Shown here piece by piece: positions 1 to 64,000 of a stretch of 64,000 nt of DNA. The stretch comes from an uncultured Clostridia bacterium. Lineage in GTDB: Bacteria; Bacillota; Clostridia; UBA1381. The translations under genes and the position numbers were made by a program. Within the stretch, counting starts at the first letter, position 1, and the number at the start of each line of letters is the position of its first letter. The stretch spans positions 4,715 through 68,714 of the forward strand of contig CALXSS010000003.1 in the NCBI GenBank assembly GCA_944391225.1. Direction: 5' to 3'. Below the pieces are notes generated by a model. It was not told where the DNA came from. It ran no database searches and saw only the letters and a list, made by a program, of their open reading frames with translations.

Positions 1-956
1 TCCTTGTCTGTGCCCTTAAGGCGTATTACTGACATAGGCCATTCAAGACGGCTGATCTCTATATCTTCAAAGCCGACTATATTATAAAACTTTTCGCTCT
101 TTGCGCGGTGCATAGCAAACACATGGTTTCCGCCCTGGAAATGTTCATGTGTAAGAATAGAGCCGCCCACTATCGGCAGATCCGCGTTTGATCCTACTAT
201 GTAATGATTGAATCTTGTTATAAAATCGAGCAGCTTGGCAAACGCGCTTCTGTCTATCACCATCGGCACATGCTCTGAGTTAAATACTATACAGTGCTCA
301 TTATAATAAACATAGGGCGAATACTGGAATCCCCACTTCTGACCGCATATGTCTATCGGTATTATTCTATGGTTCTGACGCGCCGGATGATTGACTCTGC
401 CGCCATAGCCTTCGTTTTCAACACAAAGCTGACATTTGGGATATGAGGACTGCTTTTGCAGCTTTGCTGCCGCTATTGCCTTTGGATCTTTTTCCGGCTT
501 TGAACGGTTTATCGTTATCTCAATATCGCCGTACTTTGACGGAGCTATCCATTTAACATCCTTCTTTATCCTGCCGCGGCGTATATAGTTAGTATCGCAT
601 GAAAGCTTGTAGAAATAATCCGTCGCCTTTACCGGTGATTCCTTATAAAGCTCCTCAAATTTCTCTGCAACTATAGACGGCATAGGTGTGAGCGTATCCA
701 TCAGCTCCGTATCAAAAATATCTCTGTACACTATGCTGTTGTTTTCAAGCGCTCCGTTTTCTGCTGCGTAATCCACAAGCGAATCAAGGATCGCATCAAG
801 CTCCTCTACGCTGCTGCATACAGCGCCTGTTTCTTCGTATGAATCGAGCCCCAGCTTGGTCAGAAGCCTGTTGCGAACATACATCGCATCTCCCTGCTTG
901 ATAAGCCCTGTCATTATGCCATAGGATACCAGCTTGTCAATTCCCTCATATACCAT
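1..956 (-). CDS. galT: Galactose-1-phosphate uridylyltransferase, Firmicute type 2 (first ~318 codons; 3' end lies beyond the window start)
   Basis: Open at window edge so absent from ORF track. My translation from ATG at 956 gives MVYEGIDKLVSYGIMTGLIKQGD... It contains SSYPKCQLCVENEGYGGRVNHPARQNHRII and GGSILTHEHFQGG, both hallmark GalT-2 motifs. Confidence 0.85.
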   Translation of the reverse strand, partial: MVYEGIDKLVSYGIMTGLIKQGDAMYVRNRLLTKLGLDSYEETGAVCSSVEELDAILDSLVDYAAENGALENNSIVYRDIFDTELMDTLTPMPSIVAEKFEELYKESPVKATDYFYKLSCDTNYIRRGRIKKDVKWIAPSKYGDIEITINRSKPEKDPKAIAAAKLQKQSSYPKCQLCVENEGYGGRVNHPARQNHRIIPIDICGQKWGFQYSPYVYYNEHCIVFNSEHVPMVIDRSAFAKLLDFITRFNHYIVGSNADLPIVGGSILTHEHFQGGNHVFAMHRAKSEKFYNIVGFEDIEISRLEWPMSVIRLKGTDK

Positions 957-1111
957 AGTATTTTCACCTTTCTGAACTTATTTTACGGCGCGGCACAGAC
1001 AGCACACACACCTGCTATTTTATACTCTATTATGAATATTTTATCATGTATCACGTATATTTGCAATAGTTTTTGTGAAAATACACTTATTTTTTATATT
1101 CAGAACACGCC

Positions 1112-1519
1112 TCAGAACCATCTATATTTCTGCTTTTCCTCGCCAAACAGTCTGCAGCGCAGCTGATCGTCAACAAAAATGCAGGCAAGCGACAAAAATA
1201 CCCAAAGTATCATATAAGGCAGACACACCTGACCCATTATATTATACGGCATATCATAATAGCTCCAGACATTCAGTCCCAGCTTTATATTCAGCACATA
1301 GCCTACAGCAAATTCAAGAATAGTTATTGCCGCCGCGCCTATCAGCATCTGCAATGGCAGTATTATCCTGCCGTGCGAATGCTCGTTTATAAGACCTATT
1401 ATGAGAAAGCACGCTCCGCCTAAAACAAACATGCTCCAATGCGAATATCCTCGCCAAAGCATTTCGATCATAAGATAGAATATTCCGCCTAAGCTGAAAA
1501 TTATAAGATGCTTGAACAT
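1112..1519 (-). CDS. Small polytopic membrane protein (resembles the putative ABC-transporter type IV / PF06541-like family)
   Basis: ORF track 135 aa with four hydrophobic segments. The motif MIEMLWRGYSHWSMFVLGG is typical of that family from memory. Function unknown. Confidence 0.55.
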   Translation of the reverse strand: MFKHLIIFSLGGIFYLMIEMLWRGYSHWSMFVLGGACFLIIGLINEHSHGRIILPLQMLIGAAAITILEFAVGYVLNIKLGLNVWSYYDMPYNIMGQVCLPYMILWVFLSLACIFVDDQLRCRLFGEEKQKYRWF

Positions 1520-1681
1520 ATAAAAACTCCCCCGTATATCCCAATAACCTCAAGCGCAGCTGCGCTTATTTGATATTATATGATAACAGGGGATTTTTAT
1601 TCTCTCTTTTATTTGGTTCTTTAATAAATATTGAGGGTTTCATATCTGCTATACAGGCAATTGATAGCTTTCCGATTTCTT

Positions 1682-1749
1682 GTAGGGGCATACATTATCT
1701 GCCCGCATCCCCGCCGCGCTAATGGCTGGCGGATGCTATCCGCCCCTAC
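1682..1749. repeat. GC-rich composite palindrome (REP/BIME-like), outer arms GTAGGGG / CCCCTAC
   Basis: gtaggggcatacattatctgcccgc...ctggcggatgctatccgcccctac. Inner perfect hairpin GGCGGAT-gct-ATCCGCC, and GGGCA/TGCCC in the left half. It sits in an AT-rich spacer downstream of the EamA gene. Confidence 0.5.
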
Positions 1750-1795
1750 CATCCCAACATTTTAAAATGGACCTTTTTATCTTACTGTTTTATAT

Positions 1796-2227
1796 TTATA
1801 GGGCAAGCACAAGCGTTCCTGCCGCAATAAGCGCCGCGCCTGCTATAGTTTTCACATCCGGCTTTTCGCCTAAAAACACAAAAGCCATTATAACAGTGAG
1901 CACAACGCTGAATTTATCTATCGGGGCAACCTTTGAAGCCGGTCCCATTTGCAGCGCCTTGTAATAAAACAGCCATGATATTCCCGTAGCCGCGCCGGAC
2001 AGGATAAGAAATATCCAGCCCTTGCAGGTGATAGAGCCTATACCTCCCGCTTTGCCGGTATACAACACTATGACCCACGCCAGAACAAGCACTACACAGG
2101 TCCTTATCGCTGTGGCTAAATTTGAATCTATGCCGCTGATGCCTATTTTCGCGAAAATAGAGGTGAGTGCAGCAAACACCGCCGAAAGCACCGCATAGAT
2201 AAGCCACTGTTCCTTGAATATACTCAT
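1796..2227 (-). CDS. EamA/DMT-superfamily small transporter
   Basis: 143 aa, 4-5 TM segments, single EamA-domain-like sequence. Its ATG overlaps the gyrB TGA (ATGA). Confidence 0.75.
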
Positions 2228-4155
2228 ATGTCAAGATTTGAAACGTATTTCGCGTTTGCTTCTATAAAATCACGGCGCGGCTCGACCTTTTCGCCCATCA
2301 GTATTGTGAAGATCTGATCCGCTGCAATAGCGTCCTCCATATCCACTCTCAATATAGTCCTCTTTTCCGGATCCATTGTTGTTTCCTTAAGCTCAGGGGG
2401 ATCCATCTCGCCAAGACCTTTATATCTCTGGACCTTCGCGCCCTTGCCGAGCTCCTCGATCAGTCTGTCACGCTCATATTCGTCAAATGCAAATTTCTCA
2501 ACAAGGTCCTTGTTCTTGCCCTTGAACACTTTGAACAACGGCGGCTGCGCTATATATATATGTCCCTCCTCAATAAGCGGACGCATATATCTGAAGAAAA
2601 ACGTCAGCAGCAGCGTTCTTATATGAGATCCATCTACGTCGGCATCTGCCATTATAATGATCTTACCGTATTTCAGGTTATTTATATCGAAATCCTCGCC
2701 TATCCCGGCTCCGAGCGCCTGTATTATAGGAAGGAGCTTTTCATTTGAATATACCTTGTCTATACGCGACTTTTCAACGTTGAGCATCTTGCCCCAAAGA
2801 GGCAGAACTGCCTGATAACGCCTGTTTCTGCCCTGCTTAGCGCTGCCGCCAGCGCTGTCTCCCTCGACAATGAACAGCTCTGCGTAGTCAGCGCCCTCGT
2901 CAGTACATCTTGCAAGCTTGCCGAGCAATGATGAATTGTTCGCCGCAGAGCTTTTACGCGTTGCCTCTCTCGCTTTTCTCGCCGCCTCGCGTGCTCTTGA
3001 CGCATTTATCGTCTTTTCGATGATCGCCCTTGCTATGCGCGGGTTTTCCTCCAGGAATGCCGCGAGCTTATCAGACAGCGCGCCCTCTACAAGAGTTCTC
3101 GCTTCGCTGTTTCCAAGCTTTGTTTTCGTCTGACCCTCAAACTGCGCCTCAGCTACCTTTACACTGATCACCGCGGTCAATCCCTCTCGCGTATCCTCGC
3201 CCATGAGATTTGCGTCTTTTTCTTTCAGCAGCTTATATTTGCGCGCATAATCGTTGAGGACTCTTGTAAGTCCGGCCTTGAATCCTGTTTCATGCATTCC
3301 GCCGTCCACAGTGTGGATATTGTTCGCAAAGCTCAGTATCGTTTCAGAATAAGCGGTGGTATACTGCATTGCCACCTCTACCTCCATAGAGTCGCCGCGC
3401 TTTGCCTCAAAATATACTATATCGTCATGGATAGCATCCTTGTTCTTGTTGATATACTTTACAAATTCCTTGATTCCGCCCTCTGCATACAGCTCCACAG
3501 GCTTCGGCTCAGCCACACGCCTGTCGGTAAAAATTATACGAACTCCTTTATTCAGGAATGCTTGCTCCCTGAGACGCTTGAGCAATATATCATAATCATA
3601 GTCGAGAGTTTCAAATATCTCGGCATCAGGCAAAAATGTTGTCTTTGTTCCGGTCTTATCCGTGTCACCTATTATCTTTACCTGACAGGTCGGCTTGCCG
3701 CGCTCATAGCTCTGGTAATACACATGCTCGCCGTTTGAAACCTCTACCTCCAGCCTCTCGGAAAGCGCGTTAACGACCGATGAACCAACACCGTGCAGAC
3801 CGCCTGAAACCTTATATCCTCCGCCGCCGAATTTTCCGCCCGCATGAAGTATAGTAAGAACCACCTCTATAGTTGATATTCCGCGCTGTGGATGTATTCC
3901 AACAGGTATGCCTCTGCCGTTATCTTCTATAGTAACAGAATTATCAGCATTAATATCAACTGTTATACGGTCACAGTATCCGGCAAGAGCCTCGTCGATC
4001 GAGTTGTCCACTATCTCATAGATAAGATGATGCAGACCACTCAGCGATACCGAGCCTATATACATGCCCGGTCTTTTTCTTACCGCTTCAAGTCCCTCCA
4101 GCACCTGTATCTGGCTTTCATCATACGTTGTTTCTACAGCTTTGTTTTCGTTCAT
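2224..4155 (-). CDS. gyrB: DNA gyrase subunit B
   Basis: Motifs [52 protein letters not shown] and [11 protein letters not shown]. Start moved to MNENK (ATG 4155), or ATG 4167; AAAGGA lies upstream. The ORF-track extension to 4281 overlaps the remB-like gene. Confidence 0.95.
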
Positions 4156-4195
4156 TACCGTGATCATTCCTTTCTGTTCGCATAACGGCTGTTTA

Positions 4196-4459
4196 TCATG
4201 CCAGCAGCTCCGCTGACTTCGCCCTGCTTTGCAGCACCTTTGATGAGAGCGATGACAAATACACCCTGGTTTCTCCGTCATGCTCCGTTACCACATATGA
4301 TTTCGGCAGCTCGTCTGCCGTATATATCAATCCGCCGCCGCGCTCTGCACGCGGCAGAAAGTCGCGCCCCTGGCGCGACACGGTTGTATTATCCATATCA
4401 AAAATACCTATTATTTCCGATTTTAGCACAACACAATCATTACTTATCCTTAAATACAT
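4196..4459 (-). CDS. DUF370 / RemB (YaaB)-like protein
   Basis: 87 aa. It holds the conserved position between recF and gyrB, as in Bacillus (recF-remB-gyrB). The sequence [13 protein letters not shown]...R.FL is typical of DUF370. Confidence 0.8.
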
Positions 4460-5544
4460 TATTCCACCACCATTCCGTTTTCGATCCTGAAAAGCTTCGT
4501 TTCAGTAGCCTTATCTATCAGGTCGGTGTCTGTGGAGGTTATAAGCACCTGTTTGTCGCGTATGCGCTCTGCAAGATACATCCTGCGGTTTATATCCAGC
4601 TCGCTCATTATATCGTCAAGCAAAAGCACAGGATATTCACCCTTTACCTCCTTGATATAATCTGCCTGGGCTATTTTAAGACTCAACGCCGCTGTTCGCT
4701 GCTGACCCTGCGATCCAAAAAGCCGCGCCTCGCGCTCATTAACATATATCTCTATATCGTCACGCTGAATGCCGTGCAAAGATGATGCCGCGTCTATCTC
4801 GCGGCGCTCATACTCCTTTAGTTTTTCAAGCACTGCCTGAGCGGTCATTTCATCAGTCTTGATGCTGGGCACATATTTTATGCCAAGCTGCTCTCTCGAT
4901 ATTTCAGCCTGTATCTTTTTTGCTGCGGTTTCTATCAGCTCGGAAAACTCCAGACGGGCGCGCATTATCCTCGCCCCATGCTCCGCAAGCTGTTCGTTCC
5001 AAATGTCAAGAGTGGGGTCTGAGGCTGCACCCCGCGCGCGCAGCAGCTTTAATAGGCTGTTTTTCTGATTCAGCGCCTTATTATAGTCTATAAGAGACGA
5101 CAGATATGATGGGTACAGCTGGCTTATTGAGCTGTCTATGAATCTGCGCCTCACCCCCGGAGAACCCTTTACAAGATCAAGATCCTCGGGTGAAAACATC
5201 ACCACATTAAGATAATTCATGAGCGCGCTCAGCTTAACTATATGCACATGATTTACCGAAACGGCCTTTCGCCCGTTTTTCAGTATCTGCATTTGTCCGA
5301 AATGATCCCGCCGCTCATCGCTGAATTCAATATCCAGCTTTGCGAACCCCTCTCCAAACCGTATGAGTTCCCTGTCGCTGCGCGCCCTGTGACTGCGTCC
5401 CTGTGAAAACAGGTACACAGCCTCAAGTATATTGGTCTTACCCTGTGCATTGTTTCCGTATATCACATTTGTATACGGAGAAAACTCCAGTCGCGCTGAT
5501 TTGTAATTTCTGAAATTGCTTAGCTTTAACGTCTTTATATACAT
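4459..5544 (-). CDS. recF: DNA replication and repair protein RecF
   Basis: N-terminus [44 protein letters not shown] (Walker A) and the LLLDDIMSELD signature near the C-terminus. Confidence 0.95.
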   Translation of the reverse strand: MYIKTLKLSNFRNYKSARLEFSPYTNVIYGNNAQGKTNILEAVYLFSQGRSHRARSDRELIRFGEGFAKLDIEFSDERRDHFGQMQILKNGRKAVSVNHVHIVKLSALMNYLNVVMFSPEDLDLVKGSPGVRRRFIDSSISQLYPSYLSSLIDYNKALNQKNSLLKLLRARGAASDPTLDIWNEQLAEHGARIMRARLEFSELIETAAKKIQAEISREQLGIKYVPSIKTDEMTAQAVLEKLKEYERREIDAASSLHGIQRDDIEIYVNEREARLFGSQGQQRTAALSLKIAQADYIKEVKGEYPVLLLDDIMSELDINRRMYLAERIRDKQVLITSTDTDLIDKATETKLFRIENGMVVE

Positions 5545-5768
5545 TATACCACGCTTATTTCAAATGAATCATCCTCAAATTCGGCTTTTACCACATCGCC
5601 CGGTCTTATTTTTTTGCCGCGCATCGTGCATACCTCACCGTTGACCGATACGGCTCCATTTATCACCATATCCTTTGCCTCCGCTCCCGAATATGCTATC
5701 CCCGCATATTTTAACAGCTGATCGAGCTTTATAAACTCGGTAGTTATGGAGGTTTCTATCTTTTCCAT
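5544..5768 (-). CDS. S4-domain RNA-binding protein YaaA/RlbA-like
   Basis: 74 aa, [35 protein letters not shown]. Conserved position upstream of recF, with a TAATG overlap. Confidence 0.85.
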
Positions 5769-5783
5769 CTGTTATATCATCCT

Positions 5784-8042
5784 TTACTGAATTGTTCTTG
5801 TTACTGATATCACGCCCGGAAGCTGCTTGAACTTCTTTGTCAGCAGCGCAAGATCAGATGTGTTCTTGATCTCGACCCCTACCTGTATGACCGCTTCTTT
5901 ATCCTTTGTAACATAGGCGTTTGCAGATTTGAACGGTATCTTCAGGTTTATCAGCACATTGGTAACATCAAGCAGCATGCCGTCGCGATCTCTGCCTTCT
6001 ATACGCACATTCGCGATATATGAAGATGAACGCTCTGTATCCCATTGTACCTCTATTAGTCTCGCCCTGTCCTCCGGCTGAAGATTTACCGGCTTTATGT
6101 TAGTGCAGTCTGCTCTATGCACGCTTACGCCCCTGCCCTTTGTAATAAAGCCTATTATTTCATCACCTGCCACCGGATTGCAGCAGTGAGCCAGCCTTAC
6201 AAGACAGTTGTCTATTCCCTTTACTATTACTCCGTTTGTTGAATGGCGACGCTTCGTTTCCGTTTCAGGCTTAGCAGCCTTATCTATAACTGCTTGTATA
6301 TCCTCTGTTTTTTCTTTCTCGTGCAGCTCCTTGAGCCATTCCTCGCGCAGACGCATAACCACCTTTGTAGCCGTGATTCCGCCATAACCGACGCCGGCAT
6401 ACAGATCGTCAATCGAATTAAAGCCATATCTTTTCGTTATAAGACTTACCCATTCAGGTCTGAACAGCTGCGCGTGCGTGTTTCCAAGCCGCCTCAGCTC
6501 GCGCTCTATAAGCTCCTTGCCCTCCTCTATGTTCTCATCTCGTCTTTCACGCTTGAACCACTGATTTATCTTATTTCTTGCCCTTGATGTTCTGCATATC
6601 TTCAGCCAGTCACGGCTCGGTCCATGTGTGTTGGCTGTAAGTATCTCAACTATCTCGCCGTTTTCAAGCACATAGTTATTTGGCACTATCTTTCCGTTTA
6701 CCTTTGCGCCGCTCATCTTATAGCCCACCTCAGAGTGAATGGCGAACGCAAAATCTATTACCGTACTCTTTGCCGGCAAAGCGATAACTCTGCCCTGAGG
6801 CGTGAACACGAATACCTCGTCGGCAAAAAGATCAAATTTAAGAGTATTGAAGAATTCGTCTGTGTCTATTATATTCTGCTGAGTATCAAGCAGGGTTCGC
6901 ACCCACTCGAGCTTTGAATCCATCTCGGTCGCTCCGCTCACGCCCTCCTTATACTTCCAATGAGCTGCTATACCGTTTTCAGCTACTCTGTGCATTTCCC
7001 ATGTTCTTATCTGTATCTCGAACGGAGTGCCGTTTGGTCCTATGACCGTTGTGTGAAGCGACTGGTACATATTCGGCTTTGGCATAGCTATATAGTCCTT
7101 AAAACGCATAGGTACGGGTGTATACATCTCATGCACCATTCCCAATACCGCATAGCAGTCCTGTATAGTGTCAACTATCACTCTTACAGCAAAAAGATCA
7201 TACAGCTCATCTATAGTCTTACCCTGGGTATACATTTTCCTGAATATGCTGTAAAAATGCTTTGCCCGCCCCATTACGCTGCCCTTGATGTTCATTTCTT
7301 CCAGCTTTTTGCGGAATATCTCCATGATATCGGCTATATATTTATCCCTTGCGCTCTTTTTAAGATTGATGCTCTCGCGTATTTCCTCATATGCTACCGG
7401 ATCAAGATATTTCAAAGCCAGATCCTCAAGCTCTATCTTTATCTTTGACATACCCAGCCTGTGAGCGAGCGGCGCGTACACATCAAGCGTTTCCTTTGAT
7501 ATTCTGAGCTGCTTATGGCGCGGCATAAAATTCATCGTACGCATATTATGAAGCCTGTCTATAAGCTTTATCACAACCACGCGTATATCCTTAGCCATCG
7601 CCAAAAACATCTTGCGCAGATTCTCTACCTGCTGCTCCTCGCGTGATGAATATTTTATCTGTTTCAGCTTTGTTACACCGTCTACAAGCTCCGCCACAGG
7701 CGTGCCAAACATCATTGCAACATCATCAAAGGTACAGCCTGTATCCTCAACAACATCGTGGAGCAGACATGCGGTTATTGCTGTCGAATCAAGATTGAGC
7801 TGAGCCGCGATATATGCGACCTCTACCGGATGCACTATATACGGATCTCCGCTTTTGCGCTTCTGCCCCTCGTGCAGTGACTTTGCAAATCTGTACGCGA
7901 CATAAACCATATCAGTATTTGCCCCAGGGCTGTAGCCATGGAGCATCTCAATTATCTCCTCAACAAGCTTATCAGTATCCTTAATATCCCGCCGCGGTAT
8001 GACCTCCGGTTCCAGTATGGTATTTCTTTCACTATCAGTCAT
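5784..8042 (-). CDS. relA: Bifunctional (p)ppGpp synthetase/hydrolase (RelA/SpoT homolog)
   Basis: HD hydrolase motif (HDVVEDT), synthetase domain (YQSLHTTV), TGS and ACT regions. ATG at 8042 follows GAAAGG at good spacing and overlaps the recJ end by 8 nt. Confidence 0.95.
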   Translation of the reverse strand: MTDSERNTILEPEVIPRRDIKDTDKLVEEIIEMLHGYSPGANTDMVYVAYRFAKSLHEGQKRKSGDPYIVHPVEVAYIAAQLNLDSTAITACLLHDVVEDTGCTFDDVAMMFGTPVAELVDGVTKLKQIKYSSREEQQVENLRKMFLAMAKDIRVVVIKLIDRLHNMRTMNFMPRHKQLRISKETLDVYAPLAHRLGMSKIKIELEDLALKYLDPVAYEEIRESINLKKSARDKYIADIMEIFRKKLEEMNIKGSVMGRAKHFYSIFRKMYTQGKTIDELYDLFAVRVIVDTIQDCYAVLGMVHEMYTPVPMRFKDYIAMPKPNMYQSLHTTVIGPNGTPFEIQIRTWEMHRVAENGIAAHWKYKEGVSGATEMDSKLEWVRTLLDTQQNIIDTDEFFNTLKFDLFADEVFVFTPQGRVIALPAKSTVIDFAFAIHSEVGYKMSGAKVNGKIVPNNYVLENGEIVEILTANTHGPSRDWLKICRTSRARNKINQWFKRERRDENIEEGKELIERELRRLGNTHAQLFRPEWVSLITKRYGFNSIDDLYAGVGYGGITATKVVMRLREEWLKELHEKEKTEDIQAVIDKAAKPETETKRRHSTNGVIVKGIDNCLVRLAHCCNPVAGDEIIGFITKGRGVSVHRADCTNIKPVNLQPEDRARLIEVQWDTERSSSYIANVRIEGRDRDGMLLDVTNVLINLKIPFKSANAYVTKDKEAVIQVGVEIKNTSDLALLTKKFKQLPGVISVTRTIQ

Positions 8043-9771
8043 AATTACCAACCTTTCTCACATCATTTTTTATGTCGATTATCTGCAGCTGCAGTGATTC
8101 GTTACCCTGATACACATTGATGTCAAATTTGAACGCAAGATGCACCATATCTCCCGGATAAACATACTGAGCAAATTCTCCCAATCCAAAACCTATACAG
8201 CCTACCTCTGTCCCGTCTTTTTCTATCCTCAGCCTTAAATGCTTGTTATCGGCTCCAACTGTCGTTATCGACTGCACTGCCGCATTCTTTATCACAAACA
8301 CAGGCCGCTCATTACCCATACCGTACGGCTCCAGCGTCGAAACTGCCTTTGCCGTTGCCAGGCTCAAGCTCTGCCCGCCCAGAATGCTGTCGATCTTGAC
8401 TGATGGTATCATATCGTCATCGCTCAGCACCTGGTCGGCGTATTTATTTATATTTACTGTAAAATCCTTGATATTATTCTCTGTTATGCCCAATCCTGCG
8501 GCAACGGCGTGTCCGCCGAAATTGGTAAGATATTTTTCACTGTCGGAAAGAGCCTCAAAAAGATTGAAGCCAGCTATGCTCCTGCCGCTGCCCTTGCCAA
8601 CTCCGTTATTAAGCGAGATCAGTATGCACGGCTTATAAAACATTTCCGTTATTCGCGAAGCTACTATTCCTATAACGCCGTTGTGCCAGCCCTCACGCGC
8701 AAGAACTATCACCTTTTTCTTACCGGCATTGGGATCTGACGCTATCATTTCCAGCGCCTCACGATTTATGTTCATTTCCGTTGCCTGACGTTCTTTGTTC
8801 TCAGCGTCAAGATCCTCCGCTATCTGCTTCGCCTTTTCGGGATCCTTAGTGAGCAGCAGCTCCACAGAGGTCTCTGCAGTTCCCAGTCTTCCCGCAGCGT
8901 TCATGCGCGGCGCCGCGGCGAATGCTATAGTTGACGACGTTATTTTTTTATCCGCTACGCCCGCGACCTCGAAAAGCGCCCTAAGACCGGGACGCTGCAC
9001 AGCTGAGAGCTTTTTCAGACCTTTATCCACTATCACCCTATTTTCATCAACGAGCGGCACAACATCTGCTATTGTTCCTATAGCCGCTATATCCACAAAC
9101 CTATCAAAGCATTCGCCTGTGTTCATTCCGTATGCCATAGCCAGAGCCAGCACCAGCTTGAATGCCACTCCTACTCCCGCAAGCCCGTCAAACCCGTACT
9201 CATCCTCCTCGCGCTTTGGATTGACCACAGCCACAGCCGCCTCCGGAATGCGTTCCTTGCAGGTATGATGATCTGTTATGATAACATCCATCTTCTGCAG
9301 CCTCGCAAACTCCACCTCGCCTATCGCCGTTATTCCGCAGTCTACCGTTATAAGCAGGTTCATGCCCTTTTTTATAAGCTTGTTTACTGCCATTATATTT
9401 ATTCCGTAGCCCTCGTCCTTGCGGTCAGGTATATAATATATAACATCAGCCCCAAGCGCTGACAGAAACTCATATACAAGGGCTGTAGATGTTATACCGT
9501 CCACATCGTAATCGCCGTATATTACTATCTTTTCCTTATTATCTACAGCCTCTTTGATCCTCTTAACCGCTTTATCCATGTCAAGCATACTCATGGGATT
9601 GCGCACTCCGCGCTTAGACTTTGTTATGAACGACTCGAAATCTGATTCTTCTATCCCTCTGTTCAACAACACATTTGCAATTATATACGGGATCTTATGC
9701 TGTCGTGCGGCACTGCTTACCGCCTCAGGCTTAACTCCCTTATTTCTGAATTTCCATACCTTCCGAACCAT
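8035..9771 (-). CDS. recJ: Single-stranded-DNA-specific exonuclease RecJ
   Basis: DHH motifs (IYGDYDVDGITS, ITVDCG, VIITDHH) and a DHHA1 region (GGHAVAAG). Start moved to MVRKVWKF (ATG 9771), preceded by GGAGG. The track extension lies upstream of the predicted promoter. Confidence 0.9.
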   Translation of the reverse strand: MVRKVWKFRNKGVKPEAVSSAARQHKIPYIIANVLLNRGIEESDFESFITKSKRGVRNPMSMLDMDKAVKRIKEAVDNKEKIVIYGDYDVDGITSTALVYEFLSALGADVIYYIPDRKDEGYGINIMAVNKLIKKGMNLLITVDCGITAIGEVEFARLQKMDVIITDHHTCKERIPEAAVAVVNPKREEDEYGFDGLAGVGVAFKLVLALAMAYGMNTGECFDRFVDIAAIGTIADVVPLVDENRVIVDKGLKKLSAVQRPGLRALFEVAGVADKKITSSTIAFAAAPRMNAAGRLGTAETSVELLLTKDPEKAKQIAEDLDAENKERQATEMNINREALEMIASDPNAGKKKVIVLAREGWHNGVIGIVASRITEMFYKPCILISLNNGVGKGSGRSIAGFNLFEALSDSEKYLTNFGGHAVAAGLGITENNIKDFTVNINKYADQVLSDDDMIPSVKIDSILGGQSLSLATAKAVSTLEPYGMGNERPVFVIKNAAVQSITTVGADNKHLRLRIEKDGTEVGCIGFGLGEFAQYVYPGDMVHLAFKFDINVYQGNESLQLQIIDIKNDVRKVGNYD

Positions 9772-9853
9772 TTCCGCCTCCAAATACCAAGCCGTTCCCA
9801 CGCGCAAATATACCCAAAAACTGACACATAAAAAAATAGTTATATATATTGTT

Positions 9854-9882
9854 ATTATATCATTTTTACGCGCAAAATTCAA
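9854..9882 (-). promoter_or_regulatory. Sigma-A-type promoter for recJ-relA (TTGAAT-17-TATAAT)
   Basis: Minus strand reads cTTGAATtttgcgcgtaaaaatgaTATAATaac, about 80 nt upstream of the recJ ATG. Confidence 0.5.
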
Positions 9883-9912
9883 GTATTTACGGGAAATTTA
9901 ATCGTATTGTAT

Positions 9913-9954
9913 AAAAAAAGAGCCCGTCAGCCTCAGCATTTCTGACTGACGGGC
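9913..9954 (-). terminator. Intrinsic terminator after the MBL-fold gene
   Basis: Minus strand: GCCCGTCAG-(15 nt)-CTGACGGGC followed by TCTTTTTTT. Confidence 0.7.
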
Positions 9955-9992
9955 ATAGCCCCATTATCTATTCACCATCAACAGCATCAGGA

Positions 9993-10811
9993 CTATAGCA
10001 TTACTGTATCTCCGCATTTCAGATAGATCAGCTTATCGCCCATTATTTCCTTCATTATCTCATACGGCTCTGTACCGGTGCAGTGGCACGTGTAGAACAC
10101 AGTTGGCAGATCGCAGAAATACCGAGCTGTTTCGCGCATTATCTCCACGTCCTGCTCTGTATAGTCGCCGTCCCGCCTGAAGTGGAATCCGCCTACAAAC
10201 ACCTCCGGAGCCTTGCCGTACAGCCGGATATATTCTTCAATGATATTTACAGCTCCATTATGCGAGCACCCGGCAAACAGCACCGATCTGCCGCTGTTTA
10301 CAACAAGATCCTGCTCATGAGAAAAATCGTCAGCCTTCAGCACGCCGTCTTCCTTTATGCACATCTTTCTGTTTCCTGACGGCCACAGCTTTCTCCCCTT
10401 TACTCCGGTAAATATCGACAGCTCATCGTCTATCGTGACGCTGCCGTCAAGCTTTATTATGCGCTCATTTCCCGAAAGCGTCCTGTCGATGCCTATATAT
10501 TTTTCACCCAGTGGTGAAAGACGGTATATCTCAGAAAACGCCCTGCTGTTTATGTATACCGGCGCAGTTTTGTTGAGCTGCAAAAACCGCTCTATGCCTC
10601 CGCCATGGTCATAATGACCGTGCGATATGACCGCAATATCGACGCTCTCAATATCCCTGCCCAGCGCCAGCGCGTTTTCGGCAAACAATCCGCTCGCGCC
10701 GGTATCAAACAATATATTATGCTTTTCACTCTCTATAAACAGGCTGAGTCCGTGCTCCGCCTCCACGCAGCTGTTACCGCATATATTTTCTGTAAGCGCA
10801 GTGATCTTCAT
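9993..10811 (-). CDS. MBL-fold metallo-hydrolase
   Basis: 272 aa with the HxHxDH motif (ISHGHYDHGGG). Confidence 0.8.
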   Translation of the reverse strand: MKITALTENICGNSCVEAEHGLSLFIESEKHNILFDTGASGLFAENALALGRDIESVDIAVISHGHYDHGGGIERFLQLNKTAPVYINSRAFSEIYRLSPLGEKYIGIDRTLSGNERIIKLDGSVTIDDELSIFTGVKGRKLWPSGNRKMCIKEDGVLKADDFSHEQDLVVNSGRSVLFAGCSHNGAVNIIEEYIRLYGKAPEVFVGGFHFRRDGDYTEQDVEIMRETARYFCDLPTVFYTCHCTGTEPYEIMKEIMGDKLIYLKCGDTVML

Positions 10812-10842
10812 ACCGTCCTCCCGATATATTTCCGAATATAGT

Positions 10843-10868
10843 AAAAAGACAGGCGATCTGCCTGTCTT
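10843..10868 (-). terminator. Intrinsic terminator after the tRNA pair
   Basis: Minus strand: AGACAGGC-agatc-GCCTGTCT followed by TTTTT. Confidence 0.6.
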
Positions 10869-10871
10869 ATA

Positions 10872-10948
10872 TGGTCGGGATGACTGGATTTGAACCAGCG
10901 GCCCCTACGTCCCGAACGTAGTGCTCTACCAAACTGAGCCACATCCCG
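10872..10948 (-). tRNA. tRNA-Pro (anticodon CGG), encoded CCA
   Basis: Minus strand: CGGGATGTGGCTCAGTTTGGTAGAGCACTACGTTCGGGACGTAGGGGCCGCTGGTTCAAATCCAGTCATCCCGACCA. Folded by hand into a cloverleaf with anticodon loop TTCGGGA. Confidence 0.9.
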
Positions 10949-10953
10949 TAATA

Positions 10954-11042
10954 TGGCGGAGGAGGTGGGATTCGAACCCACGAGCCCTTTCGGACTACCG
11001 CATTTCGAGTGCGGCCCGTTATGACCACTTCGATACTCCTCC
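10954..11042 (-). tRNA. tRNA-Ser (anticodon CGA), class II long variable arm, encoded CCA
   Basis: Minus strand: GGAGGAGTATCGAAGTGGTCATAACGGGCCGCACTCGAAATGCGGTAGTCCGAAAGGGCTCGTGGGTTCGAATCCCACCTCCTCCGCCA. Anticodon loop CTCGAAA, T-loop GTTCGAATC. Confidence 0.9.
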
Positions 11043-11086
11043 ATACGTTTCGTCCGAACTTTCCGCTCTTAACGAACAACATATAT

Positions 11087-11115
11087 ATACTACCATAAAA
11101 TTATTCATTTGTCAA
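11087..11115 (-). promoter_or_regulatory. Candidate promoter for the tRNA-Ser/tRNA-Pro pair (TTGACA-17-TAGTAT)
   Basis: Minus strand reads acTTGACAaatgaataattttatggTAGTATatat, about 40 nt upstream of tRNA-Ser. Confidence 0.45.
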
Positions 11116-11181
11116 GTATTTTTTTTATTTTTTTCAAAAAAATATGAGGCGAAAAAATATTTTGCTGAGTCAGAAAAACAG

Positions 11182-11410
11182 GAGGCTGTTGCAAAACTCA
11201 ACGAGTTTGCAACAGCCTTGGGGGCTTTAGAAAAATAGTGCAGAACGGACGAAACGAAGGGGCGCAGCCCCCTTGCCCGAAGGCGTACGGGGGTACGTCG
11301 AGCGGTGAGTTTCGTTCGTAACATAAAGCGATTTTAATGCTGAATTTTTCATTTATGAAAATTTCCACCTTGAACTTGATAGCAGTGATCCTTAAAAATG
11401 GCTTATCTGC
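11182..11410 (-). repeat. Modular structured repeat, long copy A (terminator hairpin plus ~190-nt structured body)
   Basis: About 95 percent identical by eye to 51721-51951. Read on the minus strand it ends in a 16-bp hairpin plus T-run. It has an internal 11-bp long-range stem (ACGAACGAAAC/GTTTCGTCCGT), a cUUCGg tetraloop hairpin and competing G5/C5 runs. Confidence 0.8.
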
Positions 11411-14400
11411 TCGCAGTTTGCATCGCCCTCTGTGTTTACAAAGTGCGCGAACAGATAGGCTGTAGTTTCTATAGCGTCCTTAACCTTTATGGTCTTTGTG
11501 ACTGATCTTACAGTTTCGCTGTTGTTTTTCATAGAGCAGGTCACTTTGTAGGTGCCGTTGTCAGTAACGGCAAAGCTTCCGGCAGGATCGACTGAGGTGT
11601 TTCCGCCAAAGCCCGGCACGCTGTCAGAGCTTATTGATACAGAGAGTGTATACGGTGTATCAGCGCTGTTGTAATCTGTTGTGTAATATATCGTTTTGTT
11701 CTCGCTGTACGCTGTGAAGGTGTCAAGCGCCGCAGTGTATCCTACAACCGTTATCTTGAAATCCTTTGTAAATTCTATACCATTATCAGTTGTTTTAGCT
11801 GTCAGTATAGCTGTTTTAGTGTCGTCAGCTCTTGTCACTGATCCGTCTGTTGAAACTACAGACGGATCAGAGCTTTCCCAGGTCACGTTTTCTATCTGAG
11901 GGATAGTAATGTTGCTCTTTACTGCAGAGGTATCGCCAAGGCTTATGCTTCCGAGTGGATTTTCAAGCGGTTTATTGTATATTACAAAATCGTCAAGATA
12001 TCCGGTTGCAAACTCGCCGCTGCCCCAGTTGGCAAGACCGATATATGCGACAGACGCAGAACCGAGCATCTGTGAAATGTCGACTGTTGAAGCGATAGTG
12101 TCTGTCTCATTGCCGTTGATATATACGGTCGAGAAACCGTCTTCAATGGAGATCATGACGTCGTTCCATTCGTTTGTGTTATACGCGCCTGTTGCCGACT
12201 CGCTTCTTGAGCCGTTATTATCATAGCGTTCATGTGTAAGAGTGCCACCTGAGGTCATAATACCAAGGTATTTTTCCTTCTGGTAGGTCTGTGTTGAGGC
12301 GTTTGGCGCCGCAAAGAACCACCATGATGTGCCTGTAGTTGTCGGCTTTACCTTGAATGATATAGTAAGATTCTTCTGACCTGTAAGCAGGCTGTTGCCG
12401 TTGGCATCTGTAAGAGTTACAGCGGATCCTCTTGTTCCGTCAAAATATACGCACTGCTTTCCGTCCTCTGTTACAAAGCTCGGAGTTCCGGAAGCCTTGC
12501 CATATGTAGATGAGCTCGTAAGATCTCCGTTATCAAAGCTGAGGTTTATAAGCTCGCCGCTTTCCGGAATAACAGGAGCGTCTGTAGGATCAGGAGCCGC
12601 TGTAGGATCAGGCAGTGAGCCGCCTGCGTATGTTATAACGTCTGTATCAAGATTATCATAGGATACTACTCTTTCTCTTGAGGAATTGTAATTTCCGCTG
12701 AGCTCTATGGATCCTATTGATACAGGTGTGGTAAGAGTTCCGCTTACTATAGTATCTTCCATGCCGCCTGTAGCTGAAATTGATACTATTCCTGTGCCGC
12801 TTATTGTTATTTCAACTGTCTTGTTGTATCCAACAGCATTGACATAAGGCTGACCGCTTGCATTCCAGCCGTTGGCTCCGGCTTTACTGTTTGTGCCCGG
12901 GTTGCTGCGGCTCTGGGCAATAGTGGCGCCGCTGAGCACATTTGTTCCGCCTATTCTTATTTCGTTGAAATTATAGCCGCCGCCTGTCATATAGAGCGCC
13001 GCTATCTCATTGCCATTCTTATCCTTTATTGCAAAGGTATTGTCTCTGCCGTTGTTTTCCCAGCCGGCAAACATATCAAATGTCATTCTGAAGAGCTGGT
13101 CGCCTGTAAGCTCTATAGGCTTTGACAGTGATGCGGTGGCAGTTGATTTTACAGGTACAAATACATTCCCGAACCTTTCAAGACCGCAGGAATATATAGT
13201 ATTGCCGTCCTCTGAAAGTGTGTCGACATAAGAAGCAGCTCCGAATATGTTTGTGCTGCCCTCAAAGCTGTCTGTAAGCTCCTCTATATCTGTAACTGTC
13301 GGCGAATTTTCAGGTGTGTCGTTCAAGAACTCACCATTCAGAAGAAATTCAGCGATATTAGCCATGTCATTATTGTTCGTATATCTGTAATATCTGTAAG
13401 CATGGTTATCAGAAAGCTGAGATGCAGATATTGTTGTATACGAATCCGACGGTATTGCAGAGGTTATAGTATAGAGATCTGTCCATGAAATGCCATCGTT
13501 TGAAGCCTGTATTGTTCCGCCTATGGTTCTTTCGGGGAATCCTTTGCCGCTTCTCGCTGCAAGCTTGACCTCGCTGAGCTTATACGGCGCGCCGTAATCA
13601 TACTGTACCCATCCGCCCTGAGTACCGTCGAAATATGTGGTGAGATCGCCGTCAACAGCCTTGCGATAGTCTGCATTGTCATCCGGACGGGTCGAATCAT
13701 TGCTCCACGAAGCAGTTCCGCTTACAGAGTAAAGCTGAACGGTGATGTTTTTTTCTATTCTGTGCTCACCGATCGCAGCATAAATAGTTACCTCGCCGGG
13801 AACAAGACCGGTTATAATGCCGTCAGCTGTGATCGAAGCTATGCTGTCATCTGAAACAGACCATGTTACTGTTCCCGTGATATTTGCAGTGAGTGAAAGC
13901 TGGGCTGTTTCGCCGCATTTAAGCGTTGCACCTATGCCGTTTATTGTTCCGCTCATAGGAACGCTGAACGTTCTTTCAAAGGTATATCCTGCTATCTTTG
14001 CATATACAGTAACTGTTCCGAGCGCCTTTGCAGTGAGCTTTCCGTCAGCTGTGATCGAAGCTACAGTATCATCTGAAACGCTCCAGGTCACGTCGCCTTC
14101 AAGATCGGTATTGAGTGTAAGCTGGCTGTCTGAATTGAGCTCCAGCTCGTCATCTGCACCGGTGATCACGCCGTAATAGGTGATGTTATCTGGACCGCTC
14201 ACCGTAGTTACCGGAGCGATAAGAGCGTTCTGATCATCATCCCATACCATCAGCTTAACTGTGCAGCCTGAGAAATCGCCTGATACACTGTCATCTGATT
14301 TATTGCATGAAACATACTTGAGCGCTCCATCGCTGCTGTAAACAGCCAAATACGCGTTGTTACCCTTCAGGCTGTCAGGGAGCGTATAGCTGTAGCTCAT

Positions 14401-15975
14401 TCCGCTTTCATCTGCTGAAAATGATGTGAGTGAAACGGTGCTGCTACCATCAACTATATATGTTGTGATCGTATTAGCCTTTGCGGTAGTTGAGAGAGTT
14501 TTGCCGTTTATGGAAGCCTCTCCTGTTATCTCTGCCCAGTGCTCCGCAGCTGATCCGGTAGCATTATTGGATCTTATTTCCCTTACCGTGGATCCTACTC
14601 TTGAGAAAGACGAAAGATCAAATTCATATGGAATATCCTGCGAGGAGGAGTTTGATACTACTATCTTTATATCTCCGCTTTCCTTATTGTATGCTGCAAG
14701 TGTGCGGTCTGAGGATGCGATTATGGTATCGCCCGGGTTTATGTATTTTGTAAACTGACCGAACGCGTAGTATTTGTTGGTAAGCACAAATTCTTCCTTG
14801 TCATGATCTGCCATACCAACACCCCAGAGCGATGAGGTTTCTGAAACGCTGTTTCCTGATTCTGTATGGTTTCCGCTTGGATCGGTGAAATCCGAATCCT
14901 TATGAACATCGATAATATCCCACATTATCCATGCAGCCGGCATCATGCCGTTCATATCCAAGATGATCCTGTCAGCAAGACCAAAGCCGTTCCAACCGCC
15001 GTCGACCTCGCTCATCCAGAGCGTTTTGTTCATGGAAACCGCTTTATCCTTGAGCTGGCTGCGTTTTGAACCGCCGTAGGTATGGGTATCGATCCTGCCA
15101 AGCGCCTCTTTAGCCTCGTCAGTGAGCTTATCGAGGTTGGTTACTGATGAATCTATGCTCGTTTCGTCCATACCGGCAACGAGCACATCCGTAAGACCGG
15201 CATTGTCAAGTGCTTTTCTTGTTTCGATTATCATATTTGACTGACTGGTGCCGGGTGTATAGTGACAGCCTTCCTGTTTTGGACTGTTTGCTCCCCAGTA
15301 GTTGGTATCAGGCTCGTTCATTGGAGAGTAACTTTCAAAAACAATGCCCTCGTTCTTGAGCAGCTTTGTTGACTCTGCTATGTATTCAGCAAAGTCGTCA
15401 TACATATTTGTTTTCAGATTGTCATCTGAAGCATTCTCTGCTCCGCTTGAACAGCCGCTGTTAGTCATAAAATACGGGGGTGAATTTGAAAAGCCCTCGA
15501 AATAAATGTCGCTGTTGGCTTTTAGAGCAGCTTTAGCATCATTGAGCTGGTTGCTGTCTTTAGTGACATCGTAAGTGATTGATACGTCGTCGCCATCGTT
15601 TATATATTCAAAGCTGTCCCAAACTCCCGGTACCTTTGAATCCGAACGCGTTACATGATCGTGAGCGGGATCGTCGCCACCGCCTATATTATAGCGCGCA
15701 ATATCAAGTCCTAATCCGTCTTCGGAAAAGAACAGCTCTCCTGCCTGCTCAGTAAGTTTTTCGCTGTAGCCTATCCTGTTTGCCCACCAGCAAAGCGATG
15801 TACCCCAGCCTTCAAATCTGCCGTTGTTGAACGGAGACGCGTTTGAAGGATCCAGCTTTACTGTTGTGACATCAGTATCAGCCGCAGCGGCGCCGGAAGG
15901 AAACAGCGCTATACCTGAAGCCGGCAGAAGCGTGAGTGCCGTGATAAATGAAATTATTTTTTTCGTATTCATCAT
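11392..15975 (-). CDS. Secreted multidomain glycoside hydrolase (GH30/COG5520-like catalytic region, Big_2 Ig-like repeats, F5/8-type-C/CBM32-like and LamG-like domains)
   Basis: Signal peptide MMNTKKIISFITALTLLPASG. RFEGWGTSLCWWANRIGYS matches GH30-type enzymes from memory. VTWSVSDD.IASITADG occurs twice (Big_2). DGDLTTYFDG..GGWVQYDYG is discoidin-like. The last codons and the stop lie inside repeat copy A. Confidence 0.75.
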   Translation of the reverse strand: MMNTKKIISFITALTLLPASGIALFPSGAAAADTDVTTVKLDPSNASPFNNGRFEGWGTSLCWWANRIGYSEKLTEQAGELFFSEDGLGLDIARYNIGGGDDPAHDHVTRSDSKVPGVWDSFEYINDGDDVSITYDVTKDSNQLNDAKAALKANSDIYFEGFSNSPPYFMTNSGCSSGAENASDDNLKTNMYDDFAEYIAESTKLLKNEGIVFESYSPMNEPDTNYWGANSPKQEGCHYTPGTSQSNMIIETRKALDNAGLTDVLVAGMDETSIDSSVTNLDKLTDEAKEALGRIDTHTYGGSKRSQLKDKAVSMNKTLWMSEVDGGWNGFGLADRIILDMNGMMPAAWIMWDIIDVHKDSDFTDPSGNHTESGNSVSETSSLWGVGMADHDKEEFVLTNKYYAFGQFTKYINPGDTIIASSDRTLAAYNKESGDIKIVVSNSSSQDIPYEFDLSSFSRVGSTVREIRSNNATGSAAEHWAEITGEASINGKTLSTTAKANTITTYIVDGSSTVSLTSFSADESGMSYSYTLPDSLKGNNAYLAVYSSDGALKYVSCNKSDDSVSGDFSGCTVKLMVWDDDQNALIAPVTTVSGPDNITYYGVITGADDELELNSDSQLTLNTDLEGDVTWSVSDDTVASITADGKLTAKALGTVTVYAKIAGYTFERTFSVPMSGTINGIGATLKCGETAQLSLTANITGTVTWSVSDDSIASITADGIITGLVPGEVTIYAAIGEHRIEKNITVQLYSVSGTASWSNDSTRPDDNADYRKAVDGDLTTYFDGTQGGWVQYDYGAPYKLSEVKLAARSGKGFPERTIGGTIQASNDGISWTDLYTITSAIPSDSYTTISASQLSDNHAYRYYRYTNNNDMANIAEFLLNGEFLNDTPENSPTVTDIEELTDSFEGSTNIFGAASYVDTLSEDGNTIYSCGLERFGNVFVPVKSTATASLSKPIELTGDQLFRMTFDMFAGWENNGRDNTFAIKDKNGNEIAALYMTGGGYNFNEIRIGGTNVLSGATIAQSRSNPGTNSKAGANGWNASGQPYVNAVGYNKTVEITISGTGIVSISATGGMEDTIVSGTLTTPVSIGSIELSGNYNSSRERVVSYDNLDTDVITYAGGSLPDPTAAPDPTDAPVIPESGELINLSFDNGDLTSSSTYGKASGTPSFVTEDGKQCVYFDGTRGSAVTLTDANGNSLLTGQKNLTISFKVKPTTTGTSWWFFAAPNASTQTYQKEKYLGIMTSGGTLTHERYDNNGSRSESATGAYNTNEWNDVMISIEDGFSTVYINGNETDTIASTVDISQMLGSASVAYIGLANWGSGEFATGYLDDFVIYNKPLENPLGSISLGDTSAVKSNITIPQIENVTWESSDPSVVSTDGSVTRADDTKTAILTAKTTDNGIEFTKDFKITVVGYTAALDTFTAYSENKTIYYTTDYNSADTPYTLSVSISSDSVPGFGGNTSVDPAGSFAVTDNGTYKVTCSMKNNSETVRSVTKTIKVKDAIETTAYLFAHFVNTEGDANCEQISHF

Positions 15976-16030
15976 TTTACCTCCTTGTATTCTCTCTCTT
16001 TGTTAGTCTCATTCTCTGCTTATATTGTAA

Positions 16031-16070
16031 TATAAAAAGTGTCAAGATGTTACCATAAATCTTGACACTT
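16031..16070 (-). terminator. Intrinsic terminator after the AraC-family gene
   Basis: Minus strand: AGTGTCAAGAT-(10 nt)-ATCTTGACACT followed by TTTTTATATT. The right arm also carries a TTGACA that could serve the glycosidase gene. Confidence 0.55.
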
Positions 16071-16081
16071 TATCATAATTC

Positions 16082-16825
16082 TTATGTTAATTTTTGAAAA
16101 TTTGATGATCCGTAATATTTTCTGTATTGCCCAGGGGTAAGCCCCATAACCGATTTGAACTTGTCGGTAAAATGGCTCTGTGAGCTGAAACCAAAGTATG
16201 CGCTTATTCTCTGAATGCTGTAATTTGAGAATTTCAGCATGTTGCAGCAGCGTGAGATCTTTTCTTCAAGTATATACTCGGTCAGTGTTTTGTTTTCCGA
16301 TCTGCTGAATAATGATGATAGATAATCGGCATTGACGTTTAGCCAGGCTGCAATATCTTTTACAGATATCTTATTGTTTATGTTTCTGAATATATAGTCC
16401 TTAGCTCGTGCGATTATAGGGTTAAAGATCTTGTTGTTTTTTGTTTCACACACCATCTCAGCAAAGGTCATCTGGGTGTTATGCAGCAGCTCTATGACCT
16501 GCTCAGGCTTTTTGATATCCTGCTCAAGCTTCATGATAACAGCGTCAACTATTGAAAATGCCGTTTCAGGGTTTAGCCCGCCGGATATAGCGCTGCGTGA
16601 GGAAAGCGTAATAACACCTATAGCTATGTTTTTTAAGCTGCGCAGCGGGTCGGGAGCGAGAATCCCTATAGAGCCCTCGTATTTTTCAGCCCAACACAGC
16701 TTCAATGATTCCGTATCGCCACGACGTATGCTCTCCTGCTCGCGCATTTCCTGATCATACGGGTTATGCCACGTCTGCTCATCTGTATCGTTGAGCAAGC
16801 CGAGGATCTGATTGTTGTCTGCCAT
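16082..16825 (-). CDS. AraC-family transcriptional regulator
   Basis: C-terminal double HTH: ISVKDIAAWLNVNADYLSSLFSR...ISRCCNMLKFSNYSIQRISAYFGFSSQSHFTDKFKSVMGLTPGQYRK. Confidence 0.85.
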   Translation of the reverse strand: MADNNQILGLLNDTDEQTWHNPYDQEMREQESIRRGDTESLKLCWAEKYEGSIGILAPDPLRSLKNIAIGVITLSSRSAISGGLNPETAFSIVDAVIMKLEQDIKKPEQVIELLHNTQMTFAEMVCETKNNKIFNPIIARAKDYIFRNINNKISVKDIAAWLNVNADYLSSLFSRSENKTLTEYILEEKISRCCNMLKFSNYSIQRISAYFGFSSQSHFTDKFKSVMGLTPGQYRKYYGSSNFQKLT

Positions 16826-16913
16826 GTGTGATACCTCCTTTGCCGTTTAGGCGTTTCGTGACTGGTCATCTGATAATAATTATATATTAACACATTATAG
16901 TCGTTTTGTCTAC

Positions 16914-16950
16914 TAAAAAAACAGGAAACGCCGGGCGTTTCCTGTTTTTT
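16914..16950. terminator. Bidirectional-looking intrinsic terminator after the SLH-protein gene
   Basis: AAAAAAACAGGAAACGCC-g-GGCGTTTCCTGTTTTTT, a perfect 12-bp stem flanked by A- and T-runs. Confidence 0.75.
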
Positions 16951-16955
16951 AGTTA

Positions 16956-19900
16956 TCAATCATATATAACAACAAGTCTTGCTGTCGGTGTCACTGATGA
17001 TGAGCTGCTGGTGCTTGAGGTATATGTTATAAGAACCTTTGAGCAGTCTGAACCGAAGTTCTTAGCCTCCTTAAGGTCTGTCAGTGTGATGTTTGTACTG
17101 TCAGTACCTTCAGCGTAAGGAGTAAATTCATCTTTTGCAGAATCATATCTGATGTACTTGGTTGAGGAGGAGACTTTTATTTCCTCGTACTCTGATTCGT
17201 CAAGAACACCTGATTCATCGAAGCCGTTCTTAGTAACATAGATCTTGTTGTCATCGGAAAGGACCTGGATCACATTGAACATAGCTGCTCTTGAGAAGAT
17301 GTTTGTAACATTGCCGCCTGTCTCGAAATAGCTGTCTGTCGGCTCTGAAACAGAGGCTTTAGGATATCTCCAGTCAAACTTGTAGAGCTGCCAGTTGTTA
17401 TCCTCTGTCTGCTCCTGGGTTTCATTCCAGTAATATGTTGCTGTCTTTGTTTCGCCGTCAGCGCTTTCATATGTAACGGTCTCTCCGTTCAATATTCTCT
17501 TAATCTCGTCATAATCCTGAACCTTGATATAGGTATCTGCATAATTATCTGAATCAAGTCCCATGAGGATTATATCACCCATGCCTACATCACTGAAGTT
17601 AGCTGAAGGTGAGATATTTGTGTTTGAAAGCGAGGTGCTTGAGAAGTATGTCGGTATATTTTTGAATACATCATCTTCATCCGCATCATAAACCTCTTCA
17701 ATATCGTCAGCCACAAGTCTGTATAATGTAGATTTTGTTATTGTTGTACCGCTCTTGAAGTTTGTGTTGTATACGAGAACACAGGACGGATATTTTGAAT
17801 CGTTCAGATCGAATGCCTCAACATAGTATGAGCTTCCTGATACCATTGAGTTTGAGGTAACTGCTGATTTGAGCGAGTAGCTATCCGTATCGGTTCTGTC
17901 CTTAGGGATAACAAACAGCGGTGTCGAGCTTCTTATTGAATAGAAGGTCGAGCCTGTGCTTGATTCCTTTACTGCTGTTGAAGAAACATAATATTTCTTT
18001 TCAGGATCAATTGCCTTATATCTTACAAGATTTCCGTTATCGGTGTTGACCGTGCCGTCTGTTGAGTTAATAGTAACAACATTAGTTATTTCCGAAGCGT
18101 CGTTGAATCCGACCTTGATAAGCTGATTGTAGCCTGTAAGCTTAACGTCTAAGTTTGCGATCTCTGTATCGGGGTTAGCTGTTTCGGCTGATTCAGCCAG
18201 AGCGTCAAGAATGCTTTCCGCATTTGAGCTTGAACCGTTGAGCTTTGGCTTTGCAGCCAGCTTATATGTCTTCACCTTATATGATGTTGATGATGAGAAT
18301 GAGGTTATGGAGGTGTTTGAAGGAGCAAACAGTCTGAGATAATAATCCTCGCCCTCCGTTACCGCATCTATTACATAAGCGTAAGGATAGAATGAGGTAG
18401 AGGAGGATACTGTTCCCCACTCAAGGCTTCCAAGAATATCAAGATAAGCTGTTATCGACATACCGGTCTTGATCTCTTTCTGCTCTTTATCCTGCATATA
18501 CTTCAGAAATCTTTCGGTAACTCTATATTGAGTACCGTCTATTGAGATGGTCTTTTCTCCGGAGCCCTCAATGCTTGTAGCAGTAATTGTTCCGGTAACG
18601 CTTTTAGCTGTATCGTAAACAGTATAAAGCTCACCGTCAAGGCTTACGGCATAATTGAGAACATCGTTTGCAGCGATATTTGTTGTTTTGATCTCGCTGT
18701 CATTTTTTGTGATCGTAAACTTATAATCCACGTCGTCAGGATCAAGGATTATGTAGTTACCGGTAACTGTTTTATCAGTTATTTTGTAATCTGATGAAGA
18801 TGGCGTCTTATAAGCGACAATTGTATCATAGTCATATATATCAACAATATTGTAGCTTCCCTTTGATCCGCTGTCTATGAGCTTTACAGTACCATAGATA
18901 AAGTTATCCGAATCAGGGTTGAGCCATTCGTTCAGAGCGTCAAGCGGCGCATATGCTGTGTCGCCAAGATATACATTTCCTGTAACGGCTCTGCCGTTGT
19001 AGCGTACAGTAAGGTCGGCGCTGTTGAGCTTAGCTGTCTGAGAACGTGATGAATCGTCCAAATAGTATTTAAACGATGTACCTGAATATGAGTCTATATT
19101 GTATGAGTAGACTGTCACTTCAGTATTTGAGTATGTCTCATTGTCTATCTCCACGAGCCATCTGTCGTCTGAGTTCTTGTCCTGGCGGTAATATACCTTA
19201 ACGGTATTTCCAAGGAATGCGCTCATTGTAGCGTATGAGTCGGTATATTCGGTGTAGTCTATAACGTATTCCTCGTCATACATATCCTTTACAGCCATCT
19301 GACCGGTATAGAGCTTTGCGTTGCAGTCGGCTGTGGTTGAATCCTCAACGCCAACAACTGTTCCCTTGAGTACGTATACGCCAAGGTAATCGTTAAGAAG
19401 AGTCTTGTCAGAAGCCTGCCAGCCTGTAGCTGTCTGCTCGTACATAGCTACTTCAAGAGCGTTGTACATTATCTGTGTTACAACTCCTCTTGAGGCGTTG
19501 TCTGTGAATGCTGTGTCCGCAACTCCGTCAGTAAGGCTGAGAGCTGCTGCCTGTGAAATGTATCCCTGCGGATAGCCGCCGCTCTGTTCTGCCAGCGACT
19601 GGTATCCAAGAGTACAAACAAGCATCTTGAGCGCCTGCTCGTATGTAACGGGCTCGTCCGGTTTGAATGTTACTTCATCAAAACCGTTGATGATACCAAG
19701 ATCATATGCGACCTTGATATTGGAATTTGCCCAGTGGTCGGCGCTTACGTCGTTGAACTGGGTAATTGGTTCTGTGAGATCACCATAGCCGAGCATGTAA
19801 ACAATAATTTTTGTGAATTCAGCACGTGTAATATCCTTTTCAGGTTCAAACGTGCCGTTCTCATAACCGTTGATCACATTCAGCTTGCTAAGAGTGGTGA

Positions 19901-20021
19901 TAGCGTCCTTGTAGCGGTAATCAGCAGCAACGTCGCTGAAATCAGCTTTAACGCTTACGGCTGAGAACAGTGTCGTCATGAGCATGACAACTGCTACAAA
20001 CAATGAAAATTGTTTTTTCAT
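16956..20021 (-). CDS. Large cell-wall-anchored protein with three N-terminal SLH domains
   Basis: Start moved to MKKQFSLFVAVVMLMTTLFSAVSVKA (ATG 20021, RBS AAAGGAA). SLH repeats FSDVAADYRYKDAITTL...NGTFEPEKDITRAEF and FNDVSADHWANSNIKVAY...FKPDEPVTYEQAL. The remaining ~850 aa carry no domain I recognise. Confidence 0.8.
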   Translation of the reverse strand: MKKQFSLFVAVVMLMTTLFSAVSVKADFSDVAADYRYKDAITTLSKLNVINGYENGTFEPEKDITRAEFTKIIVYMLGYGDLTEPITQFNDVSADHWANSNIKVAYDLGIINGFDEVTFKPDEPVTYEQALKMLVCTLGYQSLAEQSGGYPQGYISQAAALSLTDGVADTAFTDNASRGVVTQIMYNALEVAMYEQTATGWQASDKTLLNDYLGVYVLKGTVVGVEDSTTADCNAKLYTGQMAVKDMYDEEYVIDYTEYTDSYATMSAFLGNTVKVYYRQDKNSDDRWLVEIDNETYSNTEVTVYSYNIDSYSGTSFKYYLDDSSRSQTAKLNSADLTVRYNGRAVTGNVYLGDTAYAPLDALNEWLNPDSDNFIYGTVKLIDSGSKGSYNIVDIYDYDTIVAYKTPSSSDYKITDKTVTGNYIILDPDDVDYKFTITKNDSEIKTTNIAANDVLNYAVSLDGELYTVYDTAKSVTGTITATSIEGSGEKTISIDGTQYRVTERFLKYMQDKEQKEIKTGMSITAYLDILGSLEWGTVSSSTSFYPYAYVIDAVTEGEDYYLRLFAPSNTSITSFSSSTSYKVKTYKLAAKPKLNGSSSNAESILDALAESAETANPDTEIANLDVKLTGYNQLIKVGFNDASEITNVVTINSTDGTVNTDNGNLVRYKAIDPEKKYYVSSTAVKESSTGSTFYSIRSSTPLFVIPKDRTDTDSYSLKSAVTSNSMVSGSSYYVEAFDLNDSKYPSCVLVYNTNFKSGTTITKSTLYRLVADDIEEVYDADEDDVFKNIPTYFSSTSLSNTNISPSANFSDVGMGDIILMGLDSDNYADTYIKVQDYDEIKRILNGETVTYESADGETKTATYYWNETQEQTEDNNWQLYKFDWRYPKASVSEPTDSYFETGGNVTNIFSRAAMFNVIQVLSDDNKIYVTKNGFDESGVLDESEYEEIKVSSSTKYIRYDSAKDEFTPYAEGTDSTNITLTDLKEAKNFGSDCSKVLITYTSSTSSSSSVTPTARLVVIYD

Positions 20022-20129
20022 TAAATCATTCCTTTCTTTTGAGGTATGAGGAATATGCGTTTGGTAAATATTCCACATAGATCCCCTAAAATATACAGCA
20101 ATATCCACACATTGCTGTGACTATTTACT

Positions 20130-20158
20130 ATTATATCATTCTTTTGCCTGCAAGTCAA
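20130..20158 (-). promoter_or_regulatory. Sigma-A-type promoter for the SLH-protein gene (TTGACT-17-TATAAT)
   Basis: Minus strand reads aTTGACTtgcaggcaaaagaatgaTATAATag, about 100 nt upstream of ATG 20021. Confidence 0.55.
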
Positions 20159-20184
20159 TCATAATTTGAGATAAGATACAAGTA

Positions 20185-20228
20185 AAAATTTGTCGAGTTA
20201 TTAATAAAAATTTGTCCTGTTATTAATA
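20185..20228. repeat. Tandem 22-bp direct repeat (2 copies) in the divergent SLH-gene/ftsH control region
   Basis: aaaatttgtcGAgttattaata / aaaatttgtcCTgttattaata. Each unit contains the palindrome TTATTAATAA. Confidence 0.6.
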
Positions 20229-20343
20229 ATCTATTAAAAAGCAGCTAATATAACAAATTTGTGTTGAAATTTTAATTGAAATGTGATACACTTATTAAAT
20301 ATGAAAGCATTTATAATTATTTGCGGCGGAAAGGAATATTGAC

Positions 20344-22341
20344 ATGAATAATAATAAAAAAGGGGTACCTAACGGGTCGCCCATAAAGAATCCGCTCGTC
20401 ATATTTCTGCTGATCTCAATAGTGGCGACGGTGGGACTGAACTTACTGATCTCATCATTTTCATCACCTGATAAAACAGAAGTATCATATGACGAATTTT
20501 TGGGTATGGTAGATAAAAACGAGGTGACTGAGGTAGTTATTAGCTCAGATCAGCTGCTCATATACGGACAGCCTGAGATGACTCCTCAGGAGATACTGGA
20601 TAAATCACAGAATGGTTTTTTGCTGGGTAAGATGACTGATGAAATGGCAGAGGCACAGTCAGAAGCGACAAGACCTGTGTATTATACAGGATACATCGGA
20701 AATGATAAACTGTATGATCTGCTGGATGAAAAAGGCATAAAGTATTATCGCCCAGTACAGTATTCAAACCCGATACTTGACTTTATCCTGACATGGATAC
20801 TGCCGCTTGTATTCGTGTATGTTCTTATGCTGTTCTTTATGCGTCTTATGGCGAAGAAGATGGGAGGAAGCGGCGGTATAATGGGAATAGGCCAGTCTCA
20901 TGCCAAGATGTATAATGTTGAAAATAAAACCGGAGTTACGTTCAACGATGTGGCAGGACAGGAGGAAGCAAAGGAATCTCTTGATGAGATAGTAGATTTC
21001 CTGCACAATCCGGGCAAATATACAGCTATAGGAGCAAAGCAGCCAAAGGGCGCGCTGCTTGTGGGACCTCCGGGAACAGGAAAGACTCTGCTTGCTAAGG
21101 CTGTTGCGGGTGAGGCGAATGTACCGTTTTTCTCGCTTTCAGGCTCTGAATTTGTGGAGATGTTCGTTGGTGTGGGAGCCTCAAGAGTTAGGGATCTGTT
21201 CAAGCAGGCAGCGTCAAAGGCGCCGTGTATAATATTTATAGACGAGATAGATGCGATAGGAAAATCGCGTGACGCGCAGATATCATCAAATGATGAGCGG
21301 GAGCAGACTCTCAACCAGCTGCTTTCTGAAATGGATGGATTTGACTCATCAAAGGGACTGGTGGTGCTCGCCGCTACAAACCGTCCGGAGATACTCGACA
21401 AGGCTCTTCTGCGTCCGGGAAGATTTGACAGGCGTATTATTGTTGAAAAGCCTGATCTCAAGGGCAGAGAGGATATATTAAAGGTCCATATCAAGCATGT
21501 TAAGGTCGCAAGTGATATTGACCTGCATGAGATGGCTCTCGCTACAAGCGGAGCGGTTGGAGCGGATCTTGCCAATATGGTAAATGAAGCGGCGCTGCGA
21601 GCTGTAAGATTCGGACGTCATCTTGTCACGCAAGAGGATCTCATGGAGTCCGTTGAGGTAATAATCGCAGGAAAGGAAAAGAAAGACAGGATACTTTCAC
21701 CTACTGAAAAGCGAATAGTGTCGTTCCACGAGGTCGGTCACGCATTGGCTACCGCGTTGCAGAAGAACACACAGCCGGTTCATAAAATAACTATAGTGCC
21801 AAGGACAATGGGAGCGCTTGGCTATACAATGCAGATGCCTGATGAAGAGGAGAGGTATCTAAACAGCCGTGACGAGCTGCTTGATCAGATAACGGTATTT
21901 CTGGCCGGAAGAGCAGCCGAGGAGATCGTATTCAACACTCAGACTACCGGAGCGGCGAATGATATAGAGCGCGCTACAGATATGGCGAGAAAAATGATAA
22001 CGATGTTTGGTATGTCTGAAAGGTTTGGACTTGTAGGACTTGAAAGCATACAGAACAAGTATCTTGACGGCAGAAGCGTAGCCAATTGCTCAGAGGAGAC
22101 AAAGACGGAGATAGACAAGGAGGTTGTAAGGATCCTAAAAGAACGTTACAATATTGCCAAAAAGCTCCTCAATGAGAACAGAGACGCTCTTGACGAAATA
22201 TCAGAGTTTCTTATTGATAAGGAAACTATTACAGGCGATGAGTTTATGGAGATTTTCAACAAGGTTCGCGAGTCAAGAAAGACAGCGGCTGAAGAAGATG
22301 CCGAGAATAATAGATCAGAAGATATTGATGGCGAACAATGA
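20344..22341 (+). CDS. ftsH: ATP-dependent zinc metalloprotease FtsH
   Basis: Walker A GPPGTGKT, second region of homology, zinc motif HEVGHAL, two N-terminal TM segments. Confidence 0.95.
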   Translation: MNNNKKGVPNGSPIKNPLVIFLLISIVATVGLNLLISSFSSPDKTEVSYDEFLGMVDKNEVTEVVISSDQLLIYGQPEMTPQEILDKSQNGFLLGKMTDEMAEAQSEATRPVYYTGYIGNDKLYDLLDEKGIKYYRPVQYSNPILDFILTWILPLVFVYVLMLFFMRLMAKKMGGSGGIMGIGQSHAKMYNVENKTGVTFNDVAGQEEAKESLDEIVDFLHNPGKYTAIGAKQPKGALLVGPPGTGKTLLAKAVAGEANVPFFSLSGSEFVEMFVGVGASRVRDLFKQAASKAPCIIFIDEIDAIGKSRDAQISSNDEREQTLNQLLSEMDGFDSSKGLVVLAATNRPEILDKALLRPGRFDRRIIVEKPDLKGREDILKVHIKHVKVASDIDLHEMALATSGAVGADLANMVNEAALRAVRFGRHLVTQEDLMESVEVIIAGKEKKDRILSPTEKRIVSFHEVGHALATALQKNTQPVHKITIVPRTMGALGYTMQMPDEEERYLNSRDELLDQITVFLAGRAAEEIVFNTQTTGAANDIERATDMARKMITMFGMSERFGLVGLESIQNKYLDGRSVANCSEETKTEIDKEVVRILKERYNIAKKLLNENRDALDEISEFLIDKETITGDEFMEIFNKVRESRKTAAEEDAENNRSEDIDGEQ

Positions 22342-22347
22342 CGAATG

Positions 22348-22389
22348 CGGACGCGGCGGAGCTTATAAGTTTTGCCGCGTCCGTTTTTT
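22348..22389 (+). terminator. Intrinsic terminator after ftsH
   Basis: CGGACGCGGC-(16 nt)-GCCGCGTCCG followed by TTTTTT. Confidence 0.8.
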
Positions 22390-22403
22390 AGGGAATAATG
22401 CTA

Positions 22404-22432
22404 TTGATTTGAGAAAAAAATTGTGCTATAAT
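22404..22432 (+). promoter_or_regulatory. Sigma-A-type promoter with extended -10 (TTGATT-17-TGcTATAAT)
   Basis: ctaTTGATTtgagaaaaaaattgTGcTATAATat, about 35 nt upstream of the small ORF at 22468. Confidence 0.6.
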
Positions 22433-22467
22433 ATACACGATATGATATATTGAAAGGACTGCCTTTA

Positions 22468-22575
22468 ATGAAATTGATAAAAGGATTTTTTACGTTTATT
22501 ATCTATCTTATAATGTTTCTTCTGGTATGTGTATTTTTCACGGGTAACGGTTCGTTTATATACGAGGCGTTCTGA
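22468..22575 (+). CDS. Candidate 35-aa hydrophobic peptide (first ORF of the lipoprotein operon)
   Basis: My translation: MKLIKGFFTFIIYLIMFLLVCVFFTGNGSFIYEAF. AAAGGA lies 9 nt upstream of the ATG. Below the ORF-track size cut-off. Confidence 0.35.
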   Translation: MKLIKGFFTFIIYLIMFLLVCVFFTGNGSFIYEAF

Positions 22576-22672
22576 TAATGCCGTGCTATACGCGGGTGCT
22601 GATATCGCGGGAGCATCCGCTGATAAAATATTTTAAAAAATATTTTTATGAAATGAAAGGATTATTATTATA

Positions 22673-25609
22673 ATGAAGAGAATAACAGCGGCAGCGGTGG
22701 CGATGGCGATGCTCTTAGGCGGATGCGCATTCAATGGCGGAAACACCTCAGAGGCGCCGGGCGAAACACGCAATATAACAGCGGCAGTAGTGGCAGTACA
22801 GGGCACTGCGGCGGCTGAGGCTGCATACAGTCAGCTCGAGAATGGCATTATGGCTAATATCGATGTGCAGATGCTTACGCCGACTCAGTCTATAAATGGA
22901 AATGATATAATATATCTCAGCTCCAGCGTTAGAAATGAGGAAGGCTTTGATTTTGAGGCTGTGGAGGATTATGTATATAACGGCGGGGCGGTTGTCTTAG
23001 ATAACTCGCTCGTGCTGAATTTCTCCAATGAGTTTTTGGGAGCCTCGGAGCTTGTAAAGCTGGAGGGATGTCCCGATAAAATGAATTATCCTGAGGGCGA
23101 CGGCGATTATAGTAACATACAGGAATTGCTGTACGACTATACGTCTGTGCTCTGCGATTATACTAATTATGAAGAGCTTTGTTCATATCAGTATGGATAC
23201 GGTATGATCCCCTCAACCGCTCAGACAATAGCTGAATATAACGGGACTGCCGTCTATACTGTGAACAGATATGGAAGCGGATATGTATTTTTGACTAATC
23301 CAATGCTGCCAAGCGCTTTTTCTGTTTCGGATCTGGATGAGAATGAAGATGGAGAGCCTTTGGCGTTCACTACCGTTGCGGCAGAGAATATGCTGCGCAG
23401 CTATTATGCGGAGTATGTGTCAAAGAAAAAATACGGGTTTGCTGTGGAGAGGACATTTGGCTCATATGCGACTCGTCCGGCGGCTTGGGAGCTGCACTAT
23501 GAGGATATAACAGGCATACAGAACAATGCGCTTGAGAGGTTTGCGGAAATAGTCATTGAAAAAGGACAGATCCCGTCATATACGCTCGTAAGAAATACTT
23601 ACACATGGTTCAAGAGGGCTGAGAGCGTAACGTATCTGCTTGATGACGGTACCGGTTATAAAAGCGATCCATACGAGGGCGCGTATTGCAGCGGCACGCA
23701 TATCGTGTCCTCCGGCGCGTGGTTAGAGCTTGATTCGTATGACGATACCGAAAGCTATTTTGAAGATGACAAGCAGTATACAAAAAGGGCATATCCTTTC
23801 CCTATAGACTGGAATGAGGATGGAAAGCTGGATTTTATATGCGGCAGCGCGGACGGCAGGTTCTATTATTATGAAGGCTATGGCATGGAGGATAACTATG
23901 AAACCGGTGTTGCAACTATTATAACTGACGGCAGCGGCGATGCTCTTTCTGTAGGCGCATATTCCTCGCCGGTAATATTCGATATTGACGGTGACGGACG
24001 CGGCGAGCTCATATCCGGAAGTGAAAGCGGGGTTATAAAAGCGTTTAGATCACTTAAGACTGATGATAACGATTCATCGTTAGCCTTTGAGTATGTTGGC
24101 GATGTGCTTGATACTGGGCTTACAGACAGTATGATATCGAGCGGTGATATTAACGGCGACGGAGTGACCGATCTGGCGGTGGGTTCGCGCTCGGGAGAGC
24201 TGAGAGTATATTACGGCAGCTCGCCGGATGGATATAATATAGTGTATGGTGATTATGTAAACGTGGCATCAGATGAGGTCTGGGCATCCCCGTGTATATA
24301 TAACGGAAAGCTCTACAGCGGTACTCTTGAGGGATATATAGCCTGCTATGAGTTCAATGGAGAATACTATGAACACACGGGTTATCTTGAGTATGACGAT
24401 GTGTCAAGGCGAGGAAATTCAAGGATAACTATAGGCATGAACAGTGTTCCGCGATTTGCGGATATAAATAATGACGGTATTGATGATATAATATGCGGCA
24501 GTCTTGAATACGGCATGGCATATCCGATAGACAGCCCGTATTTCCCGTATAAGGATCAGCTTAAGGAGCAGGTGCAGTTTTGTAAGGATAATTATTTATA
24601 TCTTGGCGTGCACGGCATGACTCACCGATATGCTACTCCTGAGCATGAGCAGCGCGAGCTGGAATACCATAAACAAGCGTTTGAGGAATATGGCATAGAC
24701 TGGAACGGCAAAGGCATAAATCAGCATACATGGTATACAAGCGGATACGGCTATGACGGGAGCGAGCACGGCGGGTTCAGCGCAGGATATAATGGCTCAT
24801 ACATGGCTCAGTATGATTCGGGTTTGCTCTGGAACAGCGGCTCAATGACGCCAGGAAGCGAGGCAGTGCCACAGACGTGCGCGGAAAATACTCTGCCGTT
24901 GCCTATGTATGTATCAGACAGTGATTTCCTGCTGATGCAGGTGTCTAACACGCCTCATGGAAACGGTGCATACTCCTATGTGAGTGTGAAATATGATATG
25001 CCTATGCTTTTTTATAACCACTGTGATTATGTGTATGATGCTGAGCTGGGCAAGGAACAGCTTGAGATGGCGGACAAGGTAGAGGAGCTTACTGAAAAAT
25101 ATAATTATATGTTCGTGCGCGAGGATCAGATGGCTAAGGCGGCAGCGGCTGTATACAATACGGATATAAAGGCGGAGCTTAAGGATAACGCTATAGTTAT
25201 CAGCGGAAGTGTGCGCGATGAGAGCGCGGGACTGTATGATGAAAGATATGCTGACAGCGTGGGAGTAAAGCTTGTTTTTGCGTATGGCATAAGGGCTGAG
25301 GATTATTCCTCGGATGCTTCTGTGTGGAGAGTAGAAAACGGTTATCTTTACACATCGATAGCTGGAGGCGCTTCAATACGCAGCGGAGTGGCGCAGAATG
25401 AAATACGTATTGAACAAATCAACATACCGGCAGATATAAAGATAAGCAGAAAAAGCGCGGTAATAGATTTCCTTGATGACGGTCTTATGTGTGTGCAGGT
25501 CAAGGGAGATGCCTATACAAGCAGCAAGGGCTGGACAGCTGAACAGAAAAATGGTTCAACTGTATTTACAAAGCACGGCAAGGCGGACAAGCTGAAGATC
25601 AAAAAATAA
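22673..25609 (+). CDS. Large lipoprotein with FG-GAP/VCBS-type repeats; function unknown
   Basis: Lipobox MAMLLGGCAF. Repeats: DWNEDGKLDFICGSADGRFYYY, DIDGDGRGELISGSESG, DINGDGVTDLAVGSRSGELRVYYG, DINNDGIDDIICGS. Confidence 0.7.
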   Translation: MKRITAAAVAMAMLLGGCAFNGGNTSEAPGETRNITAAVVAVQGTAAAEAAYSQLENGIMANIDVQMLTPTQSINGNDIIYLSSSVRNEEGFDFEAVEDYVYNGGAVVLDNSLVLNFSNEFLGASELVKLEGCPDKMNYPEGDGDYSNIQELLYDYTSVLCDYTNYEELCSYQYGYGMIPSTAQTIAEYNGTAVYTVNRYGSGYVFLTNPMLPSAFSVSDLDENEDGEPLAFTTVAAENMLRSYYAEYVSKKKYGFAVERTFGSYATRPAAWELHYEDITGIQNNALERFAEIVIEKGQIPSYTLVRNTYTWFKRAESVTYLLDDGTGYKSDPYEGAYCSGTHIVSSGAWLELDSYDDTESYFEDDKQYTKRAYPFPIDWNEDGKLDFICGSADGRFYYYEGYGMEDNYETGVATIITDGSGDALSVGAYSSPVIFDIDGDGRGELISGSESGVIKAFRSLKTDDNDSSLAFEYVGDVLDTGLTDSMISSGDINGDGVTDLAVGSRSGELRVYYGSSPDGYNIVYGDYVNVASDEVWASPCIYNGKLYSGTLEGYIACYEFNGEYYEHTGYLEYDDVSRRGNSRITIGMNSVPRFADINNDGIDDIICGSLEYGMAYPIDSPYFPYKDQLKEQVQFCKDNYLYLGVHGMTHRYATPEHEQRELEYHKQAFEEYGIDWNGKGINQHTWYTSGYGYDGSEHGGFSAGYNGSYMAQYDSGLLWNSGSMTPGSEAVPQTCAENTLPLPMYVSDSDFLLMQVSNTPHGNGAYSYVSVKYDMPMLFYNHCDYVYDAELGKEQLEMADKVEELTEKYNYMFVREDQMAKAAAAVYNTDIKAELKDNAIVISGSVRDESAGLYDERYADSVGVKLVFAYGIRAEDYSSDASVWRVENGYLYTSIAGGASIRSGVAQNEIRIEQINIPADIKISRKSAVIDFLDDGLMCVQVKGDAYTSSKGWTAEQKNGSTVFTKHGKADKLKIKK

Positions 25610-25695
25610 AACATCAAAAGGGTTTTCTGCTGCTTCATTGATTTTGCAATATTATTTATCTGAAACACAGAGATAGGGCTGCAGCAAAATGGTAT

Positions 25696-25758
25696 AACCC
25701 CCCTTAGAGTAGACACATGAAATAACAAAGGGTATTTCAAATCTATTCTAAGGGGGTT
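25696..25758. repeat. 17-18-bp inverted repeat immediately upstream of the IS orfA fragment
   Basis: aaccccccttagagtaga ...(28 nt)... tctattctaagggggtt, 16 of 17 positions complementary. Confidence 0.6.
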
Positions 25759-25764
25759 TTCTTT

Positions 25765-25911
25765 TTGGATAAATATAGTTATGAATTAAAAATACAGGTA
25801 GTTACCGCCTACAAAAATAAGGAGGGCGGATGCCGTAAACTTGCAAGATGTTTTAATGTATCAATGAGTACAATAACATTGTGGTGCAGAAACTCTATTG
25901 ATATCAAATAA
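25765..25911 (+). mobile_element. Remnant of an IS3-family (IS150-group-like) transposase OrfA: N-terminal HTH only, 48 codons
   Basis: My translation from TTG 25765: LDKYSYELKIQVVTAYKNKEGGCRKLARCFNVSMSTITLWCRNSIDIK*. The pattern DKYSYE.K..VV..Y is typical of IS3 OrfA N-termini. No rest of the transposase follows. Confidence 0.6.
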
Positions 25912-26030
25912 CGCTGAGCAAAATTTAATTTTTCTCCTAACTGCTCGCGTGTCATTCCCTTAGCAATTCTCGCATCTTTTATACCCTTATCTAATGCTCT
26001 GAAATCATATCGCTGTCGTTCTTTTGACAT
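25893..26030 (-). pseudogene. Truncated XRE/Cro-C1-family HTH gene
   Basis: MSKERQRYDFRALDKGIKDARIAKGMTREQLGEKLNFAQRYLISIE is a normal HTH_3 N-terminus. The reading frame then runs antisense into the IS fragment (junction about 25892/25893). Confidence 0.6.
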
Positions 26031-26124
26031 TTTACATCCCCTAATTATATTTTACGCATCAATACATGTTTAATAAATGATATATAATATCAATATTATT
26101 GCATAAGTATATCTCTTAGGAAGC

Positions 26125-26153
26125 TTGACAATAACTATTAATTGTCTTATAAT
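26125..26153 (+). promoter_or_regulatory. Consensus sigma-A promoter (TTGACA-17-TATAAT) facing the kinase pseudogene
   Basis: agcTTGACAataactattaattgtctTATAATtagg. Confidence 0.5.
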
Positions 26154-26169
26154 TAGGATATGTTATTAA

Positions 26170-26630
26170 ACTAATACAGACTCTAAGGTACCTGGTGTTT
26201 TTCTCTTTTACGGCATTTGCTGTGACCTGCTGTTTTTCCGTTATATAGATCTTGATGAAAACACAATTCGTAAAGGCGCACCAATTACATTTTTTAACGT
26301 AATATTTTTAAGCTTTCTTTTTACTATAGTTAATGAAATATATCGTAAAATAATCATAGATCGGCCTGTTAATAGAATATTAAATGCCACTGAGCAAATT
26401 ACAAAAGGTAATTTTACTGTTCGTATAAAGCCAATGCATAAAAAAAACAAATTAATGAATTTGACGAAATAATATTAGCATTTAATAAAATGGCGGCGGA
26501 ACTCTCAGGAGTAGTAACACTCAGAACTGATTTTGTTGCAAACGTATCTCACGAATTAAAAACACCTCTTTCCGTTATTAATAATTACGGGACTTTACTA
26601 CAAGCAGCTGACTTATCCGATGAAAAACGT
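26170..26630 (+). pseudogene. Sensor histidine kinase remnant (TM2 + HAMP + HisKA); N- and C-terminally truncated, frameshifted in an A8 run
   Basis: Frame 1 reads ...ITFFNVIFLSFLFTIVNEIYRKIIIDRPVNRILNATEQITKGNFTVRIKPMHKK. The frame switches at aaaaaaaa (26439-26446) to NEFDEIILAFNKMAAELSGVVTLRTDFVANVSHELKTPLSVINNY. There is no start codon and no HATPase_c domain. Confidence 0.7.
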
Positions 26631-27011
26631 ATTTTTGAATGGTGGTCAGAGTGGAAGCCGGATTATGAGGGCTGGCTCAAATGTGCTGATAGCCTTTATG
26701 CCGATAATTGCATAATAGATGCTATCGGATCCGAACCACAAATATATAAAGATTACCGTGATGCTATGAAATATCAGCGTGATGCTTTTTATATGGATAT
26801 GGGTGCCATTGAAACATACGTTGTAAAAAATGATACGATTGCATTCAATTACAAAATGTATATGACTCAAAAAAACGATATTGGTCAGTTAAAAAAAGGA
26901 GAAACATACGTAATAAAGGTTGCTGGATTTAACAGATTCGCATTGGTGGATGGATATAAAGAACCGATGGTCGTTAATTTACAGCTTATCTCTACCGCTA
27001 TAGGAAATTGA
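26631..27011 (+). other. Unassigned ~127-codon tail fused in frame to the kinase remnant (chimeric ORF 26490-27011)
   Basis: The sequence FEWWSEWKPDYEGWLKCADSLYADNCIID...VNLQLISTAIGN has no kinase features. The HisKA homology stops abruptly near 26630. Confidence 0.4.
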
Positions 27012-27135
27012 TCTTATCTCACGCCTTTGAGCCAACTCGAAAGTTAGACCTCACATCTAACAATTAGTAGTCGGCTTATTTGCCAGGTGACTTTTACTCA
27101 AAATATTTTTTTATTACTCGGACAGAATATAAATA

Positions 27136-27164
27136 TTGACTTCAACATATATCTGTGATATAAT
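27136..27164 (+). promoter_or_regulatory. Sigma-A-type promoter for mntP (TTGACT-17-TATAAT)
   Basis: ataTTGACTtcaacatatatctgtgaTATAATtg, about 85 nt upstream of the mntP ATG. Confidence 0.6.
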
Positions 27165-27247
27165 TGTTTTTACGCATAAACAGAGCCTGATCCGCTCTTA
27201 TTACTTTTATTTTTTTTGCGCTTCTGCGCAGCTGGAGGGTTTTAACA

Positions 27248-27823
27248 ATGTCGATAATTGAACTGCTGCTTATAGCCATCGGTCTTTCTATGGACGCATT
27301 TGCCGTATCCGTATGCAAGGGACTTGCAACTGAACGCGTCACGGGTAAGCATATTTTTTTAGTCGGAATATGGTTCGGAGGCTTTCAGGCGCTAATGCCC
27401 GCAATAGGCTATTTTCTCGGCTCCGCTTTTGAAAGATACATAACCTCGGTAGATCATTGGATAGCATTCGTTCTGCTTGCATTCATAGGCAGCAGCATGA
27501 TCAAGGAAGCGCGCTCGCAGGAGGAGAATGAAGCGAATGATTCGTTCGCTGTAAAAACAATGTTCGCGCTTGCTGTTGCAACCAGCATTGACGCGCTTGC
27601 TGTTGGAATAACCTTTGCATTTCTGATAAAAAATATAACACATCTTATCTTTGCTTTCTCTGCCATAGGAATAACCACCTTTATACTGTCAGCCATAGGA
27701 ATAAAGGTCGGCAACATGTTCGGCGTAAAATACAAGGCTAAAGCAGAGATAGCGGGCGGTGTCATACTTATTCTGATAGGTCTTAAGATACTGCTTGAAC
27801 ACCTTGGCTTGATCAGCTTTTAA
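27248..27823 (+). CDS. mntP: Manganese efflux pump MntP
   Basis: [27 protein letters not shown] plus a second [13 protein letters not shown] repeat, matching the typical two-repeat MntP architecture. Confidence 0.85.
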
Positions 27824-27841
27824 GCCTTAAAAGCATATTAT

Positions 27842-27892
27842 AAAAAATGCCGCCTGCGCTCCGGGATCTGCTCCGGCAGCGGGCGGCATTTT
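27842..27892. terminator. Bidirectional intrinsic terminator between mntP and the GNAT gene
   Basis: AAAAAATGCCGCCTGC...GCGGGCGGCATTTT, a long GC-rich hairpin flanked by A- and T-runs. Confidence 0.7.
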
Positions 27893-28376
27893 ATTCATAA
27901 TCCTTTACAAGCTTTGCGCGAAGATATCCACGCGAGTTTTCAGTTGATTCTATATAGAACCCTCGCCCGTAATAGAAACGTATCAGCGGCGTTACCTTTG
28001 AGCCTGTATACAGGCATATTCTGCTTATATTCTTCTTTATCATTATCCTGTCAACAAGATTCATTATAGATTTTCCTATACCGTTGTTCTGGCTTGTGAC
28101 CTTAACGGCAAATCTCGTCAAAACTGCTGTCCTGTCAGGCAGCACCTCTACCCTTACGCTGCCTACCGGTTCTCCGTCAGACAGCGCAATGAGCACTATC
28201 TTTGTATCTATATCATGCTTTACATCGCTGTAGGTTTCATATAAGGCATCCACATGATCTATATTTGCCATTATCTTATATTTCATAAAAGCCTCGCGTG
28301 TTATGCTCATTATTGACTCTATATCATCATAATTCGCAAGGCGCACCTGAAACAGCGACTGATAATCTGCTAACAT
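27891..28376 (-). CDS. GNAT-family N-acetyltransferase
   Basis: 161 aa. The acetyl-CoA binding region RFAVKVTSQNNGIGKSIM fits the Q/RxxGxG/A motif. Confidence 0.8.
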   Translation of the reverse strand: MLADYQSLFQVRLANYDDIESIMSITREAFMKYKIMANIDHVDALYETYSDVKHDIDTKIVLIALSDGEPVGSVRVEVLPDRTAVLTRFAVKVTSQNNGIGKSIMNLVDRIMIKKNISRICLYTGSKVTPLIRFYYGRGFYIESTENSRGYLRAKLVKDYE

Positions 28377-28401
28377 TCTTCAACACCCCTTTAAAAGCAT
28401 T

Positions 28402-28434
28402 CGGGCTGTATCAAAACGAGTTTGCTACAGCCCC
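28402..28434 (-). terminator. Degenerate member of the family hairpin acting as the argF terminator
   Basis: Minus strand: GGGGCTGTAGCAAACTCGTTTTGATACAGCCC then GAATGCTTTT. It shares GGGGCTGTAGCAAACTCGTT with the repeat-family hairpin and half-arm. Confidence 0.55.
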
Positions 28435-28445
28435 TTTATATCTAT

Positions 28446-29363
28446 TTAACCCATAAGTGTTGCCATTACAGCCTTCTGAGCGTGCAGACGGTTTTCAGCC
28501 TCGTCAAAAATAACACTCTGCGGTCCGTCTATAACGTCCTCTGTTACCTCAAATCCGCGGTACGCAGGCAGGCAGTGCATAAATATCGCATCCTCAGCTG
28601 CTTTTTCAAACAATGCCTTATTTACCTGGTATGGCATAAACACACGCTGACGCTCTGCCTTTTCAGCCTCCATACCCATAGATACCCAAGTATCTGTATA
28701 CACTATATCAGCTCCTGCTATAGCCTTTTCAGGGTCATTTGTGAGCAGCAGCTCCGCGCTTGACGACTTAAAGTCTTCCTTTGCATTTTCAACCACACCC
28801 GCGTCGCACTGATAATCATCAGGAGTAGCAATAGCGCAGTTTACTCCGACCTTAGCACAGCCGTACATTATTGAATGAGCCATATTGTTTCCATCACCTA
28901 TATATGCAAACTTAAGCCCCTCAAGCTTGCCCTTATGCTCATATGCTGTCATAAGATCTGCGAGCACCTGACACGGGTGGAGCAGGTCTGTGAGAGCGTT
29001 TATAACAGGTATATCTGCCTCCTCTGCCAGCTCTATAACGTCAGAATGAGCGTATGTACGTATCATTATACCGTCCAGATAACGCTCCAGTACCTTTGCT
29101 GTGTCATGTATAGTCTCACCGCGTCCGAGCTGTATATCGTTTGATGAAAGGAACAGCGGGTATCCGCCGAGCTGTGTCATTCCCACCTCAAACGATACCC
29201 TGGTTCGCGTAGATGACTTTGTAAATATCATTCCCAAAGTCTTTCCCTTTAATATAGGGTGTGGTATTCCCTTTTTAAGCTCATCCTTGAGCTTAAGTCC
29301 AAGACTGAGCAAATTTTTAACTTCATTGCTTGTAAGATCATGCAAGCTTATTAGATCTTTCAT
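28446..29363 (-). CDS. argF: Ornithine carbamoyltransferase
   Basis: Carbamoyl-phosphate motif FTKSSTRTRVSFEVG, plus HPCQ and HCLPA motifs. Confidence 0.95.
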   Translation of the reverse strand: MKDLISLHDLTSNEVKNLLSLGLKLKDELKKGIPHPILKGKTLGMIFTKSSTRTRVSFEVGMTQLGGYPLFLSSNDIQLGRGETIHDTAKVLERYLDGIMIRTYAHSDVIELAEEADIPVINALTDLLHPCQVLADLMTAYEHKGKLEGLKFAYIGDGNNMAHSIMYGCAKVGVNCAIATPDDYQCDAGVVENAKEDFKSSSAELLLTNDPEKAIAGADIVYTDTWVSMGMEAEKAERQRVFMPYQVNKALFEKAAEDAIFMHCLPAYRGFEVTEDVIDGPQSVIFDEAENRLHAQKAVMATLMG

Positions 29364-29438
29364 AATTCATTGTCCTCCGTTTCCTGTGATATCTGATCAA
29401 TTATAAGTCATTTTATCAAGCGGCAGAATATGCCTCGC

Positions 29439-30632
29439 TTATACCTCGCTTAGAGCCTCGTCAAGAGCACTGATGAACAAGTCTATTTCATCAGCTGTAA
29501 TATTCAATGGCGGAGCGATCCTTATTGTAAGCCCCTTGCAAAGACTTGCGAGTATCTTCTTCTTAAACAGCCTATCAAATACACCCTTGGCAATTTCCGG
29601 CTTCAACTCCACGCCTACAAGAAGTCCGGCGCAGCGAACATCCACTATTTTATCCCTGTGCTTTTTGCTCAGCTCGTTTAGTCTCTCCTCAAATATTCTA
29701 CCCATACTCCGCGCATTCTCAACCAGATGCTCCTCCTCTATAGCCTCAAACACAGCCAGACCGGCTGCTGTAGCCAATGGATTACCGCCGAATGTAGTTC
29801 CGTGATCGCCCGGCTCGAACGCTGCCGCGACCTCCGCCTTGGCACATACCGCTCCTATCGGCACTCCGCCGCCCAAAGCCTTTGCACAGGTGAAAATATC
29901 AGGCTCTATTCCATAAAGCTGATGCGCAAACAGCTTTCCTGTCCTGCCCATGCCCGTCTGCACCTCATCTATTATCAGCAATATGCCCTTTTCATCACAA
30001 AGCTTTCTAAGCCCCTTAGCGTATTCTACATCCATCGGATGCACTCCCGACTCGCCCTGGATAAGCTCTATCATAATAGCGGCTGTCTTGTCGGTTACAG
30101 CCTCGCTTACCGCTTCAAGGCTATTTGGTCTTATTTGTTTAAATCCCGGCGTGAGCGGCTTATATGGCGCCTGATAATGCGGCTGACCTGTCGCGGCAAC
30201 TGTAGCAAGTGTTCTGCCGTGGAATGAATGGTCAAGTGATATTATCTCATATTTCTCCATGCCCTTTTTATAGAAATATATCTTTGCCAGCTTAAAAGCG
30301 CCTTCATTTGCCTCCGCGCCGCTGTTGCAGAAAAACGCTTTGTCTGCGCAGCTGTTCTCGACCAGCTTCTGCGCAAGCCTTGCCTGGTTCTCTATATAAT
30401 ACAGACTTGAGGTATGTATCAACTTTTCTACCTGTGTCTTGAGAGCATTTACAAGCCTTGGATGGCTGTGACCGAGAGCGTTTACCGCTATCCCGCCCAG
30501 AAAATCGTAGTATACATCGCCGTTATCGGCATACAGCTTTATGCCCTCGCCTCTGTCAAAGCATACAGGCAGTCTTTCGCCGAATGTGTTCATGTAGTAT
30601 TTTTTATCAAGTGCAATAATATCTTCAAGCAT
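29439..30632 (-). CDS. argD: Acetylornithine aminotransferase (class III PLP aminotransferase)
   Basis: GGIAVNALGHSHP, LIIDEVQTGMGRTGK and FTCAKALGGG (PLP lysine). Adjacent to argF. Confidence 0.9.
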   Translation of the reverse strand: MLEDIIALDKKYYMNTFGERLPVCFDRGEGIKLYADNGDVYYDFLGGIAVNALGHSHPRLVNALKTQVEKLIHTSSLYYIENQARLAQKLVENSCADKAFFCNSGAEANEGAFKLAKIYFYKKGMEKYEIISLDHSFHGRTLATVAATGQPHYQAPYKPLTPGFKQIRPNSLEAVSEAVTDKTAAIMIELIQGESGVHPMDVEYAKGLRKLCDEKGILLIIDEVQTGMGRTGKLFAHQLYGIEPDIFTCAKALGGGVPIGAVCAKAEVAAAFEPGDHGTTFGGNPLATAAGLAVFEAIEEEHLVENARSMGRIFEERLNELSKKHRDKIVDVRCAGLLVGVELKPEIAKGVFDRLFKKKILASLCKGLTIRIAPPLNITADEIDLFISALDEALSEV

Positions 30633-30859
30633 ATGTATAACAAACCTTTCGTAAAATTTACAGTGGGGCTGCGGAGAAATGTACAGACCGCAAAAGCAGC
30701 CGGATATATTTAAAATATATCCTAAGCAACACCTTTTGCGATAAACAATGCTGCGCTACCCAATCAAGACACAGCAAGGTTCATTCTGTATATTTTCCAC
30801 AGCCCCGTTGAGCCGACGCCATAAACACCCCTGACGCCAACTCACATCGTATGAACATC

Positions 30860-30888
30860 ATTATACACCATATTGAATAAAAATGCAA
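30860..30888 (-). promoter_or_regulatory. Promoter for argD-argF (TTGCAT-17-TATAAT) overlapped by an ARG-box-like operator
   Basis: Minus strand reads gTTGCATttttattcaatatggtgTATAATga. TGCATTTTTATTCA (plus strand TGAATAAAAATGCA, 30874-30887) matches the TGAAT-N4-ATTCA core in 9 of 10 positions. Confidence 0.5.
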
Positions 30889-30975
30889 CCCCTTTTGCGA
30901 TTTTTGTTGAATTTTTATTTCATTAATGTAAGTTTATACAGTATTCATTTAAAATAATGAATATTATTCACCATT

Positions 30976-31293
30976 TTAAATGAATTTTTCTATGAGGTCC
31001 GCGTAATCGTCAAATGAACGCGCTCCCACAAGCTTGCCTACCTGCTTGCCCTTGTCAAAGAGGATGACTGTAGGTATCGAAACAATGCCGTTGGCTGCAG
31101 CAAGCTCGCCCTCCTCGTCTACATTCACCTTACATACCTTTATCTGTCCGTCATATTCCTTTGCGATCTGTTCTATCACAGGTCCCACCATTCTGCATGG
31201 TCCGCACCACGGCGCCCAGAAATCTACCAGAACAGGTACTTCCGATTTGATGACCTCGCCATCATACGTTGTCTTTGTTAAATTGATCTCCAT
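30976..31293 (-). CDS. trxA: Thioredoxin
   Basis: 105 aa with active site WAPWCGPC. Confidence 0.95.
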   Translation of the reverse strand: MEINLTKTTYDGEVIKSEVPVLVDFWAPWCGPCRMVGPVIEQIAKEYDGQIKVCKVNVDEEGELAAANGIVSIPTVILFDKGKQVGKLVGARSFDDYADLIEKFI

Positions 31294-31356
31294 ATAAAAA
31301 CCTCCTTATGCCCTTTCAGGCTTAATATATTGAAGCTGCACTACACAGCATCCTTT

Positions 31357-31983
31357 TTATTTATACCACGGTATAGATGTATGCACCAGGTTAGAGCTTT
31401 CCGAACGATATGCTATCGTTTCATTAAAGCCTGCCTTTGCAAAAATATATTCCTTTACCGCTGTCTGTGATCCTGAATATTCGTACATTACGACAGCGCG
31501 CCTGCCGTCGCTCATCTCCATCACGCTGAAATATAATGAACCATTGCTGATGGACGCGCTCTCAAGCGTGTAATATCCAGCTACTCCGTCACTTACCTCA
31601 AGTATCCAGTCCTGAGAGTCCTCCCATAGTATCCCTTTATCGTCGGACGGTGCAGATGTGTACAGTGTTATCGTATCATTTACGCCATCGCCCGTTATAT
31701 CATAATTACAGCTGTCAACAGTTGTCCATTCACCCGATCCTGCTTCAGAGATATTTGATTTTCCCACAAACACTACCGCCTCCTCAGTAGCCTCCGCCTG
31801 TTGCAGCTCATCAGCTTTATCGGCATCCTGCTCCGCTTCTTTATCGTGCACCGCTCGCGGGAGTGAGGACATTACATTTTCTGTCTGTGCTCTCATCCCT
31901 ATATAATAGCCTCCGGCTGCAAATGCGGCTGCCAGAACTATTGCCAATACAATTTTTAATACTCTATGGCGTTTAACTGTCAT
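31357..31983 (-). CDS. Membrane-anchored hypothetical protein
   Basis: Start moved to MTVKRHRVLKIVLAIVLAAAFAAGGYY (ATG 31983). Single N-terminal TM segment, acidic linker, no motif I recognise. Confidence 0.6.
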   Translation of the reverse strand: MTVKRHRVLKIVLAIVLAAAFAAGGYYIGMRAQTENVMSSLPRAVHDKEAEQDADKADELQQAEATEEAVVFVGKSNISEAGSGEWTTVDSCNYDITGDGVNDTITLYTSAPSDDKGILWEDSQDWILEVSDGVAGYYTLESASISNGSLYFSVMEMSDGRRAVVMYEYSGSQTAVKEYIFAKAGFNETIAYRSESSNLVHTSIPWYK

Positions 31984-32626
31984 AAAAATCATCATCCCTT
32001 CTATCAGCATATTTATGCCCTATGATCTCCGGCACAGCGCGTCCGTTTGTAAGCTCAGTCAATCCGGCAATAAGCGATGATGTTCTTTCCTTAGGCGAGC
32101 ATATGCGGAACGTAACATCATCCTCGTACAACGTGTCCTCTGTTATATATCCCTCAGCAGCGAGCATATACTGTATTTTACCCGAAAGCTCATAACCAGC
32201 TTTTACTCTGACAATATCACACATCTCTCTTATTATTACCTGAGATTCAAGCAATCCTTTTCGCGCCGAAGAACCGTAAGCATGCACCAGCCCTCCTGTT
32301 CCCAGCAATGTTCCGCCAAAATATCGCGTTACTATAACAATAACATCTACTATTCCTGATTTCCGTATGGTATCAAGTACGGGCATTCCGGCTGTTCCGG
32401 ACGGCTCGCCGTCATCTGAGTACCTGAATATATTATTTTCATCTATAACATACGCATAAACATTATGCGTAGCATCTGAATACTTTGACCTTATTTCATT
32501 AAGATAACGCAGCGCATCTGCCTCATTATCAACAGGCATTACGTGAGAATAGAATTTGGATCTTTTCTCGACTATAAGCGTTTCCGACTCATATGCTACT
32601 GTTCTGTATGTATCCTTTATTGACAC
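31973..32626 (-). CDS. YigZ / IMPACT-family (UPF0029) protein
   Basis: EKRSKFYSHV, DATHNVYAY, DDGEPSGTAGMP and TRYFGGTLLGTGGLV are characteristic. Confidence 0.85.
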   Translation of the reverse strand: MSIKDTYRTVAYESETLIVEKRSKFYSHVMPVDNEADALRYLNEIRSKYSDATHNVYAYVIDENNIFRYSDDGEPSGTAGMPVLDTIRKSGIVDVIVIVTRYFGGTLLGTGGLVHAYGSSARKGLLESQVIIREMCDIVRVKAGYELSGKIQYMLAAEGYITEDTLYEDDVTFRICSPKERTSSLIAGLTELTNGRAVPEIIGHKYADRRDDDFYDS

Positions 32627-32641
32627 CTTTATCCTCCCTGA

Positions 32642-32962
32642 TCACTTTCTTTTTTTTCTTTTCGGCTCCGGAAGGCTTTCATACAATTCTTCAATAAACT
32701 GCATCAGCTTTTCCGCATCCTCTGTATCTCTGTATACGAGCATTTCAGATGCCCCCGGATATGGGATCGCATATTCCGGCGTGCCTATAAGCTTCTCCGC
32801 CGCCGGAGTCTTTTTGATCATCAGTTTATTGTCATAAACGCCCCCGAAATGTCTGCCCCTGTAATACAGCTGGTATTCTCCTGTTACCTGCTGACACGTC
32901 ACATCCTCCATATCCGAAAGGATATCAAGAATATGGTTCAGGAATTCCTTGTTCGACGACAT
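32642..32962 (-). CDS. TfoX N-terminal-domain protein
   Basis: 106 aa. The pattern FGGVYDNKLMIK...AIPYPGASEM is typical of TfoX_N family members. Confidence 0.7.
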   Translation of the reverse strand: MSSNKEFLNHILDILSDMEDVTCQQVTGEYQLYYRGRHFGGVYDNKLMIKKTPAAEKLIGTPEYAIPYPGASEMLVYRDTEDAEKLMQFIEELYESLPEPKRKKRK

Positions 32963-33045
32963 ATGGCACCCCTCCTCTTATTATATTTTATGGTTTCAGA
33001 ATTTCTCGATCATCCACTTGTTTTCTTATAAATGTTTTTTAGGTT

Positions 33046-34311
33046 TTACTCCTTATCCGACATATTATTCTTTACTATATACCGCTTAAGCCTTGAATAT
33101 GCAATATCATCAAGCAGCACTAACGTTTCTGTCCCCTCAGCAGTATAGTTTTCTGCTATGACCTTTTCATCAGTATACAGTCTGTTTAATACATCTCCGT
33201 CAGAATACGGTATCATCAGCTTATATTCTCTTTTTCTGCCCGGAGCTACCTCCGCGATAGCCTCCATAAGCCTGTCTATGCCTCTTCCCGTTTTCGCGCT
33301 GATGAACACCTCTTTTACCGCAGACTCATGCCCGCCCGGCACATAATTCCCGTTAATGTCACATTTGTTATACACATTTATTACCGGCTTGCCGCTTGCA
33401 CCTATCTCGCCGAGAACGCTGCGAACAACATCTATATGATTTTCTGTCTCCTCGCCTGATACATCTATAACATGCAGCAGAAGATCCGCCTCAGCCGCTT
33501 CTTCAAGAGTAGATTTGAATGCTTCAATAAGATAATGCGGGAGCTTGCGTATAAACCCGACAGTGTCAATAAGCACTATTTTTCTGTTATCTTTCAAAGT
33601 TATAGCTCTTGAAGTAGTATCAAGAGTTGCGAACAGCTTATCCTCAGCAAATACGCCCGCGTCAGTAAGCCTATTGAGAAGCGTTGACTTCCCAGCATTA
33701 GTATATCCTACAAGCGCAGCGGTTATTACTCCATCTTTTTTGCGCCTGCTTCTTAACAAGCCCCTGTGTTTTTTTATCTCTCGTATTTCTGCCTCCAGCG
33801 CGGCTATGCGAGTTCTTATATGGCGTCTATCGGTTTCAAGCTTTGTTTCACCCGGACCTCGCGTTCCTATTCCGCCGCCTGTACGGCTCAGCTCAAGTCC
33901 CATTCCGCGCAGCCGCGGCAGCTGATATTTCAGCTGAGCAAGCTCTACTTGCAGCTTTCCTTCGCCCGACCGCGCCCTCATTGCAAATATATCAAGTATC
34001 AGCATAGATCTATCAAGCACGCGTATACCCAGATATTCACTTATGTTCCTTAGCTGTACCGGAGACAGCTCGTCATCAAACACAACCAGCTCCGCCTCGA
34101 GTGTTTCCACTGCGTTTTTCAGCTCCTCAAGCTTTCCGCCCCCCAGATACGTTCCGCTCTCAGGCGCAGGTCTATTCTGCACAAGCTCACATACGACTTC
34201 ACCTCCGGCTGTTTCTACCAGCTCCTCAAGCTCACGCATAGATTCCTCTGTCGTATCATTTATATGATCTCTGCTTCCGGTGTGCAGACCGGCTATGATT
34301 ACTTTCTCCAT
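33046..34311 (-). CDS. hflX: GTPase HflX
   Basis: HflX N-domain (VVFDDELSPVQLRNISEYLG, ELAQLKYQLPRL) and G-domain (GYTNAGKST, DTVGF, NKCD). Confidence 0.95.
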   Translation of the reverse strand: MEKVIIAGLHTGSRDHINDTTEESMRELEELVETAGGEVVCELVQNRPAPESGTYLGGGKLEELKNAVETLEAELVVFDDELSPVQLRNISEYLGIRVLDRSMLILDIFAMRARSGEGKLQVELAQLKYQLPRLRGMGLELSRTGGGIGTRGPGETKLETDRRHIRTRIAALEAEIREIKKHRGLLRSRRKKDGVITAALVGYTNAGKSTLLNRLTDAGVFAEDKLFATLDTTSRAITLKDNRKIVLIDTVGFIRKLPHYLIEAFKSTLEEAAEADLLLHVIDVSGEETENHIDVVRSVLGEIGASGKPVINVYNKCDINGNYVPGGHESAVKEVFISAKTGRGIDRLMEAIAEVAPGRKREYKLMIPYSDGDVLNRLYTDEKVIAENYTAEGTETLVLLDDIAYSRLKRYIVKNNMSDKE

Positions 34312-34438
34312 CTCCTGCCCCCTTATCCGATGCGAATACTCATGACGCGTAAAAATATACTCACTCCCTTAGTATATCAAAAAAAACATTATTAGTACAG
34401 TGCTTTTTGAAAAATTTTTAAAAAATTTAAAAAAACAC

Positions 34439-34466
34439 TTGCAAATTCACAGAATTGTGATATAAT
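34439..34466 (+). promoter_or_regulatory. Promoter for secG (TTGCAA-16-TATAAT) preceded by phased A/T tracts
   Basis: acacTTGCAAattcacagaattgtgaTATAATag. Upstream lies gaaaaatttttaaaaaatttaaaaaaa. Confidence 0.5.
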
Positions 34467-34552
34467 AGTAGGGTATTATGTGTATTATATGAGTATTTTC
34501 GTTGAGACGCAGCGGCGCATTACGGGTTACTCTTTGAAAAGGAGGTTTAGCA

Positions 34553-34795
34553 GTGAATACGGTTTTCATAGTTCTTCATATTGTAGTATCGCTCTTTCTT
34601 ATACTTGTAGTTCTCGCCCAGGAGGGTAAGGATCCGGGTATGAGAGGCATTCAGGGAGCTTCGTCTGATATGGGCGATTCATTCTTTAAAAAGGCAGGCG
34701 GTACAACAAAAGAAAAGATGCAGGTCAAGCTGACAACTACTGTTGCAGTTTTGTTCCTTATCACAACTCTTGTACTGGTAATTCTCGCATCATGA
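34553..34795 (+). CDS. secG: Preprotein translocase subunit SecG
   Basis: 80 aa with GTG start after AAGGAGG. Two TM segments and LAQEGKDPGM, typical of SecG. Confidence 0.85.
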   Translation: MNTVFIVLHIVVSLFLILVVLAQEGKDPGMRGIQGASSDMGDSFFKKAGGTTKEKMQVKLTTTVAVLFLITTLVLVILAS

Positions 34796-34875
34796 TTTAA
34801 GGTGTTCCTGGAACCGTTTACTCGGTTCCTTTTTTATTATATTAAAATACCGCGGCATGTGCCGCGGTTATTATT

Positions 34876-35169
34876 TTATGCCAGCTGCTTGAGCGCATCC
34901 TTAAGCCACCACTCTCCTATATCAAGAGCCTTATAAAGATTGTCTCGCGTAGCTTTTCTGAACACCTGTCCTTTTCCCAACTCACCTGTATTATCCATCA
35001 CCTGTACAAGCACCTTTGTTGCAATACTATAGTTATTCACACTCTTTGATTCCAATATATCCAGAACAAGGATCAGTTTATCTTCAAAATTACCATAATA
35101 AATTCTGTTCCCGCATCTTACAATAGGCTTTCCGTTATATGTTAATATCTTTTTCTTCTTTGCAGCCAT
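34876..35169 (-). CDS. Hypothetical 97-aa protein
   Basis: Start moved to MAAKKKKILTYNGK (ATG 35169, RBS AAAGGAGAA). No family recognised. Confidence 0.55.
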   Translation of the reverse strand: MAAKKKKILTYNGKPIVRCGNRIYYGNFEDKLILVLDILESKSVNNYSIATKVLVQVMDNTGELGKGQVFRKATRDNLYKALDIGEWWLKDALKQLA

Positions 35170-35366
35170 TTCAATTCTCCTTTCGCAAGATCCTGCGACT
35201 CGCCGCTGACCGGTGCACAAGCAGACGCTCAGCATTTACTGCGCAATAATCTGATATTTATTCAATAGTTATCATAAATTCTATTATATCATATTTACAG
35301 AAATATTGCAACATGTTTCACAGAAAATTTACAAAGCTGACAAAATCCTATCTATATAACAAAAAT

Positions 35367-35472
35367 GAGGCTGTTGCAAAACTCAACGAGTTTGCAACAG
35401 CCCCCTTGTGGCTTTGAAAAATAGTGCAGAACGGACGAAACGAAGATGCGCAGCCCCCTTTGCTACAGCCCC
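35367..35472 (-). repeat. Modular structured repeat, short copy C (terminator hairpin + S1/S2 modules + half-arm), downstream of putP
   Basis: gaggctgttgcaaaactcaacgagtttgcaacagcc...atagtgcagaacggacgaaacgaagatgcgcagccccc, joined directly to tttgctacagcccc. Confidence 0.75.
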
Positions 35473-35480
35473 ATTAATTA

Positions 35481-37019
35481 TCAGTCCTTAAGCTTTCCAA
35501 CTTGTTCAAACTCGTCGATTATCTCCTTTGAAGGAGCGGGAGTTACAAGACTTACTATAACAATTGCAGCTACCGATACTATGAATGCCGGCAGCAGCTC
35601 GTATATGTTTAGAACAGGGCTCAATCCGCTTATAACATATTTCCAAAGGAATACCATGATCCCTCCTGATACCATGCCTGCAAGAGCGCCCCATTTGTTC
35701 ATGCGTTTCCAGAACAGCATAAGCAGCATTGCGGGTCCGAACGCCGCGCCAAATCCAGCCCAAGCAAATGATACTATATTAAATACCGAGCTTTCCGGAT
35801 CAAGAGCAAGGAATACTGCTACTACCGATATTGCCACAACTGTGAGGCGCGCAAGTATCATAGTTGTTTTCTCGCTAATATTCTTGAAAATACATTCCTT
35901 TACAATGTTCTGCGAAACACTTGATGACGCCGCAAGCAGCTGCGAATCAGCCGTTGACATTGTCGCCGCAAGTATTCCGGCAAGGATTATTCCCGCAAGC
36001 AGAGCAGGTATTATTCCGTGCCTGCTTATAAGACCTGATATCTGAACTATTATCGTTTCAGGATCGCTAAGCTCTCCCATAACTCCGGCATTAGTCATTC
36101 CAAGGCCTATTATACCGATAAATATTGCCACACCAAGTGAGATAACTACCCATACTGTAGCTATACGGCGCGAAAGCTTAAGCTCTTTAGTATCGCGCGC
36201 TGCCATAAATCTGAGGAGTATGTGCGGCATACCAAAATAGCCCAAACCCCATGCAAACGTTGATACGATTTTTAATGCGCCATACGGTGTTGAAGTACCT
36301 GTAACCTTATCATATACAGCGTTGAAATCAAGATAGCCCGGCAGACTCTTCGCATTTTCAATAACACTGTCCATGCCGCCCGCTGAAATGATACCGTAGC
36401 CCAGAACTATAACAAGCGCAACAGTCATTACTATGCTCTGTATAAAATCCGTTGTACTTGCAGCCAGAAATCCGCCCATTGTTGTATAAAGCACTATAAC
36501 AACGGCGCAGACTATCATTGCCGAAACATAATTTACACCAAAAAGTGACGCAAACAGCTTTCCGCACGCCGCAAATCCTGAAGCAGTATACGGAACAAAG
36601 AATACAATAATCACTGTTGCCGCTATTACCGACAGGATCTTGGATTCATCTCTGAATCTGTTTGAAAAGAAAGCCGGTATAGTTGTTGAATTTTTACATA
36701 CGTATGAATATCTGCGTATGCGCTTTGAAACTATCAGCCAGTTTACATATGTACCCACAGCAAGACCTATAGCCGTCCATGCCGCATCGGCAACACCTGT
36801 TAGATATGCCACGCCCGGAAGTCCCATAAGCAACCAGCTGCTCATATCCGACGCCTCGGCGCTCATAGCTGTAACGAAAGGTCCCAGCTTTCGTCCACCC
36901 AGATAGAAATCGTCCGTGTTCTTATTAGCCTTTGAACAGCGCACGCCTATCCACAACATTGCCAAAAGATATACCACAATGGATATCATTATGCAAATGT
37001 TTGATGATGTTATTAACAT
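35481..37019 (-). CDS. putP: Sodium:proline symporter (SSS family)
   Basis: 512 aa, about 13 TM segments. DFYLGGRKLGPFVTAMSAEASDMSSWLLMGLPG is the typical PutP N-terminal signature. Confidence 0.85.
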   Translation of the reverse strand: MLITSSNICIMISIVVYLLAMLWIGVRCSKANKNTDDFYLGGRKLGPFVTAMSAEASDMSSWLLMGLPGVAYLTGVADAAWTAIGLAVGTYVNWLIVSKRIRRYSYVCKNSTTIPAFFSNRFRDESKILSVIAATVIIVFFVPYTASGFAACGKLFASLFGVNYVSAMIVCAVVIVLYTTMGGFLAASTTDFIQSIVMTVALVIVLGYGIISAGGMDSVIENAKSLPGYLDFNAVYDKVTGTSTPYGALKIVSTFAWGLGYFGMPHILLRFMAARDTKELKLSRRIATVWVVISLGVAIFIGIIGLGMTNAGVMGELSDPETIIVQISGLISRHGIIPALLAGIILAGILAATMSTADSQLLAASSSVSQNIVKECIFKNISEKTTMILARLTVVAISVVAVFLALDPESSVFNIVSFAWAGFGAAFGPAMLLMLFWKRMNKWGALAGMVSGGIMVFLWKYVISGLSPVLNIYELLPAFIVSVAAIVIVSLVTPAPSKEIIDEFEQVGKLKD

Positions 37020-37037
37020 ATAAACATCCTCCTTATT

Positions 37038-37351
37038 AAATTTTAATTATAAGCAATTGTAAAACTACGTTTCACAATTGATCTGGCTAAAGTAGGTTAA
37101 AAAAGTTCCATCCGATTACATAAAATACGTATGTTGAAACTTTTTTAACCCAAATTTCTGACGCACATTCAGCAATTTTGCAAAGCAAAATTCAGCCTTT
37201 GGCTGACCGCGCTTTCTTGCGCGGTGCACATCGTTCAGAAATTTATTAAATTCGAGGGTACACCCTCGAGCACCCATCAAATAGGCAGCAATTGCAAAAC
37301 TCTTTTGGAGTTTTACAATTGCCCAAAATTTTAATTAGGCAATTGTAAAAC
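37038..37351 (-). promoter_or_regulatory. Hairpin-dense leader region of putP, bracketed by 27-nt direct repeats
   Basis: Near-perfect stems at 37054-37080, 37095-37150, 37152/37244 (long range), 37174-37192, 37193-37205, 37206-37225, 37252-37269 and 37288-37322. Direct repeats aaattttaatta..gcaattgtaaaac at 37038-37065 and 37326-37351. Confidence 0.6.
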
Positions 37352-37405
37352 CACAATAAGTTCTACTATCATTACGGAGCACAAAAACCGCACACCTATC
37401 TTAAA

Positions 37406-37434
37406 ATTATATCATAAAACCTTCCTTTTGGCAA
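37406..37434 (-). promoter_or_regulatory. Sigma-A-type promoter on the putP strand (TTGCCA-17-TATAAT)
   Basis: Minus strand reads aTTGCCAaaaggaaggttttatgaTATAATttt. This implies a leader of about 380 nt. Confidence 0.55.
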
Positions 37435-37462
37435 TAAACTTTTCAAAAAAAGTCTGATTATA

Positions 37463-37491
37463 TTGAAATTCACCGTATTTTATGGTATTAT
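37463..37491 (+). promoter_or_regulatory. Promoter for the HAD-hydrolase gene (TTGAAA-17-TGgTATTAT)
   Basis: taTTGAAAttcaccgtattttaTGgTATTATatc. It lies downstream of the ORF-track start at 37482, which supports the ATG at 37548. Confidence 0.5.
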
Positions 37492-37547
37492 ATCATATGC
37501 AGCGCACAGCGCTGATCTATTCTGACACGAAAGGAACATATCCTGAT

Positions 37548-38201
37548 ATGAAATATAAATATATTTTTCTGGATCTTGACGGTACGCTGACCGATCCCAA
37601 GGAAGGTATCATAAAATGTGTGCAGTATGCTCTTGACAAAATGGGATGTCCGGAACCGGATCAATCAAAGCTAATGAAATTTATCGGTCCTCCGCTTATG
37701 GTCTCATTCACCGAATTCTGCGGCTTCGACCAGACCAACGCGCGACGCGCTGTGACATATTACAGAGAACGCTTTGCAGACAAGGGACTGTTTGAAAACC
37801 GTGTGCTTGACGGAGCTGAGGAAATGCTTGAAAAACTTGTAAAGCATTCGCGCATACCCGTAATAGCCACTTCCAAGCCCAAGGTTTTTGCTGACATAAT
37901 CGTAAAGCATTACGGATTAAGACCTTATTTGAAAATGGTTTCAGGGGCTGAACTCAGTGGAGTGCGCGACAGCAAAAACGAGGTCATTGAATATGCTATA
38001 GAAAAGCTTAAAATAGACGACAGGTCAAAAATAATCATGGTTGGCGACAGAAAACAGGACATTATCGGCGCAAAACAATGCGGTATAGACTCCTGCGGAG
38101 TTCGTTTCGGCTACGCAGAGCCCGGAGAGCTTGAGGCAGCCGGAGCCGATTATATTGCAGACGATTTCAATGAGCTGTACCAGATACTTATACAGCGCTA
38201 A
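37548..38201 (+). CDS. HAD-superfamily hydrolase (phosphoglycolate-phosphatase-like)
   Basis: MKYKYIFLDLDGTLTD (motif I DxDGT) and GDRKQD (motif IV). RBS GAAAGGAA. Confidence 0.85.
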   Translation: MKYKYIFLDLDGTLTDPKEGIIKCVQYALDKMGCPEPDQSKLMKFIGPPLMVSFTEFCGFDQTNARRAVTYYRERFADKGLFENRVLDGAEEMLEKLVKHSRIPVIATSKPKVFADIIVKHYGLRPYLKMVSGAELSGVRDSKNEVIEYAIEKLKIDDRSKIIMVGDRKQDIIGAKQCGIDSCGVRFGYAEPGELEAAGADYIADDFNELYQILIQR

Positions 38202-38246
38202 AAAGAGCGGCAGCAAAACTCAAAAGGTTTCGCTGCCGCTCTTTTT
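38200..38246. terminator. Bidirectional intrinsic terminator
   Basis: AAAAGAGCGGCAGC-(17 nt)-GCTGCCGCTCTTTTT, between convergent genes. Confidence 0.8.
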
Positions 38247-38271
38247 GCGATAAACTACAAAATATCAGCTG

Positions 38272-39261
38272 TTATTTGCAGATATATACATCCTTGTACA
38301 CTACGCCAAGACTCATTGCCTCACTGTATGTAGAAACAGCCATATCGATCATGTTTCCCTTGATAGCTCCGCCGCAATCCTCTGCACATCTGTAGCCATA
38401 GCCATCGATATATACCCATGACAGCGGCTCGATAACATCTTTATCTACTGCAATAGTTCTGCCCGGGGTTATATCTCCGCCCCATGCGGTAGCATTACCC
38501 CAAGTTCCGTTAGATTCTGCGCCGGGGGCATAATGAGAGATCCGAAAAGTACCTAAATATGTCATATCAGACTTTGCTTCGGTTTCCGATTCCGCCGCGG
38601 ATGCAACTACGCTTGATGTAGTATCCTGCACAATATCCTCCGCTATTATTCCCAGATTATCCGGTATTACGGTTATCTGCGGTATAACAACAGCTGCTGT
38701 TCTGCTCACCTGCTGCCATTCAAGCTCCATGCCAAAAGCCTCGATAACTGATCTCAGCGGAAACATCACTGTTCCGCCGTCAAGCATACGCACTATTCCA
38801 TCAAGCTCGACTGTCTTTCCATATGACACCGTCTCGCCGTTTGTATCTGAATAATCAAATCTGACCAGCGCGTATTCTGATCCCGCTTTTAGCTCTATGC
38901 TGATATTTTCAGGCTCAATATCCTGCCCTGAGTTATCAACACCCTCGCTCATTCTATATGCATACTGCTCGATGGGTTTTTCCGAGTTTTCATCCGCATT
39001 AACAATAAGCGTGGCAGTCTGGCTTGACTGTTCCCATTCCGTTGACATTCCCATAGCATCTGCCATTACGCGACATGGCACATACAAGGTATTATCCTTT
39101 TCAAACGGTTTTTCTTCCGCCGGAAAATTCACTATCTCCGGAATATTGCTCGCAATTGAGCCTACCTCCACAACGGTATCTGATGCAAGAGCATTTACAT
39201 TCCATACCGCCGCAAGGAACGCCGCAGCCATCACGGCTGTGGTCTTTTGTAATTTGTTCAT
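38272..39261 (-). CDS. Secreted protein with copper-amine-oxidase-N-like repeats and a C-terminal 3D (MltA-like) domain
   Basis: Start moved to MNKLQKTTAVMAAAFLAAVWNVNALA (ATG 39261, RBS AGGAGGA). The C-terminus RISHYAPG...TAWGGDITPGRTIAVD...GYRCAEDCGGAIKGNMIDMAV is 3D-domain-like. Confidence 0.75.
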   Translation of the reverse strand: MNKLQKTTAVMAAAFLAAVWNVNALASDTVVEVGSIASNIPEIVNFPAEEKPFEKDNTLYVPCRVMADAMGMSTEWEQSSQTATLIVNADENSEKPIEQYAYRMSEGVDNSGQDIEPENISIELKAGSEYALVRFDYSDTNGETVSYGKTVELDGIVRMLDGGTVMFPLRSVIEAFGMELEWQQVSRTAAVVIPQITVIPDNLGIIAEDIVQDTTSSVVASAAESETEAKSDMTYLGTFRISHYAPGAESNGTWGNATAWGGDITPGRTIAVDKDVIEPLSWVYIDGYGYRCAEDCGGAIKGNMIDMAVSTYSEAMSLGVVYKDVYICK

Positions 39262-39570
39262 TATAGTAAAGTCCTCCTGATATTTCTTCTTATTAAAGAA
39301 GTATATTCGCAAACAGGTTCTTTTAGAACCTCTTTGCGCCCGAAGTACAATGTATTTTGTGCATCATCTCAAATGCCCCCGATCTGCACTGATACATTGT
39401 GTGGCTATCATGAGTATGCCCTCCGGGATTTTGTAGGTTGCTTAATGCCGTTTTAACGGTCACCATACATTCGACAATAAGCCGATTATACGGCAAAATT
39501 GTGTTCTGCCGCTATGCTCCAAAGCCTTTATGCAAAAGAGCTATATGATTAACCCGCCAAAGCGGTATAA

Positions 39571-40713
39571 TCATCTGCCTGTAAACACTGCGACATCAGT
39601 TGCAACTCCGTCGATTATCCTGACAAGCGCATATGTCACATCCTCTATCTCGTCCCATGAAATGATACGTCCATCTTCATCATACAAATTATCCGGGACA
39701 TACGTTGTCGTTACAGAACCATGTCCGTTTCCTGTAAACTCCGATTTATCGCCTCTTGATGTATCGGTAACGGTATATACCATCGCCCTCTTATCAAGGT
39801 CTATCTCCATAATATTTCCTGATTTATCAGCGAGAATAAGCTCGCCGGCTTTTGCGCTGACAGGAACTCCGAACGCATACTCGTTATCTCCGTCTGCAAA
39901 TCCGCCGTATGTTGCCACAGTCCAATCGCTGTGGTTTGCAACTACACCCGAATCAGAGATCAGCTTGCTGAAATTAGCTCCGCAATCTGTTCCCGCATGA
40001 ACATAGTCAATGAAATCAGGTCTATATATAAATTCTATACTCTTTATTCTGCCCTGAAGATCTGTTGTAAAATGTATAACGTCGCCATCCTGAAGCGCGC
40101 CTGCATCCGAGCCTACGAGATACTCTGAAGCGTCTGATGCCGATACTATCGATACGCTTGAGCGGATATTTACCGTGATTTCACTTCCCTGATAAAGCAT
40201 TTCTGCTGTGTAATAATCTTCACCATCTATAGCAGTTTGCGATATGTTCTTAACAACAGCAAAAGCATCTATTGCATCCATCGCCTTAGGATAGACCTCA
40301 GGATGAGGAGTTTTTGTCGGAGCGGCTGTCGCCTCCGGTTTCTCTGTCGATGAAGGCTGTGCTGTCTCGCTCGGAGCAGCGCTCTCTGACGGTGCAGCGC
40401 TCTCTGACGGCGTATCTATTACAACATCATATATTTCTCCGCCTACATAGCATATTCTTGCCTCTGCGTCAAAATACTGCTCCGGGACCTCAAAGCTGTA
40501 TTCGCCCTCCTGCCAAGATGCCATTGAACTGTAGACAAGACTGCCATCCTTATAAAAAGATAAAACTGCTCTTTCCGTATTCTCATCATTATGTTCAGTG
40601 TACACGCCTGTTTCATTTGTGTACATTGTTACATCAGTACTTTCTGCCGATACAAACGGTATAGCTGATACCGCCATCACGACTGCTACTGCAAATCCTA
40701 TTATTCTCTTCAT
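39571..40713 (-). CDS. Secreted hypothetical protein with a Pro/Ser/Ala-rich linker
   Basis: Start moved to MKRIIGFAVAVVMAVSAIPFVSAES (ATG 40713, RBS GGAAGGAGAA). The linker PSESAAPSESAAPSETAQPSS is encoded by an 18-nt tandem repeat. Confidence 0.65.
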   Translation of the reverse strand: MKRIIGFAVAVVMAVSAIPFVSAESTDVTMYTNETGVYTEHNDENTERAVLSFYKDGSLVYSSMASWQEGEYSFEVPEQYFDAEARICYVGGEIYDVVIDTPSESAAPSESAAPSETAQPSSTEKPEATAAPTKTPHPEVYPKAMDAIDAFAVVKNISQTAIDGEDYYTAEMLYQGSEITVNIRSSVSIVSASDASEYLVGSDAGALQDGDVIHFTTDLQGRIKSIEFIYRPDFIDYVHAGTDCGANFSKLISDSGVVANHSDWTVATYGGFADGDNEYAFGVPVSAKAGELILADKSGNIMEIDLDKRAMVYTVTDTSRGDKSEFTGNGHGSVTTTYVPDNLYDEDGRIISWDEIEDVTYALVRIIDGVATDVAVFTGR

Positions 40714-40749
40714 ATATTTTTCTCCTTCCAAAGCTGATAAGTCATACAA

Positions 40750-41901
40750 TTATGACTGCTTATGCATAAAATCAGCCACAAACTGTTTTGCGCATCTTCC
40801 GCTTTTTCCGCCATAGTTCATCTCCCAGCGTACTGCTTCCTTGCGAATATCCTCTGTCATCTCAATGCCGCAGCGCGCAAGCAGAGTACGCACTATCTCA
40901 ATATACTGCTTCGCGTCCGGCGCCGGGAAATAAAGACTTATTCCGAATCGCTCAGCAAGAGAAAGCATCTCCTGCTTTGTATCGTTTACATGCACCTCGC
41001 CGCCCTCGCGGTCAGCCCATGTTTCACGAATGAGGTGACGGCGGTTTGAGGTAGCATAAACCAGAACATTGCTTGCCGATGCCTGGAGCTGTCCCTCCAT
41101 AGCTATCTTTAGCGAACGGTACTCTGTATCATGACGCTCAAATGTCAGATCGTCAAGGAACAGTATATATTTATGCGGTGATCTTTCAAGCTCCTTTGTA
41201 AGCTCAGGTATCCTTGTTATTGCTCGCTTTGGCAGCTCTATTACTCTTAATCCTTCATCTGCGTACATATTGAGCAGAGCCTTTACCGACGATGATTTGC
41301 CCGTGCCGCGATCGCCGAAAAGCAGCACATTATTTGCAAATTTTCCATTAATAAATGCTTTTGTATTATCAATAAGTACTTTTTTCTGATGATCCATGCC
41401 TACGATATCATCAAAGGTAGTCTTATCGGAATTTGGCACACCAACTATCTCGTCATCAAACCTGAATGCTATGTATTTCGCCATAATCCCACAACCGAAT
41501 TTTCTGTAATGAGCTATCAGCCTGTCTAAAAGCTCTCCGGCTGTGCTTGCCTCTGTTATACCGCGTATAGACCCTGTATATCCTTCATAGAACCCTGTAT
41601 CGTTGCCGGACGGCTTATACTTTATTTTTGTATTGAACAGGCGCTTATATATCATCTCAATATCTAAGCTTGCAAGTCTATACAGATCCTTGCCTATATT
41701 TTTGCCCGATTTTGCTATATCCGAAAGAACATTTTCGTCATTCGCAAGCAGAGTTGCAATAAATTCCCTTAAGCTGTCATCGGTAACGCCCTCCGTCTCA
41801 GCAAACCTTACAATGCCGCGCAGCAACACCGTATTGTCCTTGTCGAGAACGGCTCGGACGGTTTCATTTTTCTCTATATTATTAAAAATGAACAGATCCA
41901 T
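40750..41901 (-). CDS. AAA-type ATPase of the DUF815/COG2607 family
   Basis: Start moved to MDLFIFNNIEK (ATG 41901). Walker A LLFGDRGTGKSS and Walker B ILFLDDL. Confidence 0.75.
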   Translation of the reverse strand: MDLFIFNNIEKNETVRAVLDKDNTVLLRGIVRFAETEGVTDDSLREFIATLLANDENVLSDIAKSGKNIGKDLYRLASLDIEMIYKRLFNTKIKYKPSGNDTGFYEGYTGSIRGITEASTAGELLDRLIAHYRKFGCGIMAKYIAFRFDDEIVGVPNSDKTTFDDIVGMDHQKKVLIDNTKAFINGKFANNVLLFGDRGTGKSSSVKALLNMYADEGLRVIELPKRAITRIPELTKELERSPHKYILFLDDLTFERHDTEYRSLKIAMEGQLQASASNVLVYATSNRRHLIRETWADREGGEVHVNDTKQEMLSLAERFGISLYFPAPDAKQYIEIVRTLLARCGIEMTEDIRKEAVRWEMNYGGKSGRCAKQFVADFMHKQS

Positions 41902-41980
41902 CTTTTGTTCCTTCCCTCCTGCGGACACCGCACAACAGGCAATATCCCGGACACGCATATATTCTTTCTGAACATTATAC

Positions 41981-42015
41981 CACAATTATTACAAAAATGC
42001 AACACAATTATTACA
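41981..42015. repeat. Two 13-bp direct repeats (cacaattattaca) spaced 22 bp apart in the ATPase/araD divergent region
   Basis: Copies at 41981-41993 and 42003-42015, identical. Confidence 0.55.
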
Positions 42016-42116
42016 TGTTTTTAATTTGCACTACAAACAATTAACATTATGATACAAAATCAACTTATCAAACTTAATAATTTCTGCTATTTTACCGAAA
42101 AAATACGATTTTCATA

Positions 42117-42145
42117 TTGATTATTCAATGGATATTTATTATAAT
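42117..42145 (+). promoter_or_regulatory. Promoter for araD (TTGATT-17-TATAAT)
   Basis: ataTTGATTattcaatggatatttatTATAATat, about 35 nt upstream of the ATG at 42180. Confidence 0.5.
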
Positions 42146-42179
42146 ATAAGTAACTTTATGAAATGAAAGGACTGATTTT

Positions 42180-42872
42180 ATGTTAGAGGAATTGAAACAA
42201 AAGGTATATGAGGCTAATATGGATCTGCCCAGATACGGTCTTGTTACATTCACATGGGGAAATGTATCGGGTATAGATCGTGAAAAGGGCTTGTTTGTTA
42301 TAAAGCCGTCCGGCGTTGAATATGATCTGTTAAAGCCTGAAGATATGGTCGTTATTGACCTTGACGGAAACAAGGTCGAGGGCGATTATAACCCCTCATC
42401 TGATACGCCTACACACCTTGAACTTTATAAGGCTTTCCCTGAATGCGGCGGAATAGTTCACACTCATTCACCATGGGCTACATCCTTTGCTCAGGCATGC
42501 AAGGGCATACCGCCGTTCGGAACCACTCATGCTGACTACTTCTATGGCGAAATACCCGCTACAAGACTTATGACAGCAGAGGAGATCCACGGCGAATACG
42601 AAAAGAACACAGGTCTTGTTATTATCGAGACATTCAAGGATAAGGACCCTGAGGCAATTCCGGGAGTTCTCGTATCAAACCATGGTCCGTTCGCATGGGG
42701 TACAGACGCTCACAATGCCGTACATAATGCAGTTGTTATGGAGGAATGCGCTAAAATGGCGCTGCGCTGCATGCAGCTCACACCTGGACTTCCGCCAATT
42801 TCGCAGGACATTCTTGACAAGCACTATCTGCGCAAGCACGGCGCGAACGCTTACTACGGTCAGGGAAAATAA
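42180..42872 (+). CDS. araD: L-ribulose-5-phosphate 4-epimerase
   Basis: [46 protein letters not shown] and HTHSPWAT, the class II aldolase/AraD signature. Confidence 0.9.
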
Positions 42873-42893
42873 AAACTACACATAGCATAAGCA

Positions 42894-42940
42894 AGGGGCA
42901 GAGGTAAAAACAATGTGTTTTCCTCTGCCCCTTTAAATTA
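42894..42940. terminator. Bidirectional intrinsic terminator between araD and atpC
   Basis: AGGGGCAGAGG-(17 nt)-CCTCTGCCCCTTTAAATT. Confidence 0.75.
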
Positions 42941-42953
42941 TTCTGTAATATTA

Positions 42954-43370
42954 TTAGAAACCACGTCTGTGACGTGCCGCCTCCTTCATACGAGACATAG
43001 CTCTTGAAAGAGCCGCCTGAGTATGATAAAATTCCTGACGGCTTTCTTCCTGACGCAAACGCTCCTCGGCGCGCTTTTTTGCCTCCTCGGCGCGCAGCAG
43101 ATCTATTTCCTCAGGACGCTCAGCCGTATCCACAAAGACAACGACCGTGTTCTTCTCCACATAGCAGAATCCGAGACCTGTGAAGAATACATGCTTTTCG
43201 CCGTTTACAACATATCTTGTCTCGCCCATTACCATAGCAATAAGTATGCTTTCATGGTTTGCCAGAAGCTGATACTCACCATCCGTCGCCGGGATAACTA
43301 TAGACTCGCATGGGCCGTCATATACGACCTTATCTGTTGCATATATCTTAAGATTAAATTCCTTAGCCAT
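42954..43370 (-). CDS. atpC: F1 ATP synthase subunit epsilon
   Basis: 138 aa, last gene of the atp operon. N-terminal beta-sandwich sequence plus a helical tail. Confidence 0.9.
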   Translation of the reverse strand: MAKEFNLKIYATDKVVYDGPCESIVIPATDGEYQLLANHESILIAMVMGETRYVVNGEKHVFFTGLGFCYVEKNTVVVFVDTAERPEEIDLLRAEEAKKRAEERLRQEESRQEFYHTQAALSRAMSRMKEAARHRRGF

Positions 43371-43384
43371 AAAACACCTCCGGA

Positions 43385-44767
<1,383 letters not shown>

Positions 44768-44804
44768 CTATGAGGGATCCTCCTCTCATATTATTGACTA
44801 TACT

Positions 44805-44839
44805 GGGGCTGTTGCAAACTTATTGAGTTTTGCAGCAGC
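44805..44839 (+). repeat. Family-type hairpin (inverted orientation) in the atpG-atpD spacer
   Basis: ggggctgttgcaaacttattgagttttgcagcagc. The arms match the repeat-family hairpin, but the bulged A/T is on the opposite arm. Confidence 0.55.
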
Positions 44840-44891
44840 ATCATTTCCTGTTTATGATCAGACTTTAGCTCCAAGCATTTCCCGCCCAAAG

Positions 44892-45770
44892 CTATTTGTT
44901 TCGTCTTAAAGCTTTCGCGCCTCCTGCCACCTCAGTTATCTCCTGAGTTATCTTGGCCTGGCGCACACGGTTATACTGTATAGAAAGCTCGTGAAGCATT
45001 TCTGAACCGGCATCTGTTGCCGACTGCATTGCGTTTACACGCGCGTTCTGCTCACAGCAGTAGGATTCAACAAGAGCGCTGTATATATATCCTGCCACAC
45101 ACACCGGCGCTACGCTCGAAAGCACCGCCTCAGGCGACGGGAACATCGGCACGCGCGCATATTCTCCCTCTGCCTCGTAATCCTCACGCGACAGCGGCAG
45201 TATTCGTGTGATGGTTGGCTCAACCTCCGTGCTGCTCATCATTCTTGTATATATAATAAATACCTCGTCAAGCTCGTTATTTATGAACCTTTCCATTACG
45301 CGCTCGGCTATATTTCTGGCTCTGTTTAGAGTAGGATTCTGCGCCGTATAATGGAACGACTCATCTATGTTATAATGGCGTCTTCTAAAATAATGCTCGC
45401 CTACCTGACCTACCACATACAGCTCATATGTTCTGCGCGGCTTCTTCAAAGATTCCTCGGCAAGCTTGAGCACATTATGATTGTATGATCCGGCAAGTCC
45501 TTTATCAGCCGTTATCACTATAAAACCCTTGCGCCTTTTTTCCTGACTTAGCTCTGCAAGATTTCCGAACACCTCATGCGATATATGCGGAGCATGCGTC
45601 AGCACGCTCGCGATAAGGTCGTCAAGCTTTGTAAAGTAAGGCTCTGTGTTTTCCAAAGCCTGCTTTGCGCGCCTGAGCTTGTTGGTCGATATCATATACA
45701 TCGCATTCGTTATTTTCATTGTATCCTTTATACTGCTGATCCTTTCCTGTATTTCGCTCAGATTAGCCAT
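44892..45770 (-). CDS. atpG: F1 ATP synthase subunit gamma
   Basis: MANLSEIQERISSIKDTMKITNAMYMIS and the C-terminal ITQEITEVAGGAKAL. Confidence 0.95.
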   Translation of the reverse strand: MANLSEIQERISSIKDTMKITNAMYMISTNKLRRAKQALENTEPYFTKLDDLIASVLTHAPHISHEVFGNLAELSQEKRRKGFIVITADKGLAGSYNHNVLKLAEESLKKPRRTYELYVVGQVGEHYFRRRHYNIDESFHYTAQNPTLNRARNIAERVMERFINNELDEVFIIYTRMMSSTEVEPTITRILPLSREDYEAEGEYARVPMFPSPEAVLSSVAPVCVAGYIYSALVESYCCEQNARVNAMQSATDAGSEMLHELSIQYNRVRQAKITQEITEVAGGAKALRRNK

Positions 45771-45801
45771 AAATACACATCCTTACAACATTAAAAGATA
45801 A

Positions 45802-47328
45802 TTATTTTATTAGCAGAGGATTAGCAAAAAACTTATTTGCCGTTTCAATTATTCCTGCACGGATCTCATCTGTAAGCTCTTTCTTTTCCTCCAGCTCCTT
45901 AACAAGCTTGCTGTTATTTGTATCAAAATATTCAAGCATGGCTGTCTGCGCCTTCTTGACCTTTTCTACCGGAAGGTTTATAAACATCTTCTCAGTTGCA
46001 ACAACAAGCGATATTACCTGATGAGCCATGCTCATAGGATGACACAGCGGCTGCTTTAGCAGCTCCATAAGTCCTTTTCCGTATTTCAGCTGCTTCTGAG
46101 TGCTTTCATCCAGATCAGACGCAAACTGTGTGAATATTTCCATCTCTCTGTACTGAGCCAGATCTATTCTTATACTTCCCGATGCCTTTTTCATCGCCTT
46201 TGTCTGCGCTGCACCGCCGACACGCGATACTGAAAGACCAACGTTTACGGCAGGACGCATTCCCGAGAAAAACAATCCGCTTTCAAGGAATATCTGTCCA
46301 TCGGTTATAGATATAACATTTGTGGGTATATATGCGGATACGTCTCCCGCCTGAGTCTCAATTATAGGCAACGCTGTTATTGAGCCTCCGCCGAGCGCAT
46401 CGCTCAGCTTACTTGAACGCTCAAGCAGTCTTGAATGCAGATAGAATACATCGCCCGGATATGCTTCACGTCCCGGTGAACGCTCCAAAAGCAGTGAAAG
46501 CTCTCTGTATGCTACAGCGTGCTTTGAAAGATCATCATATACTATCAGTACATCCTTGCCCTTGTTCATAAAATATTCCGCAAGAGCCGTTCCGGAATAC
46601 GGTGAAATATACTGCACAGGTGAAGGCTCACTCGCCGTCGCGCTTACTACGATACTGTAATCCATAGCATCGTGCGATCTGAGCGTTCCTACAAGCTTTG
46701 CTACCGTTGATGCCTTCTGTCCGATAGCAACATAAATACATATAACGTCCTTGCCCTTTTGATTGAGTATAGCGTCTACGGCAAGAGATGTTTTTCCTGT
46801 TTGTCTGTCTCCGATTATAAGCTCTCGCTGACCGCGTCCAATAGGGAACATTGAGTCTATTGACAATATTCCTGTTTCAAGCGGCTGACAGACAGACTGT
46901 CTGTCTATTATTCCGGGAGCAGATTTTTCTATAGGAGAATACCCCTCCGAAGCGATCTCACCCAGACCATCGATAGGCTCGCCCAAAGCGTTTACAACTC
47001 TGCCCAAAAAAGCATCTCCGACAGGTATACCTGCCATCTTTTCTGTTCTCGTTACCTTTGTGCCCTCTTTGATAGTACCCTCAAGATCAAAAAGGATACA
47101 GCCTATCTCATTCTTTCTTATATCCTGGACCATGCCCTTTACGCCGTTTTCAAATACCACTATCTCGCCGTACATAGCATGATCTATACCGTAGATCGTT
47201 GCAATGCCGTCGCCGACATATGTTACTGTTCCGACCTCGCGGTTCTTTTTTTCCAATTCGTAATTTTCTATCTCGCTCTTTAATATAGCGACGATCTGTT
47301 CTGAACTGATAGAGCTCAAAATTCTCAC
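45802..47328 (-). CDS. atpA: F1 ATP synthase subunit alpha
   Basis: Walker A GDRQTGKT, plus [21 protein letters not shown] start overlaps the atpH stop (GTGA). Confidence 0.97.
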
Positions 47329-47837
47329 CTCCGAATTAATTTCTGACCCAATTCCGTAAGACGCCCCTTTATACTGCGGTCTATCTCCTCATCGGCAGTT
47401 TTTATAACAAACCCTCCGATGAGAGATTTATCGCAAGTAAGCTTGAGCTCAATACTCTTTTTACCGTACTGCTTAAGCAGCTTAGCCTTTATCGACTCAA
47501 GCTGAGCCTCGCTCGGAGCATCACAGTAGATCAGCTCTGCGCTCATTTTACCGTCAGACTCCGCTTTGATTTTCATGTAATGCTCATGTATTTCGGATAT
47601 GAGTCCCGAGCTGCCGTTATCAGTAAGCAGCTTGAGAAAATTTCTTACAGATCCCGGAAATATCCGGTCTATTATATTATGCTTTGCTGTCCTCTTTACG
47701 GACGGATCCCTCAATACCTCAGCCAGCTCCGGGCTGCTGCAGATAATATCCTTTGCTGCGCTCAGATCCTGCTCCGGTATGTTAAGGCTGAATACAGCCT
47801 TTGCGTAGTTAATTGCTCTCTGATCCATGTCCGTCAC
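47325..47837 (-). CDS. atpH: F1 ATP synthase subunit delta (OSCP)
   Basis: 170 aa at the conserved operon position, with YAKAVFSL at the N-terminus. Exact start uncertain (47837 or 47828). Confidence 0.85.
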
Positions 47838-48312
47838 CCGATTCCGTCAAAAACTTATCGTACAGCGACTTGTTGACATCTGCAAGATCGCTGCTTTCAA
47901 GTACCTTTCTGGCGGTGTCGAGCGCGATACCGGCTGCCTGCGTCTGCAGCTCCTGCACGACCTTTTCGCGCTCTTCATCCATGTTTTTGCGGGCTTTGCT
48001 CACAATGCGCTCAGCCTCGCCCTTTGCCTCGGATACAAGCTTTTCATATTCGGCTTTGGCATCCAGCTTTGCTTTCTCTATCATTTCCGCGGACTGCGTT
48101 CCCGCGCTGTCAAGCTTTTCTTTCCATTCGGCTTCTATAGCTTTTGCATTCTTTTCCGACTCCGCCGCATTCTGCAGTCCGGAGTCTATTATCTGCTGTC
48201 TTTGCTCTATTATGCCGCGGATAGGCTTTATAAGCACAAGCCGCAGAATTACGTACAGAACGATCAGGTTTATTATAATAAATAATATATCCCATGGGAT
48301 AATTTTAAGCAT
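47809..48312 (-). CDS. atpF: Fo ATP synthase subunit b
   Basis: Single N-terminal TM segment followed by a long charged helix. Conserved operon position. Confidence 0.9.
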   Translation of the reverse strand: MLKIIPWDILFIIINLIVLYVILRLVLIKPIRGIIEQRQQIIDSGLQNAAESEKNAKAIEAEWKEKLDSAGTQSAEMIEKAKLDAKAEYEKLVSEAKGEAERIVSKARKNMDEEREKVVQELQTQAAGIALDTARKVLESSDLADVNKSLYDKFLTESGDGHGSESN

Positions 48313-48374
48313 ACCGGCTCGTCCCTCCTCCCGGATTATTTGATGTATACGCGTATTCCGCGAATAAGTCTATA

Positions 48375-48602
48375 TTATTTCAACAAAATTATAAGCAGAG
48401 CTATAACAAATCCATAAATCGCCGTTGCTTCTGCAAGCGCACAGCCAAGCAAAAGGTTCTTTGTGACCTTTGAATCAGCCTCAGGCTGTCTTGCAAGAGT
48501 ATCCATCGCGCTTGCTACAGCTCTTCCTATAGCAAGACCTGCTCCCATACAAGGTAATGCAACAGCTATTGCTGCCGCCAAAATTGTCAATAATGATTCC
48601 AT
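48375..48602 (-). CDS. atpE: Fo ATP synthase subunit c
   Basis: Start moved to MESLLTILAAAIAV (RBS AAGGAG). Hairpin proteolipid with the conserved acidic residue in LLGCALAEATAIYGF. Confidence 0.9.
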   Translation of the reverse strand: MESLLTILAAAIAVALPCMGAGLAIGRAVASAMDTLARQPEADSKVTKNLLLGCALAEATAIYGFVIALLIILLK

Positions 48603-48658
48603 GATTAATACACTCCTTGCTTTAATATTCGGTTGATACAACCGTCCTTTTGATTAAT

Positions 48659-49342
48659 TTATTCCACAGCTTCCTGTATATACAGGGCTGTCAGAAACGT
48701 AAATACATATGCCTGTATACATCCGTCAAACAGATCGAAATACAGACTGAGTACAGGCGGCGCAAACACAGGCACCACGCATTCTATGAGCTTCATTATT
48801 ACGAATGCTCCCAGAACATTACCAAAAAGTCGCATACACAATGAAAGCGGCTTTATTCCCAGCTCCAGGATATTGATAGGCAATACTACAGGCGTTGGCT
48901 TTGCAAATGATTTCAACCATCCGCTCGGTCGGTTTGCTTTTATACCAGCCATCTGCACTATCACTATTGAGAATACGGCGAGAACTCCTGTGAACGATAC
49001 ATCCTTTGTTGGCGGCTTCACTCCGAATACGCCAAACAGATCAGATATTATCAGAAAACACATCAGAATGATGAGGTACGGTACATATGCCGCTCCCCTT
49101 TCTCCGACTATCCCCTTGAAAAAGTTCTCAAGCATTGTATAAGCCGACTCAACTATCAGCTGGCGCTTTGAACAATCTTTGATCTTAAAATTTCTTGTGA
49201 TCAAAAATCCTCCTATTATCATGATAGCCATGATTATCCACATGACCACGACGGTTTCCGTTACAGGAATACCGCCGAAAACCGGAATTGTGAATACGGT
49301 CTCAATCTCCAGCTCCTTAGCTATCTCTGCACCGATGTCCAC
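48659..49342 (-). CDS. atpB: Fo ATP synthase subunit a
   Basis: GTG start after GGGGAG. Essential Arg region LSLCMRLFGNVLGA. Confidence 0.92.
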   Translation of the reverse strand: MDIGAEIAKELEIETVFTIPVFGGIPVTETVVVMWIIMAIMIIGGFLITRNFKIKDCSKRQLIVESAYTMLENFFKGIVGERGAAYVPYLIILMCFLIISDLFGVFGVKPPTKDVSFTGVLAVFSIVIVQMAGIKANRPSGWLKSFAKPTPVVLPINILELGIKPLSLCMRLFGNVLGAFVIMKLIECVVPVFAPPVLSLYFDLFDGCIQAYVFTFLTALYIQEAVE

Positions 49343-49442
49343 TTCACATCTCCCCTTTGCGTCCGGATCTGCGAATGAATCCGCAGTTTCCGCATATTCA
49401 AAATAATTCCATTAGCGAATAATTACTTATTCTTTGAGTGTA

Positions 49443-49472
49443 ATTATACACCACAACAAAACAGATAGTCAA
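49443..49472 (-). promoter_or_regulatory. Promoter for the atp operon (TTGACT-18-TATAAT)
   Basis: Minus strand reads aTTGACTatctgttttgttgtggtgTATAATtac, about 100 nt upstream of atpB. No atpI gene lies in between. Confidence 0.55.
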
Positions 49473-49556
49473 TAGTCATAAAGTTGAAAATACATCAACT
49501 TCACTCTTTTTTATGAGCGCATTGCACAAAAATGTATATTATTTCACATTTATACA

Positions 49557-50264
49557 TTATTTTTTTGCATTTTTAAACAAAAGCTCCACTTCACTTCGCT
49601 CCAAACGGCAAATTTCTCCCGGTTTCAGCTCCTCTTTAAGCTCCAGTGCGCCTATTGAAACACGTTTTAAATATACAACCGTTTTACCTACTCGCTCGAA
49701 CATACGCTTCACCTGATGAAATTTGCCCTCAGCTATTTCCACATATGATTCATGCGGATCCTCACAGATCTCAAGCCGCGCCGGCTTTGCCGTAAACTCC
49801 TTAAAGCTCATACCCTCCGCAAATCTCTTTATATCATCCTGTTCCACTTTTTTATCGGTTCTTACAAAATACCGCTTATATACGTGCTTTTTCGGTGACG
49901 TGACCTCATGGTCAAGCGCACCGTCATTAGTAAGGATAAGCAGTCCCTCCGTGTCAATATCAAGTCTGCCGACAGGAAAAACATTGTAATGAGCGTACTC
50001 CTCCGGCACGAGCTCAGTCACGACAGGATAATGCCTGTCCTCTGTTGCGCTTATATATCCCTGCGGCTTATTGAGCATTAAATACACATATTTTATATAC
50101 TCTATCCGTTTGCCGCAAACGCACACCTCGTCATTCTCTGTAACCTGCTCCTCCGGTCTCGAAGCAGTAACGCCGTTAACTGATACCTCTTTTTTGCGTA
50201 TAAGAGTTTTTATTTCTTTTCTTGAATACGGCGTAGTCTCTGATATATATTTATCCAATCGCAT
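49557..50264 (-). CDS. RsuA/RluB-family pseudouridine synthase with N-terminal S4 domain
   Basis: MRLDKYISETTPYSRKEIKTLIRKKEVSVNG (S4), GRLDIDTEGLLILTNDG (catalytic Asp) and KFHQVKRMF. ATG 50264 is preferred on RBS spacing. Confidence 0.88.
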   Translation of the reverse strand: MRLDKYISETTPYSRKEIKTLIRKKEVSVNGVTASRPEEQVTENDEVCVCGKRIEYIKYVYLMLNKPQGYISATEDRHYPVVTELVPEEYAHYNVFPVGRLDIDTEGLLILTNDGALDHEVTSPKKHVYKRYFVRTDKKVEQDDIKRFAEGMSFKEFTAKPARLEICEDPHESYVEIAEGKFHQVKRMFERVGKTVVYLKRVSIGALELKEELKPGEICRLERSEVELLFKNAKK

Positions 50265-50333
50265 TTTGCCAAGCACTCTCCCATTTATTTTTAGCTCTAT
50301 ATGTCCGTGAATATTTATGCAAATTTTGTTTAA

Positions 50334-51692
50334 TTACTTTCCAACGCAGAAATTATGGAAAATATCGTTAACTACCGACTCTGATACAGTCTCTCCCGTT
50401 ATCTCGCCAAGGCTGTCCATGGCAGCAGAAATATCTATTGATACTATATCTGACGGCATTCCATTTGAAAGCGCCTCTGCAGCATTATCAAGCGCTGAAC
50501 GCGCACCGATCAGAGCTGCCTTATGGCGCATGCTTGTGATAACGGCTCCATTTTCCGCTTTTATTTCATCTAATTTACACATTCTCTCTATAACACGCGC
50601 CAGCTCGTCCATGCCCTCGCCGGTTTTAGCGCTGACCTCTATATACTTACATTCCAGCTCCGAGAAATCTGCGTTTTCCGATATATCACTCTTATTGAGC
50701 AGAACTATCCTGTTCTTTCCTTCGGATGCCGCAAGCACTTCTCTGTCCTCATCATCTATCCCGCGCGCCGCATCAAGCACCACCAGCACAAGATCTGCCG
50801 CCTCGAGATAACGTTTTGATCTCTCCACGCCTATTTTTTCGACCGTATCTTCTGTTTCACGTATACCCGCCGTATCAGATAAAATTAGCGGTATTCCGTT
50901 TATGCTTACACTCTCCTCAATAACATCGCGTGTTGTTCCGGCAATATCTGTAACTATTGCGCGTTCCTCACGAGCCAGAAAGTTCAGTACGGACGATTTT
51001 CCCACATTTGGTTTACCCACTATAGCAGTGCGTATTCCCTCACTTATTATTCTGCCGCTTTCTGATGTTTCTATAAGCTGCCCCACTCTATCAGCGCAGC
51101 GCGCACAGACCTCGATTATATCATCTGTAGTTACATCCTCAAGCTCCTCGTCAGGATAGTCGATTATCACCTGCATCTGTGCTGACAAATGCACCAGCTC
51201 ATTGCGTATATCCTTTATATCCCGCGAAAGACTGCCTCCCAGCTGAGCTACCGCATTGCGCCTTGAAAGCTCATTTTTTGAATTGATAATATCTATTACC
51301 GCCTCCGCCTGTGCCAGGTCTATTCTGCCGTTCATAAAAGCGCGCTTTGTAAACTCGCCCGGCTCCGCAGGATGCGCTCCCGCATCTATCACCGCGGCAA
51401 GAACTGCGCGCGTTGACACACTGCCGCCATGCGCTCCGATTTCGACCACATCCTCGCGCGTGAAGGTACGGGGCGCGCGCATAACAGTAACGAGCACCTC
51501 GTCTATTCTCTCTCCGGAGGCGTTAACTATATATCCGTAATGGACCGTGTGTGTAGGCACTGCTGCAAGCTCCGCTCCGCTGAATACCTTATTCACTATC
51601 TCTACAGCTTTATCGCCGCTTACCCTTATGACCGATATACCGCCTGTGCCGACCGGAGTAGACACAGCGGCTATGGTTCTTGATTCATTCAT
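50334..51692 (-). CDS. mnmE: tRNA modification GTPase MnmE (TrmE)
   Basis: Start moved to MNESRTIAAVSTPVGTGGISVIRVSG (ATG 51692, RBS GAGAGGGA). G-domain GKPNVGKSS, DTAGIR and NKSD, with C-terminal CVGK. The track's 96-codon extension reads through repeat copy B. Confidence 0.93.
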   Translation of the reverse strand: MNESRTIAAVSTPVGTGGISVIRVSGDKAVEIVNKVFSGAELAAVPTHTVHYGYIVNASGERIDEVLVTVMRAPRTFTREDVVEIGAHGGSVSTRAVLAAVIDAGAHPAEPGEFTKRAFMNGRIDLAQAEAVIDIINSKNELSRRNAVAQLGGSLSRDIKDIRNELVHLSAQMQVIIDYPDEELEDVTTDDIIEVCARCADRVGQLIETSESGRIISEGIRTAIVGKPNVGKSSVLNFLAREERAIVTDIAGTTRDVIEESVSINGIPLILSDTAGIRETEDTVEKIGVERSKRYLEAADLVLVVLDAARGIDDEDREVLAASEGKNRIVLLNKSDISENADFSELECKYIEVSAKTGEGMDELARVIERMCKLDEIKAENGAVITSMRHKAALIGARSALDNAAEALSNGMPSDIVSIDISAAMDSLGEITGETVSESVVNDIFHNFCVGK

Positions 51693-51720
51693 TATATAAT
51701 CCCTCTCATTTTTAAAATAA

Positions 51721-51997
51721 GAGGCTGTTGCAAAACTCAACGAGTTTGCAACAGCCTCGCGGGGCTTTAGAAAAATAGTGCAGAACGGACGAAACAAAGG
51801 GGCGCAGCCCCCTTGCCCGAAGGCGTACGGGGGTACGTCGAGTGGTGAGTTTCGTTCGTAACATAAAGCGATTTTAATGCTGAAATTTTCATTTATGAAA
51901 ATTTCCACCTTAAACTTGATAGCAGTGAATCCATAAAAATGGCTTACCTGCCTTGTTCTTTTCGCTTTATGTGGTCTGTGCATTTTGCTACAGCCCC
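51721..51997 (-). repeat. Modular structured repeat, longest copy B, between the PHP gene and mnmE
   Basis: Colinear with copy A over about 230 nt. It adds an extra 5' module (minus-strand sense) containing ACATAAAGCGA, which is complementary to the internal TCGCTTTATGT. It is bounded by the half-arm GGGGCTGTAGCAAAA. Confidence 0.8.
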
Positions 51998-52008
51998 TTC
52001 ATTGTAAT

Positions 52009-52851
52009 TTATCTTATACGTTCTTTTATCTTTTCAAGCAGCTCATACGGAACATACCCTCCATTGACTCTGCCCATCTCGACATCAGGCTTGTTTCCGC
52101 CATGATAATCGCTGCCTCCGCTCATCAGAAGTCCTGTTTCCCTTGCTATGCGCATACACATTTGTGTCTGCTCGTCAGTATATCTGCTGTAATAGCATTC
52201 CATAGCATCTAAACCGGCAGCTTTCAGATGTAAAGCTATATCCTTAAGCTCCTCCTCACTGTCTGCCGTATATACAGGATGCGCCCATATAGCCGCTCCT
52301 CCGCAGCGTTTAATAAAACGCACGCTTTCTTCAGGCGTAAGCGCAAATCGGCTCACATAGCATGGACGCCCTTTCGCGATCAGCCTGTCAAATGCGTCAT
52401 CGCGATCCTTTGCATAGCCTTTCCTTACAAGAGCATTAGCCATATGGACTCTGCCCACACTCTGCATATCCGCGCCTGTCTGAGCATCTACAATATCCTC
52501 CTCGGTTATTATATACCCGTTTTTGCACAGCTTTTCAAGCATCTGCTCATTTCGTACCTTTCTTCCGTCACGCAGCTTTGAGATCACCTCATCAAACTCC
52601 TCGCCCCGCGCATAAAGTCCGACTATATGCAGCTCCCGCTTGTACTTTGTGCCTATCTCAACTCCGCTTATCCCCTCGATACCAAGTCTTTCACATTCGG
52701 CGCAAAACTCCGCTGTTCCGTCTATTGTATCATGATCTGTCAGCGCGACAGCTTTCAGCCCCGCCTCATATGCTATGCGAGCAACCTCTGTCGGTGTATT
52801 TGTACCGTCTGATCTTGTGGAATGCGTGTGCAGATCTATTTTATCTGTCAT
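52009..52851 (-). CDS. PHP-domain phosphoesterase
   Basis: [12 protein letters not shown] and ALTDHDT; the histidinol-phosphatase-like PHP motifs. Confidence 0.85.
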
Positions 52852-53296
52852 TTATCAATCCCTTCAATTCCTCCATAAACGTATCTACATCATTGAACTG
52901 CTTATACACTGATGCAAATCTTACATAAGCCACTTCATCCAAAGCCCTAAGCTTCTTCATTACCAGCTCACCGATACGCGTCGACTTTATCTCGCGCTCC
53001 ATAGACTGGCTAAGCTCACTCTCAATATCATCAGCTATCCGCTCCATCTGCGCAAGAGATATAGGTCTCTTTTCGCACGCAGTCATTATTCCCTTAAGCA
53101 CCTTGTTCCTGTTGAACGGCTGACGCGAATCATCCTTCTTCACCACCACAAGAGCAATAGATTCTAACTTTTCATATGTTGTGAAGCGTTTTCCGCATTT
53201 TAAGCATTCGCGCCTGCGGCGTATAGAATTATTCTCCTCCGTCGGTCTTGAGTCAATAACCTTGCTCTCAATAAATGAACAGTACGGACATCTCAT
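52841..53296 (-). CDS. nrdR: Transcriptional repressor NrdR
   Basis: Start moved to [42 protein letters not shown] (zinc ribbon), followed by an ATP-cone. Confidence 0.93.
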
Positions 53297-53388
53297 GTTT
53301 ATAACCTTTCCTTTCCGTTTGTATGTGATACGTTCCAAATTATCCCGGTGCATGAACCAAATTTCGCTATTATTATAACATACAGCTA

Positions 53389-53649
53389 TCAGTTTTTCAA
53401 GCATTTTTCACCAAAATCAAAGGTTTTTACCAAAACAAATTCTCTGCCGACCGCTTCTATAGCGCTCCATGGTATTGTGATCTCTCCAAACCCAAAAAAG
53501 CCTGAAAAAAAACCATATCTTCGCTTCACTATTATTGATGAAATGTTTCCCGTTGCCTCGTCTATTTCCACATCGCTCACGCTGCCTATCCGCTCCGCCG
53601 TATCAATATCAATGACTGTTCTCTGTCTCAAATTATATCCGCGAAACAC
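53389..53649 (-). CDS. YlmC/YmxH-family sporulation protein (PRC-barrel)
   Basis: 86 aa, GTG start after GGGAGGTG. The pattern [30 protein letters not shown] matches the family. Confidence 0.8.
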
Positions 53650-53715
53650 AAAAACACACCTCCCGCAAAGCCTGAATACATGACTTCTCTAATTTATATG
53701 AGGTGTGTGTTTATT

Positions 53716-54351
53716 TTATTTCCCTTTACGAGCACGTTTCTTGCTCGCGCTGCCAAGATCGTATATCCTTACCTGCATTACCATACCGAATATAGCTATT
53801 ACCAACGCGAGAAACCACATTTTCCAATCGGCAAAATACTTTCCGAACAGCGCAAGGATGCTTATAGACGCTATCATCCCTCCCGCCGCCGCTGTTATTA
53901 CCGAAATTATATATTTTGACTGTATCGCCGCCAATATTCCCATAATTATGGCTGCCACAAGATCGGCAAGCAGCAGAGTATTCTCCGTTATTCTTGTGCT
54001 GTCTATGTACAGCTCCGATGTAACAGTAAACGCTATAAAGAACCCTAATGCTCCTATACCTATAAAATAACCGATGCTTTTGACAAATTTAACGAGCAGG
54101 AGCAATATAGCTCCTCCTGCAAAGGCTGTTATAAGCATTATGATAAAGCTGTCAAATATCAGCAGCCCTGCCGCAGCCCCAAAAAGAATGCCAAGGCATA
54201 GTCCGCAGAAACCCACAAGCCATACCATTATCTGTCTGCCCCTAAGCGCTATAAGTACTCCCATTACTGCCATTACGAGAAAAATTATGCCAACTATTAT
54301 ATTTCCTCCCGATCCAAAACGGGAGGTGAAAAAATCGACTATGTGACTCAT
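53716..54351 (-). CDS. Polytopic membrane protein, unknown function
   Basis: 211 aa, about 6 TM segments, RBS AAGGAGG. Confidence 0.6.
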   Translation of the reverse strand: MSHIVDFFTSRFGSGGNIIVGIIFLVMAVMGVLIALRGRQIMVWLVGFCGLCLGILFGAAAGLLIFDSFIIMLITAFAGGAILLLLVKFVKSIGYFIGIGALGFFIAFTVTSELYIDSTRITENTLLLADLVAAIIMGILAAIQSKYIISVITAAAGGMIASISILALFGKYFADWKMWFLALVIAIFGMVMQVRIYDLGSASKKRARKGK

Positions 54352-54363
54352 AACATACCTCCT

Positions 54364-54421
54364 TAAAGCGATTCTAAAGCCCCAAGGCAGTTGCGAACTC
54401 GTTGAGTTTTACAACAGCCCC
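54364..54421 (+). repeat. Minimal inverted copy E of the repeat family (hairpin + S1 module + short junction)
   Basis: Minus-strand reading: ggggctgttgtaaaactcaacgagttcgcaactgccttggggctttagaa joined to tcgcttta, then the RBS of the membrane-protein gene. Confidence 0.6.
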
Positions 54422-54483
54422 AGCCTCTTAACAACCGCTCTCTACTGGAAGTATTTTATCACAAAATCAACTGTAAGTCAATA

Positions 54484-56712
54484 TCACTGCCGCGCGCTCT
54501 CTGCCGCAGCATCAGGCTGCATTCCGCGTCCGCCGCGCTGACCGCCCATTCCGCCAAAGCCTCCGCTCATTCTGCTGCCTATTGTTGTAAGCGAGCTTTC
54601 AATAACCGCATTGCCCTGCTCCTCGTCTCCGGCATAAACATAGTATGTTTGACCAGTCTCCAGTTCGCCTGATGAGAACATAAGATGACCTGTCTGCTTT
54701 GAAACCGTATAGCTCATTATCTCATTGCCGCTCTCATCCTTTACTGTAATCTCTGTTCCAGCCGGAATATTGCTCTGCATATATGCAGATATTGCATTCT
54801 GCTGTGACGTTTCAGACGGAGTTTCAACCATACCTGATGAGCCTACTCCTATCAGCACACCGCCGTTGATCTCAAACAGTCCGTCATGATCGAGCGCGGA
54901 ATCTCCCGACATTGACGGTCCGTCTATAACAATATTCCCTCCGCTGATAACTATTGATCCGTTTGAATCTATTCCGTCACCCTCGGCATTTATATATATA
55001 TCTCCTCCGTTTATCGCTATGTGATGTTCAGTGCTTATTTCCGTGCTTCCCGGTCTGCCGCCACCAGCTCCACCGCGGTCAGGCTGCATTCCGCGTCCGT
55101 TCCCCTGCTCTGTTCCCTGTTCTCCTGCCAACGCTGTTCCGTCCATGCCGCCCGTCTGCCCTTCCGCGCCGTCAGGCATTGTTCCGTCCATATTGCCGGG
55201 CTGCATTCTGCCGCCGCCCATTCCGCCGCCCATTGGTCCCTGTCCGGTTCCTCCGGCGTTAAATCCATCATCTGTCGCTATTATATCTATATCACCTCCA
55301 TTAATTGTAAGTATGCGCTTTGACTCTATGCCCTCGCTTGACTTTGTGATATTGATAACACCATCGTCGATATTGACATCCTCCATACCCTTTATTCCTT
55401 TCTTGCTCTCGGAATAAAGCTCCAGCTCTCCGCCGGTGATATTCAGCTCAGAATCACATTTTATACACGTATCATTAGAGCTGACAGCTATATTTCCGCC
55501 TGAAATATCCATCATCCAGCCGGCTTTCAACCCCTTTGACGATATATCTTCACTATCCTCCTCATCATTTACATATGCCGCGCTCTGCTGCTGTGATCCG
55601 TCCATTCCTCTGCCGCCAAACTCATACTCGGCAGTTACCGTTACCTCTCCGTTACATTTTATATTTATTTTTCCTCCGGTTATATCAAGTATTTCCTCCG
55701 CCTGTATACCGTCAGCCTCGCTCACTATATTTATCTCTCCGCCCGATATTTCCGCCGTATCGTTTACACGGATGCCATCGCCTGCTGATGCTATGTTTAT
55801 TATACCGTTTTCTATTTCAAGACTGTCCTTCGCAGAAATGCCGTGATGTACGTTTCCGTTTATATTTAAGATCCCTCCACCCTTGATCTCAATATTGTCC
55901 TCAGAATACAGGCACGCGTTGACCTCCAGTTCCTCTGTATACTCTCCGCCGTCTGTCAAAGTATTCTCCGTGCCATCCTCGATCGTTATATAGAACTTAT
56001 CTGCACTCTTTACATATATCGGCGCTCCGCTGCTGTTCGTAAGGCTCATACCGTTAAGCCTGAGTTTGACCTTTTCATCTGTGTTAACAACTATCTGACC
56101 ATCTTCGCTGCTGCCCTCAACAGTAAAATCTCCTCCCGATGTTATGATTATCACATTACCATCGACCGATATGCCATTTCCCGTCACACTCATGCTGTCC
56201 AGTTCAATAGTGCCCGTGTTGTTCTTCCATTCGTCACTGCTCTCGTCTGCAGGCTCTGTAAGCGTTACTGTCTGTGTCTCACCGTCCCATTCCACCTCAA
56301 GACCGAACAGCTCTCCCAGTGCGCGCAGCGGTATCATTGTACTGTCGTTCACAAGCTGAGGCGCCTGCTCCGCCGTTACACTTTCTCTCACCTCGCCGTT
56401 CTTGCTTTCCGTTATCTCTGTGCTGCCAAGAGTAAGATTATATGTCTTAGACTTCTTCTTCGCCTCTACTGACTGCGTCTCGCCATCCCATTTCACTTTA
56501 GCTCCAAGAGCCTCAAATACCGCACGCATAGGTACCAATATTGTTCCGTCTATATTCACAGGCGCGGTATCAAATTCTATTTCCTGCCCCTCATAAATTA
56601 TTTTAGCGTCAGGCATAGATGTAACATCTGCCGATGTTTCAGACGCCTGCGTACACGCCGTTACTGCAACAAGTGATGCCGCTATTATAAGACTGATAGC
56701 TCTTTTTTTCAT
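54484..56712 (-). CDS. Lipoprotein with copper-amine-oxidase-N-like domains and a Cthe_2159-like beta-helix carbohydrate-binding region
   Basis: Start moved to MKKRAISLIIAASLVAVTAC (lipobox). Also IEFDTAPVNIDGTILVPMRAVFEALGAKVKWDGETQ, repeated ITGG.I.I / DGI motifs, and Gly/Met-rich segments. Confidence 0.7.
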   Translation of the reverse strand: MKKRAISLIIAASLVAVTACTQASETSADVTSMPDAKIIYEGQEIEFDTAPVNIDGTILVPMRAVFEALGAKVKWDGETQSVEAKKKSKTYNLTLGSTEITESKNGEVRESVTAEQAPQLVNDSTMIPLRALGELFGLEVEWDGETQTVTLTEPADESSDEWKNNTGTIELDSMSVTGNGISVDGNVIIITSGGDFTVEGSSEDGQIVVNTDEKVKLRLNGMSLTNSSGAPIYVKSADKFYITIEDGTENTLTDGGEYTEELEVNACLYSEDNIEIKGGGILNINGNVHHGISAKDSLEIENGIINIASAGDGIRVNDTAEISGGEINIVSEADGIQAEEILDITGGKINIKCNGEVTVTAEYEFGGRGMDGSQQQSAAYVNDEEDSEDISSKGLKAGWMMDISGGNIAVSSNDTCIKCDSELNITGGELELYSESKKGIKGMEDVNIDDGVINITKSSEGIESKRILTINGGDIDIIATDDGFNAGGTGQGPMGGGMGGGRMQPGNMDGTMPDGAEGQTGGMDGTALAGEQGTEQGNGRGMQPDRGGAGGGRPGSTEISTEHHIAINGGDIYINAEGDGIDSNGSIVISGGNIVIDGPSMSGDSALDHDGLFEINGGVLIGVGSSGMVETPSETSQQNAISAYMQSNIPAGTEITVKDESGNEIMSYTVSKQTGHLMFSSGELETGQTYYVYAGDEEQGNAVIESSLTTIGSRMSGGFGGMGGQRGGRGMQPDAAAESARQ

Positions 56713-56873
56713 ATTCTGCTCCATTCCGCCGCCGTATGCGGCTGTATATTATATGCTGAAAGTTTTTACCTTTCTCTTAGGATACCTATACTATACACCA
56801 CTATTCTTAAAATAAACTTAAAAAAATGAGCCATGAAAAAGTTTTAATTATTTGTTCACAAAATAAAAAAACA

Positions 56874-56965
56874 GAGGCTGTTGCTAAACTCAACGAGTTT
56901 GCATCAGCCTCGTGGGGCTTTAGAAAAATAGTGCAGAACGGACGAAACGAAGGGGCGCAGCCCCC
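56874..56965 (-). repeat. Modular structured repeat, short copy D, serving as the nfnAB terminator
   Basis: gaggctgttgctaaactcaacgagtttgcatcagcc...atagtgcagaacggacgaaacgaaggggcgcagccccc. It ends 10 nt from the nfnB stop codon. Confidence 0.75.
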
Positions 56966-56974
56966 TCATCTCAA

Positions 56975-58363
56975 TCAGCCTCTAAGCTCTTTATCTATTG
57001 CCTCAGCAGCCTTCTTTCCTGCGCCCATTGCAAGAATAACTGTTGCGGCACCTGTTACAACATCTCCGCCTGCATATACCTTAGCCTTTGTTGTCTTGCC
57101 GACCTCATCTGCTATGATACATCCGCGGTTGTTTGTTTCAAGACCTTCTGTTGTCTGTCTGATAAGCGGATTAGGCGACTGTCCTATCGATACAACGACT
57201 GTATCCATTTCCAATACCTCTTCGCTGCCCTTTACCGGAACAGGACGGCGTCTGCCGCTCTCGTCAGGCTCTCCAAGCTCCATATGTATTACTTCCATAC
57301 CTGTTACCCAGCCATCCTCATTGCCGAGTATCTTTACAGGATTCTGTAAAAGCTTGAATATGATACCCTCCTGCTCTGCATGCTCTACCTCTTCAGCTCT
57401 TGCAGGGAGCTCCTCTCTGCCGCGTCTGTATATGATATATACATTTTCAGCTCCGAGACGCTTAGCACATCTTGCCGCATCCATAGCAACGTTGCCGCCG
57501 CCAAGAACCGCTACATTCTTGCCTACATATACGGGAGTATCATATTCAGGGAATTTATAGCCCTTCATAAGGTTGATTCTTGTAAGGAACTCGTTAGCTG
57601 AATATACGCCGTTAAGACTTTCGCCCTCAATGCCCATGAACTTCGGAAGTCCTGCGCCTGAGCCGATATATACAGCATCATATCCCATCTCGTTGAACAG
57701 CTCGTCGACAGTAAGGGTTCTGCCTATAACAACATTTGTTTCAATGTCAACGCCCATCTTTTTAAGGTTCGATATCTCTTTCTGAACTATGTCCTTTGGA
57801 AGTCTGAACTCAGGTATACCGTACATAAGAACGCCGCCCGCTGTATGGAATGCCTCGTATACAGTTACCTTATAGCCCATCTTTGCAAGATCGCCGGCAA
57901 CGGTAAGTCCTGAAGGACCTGATCCTACTACTGCTACCTTCTTGCCGTTCGGCTCCGGAATGCTGACCTCATCCTCGCAGTTTGCCATATGATAGTCCGC
58001 TGCAAAACGCTCAAGTCTGCCTATGCCTACCGGCTCGCCTTTTATACCGCGCACACACTGTGCCTCGCACTGCTTTTCCTGCGGGCATACTCTGCCGCAG
58101 ATAGCCGGAAGCGCATTAGTTTCCTTTATCTTCTGATACGCACCCTCAAAATCGCCGTTTTTCATCAGTGATATGAACTCCGGTATCTTTACCGATACAG
58201 GGCAGCCGTTCATACACGGCTTATGCTTACAATTAAGGCAGCGGTTAGCCTCATCAACAGCCATTTCCGGTGTATAGCCTGTTGTTACCTCAAGAAAATT
58301 CTTGTTTCTGACATCCGGCGCCTGCTCAGGCATCGGATTTTTATCCATTCTCATATTTGGCAT
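56975..58363 (-). CDS. nfnB: NADPH-dependent glutamate-synthase-small-chain-like oxidoreductase (NfnB-type)
   Basis: 2x[4Fe-4S]-type Cys clusters (CLNCKHKPCMNGCP, CGRVCPQEKQCEAQC), GSGPSGL and GGGNVAMD nucleotide folds. Paired with an NfnA-type gene. Confidence 0.85.
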   Translation of the reverse strand: MPNMRMDKNPMPEQAPDVRNKNFLEVTTGYTPEMAVDEANRCLNCKHKPCMNGCPVSVKIPEFISLMKNGDFEGAYQKIKETNALPAICGRVCPQEKQCEAQCVRGIKGEPVGIGRLERFAADYHMANCEDEVSIPEPNGKKVAVVGSGPSGLTVAGDLAKMGYKVTVYEAFHTAGGVLMYGIPEFRLPKDIVQKEISNLKKMGVDIETNVVIGRTLTVDELFNEMGYDAVYIGSGAGLPKFMGIEGESLNGVYSANEFLTRINLMKGYKFPEYDTPVYVGKNVAVLGGGNVAMDAARCAKRLGAENVYIIYRRGREELPARAEEVEHAEQEGIIFKLLQNPVKILGNEDGWVTGMEVIHMELGEPDESGRRRPVPVKGSEEVLEMDTVVVSIGQSPNPLIRQTTEGLETNNRGCIIADEVGKTTKAKVYAGGDVVTGAATVILAMGAGKKAAEAIDKELRG

Positions 58364-58411
58364 GATATATATATGCTCCTTTCACAAATCCAGATGAAAT
58401 ATGTACGGATA

Positions 58412-59263
58412 TTATTCCGGTCTGTTCGTTCTGCCTATGCGGCAATGACCCTCTTCGCAAGCTCTTGCCTCATAGTCCTTGAACATTCTTCCACGCTTCA
58501 TTGCGCTGTCCCAATCGACTTTATGTCCGTCAAAGTCAGGACCGTCAACGCAAGCAAACTTTGTTTCTCCGCCTACGATTATTCGGCAGCCGCCGCACAT
58601 TCCTGTTCCGTCGATCATTACCGGGTTCATGCTTACCATTGTCGGTATGTTATACTTCTCTGTCAGCTTGCATACGAATTTCATCATTACAAGCGGACCT
58701 ATTGCGATCACCTCGTCAAACTTTTCTCCCGCAACGATCTCCTTTTCGAGCATATCGGTTACAAAGCCCTGATTTCCGTTTGAGCCGTCATCTGTAGCAA
58801 TTATAAGCTTATTTGCTATCTGCTTTAGCTCGTCCTCAAGTATAATAAGCTCCTTATTTCTGAAGCCTGTTATAACTGTAACATCAGCGCCGAGCTGGTG
58901 CAGCTTCTTCGCCTGCGGATATGCTATAGCTGTTCCGAGACCTCCGCCTATTACAGCTACCTTTTTCTTGCCATCGAGCGGTGTCGGCTTTCCGAGAGGT
59001 CCGGCAAAATCGCTCAGATATTCTCCAGCCTCCATCTTTGCAAGATCCTTTGTTGTTTTTCCAACTATCTGCACTATTATTGTTACCGTTCCGTTCTCTC
59101 TGTCAAAATCAGCGATAGTAAACGGAACACGCTCTCCGTATTCATCTATTCTGAGGATTATAAACTGTCCAGGCTCCGCCTTGTGTGCTATAAGCGGCGC
59201 ATCGACCTCCATAAGGAATACTGTCGGATTGAGCATTACTTTTTTAATTATTTTGTAAGCCAT
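58412..59263 (-). CDS. nfnA: Ferredoxin-NADP+ reductase-like FAD/NAD-binding subunit (NfnA-type)
   Basis: Start moved to MAYKIIKKVMLNPTVFLMEV (ATG 59263, RBS AAAGGAG). Also RVPFTIADF, GGGLGTA, and the C-terminal CGGCRI...C cluster. Confidence 0.85.
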   Translation of the reverse strand: MAYKIIKKVMLNPTVFLMEVDAPLIAHKAEPGQFIILRIDEYGERVPFTIADFDRENGTVTIIVQIVGKTTKDLAKMEAGEYLSDFAGPLGKPTPLDGKKKVAVIGGGLGTAIAYPQAKKLHQLGADVTVITGFRNKELIILEDELKQIANKLIIATDDGSNGNQGFVTDMLEKEIVAGEKFDEVIAIGPLVMMKFVCKLTEKYNIPTMVSMNPVMIDGTGMCGGCRIIVGGETKFACVDGPDFDGHKVDWDSAMKRGRMFKDYEARACEEGHCRIGRTNRPE

Positions 59264-59353
59264 GTTTAACCATAAACTCCTTTCAGCAAACTGTTTGAAA
59301 AATATATCACTGTGCATATGCTTAATAGTGCCGCCAGGAGAATATATTTCAAA

Positions 59354-60307
59354 CTATGTGATTTTCGTTGTTATTTTATCATAATTGCTATAAATATTCA
59401 ATACTATTTTTATATTTTCTTTAAACCATCCAAAAAAACTCTGCATATCGGGCGCGATTTTTGACATAAAACAAAGCTCCTTCCCTGTTACCGGCTGCAT
59501 GAGCCTTATCTCCTTTGAATGCAGCGCCTGTCGGTCGAAAAGGCTGTGATCCTCTGTGCCGTACAACCAGTCGCCGAGCAGCGGATGGCCTATATATGCC
59601 ATATGCACCCTTATCTGATGCGTCCTGCCTGTTTCGAGCGAAAGCTCTATCAGCGAATACCCCTCGTAACGGCTTATCACTCTGTAATGGGTCACCGCCC
59701 TCTGCCCATCAGGGTGAACTATCCGCTTTAAAAAGCTCTCTCGCATTATCGGCGCATCCACAACGCTGCCCTCCGGTGCGCCCTCGACTATCGCCGCATA
59801 TTTCCGGCTCAATATACCGCTTTTCATCTGCTCCACAAGCTGCGCATGAGAATAGCTGTTCTTTGCTATACACATAACGCCGGAGGTATCCAGATCCAGC
59901 CGGTTGACTGCCCGGAACACATGCGCCTCGCCATTTTTAAGATAATGGGCAACAACACCGTTCGCGAGCGTCCCCGTGAAGTGACCTCGCGACGGATGAG
60001 TAGGCATTCCGCAGGGCTTGTTGACTATAAGAATGTCCTCATCCTCATACAATATATCAAGCTCCATATCCTGCGGGATTATTCCCTCAGACACGCCGTC
60101 ATATATTGCCACACTCAGTTCTGCTCCCTCGCCGACAACATCCACTGTGCGTATATGATCCCCGTCTAACAGTATACCGTCATCATGACGCTTAAGCTCC
60201 TTTATAAGGCTTCCGGATATGCCCCAACGCTCCCTTAAGACCTCATCGACACGCTTTCCGGAATGTTCTTTCTTTACAATATATTTAAGTACCCTTTTAT
60301 TATCCAT
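59354..60307 (-). CDS. RluA-family pseudouridine synthase (RluD-like, N-terminal S4)
   Basis: HRLDLDTSGVMCIAKN (catalytic Asp) and GRTHQIRVHMAYIGHPLLGD. Confidence 0.9.
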   Translation of the reverse strand: MDNKRVLKYIVKKEHSGKRVDEVLRERWGISGSLIKELKRHDDGILLDGDHIRTVDVVGEGAELSVAIYDGVSEGIIPQDMELDILYEDEDILIVNKPCGMPTHPSRGHFTGTLANGVVAHYLKNGEAHVFRAVNRLDLDTSGVMCIAKNSYSHAQLVEQMKSGILSRKYAAIVEGAPEGSVVDAPIMRESFLKRIVHPDGQRAVTHYRVISRYEGYSLIELSLETGRTHQIRVHMAYIGHPLLGDWLYGTEDHSLFDRQALHSKEIRLMQPVTGKELCFMSKIAPDMQSFFGWFKENIKIVLNIYSNYDKITTKIT

Positions 60308-60357
60308 ATATATCTACATCAAAAGAGGCGGTGTTTATATCCCGCCTCGCTGCTTCA

Positions 60358-61383
60358 TTATTTTATTTCGCAGATCCAGCCCTCCGGAGCCTCAACCAAG
60401 CCCATCTGGATACCTGTGAGAGTTTCATAGAGCTTCTGAGTTATAGGACCCATCTTCTCCATTCCGCTTGGCAGACAGATCTCCTTACCATGGTCGTTTA
60501 TCTTACCTACAGGAGATATTACCGCCGCCGTGCCGCACAATCCACACTCTGCAAAATCCTTGATCTCATCAAAGTATACCTCTCTCTCCTCTGTTTCAAG
60601 TCCGAGATATTCCTTCGCAACATACATAAGCGAACGTCTTGTAACCGACGGGAGGATGCTGTCTGACTTAGGCGTTACCACCTTATTGTCCTTTGTGATG
60701 AACAGGAAGTTCGCTCCGCCTGTCTCCTCTACCTTTCTGCGCGTCTGCGGATCAAGATACATATTCTCATCAAAACCCTGCTCATGCGCCTCCACTATTG
60801 CGTGCAGGCTCATTGCATAGTTAAGACCCGCCTTTATATTGCCTGTTCCGCGCGGAGCAGCACGGTCATAATCTGATACCTTGATAGTTATCGGCTTTGC
60901 ACCGCCTTTAAAATACGGGCCTACCGGTGTGGCAAATACCCTATACTGGAACTCTGTTGCGGGCTTCACGCCTATTACAGGATTTATTCCAAACATATAT
61001 GGTCTCAGATACAATGTCGCCCCTGTGCCATACGGCGGAACGTATGCCTCATTCGCTTTTACAACCTGCTTGATAGAATCAATATACTGCTCCTCTGAAA
61101 GCACCGGCATTTCCATTCTTCTTGCCGAATCAGCAAAACGCTTAGCGTTAAGATCCGGACGGAACACTACTGTTCTGCCATCCTGTGTTGTATATGCTTT
61201 CATACCTTCAAAAATAGTCTGAGCGTATTGAAGCACGCATGCGCACTCGCTCATCGTTATGTACGAATCGCTTATGAGCTTGCCCTCATCCCATTTTCCG
61301 TCCTTGTAGGTTGCAACATATCTTTTATCTGTTTCCATGTATCCAAATCCAAGATTGCTCCAATCTATGTTCTTCTTCTCCAT
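60358..61383 (-). CDS. ilvE: Branched-chain amino acid aminotransferase
   Basis: Start moved to MEKKNIDWSNLGFGYMETDKRY (RBS GGAAAGGAA). Class IV aminotransferase motifs (EGMKAY, GTGNIKAGLNY). Confidence 0.9.
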   Translation of the reverse strand: MEKKNIDWSNLGFGYMETDKRYVATYKDGKWDEGKLISDSYITMSECACVLQYAQTIFEGMKAYTTQDGRTVVFRPDLNAKRFADSARRMEMPVLSEEQYIDSIKQVVKANEAYVPPYGTGATLYLRPYMFGINPVIGVKPATEFQYRVFATPVGPYFKGGAKPITIKVSDYDRAAPRGTGNIKAGLNYAMSLHAIVEAHEQGFDENMYLDPQTRRKVEETGGANFLFITKDNKVVTPKSDSILPSVTRRSLMYVAKEYLGLETEEREVYFDEIKDFAECGLCGTAAVISPVGKINDHGKEICLPSGMEKMGPITQKLYETLTGIQMGLVEAPEGWICEIK

Positions 61384-61657
61384 TGTTAAAACTTCCTTTC
61401 CTACTTCCTGAACATATATTAACAATCATCAGACTGATAAAGCCTAAGTTTATTCAGTCAGCTTGATTTATAAAGCCTGTTAAATCGCTAATTTATATTA
61501 TAGCACACTATTATACTGTTTGTAAATACCTTGATATAAATTTTTAACATATTTTTTATGATTTTTTTCTCGATTTTATGTTTAAAAGTCCGAATTTGTG
61601 GTATATATTTATTAGAAGATATGAATATCTCAACTAAGCATATGAGGAGTGAAATTT

Positions 61658-62197
61658 ATGAAGTTCAATATCATTGGAAGAAAATACAACATCAAGGACA
61701 GCGTTCGTGAATACGTTGAAAAAAAACTCAGCAAGCTTGATAAATTTTTCAAGGACGAACCGACCGCGAGAGTGGTATTGGGAACAATCAAAGATAATGA
61801 TTATATCGAAGCTCAGATTAATGCAGGAGGTATGATTTTCAGAGCAGAGGTTGAGGATAAAGAGATCCTCGCTGCTATAGATAAGATTGTGGACATAATC
61901 GAGCGTCAGATAAGAAAGAATAAAACCCGGCTTGCAAAACGTATACGCGAAAATTCGGTTATGGATAACCAGCTCATTATGGGAGGCAGATACTTTGAGG
62001 AAGACGGTGAGGGCGAGTTCGAGATCGTCAAGAAAAAAAGATTTGCTGTTAAGCCCATGAGCACGGAAGAAGCAATATTACAAATGAATTTGCTTGGACA
62101 CAGCTTCTTCGTATTTAAAAATGTAGACACAGATGAAATGAATGTAGTCTACAAGCGTAAAGATGGTAAATACGCACTTATAGAGTCTGTCGATTAA
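61658..62197 (+). CDS. hpf: Ribosome hibernation promoting factor, long form
   Basis: MKFNIIGRKYNIKDSVREYVEKKLSKLDKFF. ATG 61658 lies 8 nt after GAGGAG. C-terminal dimerisation domain KPMSTEEAILQMNLLGHSFFVF. Confidence 0.92.
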   Translation: MKFNIIGRKYNIKDSVREYVEKKLSKLDKFFKDEPTARVVLGTIKDNDYIEAQINAGGMIFRAEVEDKEILAAIDKIVDIIERQIRKNKTRLAKRIRENSVMDNQLIMGGRYFEEDGEGEFEIVKKKRFAVKPMSTEEAILQMNLLGHSFFVFKNVDTDEMNVVYKRKDGKYALIESVD

Positions 62198-62243
62198 AGT
62201 TGTATTATTCTTCGTTTCAATATATTTTTCCTACCTTTTAGGA

Positions 62244-62289
62244 AGAGCCGCTTCTTGACGTATGGGCTTGAAGCGGCTCTTTACTTTTG
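62244..62289. terminator. Bidirectional intrinsic terminator between hpf and recN
   Basis: AGAGCCGCTTC-(15 nt)-GAAGCGGCTCTTTACTTTT. Confidence 0.75.
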
Positions 62290-62292
62290 TCC

Positions 62293-63942
62293 TTATTTTA
62301 CTCCGAGCATTTCGCGAGCGTATTCCTCACCTGCTGCTCCTCCGCCGACTATACGCGCCAGCTCCCGTACTCTGCCATTGATATCAAGCTCCTCAAGGCT
62401 TGTGCTTGCAAGCTCACCTTCAACATCCTTCACGATAAGGAAATGATTATCGGCAGCTGCTGCAAGCTGCGGCAGATGAGTTATACATATCACCTGTTTT
62501 TCTCTGCCTATAGTTTTCAGCTTATCAGCGATCTTCTGAGCAGCGCTTCCCGATACTCCCGTATCTATCTCATCAAATATCATCGTCTCCACACTATCTG
62601 ACTTGGCGAGAATAGACTTTATAGCGAGCATAACTCTTGAAAGCTCTCCGCCTGAGGCTATTCTCACAAGCGGCTTGAGCGCCTCGCCCGGATTTGTCGC
62701 GATCATAAACTCAACGCTGTCCATTCCGTTTGCAGATGGTCGCTGACGTTCGACCTTTACCGAAAATCTCGCTTTTTCCATATTCAGCTCGTGCAGTGCG
62801 CTTTCGATCTCAGCTTCAAGCACCCGCGCTGCTTTTTCTCTCTGCACACTGAGCTTTTCTGCCGCTTTGTTCATATCAGCCGCTATGCTTTCAAGCTCTG
62901 ATTCAAGTTCCTTTATGCGCTCGTCGCTCATAACTATATCATCAAGCTCCGCCTGTGCCTTTTTAGCAAAGCTCAAAATATCATCGACAGTGCTGCCGTA
63001 TTTTCTCTCAAGCCTGTGTATAAGATCCAATCTTTCCTCTGTCTCGTCAAGAGCTCGCGCGTCAAACTCCACGCCGCTGCCGAAATTACGCACTTCTACT
63101 GCCGCATCCTCAACAGTGTACATTGCCGATCTCAGAGCCTCGCAGGCTGATGACAGCTCCGGACTCAATTCTTCAATTTCTGCAACCGCTTCTACAGCCT
63201 CGCTTATCATGTCATAAGCCGACATGCCATCAGGGAACTCATACAGATGAGCATATGCCTTCTGCGCGCATATATTTATCTTTTCCGCATTTTCGAGCAG
63301 CTTGCGAGCAGCTAAAAGCTCCTCCTCCTCGCCCGGGACAAGAGCCGCCGCATTTATTTCGTTTATCTGATAAGTGAGGAATTCTATTTTCTGTTCCTTT
63401 TCCTGCTCGTTTGTACGCAGCCCGCCGATCCTTTTTTCTGTTTTTCTGTATCTGCTGTACAGCTCGCGATATTCGGATATAGCCTGCTCTGAATGCGCAT
63501 AGGCGTCAAGAAACTGTATGTGCCGCTGAGGGTCGAGCAATGCCTGATTATCATGCTGGCCATGAATATTTATAAGCATGTCAGCTATTTCTCTTAAATT
63601 ATTAAGCGTAACGACCGTTCCGTTTATCCTTGCAGTGCTTTTCCCCTCGCTCGTAACGCGGCGAGTTATTATGACCTCATCATCCTCTGTATCAATGTCG
63701 TTTTCCTCAAGCACGGCCCTCACAGGCTCTGTCATACCAAACACCGCCTGCACCTCTGCGCGGTCTGTGCCTCTCCTTACAAGCTCCTTATTAGCTCGGC
63801 TGCCCAGTATCATATTTATAGAGTCTATTATTATCGATTTACCCGCTCCCGTCTCGCCTGTAAGAACGGTAACTCCATCCTTTAAACTTACATCAAGCTT
63901 ATCTATAACGGCAACATTCTTTATTGTAAGTTGTTCAAGCAT
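62293..63942 (-). CDS. recN: DNA repair protein RecN
   Basis: MLEQLTIKNVAVIDKLDVSLKDGVTVLTGETGAGKS (Walker A), long coiled coil, SGGELSRVMLA signature and FDEIDTGVSG. Confidence 0.95.
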   Translation of the reverse strand: MLEQLTIKNVAVIDKLDVSLKDGVTVLTGETGAGKSIIIDSINMILGSRANKELVRRGTDRAEVQAVFGMTEPVRAVLEENDIDTEDDEVIITRRVTSEGKSTARINGTVVTLNNLREIADMLINIHGQHDNQALLDPQRHIQFLDAYAHSEQAISEYRELYSRYRKTEKRIGGLRTNEQEKEQKIEFLTYQINEINAAALVPGEEEELLAARKLLENAEKINICAQKAYAHLYEFPDGMSAYDMISEAVEAVAEIEELSPELSSACEALRSAMYTVEDAAVEVRNFGSGVEFDARALDETEERLDLIHRLERKYGSTVDDILSFAKKAQAELDDIVMSDERIKELESELESIAADMNKAAEKLSVQREKAARVLEAEIESALHELNMEKARFSVKVERQRPSANGMDSVEFMIATNPGEALKPLVRIASGGELSRVMLAIKSILAKSDSVETMIFDEIDTGVSGSAAQKIADKLKTIGREKQVICITHLPQLAAAADNHFLIVKDVEGELASTSLEELDINGRVRELARIVGGGAAGEEYAREMLGVK

Positions 63943-63948
63943 TCGATC

Positions 63949-64000
63949 TCACTCCGTTTTAAATACTATTTTTATTCTCTGCTCAAGCTCTGCTGCCTGT
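63949..64000 (-). CDS. 3' end of an unidentified upstream gene (17 codons visible)
   Basis: My translation: ...QAAELEQRIKIVFKTE*. The stop TGA overlaps the recN RBS. argR/ahrC often sits here in Firmicutes, but the fragment is too short to tell. Confidence 0.3.
   Translation of the reverse strand, partial: QAAELEQRIKIVFKTE

Follow-up and report, generated by a model that had tools for sequence, protein, structure and literature searches.

Copy A (11177-11412, minus strand) of the 64-kb window, by which we mean the whole 64,000-nucleotide stretch of uncultured Clostridia DNA that was analyzed, is best explained as a damaged member of a nonautonomous family of small interspersed repeats of the MITE/REP-like and SPRITE-like kind that end in a palindrome, with this terminal palindrome presumably serving as a transcription terminator. 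We put the probability of this reading at roughly 0.7. The family is new and its kind, the selfish interspersed repeat, is familiar; a small-RNA gene is not demonstrated. The original prediction had described a modular, multicopy, noncoding element ending in a terminator-type hairpin, a description that holds, and had labeled it either a small RNA or MITE-like, the second of which proves the better label.

Members and distribution of the repeat family

Using sequence comparison, a profile search, and motif searches, we counted eight family members in 64 kb: two long copies, two short copies, one inverted fragment, two hairpin-only copies, and one 165-nt relative. Three of the eight are additions to those listed in the original prediction. 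The proposed pair of long copies is real, with the block at 11151-11420 matching 51714-51951 at 95.4% identity over 238 columns. Copy A (nhmmer profile positions 48 to 284) is a long form that is truncated at its 5' end and fused to a truncated GH30 gene, and copy B (51716-52000, minus strand; profile positions 2 to 284) is a full-length unit lying between a PHP gene and mnmE.

The same query block recovered the shorter versions that had been claimed, at 56867-56966 (95% identity), at 35361-35460 (90%), and, on the opposite strand, at 54372-54419 (92%). The first of these is copy D (56874-56965, minus strand), a short form consisting of core and palindrome. The second is copy C (35367-35472, minus strand), a short form in which the 5' end, GGGGCTGTAGCAAA, is joined straight to the core and palindrome by an internal deletion at a GCAA microhomology. 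The third is copy E (54364-54421, plus strand), an inverted fragment made up of the tail of the core and a decayed palindrome, identified by similarity and by the hairpin pattern.

Similarity and the profile search also identified copy F (44805-44842, matched at 44807-44842 and listed without a strand), a hairpin-only member that had been overlooked. Flanked by the OTCase and GNAT genes lies copy H (28403-28436, minus strand), a hairpin-only member in a decayed state, which has an ortholog in the related locus L022. Copy G (30664-30828, plus strand) is the 165-nt relative; its 23-nt terminal inverted repeats (GGGGCTGCGGAGAAATGTACAGA / GGGGCTGTGGAAAATATACAGA) show homology to the 5' end of copy B. 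Motif counts in the window exceed expectation: a 34-nt hairpin pattern matched five times at three or fewer mismatches versus 0.00 expected (100 shuffles), and the heptamer GGGGCTG occurs 16 times versus 2.8 expected.

In a scan of one genome per species, the hairpin was found in only three metagenome-assembled genomes (MAGs) of uncultured Clostridia/Firmicutes, at eight loci, four of which carry long copies; the carriers known in all number only five or six genomes, from thin sampling. A scan of JGI metagenomes with a permissive hairpin pattern returned eight matches, all of them attributable to chance and all within genes. The hairpin had no matches in viral contigs, blastn with the element found none among plasmids and phages, and a literature search for the hairpin sequence returned none. 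The Logan contig of L023 starts inside the family palindrome (positions 1 to 30), as expected of a short-read assembly broken at a repeat, and MAG-based copy numbers are therefore probably underestimates.

Organization of the full-length unit

The full unit is about 285 nt long, so that the block of about 230 nt originally delimited was too short. Copy B extends to about position 52000, and the extra 50 nt at its 5' end are common to the aligned copies from related MAGs; copy A is therefore truncated. The unit starts with AGGGGCTGTAGCAAAATGCACAGACCACATAAAGCG, which is present in copy B and missing from copy A. In the sense of the upstream gene, it runs from a 5' end (GGGGCTGTAGCAAAATGCACAGACC, where a small hairpin is possible) through a poorly conserved middle to a well-conserved 3' domain and core of high self-complementarity and, finally, a 17-bp palindrome.

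All three of the 3'-most modules lie on the minus strand in copy A. The terminal palindrome, which is the hallmark of the family and its presumed terminator stem, occupies 11182-11219 and has 17 pairs, a 3-nt loop, and one bulged T. The core, CTTCGTTTCGTCCGTTCTGCACTATTTTTCTAAAGCCCC, occupies 11220-11262 and is common to long and short forms, being present in copies C and D as well. The 3' domain (11263-11335, delimited by alignment and RNAalifold) is confined to long forms and contains a long-range stem, a CGTAC/GTACG hairpin with a variable loop, a GCC-UUCG-GGC hairpin, and a small hairpin of variable sequence.

Identity between genomes is 94% in the 5' end, 68 to 79% in the middle, 88 to 100% in the 3' domain, and 95 to 100% in both the core and the terminal palindrome. 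Between copy B and L008, for example, the 3' domain is 100% identical (73/73) and the middle only 79%. Well-conserved ends around a poorly conserved middle make this a transposon-like pattern. The outer half of the terminal palindrome is an imperfect inverted copy of the unit's 5' end, giving the long form terminal inverted repeats that match at 13 of the first 15 nt and at about 17 of 25 nt. As the alignment reads, the terminal "terminator" hairpin is thus the 3' inverted repeat together with an adjacent inverted copy of that same repeat.

The shorter forms are deletion derivatives, in a series from long to short to bare palindrome. L006 keeps only a GGGGGC..GCCCCC stem and the palindrome, and the palindrome alone is left in copies F and H and in L001, L004, L005, L017, and L022. 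Hairpin-only members are, like REP/BIME elements, extragenic imperfect palindromes of 20 to 40 nt present in many copies. The family also has the characters of a MITE, being small, noncoding, and multicopy, with terminal inverted repeats and presence/absence polymorphism at orthologous sites.

A different arrangement is seen in L007, where a divergent, inverted partial copy (276-412, minus strand) directly adjoins a full copy. In this partial copy the long-range stem is longer (ACGAAACGCACA / TGTGCGTTTCGT) and encloses a different interior.

Terminator substitution at orthologous sites

Orthologous loci in relatives were retrieved through homologs of MnmE and GH30, and four sites, designated B, C, S, and H, were informative. 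At site B, the PHP gene and mnmE are separated in L017 (MnmE identity, 86%) and L021 (81%) by a spacer of 57 nt that contains an ordinary terminator of the form AGCGG(C/T)ATC-loop-GATGCCGCT and then TATTTTACA. In the window, CAATGA and TATTTTA flank the 285-nt unit just as they flank the terminator in these two relatives. At site C, where the SSF gene ends, an ordinary hairpin (ATATGCGGCGGAG-CACT-CTCCGCTGCATAT, then TTTTTTGTTG) is present in L022; the window carries the short form and then ATTTTTGTTA, with the tract TTTTTGTT common to both. Site S, between the SLH and AraC genes, runs in the reverse direction: the window and L022 keep the ordinary CAGGAAACGC..GCGTTTCCTG, and in L023, the closest relative, it is the family palindrome that precedes TTTTTTTAGT, a sequence common to all three. 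At site H, between the OTCase and GNAT genes, a decayed family hairpin is present in the window and in L022, with an ordinary terminator in L024.

At all four sites the host stem-loop is gone, the T tract is retained, and the family hairpin is unrelated to the ordinary one; at sites B, C, and S, the retained tract aligns collinearly with the T tract of the ancestral terminator. None of the copies is bordered by direct repeats, and the empty sites show loss of the host hairpin instead of a target-site duplication. Different forms of the family occupy the shared sites D, E, and G in the two species; L017 has a hairpin-only variant at the position orthologous to copy D, and L022 has only a hairpin-only member at the copy G junction. 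The more distant relatives L018, L020, and L024 have no copies in 68 kb.

Comparison of these sites shows that the family moves: new copies arise at gene ends, in the sense of the upstream gene and precisely in place of an ordinary terminator stem-loop, and there they abut the host's own T tract. Decay proceeds by internal deletion, from the long form through the short form to the bare palindrome, and copies engage in illegitimate recombination, as at the junction of copy A with the GH30 gene. Hairpin-for-hairpin substitution is the sole feature of the family that may point to a new mechanism, and we know of no bacterial repeat family described as inserting in place of a terminator without target duplication. 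We tentatively suggest, with the odds against it, that the element recognizes intrinsic terminators by their structure, swaps the stem-loop for its own, and keeps the T tract, thereby preserving termination, with the 3' domain as the working part, either a protein-binding site or an element RNA.

The terminal palindrome as a putative terminator

The original prediction read the end of copy A as a hairpin followed by a T run. The hairpin is present, but the T run (CTGTTTTTCTGA, 11170-11181, minus strand) lies outside the repeat, in host-derived flank that varies from copy to copy. Copies A to D of the window each have the layout of an intrinsic terminator, a G+C-rich stem-loop and then a T tract at a gene end. 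In copy A the palindrome has a predicted ΔG of -23.2 kcal/mol and is followed by 7 T in the next 10 nt; copies A to D as a group range from -21 to -25 kcal/mol with 6 to 8 T. Family stems overall range from -17 to -28 kcal/mol and have T-rich or A-rich flanks, the exception being the decayed copy E (-12.5 kcal/mol). The bulge in the palindrome causes a simple terminator scan to miss it.

Of the long and short copies, seven have a known upstream gene, and each of the seven is co-oriented with that gene. Together with the host T tract, the terminal palindrome would terminate transcription of the upstream gene, and long copies would be expected to lengthen the mRNA at its 3' end by about 250 nt of folded sequence. 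When the palindrome was aligned in 15 copies from five genomes, 8 of its 17 pairs were invariant. Such conservation as sequence suggests recent spread or protein recognition rather than selection for pairing alone.

Copy A and the truncated GH30 gene

The GH30/Big_2/Laminin_G gene fused to copy A (11392-15975, minus strand) encodes 1,526 amino acids, compared with 1,798 and 1,802 in its nearest homologs, and its product is without the C-terminal PF22847 (GH43-related) domain that those homologs carry. DNA homology to the L023 GH30 ortholog ends at about position 11405, at a junction between GAGCAGAT and AAGCC, and GCAGAT, a 6-nt microhomology, is common to the GH30 gene and to the element at about its position 55. 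Judged by this end of homology and the shared GCAGAT, copy A is the product of a microhomology-mediated deletion or rearrangement. In this event the GH30 gene lost about 838 nt (about 279 codons) and the element lost its first 50 nt or so, and the repeat now supplies the last five codons and the stop codon of the truncated gene (junction at about 11405-11412).

In relatives, the GH30 gene is followed by an ordinary terminator and then by mntP. The SLH-AraC-GH30 block of the window (about 11400-27250) is flipped with respect to mntP when set against L022 (1000-11400).

About 7 kb of additional genes (20344-27011) lies between the inverted block and mntP. Farther along, about 7.4 kb (34.8 to 42.1 kb), in which the SSF transporter and a DUF815 ATPase are encoded, separates secG from an aldolase gene in the window; the two genes are adjacent in L018 and L020. 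L018 (77% MnmE identity) carries a Gp49/HTH pair, ToxN, AbiEi, and AbiEii between a gltD-like gene and nrdR (2397-8286), and these toxin and abortive-infection genes are absent from the window. On the other side of copy A, a strong promoter-like site, TTGACA-17-TAGTAT with a TG extension (11087-11115, minus strand), lies between the repeat and the genes for tRNA-Ser(CGA) and tRNA-Pro(CGG) (10872-11042), so that the tRNA pair is apparently served by a promoter of its own, located downstream of the putative terminator of the repeat.

Coding potential and the search for a mobilizing enzyme

No reading frame is open in all copies. A 41-codon open reading frame (ORF) with a good Shine-Dalgarno site was considered and rejected: it is broken in L008, L002, and L003 (three of the six long copies), and all three differences between copies A and B that fall inside it alter the amino acid. 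The frame that runs open through copy B was ruled out as genuine coding sequence along with it. That frame, an ORF at 50334-51983 (minus strand) open across all of copy B, led the gene caller to extend mnmE to 549 amino acids (P0001), a public call with a spurious N terminus of 97 residues; the real start is the ATG at 51692. The window's MnmE, looked up with three different starts, had no record, and a search of 5.8 billion proteins with the concatenated six-frame translation of the element returned only the window's own protein. A template/variable repeat pair of a diversity-generating retroelement was also rejected, as the differences between copies A and B are not adenine specific and no reverse transcriptase lies nearby.

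The genes next to the copies are ordinary chromosomal ones, among them those for the GH30 enzyme, tRNA-Ser, tRNA-Pro, PHP, MnmE, the SSF transporter, V-ATPase, and RecF. No transposase abuts any copy in the window or the related loci, the original prediction having proposed such neighbors as a check. Judged by gene context, tnpA, tnpB, and RAYT genes are absent from the roughly 230 kb covered (the window plus about 170 kb of related loci), as is any autonomous partner with matching ends. Six-frame translations match no Pfam family and contain no transposase remnant in any frame. For its mobility the family would need either an enzyme provided in trans that recognizes its conserved ends or a hairpin-directed process, whether template switching or recombination.

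One candidate for such an enzyme is a hairpin-recognizing HUH/Y1 protein (IS200/IS605-type TnpA, in a PATE-like manner, or RAYT) that mobilizes the element as single-stranded DNA, in which case the 3' domain could be the relic of a transposon-end RNA. Much of the anatomy would suit it: the lack of target-site duplication, hairpins at both ends whose 5' halves have the same sequence in direct orientation (GGCTGTAGCAAA, GGCTGTTGCAAA), a palindrome conserved in sequence and not merely in pairing, a GTAG within the 5' end, and insertion at structured DNA, namely, terminators. We nonetheless consider it unlikely, given that the left flanks (TGA, AAA, TGT, and ATA) contain no conserved target tetranucleotide, that the enzyme genes and remnants named above were absent, that neither long copy matched Rfam at an E value of ≤10, and that the classical 23-nt terminal inverted repeats of copy G point to a DDE-type enzyme.

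RNA folding and promoter-like sequences

The original prediction recognized no known RNA family in copy A, and an Rfam 15 search agrees: only two tRNAs in the window reached the gathering score, and for the two long copies, at an E value of ≤10, nothing credible was returned (the best scores, 27 and 24 bits, fell short of cutoffs of 44 and 59 bits, respectively). Among the structures predicted from the minus strand, GCC-TTCG-GGC is present at 11275-11284. The 11-bp long-range stem also exists (11245-11255 with 11309-11319), but its imperfect pair, described as G-U, is A.C on the minus strand and G.U only on the plus strand. The proposed pseudoknot, or alternative pairing of a C5 run with either of two G runs, is unsupported, because the C5 run is the loop of the conserved CGTAC/GTACG hairpin; the stem is constant, and the loop varies (CCCC, CCAT, CAAC) without compensation in the G runs.

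The minus strand folds at -75.8 kcal/mol (z = -4.3 versus shuffles) and the plus strand at -81.3 kcal/mol (z = -3.6). Both strands thus fold better than shuffles, as is expected for any set of inverted repeats, so fold energy does not choose between them. RNAalifold gave a consensus of 61 pairs; compensatory changes affect 4 of these, and every one comes from L003, the one divergent copy. For this structure, which was derived from the same alignment, four pairs changed on both sides compare with 1.0 in shuffles; 3 of 500 shuffles reached four, and controls in which the structure was slid along the alignment gave zero to two compensatory pairs. Three copies at about 88% identity have 1 compensatory change versus 30 that are single sided or pair breaking, and their G.U-type changes (10 on the minus strand versus 11 on the plus strand) show no strand preference. 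In L003, 19% of paired columns and 43% of unpaired columns are changed. The small hairpin keeps its stem as its sequence changes (GGGGC-TGC-GCCCC, GGAGGC-TTCG-GCCTCT, and GGG..AGGC-TTCG-GCCT..CCC).

Support for a selected or conserved RNA fold is weak overall; the paired columns of L003, the small hairpin, and the constant CGTAC/GTACG stem with its varying loop point toward such a fold. The complete identity of the 3' domain between copy B and L008 and the fewer changes in paired columns of L003 hint at constraint beyond neutral decay, possibly reflecting a function at the RNA level. A strand-specific case for an RNA of minus sense, built on the 10 G.U-type changes that L003 has on the minus strand versus 2 on the plus strand, was discarded when unpaired columns proved to have the same C-to-T excess (9 versus 3).

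An RNA-level function could be exerted in cis. Stabilization or regulation of mRNA by repeats in 3' untranslated regions has been proposed for REP/BIME and BOX elements, and the present family might be a once-mobile module, since domesticated, whose folded 3' domain stabilizes or regulates the upstream mRNA. The strict co-orientation with the upstream gene (7/7), the high degree to which different genomes preserve the 3' domain and core (the window and L008 agree at 100% over 73 nt), the strong predicted folding (z = -4.3), and the persistence of the small hairpin's stem all fit such a role. However, the upstream genes (GH30, PHP, SSF transporter, and GltD-like) are functionally unrelated, the 3' domain has been lost from most copies, covariation is weak, and recent spread or gene conversion among copies would explain the conservation equally well; we regard domestication as quite unlikely.

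Alternatively, the long form might encode, in multiple copies, a small RNA of about 150 to 170 nt that acts in trans, starts from an internal promoter-like sequence, and ends at the palindrome. The promoter-like pair TTCATA-17-TAAAAT (11331-11359, minus strand; 9/12 matches), reported as conserved in both long copies, is indeed present in A and B, but it is absent or weak in L002 and L007, and its conservation extends only to L008 (with spacing of 16 or 17 nt among the three). L003 has TGTACA-16-TATAAT (10/12 matches), with a different -35 element, at the corresponding position immediately before the 3' domain. Such pairs are expected by chance about once per 700 to 800 nt.

In favor, Coxiella is known to have small RNAs derived from MITEs (PMC10969869), internal conservation of the unit is highest in the 3' domain and core, and the consensus fold has four compensatory pairs versus 1.0 in shuffles. 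Against this, all of the compensatory changes come from one sequence, scored on a structure that this alignment itself yielded; among the copies at about 88% identity the balance is the opposite, with no strand preference; and the G.U excess of L003 is matched in its unpaired columns. Short and hairpin-only derivatives, empty sites, and terminator substitution are moreover unexpected for a family of small-RNA genes, which we judge distinctly unlikely.

A last and very improbable reading takes the palindrome for a nonmobile DNA-uptake or protein-operator sequence that accumulates in terminators, as do the DUS/USS pairs of Neisseria and Haemophilus; we know of no uptake-sequence systems in Clostridia. 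The stem sequence is conserved across genomes of 33 to 48% G+C, and the palindrome lies in terminators, where uptake sequences are also known to occur (PMC1852404), but the change at the present sites is wholesale replacement (a 285-nt insertion, with unrelated stems) rather than point mutation, and long, short, and inverted-repeat-bearing relatives exist.

Discussion

Read as mobile, palindrome-ended repeats, these elements enlarge the small set of terminator-like bacterial repeats with a family from uncultured gut Clostridia. If the precision of insertion reflects mechanism rather than selection, it would represent a new route to harmless insertion for a selfish element. The family also has practical consequences: it breaks MAG assemblies (as in L023), misleads gene callers (as with the 97-codon false N terminus of mnmE), and marks rearrangement junctions (as at the truncated GH30 gene).

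Several known systems share part of this behavior. Class C (IIC) group II introns choose their target by structure and home beside the stem-loops of intrinsic terminators, much as the present family is found at terminator sites. However, they are ribozymes of more than 600 nt that usually carry a reverse transcriptase ORF, they insert after the hairpin and leave it in place, and the present family has no group II signature in Rfam. Like PATEs derived from IS200/IS605, the present unit has hairpins at both ends, but it has neither a conserved left target nor a transposase remnant.

The likeness to the REP/BIME elements of enterobacteria and pseudomonads is greater. Both are extragenic palindromes at gene ends with a mosaic or modular build, conserved in sequence as well as in pairing, and both vary in their occupancy of orthologous intergenic sites. 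REPs, however, are 20 to 40 nt long, tied to a RAYT gene, and marked by a conserved GTAG, whereas the present unit is far longer, its palindrome abuts a T tract like a true terminator, and no RAYT gene was found in the approximately 230 kb examined. With Correia/NEMIS, RUP, ERIC, and BOX elements the family shares a size below 300 nt, a noncoding nature, many copies, imperfect terminal inverted repeats (15 to 23 nt), internal-deletion variants, strong predicted RNA folding, and, presumably here too, effects on neighboring transcription units. Classical MITEs differ in generating target-site duplications (TA in Correia and RUP) and, for several, in having an identified insertion sequence (IS) partner; the present family has no such duplication and no partner in the window or related loci, and its insertion replaces a host hairpin instead of being a plain addition.

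The functionally closest counterpart is SPRITE of Streptococcus pneumoniae, which has an 18-bp duplex and a U-rich tract and is enriched at the 3' ends of coding sequences (PMC3049150). SPRITE has been suggested to be a co-opted terminator and has neither a target-site duplication nor a matching IS (PMC3049150; reviewed in PMC10969869). Both are small, noncoding, interspersed repeats of Firmicutes with a long duplex (18 bp in SPRITE and 17 bp here), and both lie near the 3' ends of coding sequences, beside a T-rich tract, with no recognizable target-site duplication or matching IS. The two have no sequence relation, and the U-rich tract lies inside the SPRITE repeat, whereas the T tract belongs to the host in the present family, which in addition reaches 285 nt in its long form, contains a complex 3' domain, and includes nested deletion derivatives. 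Finally, whereas no empty sites were available for SPRITE, four sites record hairpin-for-hairpin substitution in the present family, and they place the repeat exactly at the position of the former terminator hairpin, with the host T tract reused.

Follow-up and report, generated by a model that had tools for sequence, protein, structure and literature searches.

The putP locus and its upstream region

The region described here lies between two divergent genes of a 64,000-nt window (the whole stretch of DNA that was analysed) from a Candidatus Ornithomonoglobus MAG, the host genome G000 (2.63 Mb, 144 contigs, 81% complete). As shown in Table 1, one of the two genes is putP, whose product is identified as a sodium/proline symporter by profile search (TIGR02121 equivalog, 525.5 bits against a cut-off of 515.5; PF00474, E = 3.6e-85), and the other encodes a HAD-family hydrolase. 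The HAD gene is syntenic beside putP in the related locus L015 and probably in L010, its start being visible in L015 only. A minus-strand TTGCCA-17-TATAAT promoter about 380 nt before the putP ATG had been named in a preliminary description of this DNA, and it is located at 37434-37406, 386 nt upstream. Judging from its sequence, this site is apparently the native putP promoter and orthologous to that of the relatives; the comparison with L010 and L015 was made by eye, with no formal alignment.

Between the promoter and the start codon, all the stems listed in the preliminary description are found where it had placed them, and their density is as unusual as it had stated. Folded as RNA, 37020-37405 reaches a predicted −133.5 kcal/mol, while shuffled sequences reach −87.2 ± 5.4 kcal/mol (z = −8.6; 0 of 100 shuffles equal it). 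The final 22 nt are single-stranded in the predicted MFE fold, which leaves the Shine-Dalgarno (SD) sequence of putP unpaired. No known riboswitch had been recognised, and a permissive scan against Rfam 15 agrees: no T-box, riboswitch or leader family is returned, only eukaryotic microRNA hairpin models, all of them sub-threshold, with a best score of 30.7 bits against a gathering score of 74 for a plant microRNA hairpin model.

Table 1. Features of the putP upstream region and the genes that bound it, in window positions
Feature	Position	Strand	Remarks
putP, sodium/proline symporter gene	35481..37019	-	ORF; ATG at 37019; downstream of the element
Shine-Dalgarno AAGGAGG of putP	37028..37034	-	5 nt downstream of the proximal target-site duplication
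Target-site duplication, gene-proximal copy	37038..37049		12 bp, TAATTAAAATTT in putP sense
MITE copy, 276 bp	37050..37325		Long form: module M1 present, M2 absent; from blastn and alignment
A-end	37050..37080		Terminal inverted repeat 37050-37065 and its inward inverted copy; adjoins the putP RBS
Body hairpin	37095..37150		16-nt arms 37095-37110/37135-37150, 94% complementary; reported as 13-16 bp
Long-range stem AAATTTCTGA / TCAGAAATTT	37152-37161/37235-37244		Encloses three small hairpins
Module M1, optional, 63 nt, three hairpins	37169..37231		Inside the loop of the long-range stem
TCGAGGG palindrome TCGAGGGT/ACCCTCGA	37252..37269		Insertion point of M2 in other copies
B-end	37288..37325		Inner arm and terminal inverted repeat 37310-37325; hairpin 37288-37302/37308-37322
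Target-site duplication, distal copy	37326..37337		12 bp, TAATTAAAATTT
Lone extra terminal repeat GTTTTACAATTGCCTA	37336..37351	-	Reads towards putP, directly outside the distal duplication
putP promoter-like site TTGCCA-17-(TG)TATAAT	37406..37434	-	386 nt upstream of the putP ATG
HAD-family hydrolase gene, divergent	37548..38201	+	PF13419, E = 1.9e-26; bounds the intergenic region

Anatomy of the element

The hairpins of the preliminary description all fall within 37050-37325, and a 12-bp direct repeat brackets the whole block. The block begins and ends with terminal inverted repeats of 16 nt, TARGCAATTGTAAAAC, here at 37050-37065 and 37310-37325, and the duplication script returns it as C3 41764-42039 with the target-site duplication AAATTTTAATTA on either side. 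At each end of the element, the terminal repeat pairs with a copy of itself that lies further inside; the resulting hairpin has 12-bp arms (37054-37065/37069-37080) and a 3-nt loop at the A-end, and 15-bp arms around a 5-nt loop at the B-end. Five occurrences of the 13-mer GCAATTGTAAAAC are found in the region. In the interior, the body hairpin at 37095-37150 is kept in 10 of 10 aligned copies, and the long-range stem is a simple hairpin in short-form copies. The only internal ORF encodes 54 aa with no Pfam match. Terminator-like sites inside the element amount to none on the plus strand and three weak ones on the minus (putP-sense) strand.

The B-end also contains an outward-facing TTGCAA-16-TACAAT on the plus strand (37292-37319; 9 of 12 promoter matches). 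By its sequence this is a plausible outward promoter, confined to the B-end. A "mobile promoter" as a general explanation of the element was considered and rejected, because the hairpins with 3-nt loops have no -35 box at a workable spacing.

A dispersed family in the host genome

The block at putP is one of many. When the intergenic region is compared with the host genome by blastn, at least 10 near-full copies are found at 88–99% identity, and the repeated part comprises 37039-37337 only. The core 12-mer occurs 69 times at about 35 loci, against 0 occurrences of a reversed-pattern control. Many copies lie at contig ends, as expected because repeats break assembly. An alignment of ten copies has sharp borders with unrelated flanks, the ends having the form TA[AG]GCAATTG...CAATTGC[CT]TA; on one side the end sequence extends to TA[AG]GCAATTG[TC][AG]AAAC, with its complement on the other. 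Flanking direct repeats of 10–16 bp, mostly 11–12 bp, are detected by script at 11 loci including putP, and the duplicated targets differ at every locus, being AT-rich and without a consensus. Copy sizes range from 214 to 406 bp, while solo hairpin forms of 35–41 bp, likewise flanked by duplications, would be leftovers of recombination between direct end copies.

The copies differ in their modules. In blastn comparisons, 37179-37234 is absent from five short-form copies, and this difference is M1. A second module, M2, which is homologous to M1, lies in the loop of the TCGAGGG hairpin of other copies, once or twice in tandem; M1 is thus present 0–1 times and M2 0–2 times per element. The two modules differ by two-sided changes that preserve hairpins 2 and 3, they are bounded by the short repeat GCACAT or GTACAC, and neither is found outside the element family in G000. 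Another repeat family of G000 (11182-11410 and 35367-35472) was rejected as a relative of the element, having only an 11-mer in common with it (E = 0.027). A blastn search of the element against plasmid and phage collections gave no match.

About 20 genes lie behind copies of the element. They are functionally unrelated, with housekeeping genes among them, and include those for CTP synthase (pyrG), PNPase (pnp), guanylate kinase (gmk), ribosomal protein L9 (rplI), a class II aminoacyl-tRNA synthetase, isopropylmalate synthase (leuA), a PTS permease, an ABC-F ATPase, GH43 enzymes, a LexA-like protein and a ferredoxin. Where the flanking gene is known, the B-end faces the gene in about nine copies and the A-end in two (putP and C28). 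Within G000 alone, this 9:2 orientation bias is not significant.

Insertion history at putP

The history of the locus can be read from its relatives. Orthologues of putP in ten other species of the genus have 69–80% identity, and in 10 of 10 related species the putP promoter lies about 45 nt from the start codon with the element absent. In L010 and L015, a TTTATTGC...TTTTATG.TA.AAT block stands about 45 nt before putP, and when compared by eye the TTTATTGC block lines up with the TTGCCA-17-TATAAT site at 37406-37434. Since the relatives have element-free putP leaders of about 45 nt, the long leader is therefore a product of insertion. The end motif itself is found in 2 of 26 other species of the genus, at one or two sites each. 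A conspecific empty site was sought with a 27-mer among metagenome contigs, with no match, records of the same genome possibly being masked in that search.

The locus may have been entered more than once. The lone extra terminal repeat at 37336-37351 is read, from its sequence and position, as a relic of an earlier insertion at the same site. Before the second insertion the relic end would have stood 15 nt from GGAGG, which is the usual spacing of the family, and the present element used the 12-mer abutting that end. The stretch behind the relic end (37352-37398) has no matches elsewhere; 37352-37410 was also tried as a member of a second MITE family of G000 and rejected, only the end repeat being similar (score 22 against a shuffle maximum of 27). 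The same architecture recurs at L090 of G040, where an element, an 11-bp repeat, a second element, the same repeat and an RBS follow one another. The double hits at putP and L090 suggest an RBS-anchored choice of target, and such anchoring would predict that the gene-proximal copy of the duplication is re-used. Attraction to existing ends is an alternative cause of the double hits.

Elements with the same ends in other Clostridia

The ends are more widespread than the body. When 401 genomes of the class were scanned for the end motif, 27 matches were found in G000, 36 in G138 and 9 in G293, which represents another genus of the same family, with at most 2 in every other genome. In G138, a relaxed 13-nt motif gives 45 matches (26 forward, 19 reverse). 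A Clostridia MAG from water-deer colon, G040, has about 28 end-motif sites. End-sharing elements are present in at least four other Clostridia genomes, with bodies unrelated between genomes and duplications of about 12 bp, and G000 itself contains a second MITE family with these ends. In a Candidatus Limivicinus MAG, a solo hairpin is flanked by a perfect 12-bp duplication. Two left ends in G040 that at first had no partner proved to belong to ordinary MITE copies whose right end is a variant.

Placement upstream of ribosome-binding sites

The placement of these elements was tested by counting element ends that lie 13–18 nt upstream of an SD sequence with a start codon; each element has two ends, so the ceiling is about half. 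Such ends make up 16/37 in G000, about 11/31 in G040, 6/11 in G293 and G240 together and 5/18 in G138, against 1.1% of 40,000 random positions, and SD-proximal ends are about 40 times commoner than at random positions. In about two-thirds of some 21 copies, as counted by eye without a script, 5 nt separate the duplication from GGAG, giving the pattern TSD-NNNAA-GGAG. On the other side, several copies have a native -10 box within the distal duplication or immediately upstream of it, for instance TGTATAAT at C15, TGATATAAT at C19 and TGTATAAT at L093. Given this position of the -10 box, the target therefore falls within the first transcribed bases. Most copies in G138 have no adjacent RBS, a distribution that weakens the targeting reading. 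In the literature, no description was found of an RBS-targeting MITE or IS, or of RBS-anchored target choice by a cut-and-paste-type bacterial transposon.

Search for the mobilising transposase

Profile searches of G000 (81% complete) for PF01609, PF00665 and PF00872 returned no match. The end motif, with 2 of 12 mismatches allowed, does not occur at 12 loci matching PF01609 in G039, G040 and G042, which lie mostly on short contigs, and the DDE_Tnp_1 contigs of four genomes besides G000, within G039-G043, are likewise without these ends. Inverted pairs of ends 1–3 kb apart were sought in G000, G040 and G138, and only MITE-sized pairs were found. The absence of a partner says little, because an IS of 1.5 kb could be lost from the G000 MAG, which has no contig below 2.5 kb. 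Only the duplication length points to a mobilising enzyme and to the family it would belong to. The ends (TAAGC/TAGGC) match the "-AATR" signature of the IS4 subgroup at 2 of 4 fixed positions, and membership of the IS4 family is accordingly put forward here as a hypothesis.

Interpretation and alternative explanations

With a probability of about 0.85, the hairpin array before putP is one MITE copy that entered a putP leader of originally about 45 nt, 5 nt upstream of the SD sequence, and duplicated a 12-bp target; its hairpins are then parts of the element and not sensors of proline. The element represents a familiar kind of MITE, in a family that is new and lineage-specific. The preliminary description had proposed an attenuator or a protein-binding RNA for the proline transporter, a proposal that fails on the presence of the same block, at 88–99% identity, before many unrelated genes. 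Control specific to putP, which it had also assumed, is contradicted by a comparison of upstream regions, the block being absent from the putP leaders of relatives and matching no Rfam family. Its third suggestion, an array of palindromic repeat units, came close to the truth; the palindromes belong to one mobile element, bounded by terminal inverted repeats and flanked by a target-site duplication, rather than to a putP-specific array. Dispersed repeats in unrelated intergenic regions, which it had named beforehand as evidence against its reading, are found at about 35 loci. A long co-transcribed putP leader is possible.

One alternative is that putP has its own cis-regulatory leader RNA, working as an attenuator, riboswitch or protein-binding RNA in response to proline or the osmotic state. 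This would be in keeping with the strong promoter-like site 386 nt upstream, with the very stable predicted structure (z = −8.6) and with the weak terminator-like hairpins on the putP-sense strand. It is nevertheless extremely improbable: the block recurs before about 20 unrelated genes, a 12-bp duplication flanks it, the putP leaders of about 45 nt in ten related species are without it, and no Rfam family reaches threshold. Another explanation takes the palindromes as operators of a global transcription factor, making up a regulon whose sites spread or were kept through binding and not through transposition. In its favour, many start codons are preceded at a constant distance by 13-mer arms that pair as perfect palindromes and share sequence with -10-like TACAAT boxes. 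Even so, it is very unlikely: besides the palindromes, copies include 200–400 bp of conserved body that is not operator, the target duplications around them vary from locus to locus, and the flanked genes have no function in common. In addition, 26 other species of the genus have almost none of the motif, an odd finding if the regulon were conserved. The ends may still be bound by a host factor or by the transposase.

It is also conceivable that the element is a MITE whose proximity to ribosome-binding sites was brought about by selection, so that RBS-proximal placement could reflect survivorship in place of target choice. Insertion would then occur anywhere in AT-rich DNA, and only the gap between the -10 box or transcription start and the SD sequence would be harmless, or even useful through the B-end promoter. 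The AT-rich duplicated targets without a consensus agree with this, as do the native -10 boxes just upstream of or inside several duplications, the B-end with its 9/12 promoter match facing the gene in about 9 of 11 G000 copies, and the majority of G138 copies that are not RBS-adjacent. However, neutral sites far from genes should then be rich in copies, and they hold a minority in G000, G040 and G293; the duplication-to-GGAG distance has a sharp maximum at 5 nt; elements with unrelated bodies but common ends have the same habit; end hairpins with 3-nt loops face genes in G040 and at putP without a usable -35 box at 16–18 nt; and the same 12-mer was hit twice in two genomes. Placement by selection is considered doubtful on this account. 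The choice between targeting and survivorship is drawn from the sequence evidence of spacing, common ends and double hits.

The uncommon trait of the family is its fixed distance upstream of the RBS, which can be tested and is common to same-ended elements in several Clostridia. More broadly, it is tentatively proposed, at somewhat less than even odds, that elements with TARSCRATTGTAAAAS ends form a MITE superfamily of Clostridia with non-homologous cargo in each host, whose transposase picks 12-bp targets lying about 5 nt before an SD sequence, mostly in one orientation. Such elements would home to leaders, including those of essential genes, and the same site could be entered again.

Proposed mechanism and significance

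In the proposed mechanism, a transposase of the DDE type would act in trans, recognise the ends of about 16 nt and make a staggered cut of about 12 bp, similar in length to that of the IS4 family. The enzyme would prefer a site at a set distance upstream of AAGGAG-like DNA; such a preference would explain both the same ends with unrelated bodies 13–18 nt before ribosome-binding sites in several Clostridia and the two hits at putP. Once inserted, the element would be tolerated, being self-folding, leaving the SD sequence free and having no terminator in the common orientation; for these reasons the displaced native promoter could read through it. The putP copy lies in the rarer orientation, with weak terminator-like hairpins on the putP-sense strand, and it may dampen rather than regulate the gene.

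For annotation, one false riboswitch or attenuator candidate is removed, and a strongly folded "leader" in a MAG ought to be compared with the repeats of its own genome before it is called a regulator. The element family would also explain part of the fragmentation of the assembly of this species. If the proposed targeting is true, a MITE at a fixed distance before the RBS of genes such as pyrG, pnp, gmk and rplI would offer a natural means of rewriting 5' UTRs throughout the genome, and a setting in which to study the recognition of a translation signal in DNA by a transposase. If survivorship is the only cause, the family represents an ordinary lineage-specific MITE expansion.

Comparison with known systems

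Several families of small palindromic repeats can be compared with the putP element. REP/BIME sequences are short palindromes without target duplication, associated with RAYT (Y1) transposases and located mostly 3' of genes, whereas the putP element has copies located 5' of genes and flanked by 12-bp duplications. Correia elements (NEMIS) of Neisseria are small palindromic MITEs near gene starts that are co-transcribed with the genes, and their ends can create promoters and processing sites. They duplicate TA and not 12 bp, and the putP element differs from them in sequence and in host phylum. To our knowledge, no fixed SD spacing has been described for Correia elements.

Bacterial MITEs in general are AT-rich and strongly base-paired, with terminal inverted repeats and target-site duplications, and are mobilised in trans (Croucher et al. 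2011, PMC3049150). The putP element family resembles them in its terminal inverted repeats, duplications, small non-coding size, structure and many dispersed copies, as well as in its location in transcribed or regulatory DNA. It differs in that no IS with matching ends was found in the searches above, the duplication, of about 12 bp, is long, two abutted end-repeats make up a hairpin at each end, and placement is tied to ribosome-binding sites. The BOX elements of Streptococcus pneumoniae have the organisation boxA-boxB(n)-boxC, in which the ends are constant and the boxB units vary in number (PMC3049150). Similarly, the putP element has constant ends around an optional hairpin module that is absent, single or in tandem and folds independently, and its copies are often upstream of genes; no sequence relationship between the two is seen, and, unlike BOX, the putP element has a clear 12-bp duplication and terminal inverted repeats, with its modules located in hairpin loops.

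In the IS4 family, the duplication is 10–13 bp in the IS4 subgroup and 10–12 bp in IS231 (De Palmenaer et al. 2008, PMC2266710), a range into which the duplication of about 12 bp of the putP element fits. The published end signatures of IS4 and IS231 are -AATR... or CAT... (PMC2266710); the second end base of the element is likewise A (5'-NA), but the signatures match only in part, and no DDE_Tnp_1 gene with these ends was found in the genomes examined. Some members of the IS4 subgroup have a striking insertion specificity in the target arms (PMC2266710), and a specificity of this kind would fit the oriented, anchored insertion of the putP element.

Sequence context of putP

A promoter-like site whose −10 hexamer is preceded by TG lies 57 nt ahead of the start of the HAD-family hydrolase gene; it and the putP promoter stand back to back, and the 11-mer ATTATATCATA is common to both promoter regions. 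Just downstream of putP, another repeat family of the same genome is represented by one copy; only the 11-mer TTGCAAAACTC is common to this repeat and the B-end hairpin of the putP MITE (the 15-bp hairpin with the terminal inverted repeat), so that putP is bracketed by two repeat families that, judged by sequence comparison, are unrelated.

Positions of the repeats, hairpins and promoter-like site
Feature	Position	Strand
Promoter-like TTGAAA-17-TATTAT, TG preceding −10	window 37463-37491	+
11-mer of both promoter regions	window 37406-37416 and 37487-37497	
Repeat downstream of putP	window 35367-35472	
Truncated putP-type MITE copy, start of contig C3	L004:2-135, upstream of the window	
Second-family MITE copies, same genome (G000)	C9:1-74, C47:41-141, C120:1-76, outside the window	
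Tandem elements, water-deer colon Clostridia MAG (G040)	L090:234-466	
Solo hairpin, Candidatus Limivicinus MAG	L037:1019-1079	
Palindromes, single Spirochaetaceae MAG	L030, L032, L043, L049, L050	

MITE copies within and beyond the genome

The contig that holds the window itself starts with a truncated putP-type copy, which has 99% identity to the putP MITE across 134 bp, and further putP-type copies are located at contig ends in C10, C26, C41, C43, C59, C79 and C80; the family is therefore one cause of assembly breaks in this genome. A second MITE family is also present, with the related end GTTTTACAATCGGCTA and a body different from that of the putP MITE; each of the three copies observed is truncated by the start of its contig, and an RBS is found 14–18 nt beyond their end. 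In the water-deer MAG, a tandem pair of elements has an 11-bp repeat between them, and a further copy of that repeat separates the second element from the RBS; this tandem is a double insertion into one target, like the putP locus.

Similar hairpins in other lineages

The same pair of 13-nt arms, GCAATTGCAAAAC ... GTTTTGCAATTGC, forms palindromes at no fewer than five sites in one Spirochaetaceae MAG, and Treponema MAGs also carry them (L029, L038, L047); these may be related mobile hairpins or may match by coincidence.

The Candidatus Limivicinus MAG contains a solo 35-bp end-to-end hairpin, TAGGCAATTGTAAAAC-GGA-GTTTTACAATTGCCTA, bracketed by a perfect 12-bp duplication, ACTTATTCTTCT, which suggests that the mobilising enzyme is active in further Clostridia lineages as well.

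What the first reader, a model, noticed from the sequence alone, without database searches (positions are those of the whole stretch)
51721..51997. Longest repeat copy B looks inserted into a terminator hairpin and leaves mnmE with no room for its own promoter
Copy B lies between the stop of the PHP-phosphoesterase gene (52009) and the mnmE ATG (51692).

On the minus strand it starts 11 nt after the PHP stop with GGGGCTGTAGCAAAA. That is a near copy of the 5' arm of the family hairpin (GGCTGTTGCAAAC), and the complete hairpin occurs about 250 nt later. This pattern is a duplicated half-arm flanking a structured insert, and copy C repeats it. It looks like insertion into a pre-existing terminator with duplication of about 14 nt.

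Copy B also has an extra 5' module whose ACATAAAGCGA is perfectly complementary to the internal TCGCTTTATGT, giving an 11-bp closing stem.

The terminator hairpin ends only 28 nt before the mnmE ATG. I see no -35/-10 pair in that space. So mnmE must be transcribed through, or from inside, the element, which would then act as an intercistronic attenuator.
Basis: partly seen in the sequence, partly recalled or inferred. Interest (0 to 1): 0.65.

Follow-up and report, generated by a model that had tools for sequence, protein, structure and literature searches.

The report
Structured repeat replacing a terminator hairpin
Copy B is one full-length member of an undescribed, roughly 100-copy family of folded non-coding repeats in chicken-gut Clostridia; it took the exact place of the small terminator hairpin that close relatives still have between the PHP gene and mnmE, so mnmE's lack of its own promoter is older than the element.

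Summary
The sequence features are real. The explanation needs correcting.

**What copy B is.** Copy B (51721-51997, minus strand) is the canonical full-length form of a repeat family. The family's 20-nt core occurs in at least 85 stretches from about 20 uncultured Clostridia MAGs (Ca. Ornithomonoglobus and relatives). Chicken-gut metagenomes suggest roughly 100 copies per genome.

**The 5' GGGGCTGTAGCAAAA.** This is not a duplicated terminator arm. It is the element's own 5' end, and it pairs with CTAAAGCCCC just upstream of the hairpin. Covariation supports this pairing.

**The empty site.** Relatives with 91%, 83% and 80% PHP identity have PHP stop, ATTGCAATGAA, a different 20-nt hairpin (GCGGCGTC-TTTT-GATGCCGC), TTATTTT, RBS and mnmE. 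In the window, the element stands exactly where that hairpin was. There is no target duplication. Ordinary terminator hairpins also occupy, in relatives, the sites where the window has the short copies at 35.4 kb and 56.9 kb.

**mnmE.** Every relative checked also has a hairpin about 18-29 nt before the mnmE ATG. The promoter-less layout is therefore ancestral.

**Verdict.** This is a new family of MITE/BOX/SPRITE-like terminator-carrying repeats. How it moves is unknown, and its terminator or attenuator activity is inferred, not shown.

The parts
51721..51997 (-). Copy B, the complete repeat unit (277 nt): folded body plus terminal hairpin
   Evidence: Other copies in metagenome contigs diverge exactly at 51720/21 and 51997/98. 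The unit replaces the 20-nt hairpin of relatives. nhmmer E = 1.3e-60 against the family profile.
51981..51997 (-).
   Evidence: Pairs with 51761-51778 in the MFE fold. Helix 1 has 7 pairs with changes on both sides and 88.6% of cells paired.
51973..51986 (-). Conserved 5' motif AAAATGCACAGACC
   Evidence: Nearly invariant across 41 copies that were not selected on this motif.
51962..51972 (-). P2 5' strand ACATAAAGCGA
   Evidence: Exact complement of 51861-51871. 10 of 11 pairs are compensatory; other subfamilies have GTTCAATGGC/GCCATTGAAC.
51861..51871 (-). P2 3' strand TCGCTTTATGT
51882..51906 (-). Internal hairpin GGAAATTTTCA-TAAA-TGAAAATTTC inside the P2 domain
   Evidence: Fold. Other subfamilies have AGAAATCCGCAAATTTGCGGATTTCT at the same place. 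The weak promoter-like match here is at chance level.
51816..51842 (-). P3a hairpin CTCGACGTACC..GTACGCCTTCGGG
   Evidence: 98-99.5% of cells paired, with conserved G-U pairs on this strand.
51799..51812 (-). P3b variable hairpin GGGGGCTGCGCCCC
   Evidence: Replaced by longer covarying hairpins in other subfamilies; 6 of 8 pairs compensatory.
51776..51795 (-). Conserved core GTTTCGTCCGTTCTGCACTA
   Evidence: Exact match in at least 85 genome stretches from about 20 MAG species. Three of the four window copies carry it exactly; copy B itself differs by one base just upstream of it.
51761..51778 (-). P1 3' strand CTATTTTTCTAAAGCCCC
51721..51758 (-). Family terminator hairpin GAGGCTGTTGCAAAC-TCGTTGA-GTTTTGCAACAGCCTC
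   Evidence: -25.4 kcal/mol. Also occurs alone at 28404-28436, 44807-44839 and 54385-54419.
51709..51720 (-). T-tract TTATTTTAAAAA, ancestral flank that is not part of the element
   Evidence: Conserved in relatives lacking the element.
51690..51707 (-). mnmE RBS GAGAGGG and ATG (51692)
   Evidence: Conserved in relatives. TIGR00450 match.
51998..52011 (-). PHP stop codon TAA (52011-52009) and the 11-nt left flank ATTACAATGAA
   Evidence: Conserved in relatives as ATTGCAATGAA.
11182..11410 (-). Copy A, 5'-truncated, 96% identical to B
   Evidence: The stop of the 1527-aa ORF (11392) lies inside it.
35367..35472 (-). Short copy: 5' terminus, then P3b, core and hairpin
   Evidence: Relatives have an ordinary terminator hairpin at this site.
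56873..56966 (-).
   Evidence: Relatives have other hairpins at this site.
54385..54419 (+). Solo family hairpin with CTAAAGCCCC, in the opposite orientation, in a 5' UTR
44807..44839 (+). Solo family hairpin
28404..28436 (-). Solo family-like hairpin between two co-directional genes

Best explanation
Copy B is a full-length member of an undescribed family of non-coding, highly structured interspersed repeats of about 240-280 nt. The family resembles MITEs and the pneumococcal BOX and SPRITE repeats. It occurs in Ca. Ornithomonoglobus-like gut Clostridia.

**Anatomy.** The two ends pair (P1). They enclose two conserved domains, P2 and P3. In this subfamily a 17-bp hairpin follows. That hairpin looks like a collapsed copy of the element's own 5' end.

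**History (shown).** After the window's lineage split from its closest sampled relative (PHP 91% identical), the unit came to occupy exactly the position of the ancestral 20-nt intercistronic hairpin between the PHP gene and mnmE. The A-rich left flank, the T-tract, the RBS and the ATG were left untouched. No target site was duplicated.

**Function (inferred).** The unit is transcribed as the 3' end of the nrdR-PHP message. Its hairpin plus the inherited TTATTTT tract now does the job of the old hairpin, a leaky intrinsic terminator. mnmE is expressed by read-through, as it was before the element arrived.

**Spread (unknown).** No transposase is linked to the copies. Candidate routes are mobilisation in trans by an enzyme that targets hairpins, or hairpin-to-hairpin template switching or conversion.
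For: **Family and copy number.**
- The window holds 4 core-bearing copies and 3 solo hairpins.
- The core occurs in at least 85 stretches from about 20 MAGs, often at contig ends.
- In chicken-gut DNA runs, summed contig depth over the element is 200-990, against 5-7 for the flanks. Divergence points fall exactly at 51720/21 and 51997/98.

**Structure.**
- z = -8.5 against shuffles.
- 80% of cells are paired, against 35-47% when partners are slid. 43 pairs show changes on both sides, and 0 of 500 shuffles reach this.
- G-U pairs favour the strand co-oriented with the upstream gene, 171 against 68.

**Non-coding and unlinked.**
- 38 of 50 copies have stops in all three frames.
- No protein family recurs next to the copies.

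**Acquisition and replacement.**
- L005, L001 and L003/L004 have the short hairpin in a 58-59-nt spacer with conserved flanks.
- At the 35.4-kb site relatives have AGACATGCGGCG..CGCCGCATGTCT followed by T's.
- At the 56.9-kb site relatives have other hairpins.
- No target duplication beyond shuffled controls.

**Position.** Of 46 copies with both neighbours called, 24 lie between convergent genes, 17 are tandem sense, 5 tandem antisense and 0 divergent.

**Ancestral layout.** A hairpin followed by T's, RBS and ATG is also present at 68% and 64% PHP identity.

**Transcription.** The element body is present in four metatranscriptomes. The hairpin part is depleted there relative to DNA runs.

**Tolerated in a hairpin tip.** One copy sits at the tip of P12 of an RNase P RNA gene.
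Against: - Termination and read-through were not measured. Only assembled contigs of metatranscriptomes were available, and these cannot show transcript ends.
- The simple terminator scanner called neither the family hairpin nor the ancestral one. The T-tract is interrupted (TTATTTTA).
- No mobilising enzyme, autonomous partner or target duplication was found. 'Mobile element' therefore rests on distribution and on presence/absence, not on a mechanism.
- Exact, nucleotide-level replacement is seen at one site only (B). The other two sites are more diverged, and insertion followed by decay of the old hairpin would fit them as well.
- Conservation of an exact 20-nt core in species whose PHP proteins are about 59% identical is stronger than usual for selfish repeats. 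It hints at a function that this account does not explain.
- Copy-number estimates from metagenomes may include related species in the same sample.
Confidence: 0.7

Rival explanations
1. A structured insert landed inside a pre-existing terminator hairpin of the same sequence and duplicated about 14 nt of its 5' arm. The outer GGGGCTGTAGCAAAA and the downstream hairpin are then the split remains of the original terminator.
For: The 5' end and the hairpin's 5' arm match at 12 of 14 positions. The 5' end could pair with the hairpin's 3' arm at -21 kcal/mol. The element does stand at a terminator position.
Against: The ancestral hairpin in three relatives is GCGGCGTC..GATGCCGC, which is unrelated to the family arm, and it is absent from the window. 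The same 5' terminus heads copies at dozens of unrelated loci in other species and covaries with the 3' strand CTAAAGCCCC or CATCCCC. The supposed second example at 56.9 kb is the conserved Gly-stop of the gene.
Confidence: 0.04
2. The element is a dedicated cis-regulatory leader (attenuator or riboswitch-like) for mnmE. It would sense a signal through alternative pairing of its 5' end with the terminator.
For: The body is elaborate and conserved and lies directly upstream of a terminator and of mnmE. The 5' end can alternatively pair with the terminator's 3' arm.
Against: The same unit follows unrelated genes. About half of the copies lie between convergent genes, with no downstream gene to regulate. 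Relatives express mnmE without it. P1 plus the terminator (about -43 kcal/mol) is far more stable than the alternative pairing (about -27). No Rfam family matches.
Confidence: 0.04
3. The family is a host-beneficial structured RNA module. It might be a 3'-UTR-derived stable RNA, or a protein-binding or stabilising element. It would be kept by selection, and its spread would be secondary.
For: There are conserved unpaired motifs and an exact 20-nt core across species with about 59% protein identity. Local helices show compensatory changes. G-U pairs are biased to the sense strand. The copies are oriented with the upstream gene in 17 of 22 informative tandem cases. The body is present in metatranscriptomes.
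Against: Many copies are truncated or internally deleted, including 3 of the 4 in the window. Presence varies at orthologous sites. One copy lies antisense inside RNase P RNA. RNA depth relative to flanks (20-135x) is no higher than the DNA copy excess. There is no conserved promoter.
Confidence: 0.15
4. The unit spreads without any transposase. Terminator hairpins would be overwritten by copies of the family through replication template switching or gene conversion, seeded by the short GC-rich stem bases that hairpins share.
For: The B site shows hairpin-for-hairpin replacement with no duplication. There is 4-of-5-nt similarity at both junctions: GCGGC against GGGGC, and GCCGC against GCCTC. 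Solo hairpins look like fold-backs of the 5' end. The terminator site of the same gene carries different family forms in different lineages, and so does the PHP-mnmE site in L107. No transposase is linked and no target duplication is seen.
Against: The junction microhomology is short and is expected by chance between GC-rich stems. The 35.4-kb site shows no such similarity. The TIR-like covarying ends are what a transposase-recognised element would have. No direct evidence exists.
Confidence: 0.2

Closest known systems
[quoted passage not shown] 2011, PMC3049150)
   Same: A small AT-flanked interspersed repeat in a Firmicute. It has a long duplex (18 bp) followed by a U-rich tract and lies close to the 3' ends of CDSs. 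It is most enriched between convergent genes, no target duplication could be established, and it is suspected of being co-opted as a terminator.
   Different: SPRITE is a simple hairpin plus tail of under 200 bp, with about 30 copies, and is confined to S. pneumoniae and S. mitis. The present family has a multi-helix conserved body upstream of the hairpin, roughly 100 copies, and spans many species-level MAGs. Empty sites are available here and show replacement of the native hairpin. Sequence relatedness was not tested.
BOX elements of S. pneumoniae (boxA-boxB-boxC)
   Same: They are modular. The terminal parts pair with each other, while the internal modules vary in number or are absent. They are non-coding, fold tightly if transcribed, and are over-represented between convergent genes.
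   Different: BOX elements have TIRs and target duplications. Here no duplication was seen. BOX has no attached terminator hairpin. No sequence similarity is known.
REP/BIME (REPIN) elements of enterobacteria and pseudomonads
   Same: They are extragenic palindromes at the 3' ends of genes, with no target duplication and species-specific variants. Some BIMEs act as transcriptional attenuators within operons (PMC3049150 background). The solo family hairpins here resemble REPs.
   Different: REPs are 20-40-nt units mobilised by RAYT transposases (own knowledge). The presence of a RAYT could not be tested here. The 240-nt conserved body has no REP counterpart.
Correia/NEMIS elements of Neisseria and ERIC elements
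   Same: They are transcribed MITE-like repeats with paired ends that alter the expression of neighbouring genes through promoters or RNase III/E sites (PMC10969869).
   Different: Correia elements make TA duplications and carry promoters and an IHF site. None of these were found here.
Rickettsia palindromic elements and rRNA intervening sequences
   Same: They are structured inserts tolerated inside functional genes or RNAs because they fold out of the way. The family copy at the tip of RNase P P12 in L032 is comparable. RPEs are described in PMC10969869; the rRNA intervening sequences are from own knowledge.
   Different: RPEs insert in frame into proteins and encode a conserved peptide. This family is not coding.

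Membership tests
MITE (miniature inverted-repeat transposable element) | Small, non-coding, many interspersed copies | tested here: met
   Units of 95-420 nt. Stops in all frames in 38 of 50 copies. At least 85 genomic stretches. About 100-fold depth excess in metagenomes.
MITE (miniature inverted-repeat transposable element) | Terminal inverted repeats | tested here: met
   The 5' GGGG[C/A]TGT..AAAAATG is complementary to the 3' ..ATTTTT..ACA[G/T]CCCC, with compensatory changes between subfamilies. In the window's subfamily an extra hairpin follows the 3' repeat.
MITE (miniature inverted-repeat transposable element) | Target-site duplication flanking the insert | tested here: not met
   The filled/empty comparison at B shows none; 20 nt are lost instead. 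Flank test on 46 copies: 1.15, against 1.01 +/- 0.17 for shuffled partners.
MITE (miniature inverted-repeat transposable element) | A related autonomous IS with the same ends | tested here: inconclusive
   No ORF-bearing copy among the loci. No recurrent neighbouring protein. No match in plasmids, phages or viral contigs. Whole genomes could not be searched.
REP/REPIN | Short extragenic palindromes at gene 3' ends, no target duplication | tested here: met
   Solo hairpins at 28404-28436, 44807-44839 and 54385-54419. Positional bias.
REP/REPIN | Cognate RAYT (Y1 HUH) transposase in the genome | not testable with these tools
SPRITE/BOX-type pneumococcal repeats | Architecture: paired ends or a long duplex plus U-rich tail, enriched at 3' ends between convergent genes | tested here: met
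   Searches compared with the description in PMC3049150.
SPRITE/BOX-type pneumococcal repeats | Sequence homology to the pneumococcal consensus | not tested
The host clade is unrelated.
Intrinsic (Rho-independent) terminator | GC-containing stem-loop directly followed by a T-tract, downstream of a gene and in its sense | tested here: inconclusive
   There is a 17-bp stem of -25.4 kcal/mol followed by TTATTTTA. The simple scanner called neither it nor the ancestral hairpin, because of loop size and stem extension into the T's. No 3'-end data.
Gene-specific attenuator or riboswitch leader | Conserved association with the regulated downstream gene | tested here: not met
   Copies follow unrelated genes; 24 of 46 lie between convergent genes. 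No Rfam match.
IS200/IS605-derived PATE | A fixed tetra- or pentanucleotide target at the left junction; no terminal inverted repeats | tested here: not met
   Left flanks are A-rich but share no fixed motif. The ends are inverted repeats.
Terminator-targeting group II intron (bacterial class C) | Group II ribozyme domains; insertion after, not instead of, the terminator hairpin | tested here: not met
   No Rfam intron hit even at E up to 10. The 277-nt unit replaces the hairpin.

The most novel reading that the evidence does not exclude
The family may be a mobile element of an undescribed type that moves from hairpin to hairpin. It would recognise DNA or RNA hairpins, such as intrinsic terminators or the tip of RNase P P12, and swap them for itself without target duplication. 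Its deeply conserved multi-helix body (P2/P3 plus the invariant 20-nt core) would be the functional single-stranded module that a dedicated enzyme recognises, or that itself guides or catalyses the exchange.
Probability: 0.2. Interest if true: 0.75.

Novelty: new member of a known kind. Interest (0 to 1): 0.42.

Why it matters
- **Terminator turnover.** The locus is a clean, nucleotide-level example of a native intrinsic terminator being overwritten by a repeat that brings its own hairpin. This is a route by which terminators, and the read-through levels of downstream genes such as mnmE, can turn over across a genome. For the closest known analogue, SPRITE, no empty site was ever available.
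- **Annotation.** The family is abundant in poorly known gut Clostridia of chickens, humans and ruminants. It breaks short-read assemblies at roughly 100 places per genome. It also creates annotation artefacts: an in-frame 549-aa 'mnmE', C-terminal codons donated to neighbouring genes, and an inflated RNase P RNA.
- **Open question.** Its unusually deep conservation and its lack of target duplication make it a candidate for finding a hairpin-directed mobilisation mechanism.

Tried and rejected
- **Rfam.** Tried at gathering score on the window and on 18 loci, and at E up to 10 on the element. Only tRNAs, RNase P, T-box, FMN and pemK appeared elsewhere. The hits on the element (Ms_IGR-8, sok, miRNAs) are sub-threshold matches to the plain hairpin.
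- **Other collections.** blastn against plasmids and phages, and an exact-core scan of viral contigs, found nothing.
- **Protein coding.** The frame from the conserved ATG runs through B into mnmE, but that frame is open in only 6 of 50 copies. Rejected.
- **Target duplications and flank complementarity.** Neither exceeds shuffled controls.
- **A linked transposase.** All-against-all clustering of ORFs in 105 loci shows no protein recurring next to copies. No copy has an ORF between its ends.
- **Internal promoter for mnmE.** One 9-of-12 match lies inside the element (51899-51871). It is at chance level, is not conserved in other subfamilies, and is upstream of the terminator anyway.
- **Read-through from RNA data.** Only Logan contigs were available. 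They break at the repeat and carry no end information.
- **Within-sample empty sites.** Contig joints around the 35.4-kb copy gave none.
- **P3 outer helix (ACGAACGAAAC/GTTTCGTCCGT).** The 3' side was fixed by my search pattern, and 12 copies change the 5' side without compensation. This helix is not supported.
- **Resemblance to the Tn3 inverted repeat.** ACGAAACTCACC recalls the Tn3 repeat (from memory), but it is internal to the element, so I treated it as coincidence.
Full report
**1. The observation**

On the minus strand, the PHP-domain ORF (52009..52851) ends with TAA at 52011-52009. mnmE begins at ATG 51692, preceded by the RBS GAGAGGG, and runs to 50334.

- Eleven nucleotides after the stop comes GGGGCTGTAGCAAAATG (51997-51981).
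- The hairpin GAGGCTGTTGCAAAC-TCGTTGA-GTTTTGCAACAGCCTC lies at 51758-51721. It ends 28 nt before the ATG.
- ACATAAAGCGA (51972-51962) is the exact complement of TCGCTTTATGT (51871-51861).
- The 311-nt spacer folds far better than shuffles: -111 kcal/mol, z = -8.5.

**2. The repeat family in the window**

blastn and a profile search find four core-bearing copies, all on the minus strand:

- A, 11182-11410, 96% identical to B but lacking the first roughly 58 nt.
- A short copy at 35367-35472.
- B, 51721-51997.
- A short copy at 56873-56966.

There are also three solo hairpins of the same sequence type, at 28404-28436, 44807-44839 and 54385-54419. B is the complete form. The others are truncated or internally deleted.

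**3. What the 5' 'half-arm' really is**

In the minimum-energy fold, the 5' GGGGCUGUAGCAAAAUG pairs with UAUUUUUCUAAAGCCCC (51761-51778). That strand lies just upstream of the hairpin. Together they close the whole body.

These come from about 20 uncultured Clostridia MAGs, including Ca. Ornithomonoglobus, UMGS1958 and several SGB bins from chicken, human, cattle and deer gut. Many matches lie at contig ends.

Across these copies the architecture is constant:

- a 5' terminus GGGG[C/A]TGT..AAAAATGCACAGACC;
- stem P2;
- TACGAAC..CGTAC..GTACG..CGGGC;
- a variable hairpin;
- the core;
- a 3' terminus complementary to the 5' one.

On an alignment of 41 copies:

- 80% of cells are paired, against 35-47% when partners are slid.
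- 43 pairs have changes on both sides, and 0 of 500 shuffles reach the observed values.
- The terminal helix has 7 compensatory pairs and the variable hairpin has 6.
- G-U pairs outnumber A-C mismatches 171 to 68 on the strand co-oriented with the upstream gene.

One helix that I drew, ACGAACGAAAC/GTTTCGTCCGT, is not supported. Its 3' side was fixed by my search pattern, and 12 copies change the 5' side without compensation.

The GGGGCTGTAGCAAAA is therefore the element's own terminus, not a duplicated terminator arm. Its 12-of-14 similarity to the hairpin arm is real. It is best read the other way round: the hairpin looks like a collapsed fold-back of the element's 5' end.

**4. Empty sites**

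A protein search with the PHP protein, followed by contig look-ups, gave orthologous loci from Logan assemblies:

- L005, 91% PHP identity.
- L001, 83%.
- L002, L003 and L004, 80%.

All keep the order nrdR-PHP-mnmE with a 58-59-nt spacer. In L005 it reads stop-ATTGCAATGAA-[GCGGCGTC TTTT GATGCCGC]-TTATTTTAAAAGTGAGAG..ATG. L001 and L003 have GGCGGCATC-GGGG/GGGT-GATGCCGC.

The window reads stop-ATTACAATGAA-[277-nt element]-TTATTTTAAAAATGAGAGGG..ATG. The element occupies precisely the place of the 20-nt hairpin. Both flanks are conserved to the nucleotide, and nothing is duplicated. The only junction similarity is GCGGC against GGGGC, and GCCGC against GCCTC.

Three relatives at different distances share the short hairpin, so it is the ancestral state. 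More distant relatives also have a hairpin there:

- L106 (68%): GCGGTGTC..GATGCCGC.
- L107 (64%): GGGGCTGTTG-TGT-CAACAGCCC, which is itself family-like.

Strains about 96-97% identical to the window in four metagenomes carry the filled site.

**5. The same pattern at the other copies**

*The 35.4-kb copy.* Relatives (L095-L098) have, after the SSF symporter stop, an ordinary terminator AGACATGCGGCG-GGCAAGCGCTA-CGCCGCATGTCT followed by TTTGCTGTTTTT. The downstream promoter region is conserved. The window has the short element there, and the old hairpin is gone.

*The 56.9-kb copy.* Relatives of the NADPH-dependent glutamate synthase gene show four states at this site:

- a native hairpin AAAATGCACCGCGTC..GACACGGTGCATTTT (94% identity);
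- another native hairpin (90%);
- a family-type mini hairpin GGGGCTGCTGCAAATG..CATTTGCAGCAGCCCC (97%);
- in another species (L007), a full-length copy of a different subfamily.

At three of three sites the element stands where relatives have an ordinary terminator hairpin. Only site B gives nucleotide-exact boundaries.

**6. Distribution and nature**

- *Position.* Of 46 copies with both neighbours called, 24 lie between convergent genes, 17 are in tandem in the sense of the upstream gene, 5 are in tandem antisense, and none lie between divergent genes.
- *Flanks.* Left flanks are 52% A and right flanks 46% T. There is no target duplication and no flank complementarity beyond shuffled controls.
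- *Coding.* The copies are non-coding.
- *Linked genes.* No protein family recurs beside them, and no copy encloses an ORF.
- *Copy number.* In chicken-gut DNA runs, flanks have contig depth 5-7. The hairpin and the 5' end reach about 870-990, and the interior 190-430. Loose ends fall at 51720/21, 51997/98 and 51756-58, the last marking solo hairpins. This indicates on the order of 100 copies, with short forms commonest. It is an upper bound, because related species share the samples.
- *RNA.* In four metatranscriptomes the body is present at 20-135 times the flanks, while the hairpin part is depleted relative to DNA. That fits the hairpin lying at transcript 3' ends. These are assembled contigs, however, and cannot show ends.
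- *Known families.* No Rfam family matches. Nothing was found in plasmids, phages or viral contigs.

**7. A copy inside RNase P RNA**

In L032 (JAZRQO010000023.1) the RNase P RNA hit (213.9 bits) spans 535 nt for a 367-position model. The excess is a near-full-length family copy in antisense orientation, at L032 5472-5676 (nhmmer E = 1.7e-37). It sits at the tip of P12, and its outermost stem is unique to that site.

The unit therefore appears to sit in, or extend, a hairpin without destroying the host structure. This is compatible either with hairpin-directed insertion or with survival only at such sites.

**8. Consequences for mnmE**

- No promoter-like pair lies between the hairpin and the ATG, or in the PHP 3' end. 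The one match inside the element is at chance level and lies upstream of the terminator.
- The same is true of relatives lacking the element.
- mnmE is therefore most likely expressed by read-through from the nrdR-PHP transcript, across a leaky hairpin plus an interrupted T-tract (TTATTTTA). This arrangement predates the element.
- The swap changed the hairpin from 8 bp (-14 kcal/mol) to 17 bp (-25 kcal/mol) and added a 240-nt folded 3'-UTR body. It may thus have lowered read-through, but this was not measured.
- An antiterminator logic is not apparent. P1 plus the terminator (about -43 kcal/mol) is much more stable than pairing of the 5' end with the terminator's 3' arm.

**9. Comparison with known systems**

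The closest described analogues are the pneumococcal repeats (PMC3049150; review PMC10969869).

- *SPRITE* has a long duplex plus a U-rich tail. It lies close to CDS 3' ends, is most enriched between convergent genes, has no demonstrable target duplication, and is suspected of being co-opted as a terminator.
- *BOX* is modular and has paired ends.

This family combines a BOX-like folded modular body with a SPRITE-like terminal hairpin. REP/BIME elements, some of which act as attenuators in operons, and Correia/ERIC elements are functional parallels.

It fails the MITE criterion of target duplication, and no autonomous partner was found. Membership in REPIN/RAYT systems could not be tested. I therefore file it as a new family within the known kind 'small structured interspersed repeats'.

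Two features deserve follow-up: the exact replacement of native hairpins, and an unusually deep conservation of the core across species whose PHP proteins are only about 59% identical.

**10. Verdict**

- Termination and attenuation are inferred, not shown.
- The mobilisation mechanism is unknown.

Noticed in passing
L032 5340-5874 (JAZRQO010000023.1): The RNase P RNA gene (RF00010, 213.9 bits) is 535 nt long because a near-full-length family copy, in antisense orientation, sits at the tip of helix P12 (L032 5472-5676, nhmmer E = 1.7e-37). Its outermost stem GGGAAGUAUUGG/CCAAUACCC is unique to this site.
   Followed up: partly
window 50334-51983 (-): An ORF of 549 aa starts at the ATG inside the element's conserved AAAATGCAC motif. 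It runs in frame through all of copy B into mnmE, whose real length is 452 aa. Only 6 of 50 family copies keep that frame open, so this is an annotation hazard rather than coding sequence. In L001 the gene caller also gave an over-long mnmE of 473 aa.
   Followed up: yes
window 11392-11410 (-): The 1527-aa ORF (11392..15975) ends at a TAA inside the 5'-truncated copy A, so its last few codons and its stop come from the element. In L007 the glutamate synthase gene likewise reads into the element's 5' end (..N G D V stop).
   Followed up: partly
window 37045-37345 (-): A second, unrelated repeat lies upstream of the SSF symporter gene. It contains GTTTTACAATTGC..GCAATTGTAAAAC hairpins. Its depth is about 10 times the flanks in four metagenomes, with 66-nt and 81-nt deletion variants (37168-37235 and 37157-37239).
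   Followed up: no
window 54385-54419 (+); L001 about 520-560; L002 about 715-760: A mini family copy (hairpin plus CTAAAGCCCC) lies in the opposite orientation, between a promoter (TTGACT-17-TGTGATAAAAT) and the RBS of the 211-aa gene, that is, in a 5' UTR. L002 has a family hairpin there. L001 has only a shorter hairpin with the same base (GAGGCTG..CAGCCTC).
   Followed up: partly
L008, L018, L032 (1836-2252), L067: Some copies carry one to three extra hairpin modules (..CAGTGGTGTTACCCAAATTAAAATTTGGACTCCACCGCA..) inserted between P2 and P3, lengthening the element to 300-420 nt.
   Followed up: no
L043, L059, L079 (JAZULT01 contig ends): There is a recurrent chimeric arrangement in which a reverse-complemented partial copy abuts the conserved core of another subfamily. 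It could be a nested or head-to-head insertion.
   Followed up: no
L101-L103 about 2600-2640: The native terminator of the glutamate synthase gene in 94%-identical relatives begins AAAATGCAC. This is the same 9-mer as the element's conserved inner 5' motif. It may be coincidence, or a trace of the family's origin or of an excised copy.
   Followed up: no
L107 2649-2672: In a distant relative (PHP 64% identical), the PHP-mnmE hairpin is GGGGCTGTTG-TGT-CAACAGCCC. It shares the outer stem of the family hairpin, which suggests that the same site was taken over independently by a mini family hairpin.
   Followed up: no
window 30665-30695 (+): GGGGCTGCGGAGAAATGTACAGACCGCAAAAGC is a weak match (nhmmer E = 0.11) to the element's 5' end on the opposite strand. 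It may be a degenerate fragment or chance.
   Followed up: no
window 51707-52002 in runs X28-X31 against X1-X3: The metatranscriptome contig depth profile is the inverse of the DNA profile. In RNA the body is high and the terminal hairpin low. In DNA the hairpin and the 5' end are highest.
   Followed up: partly
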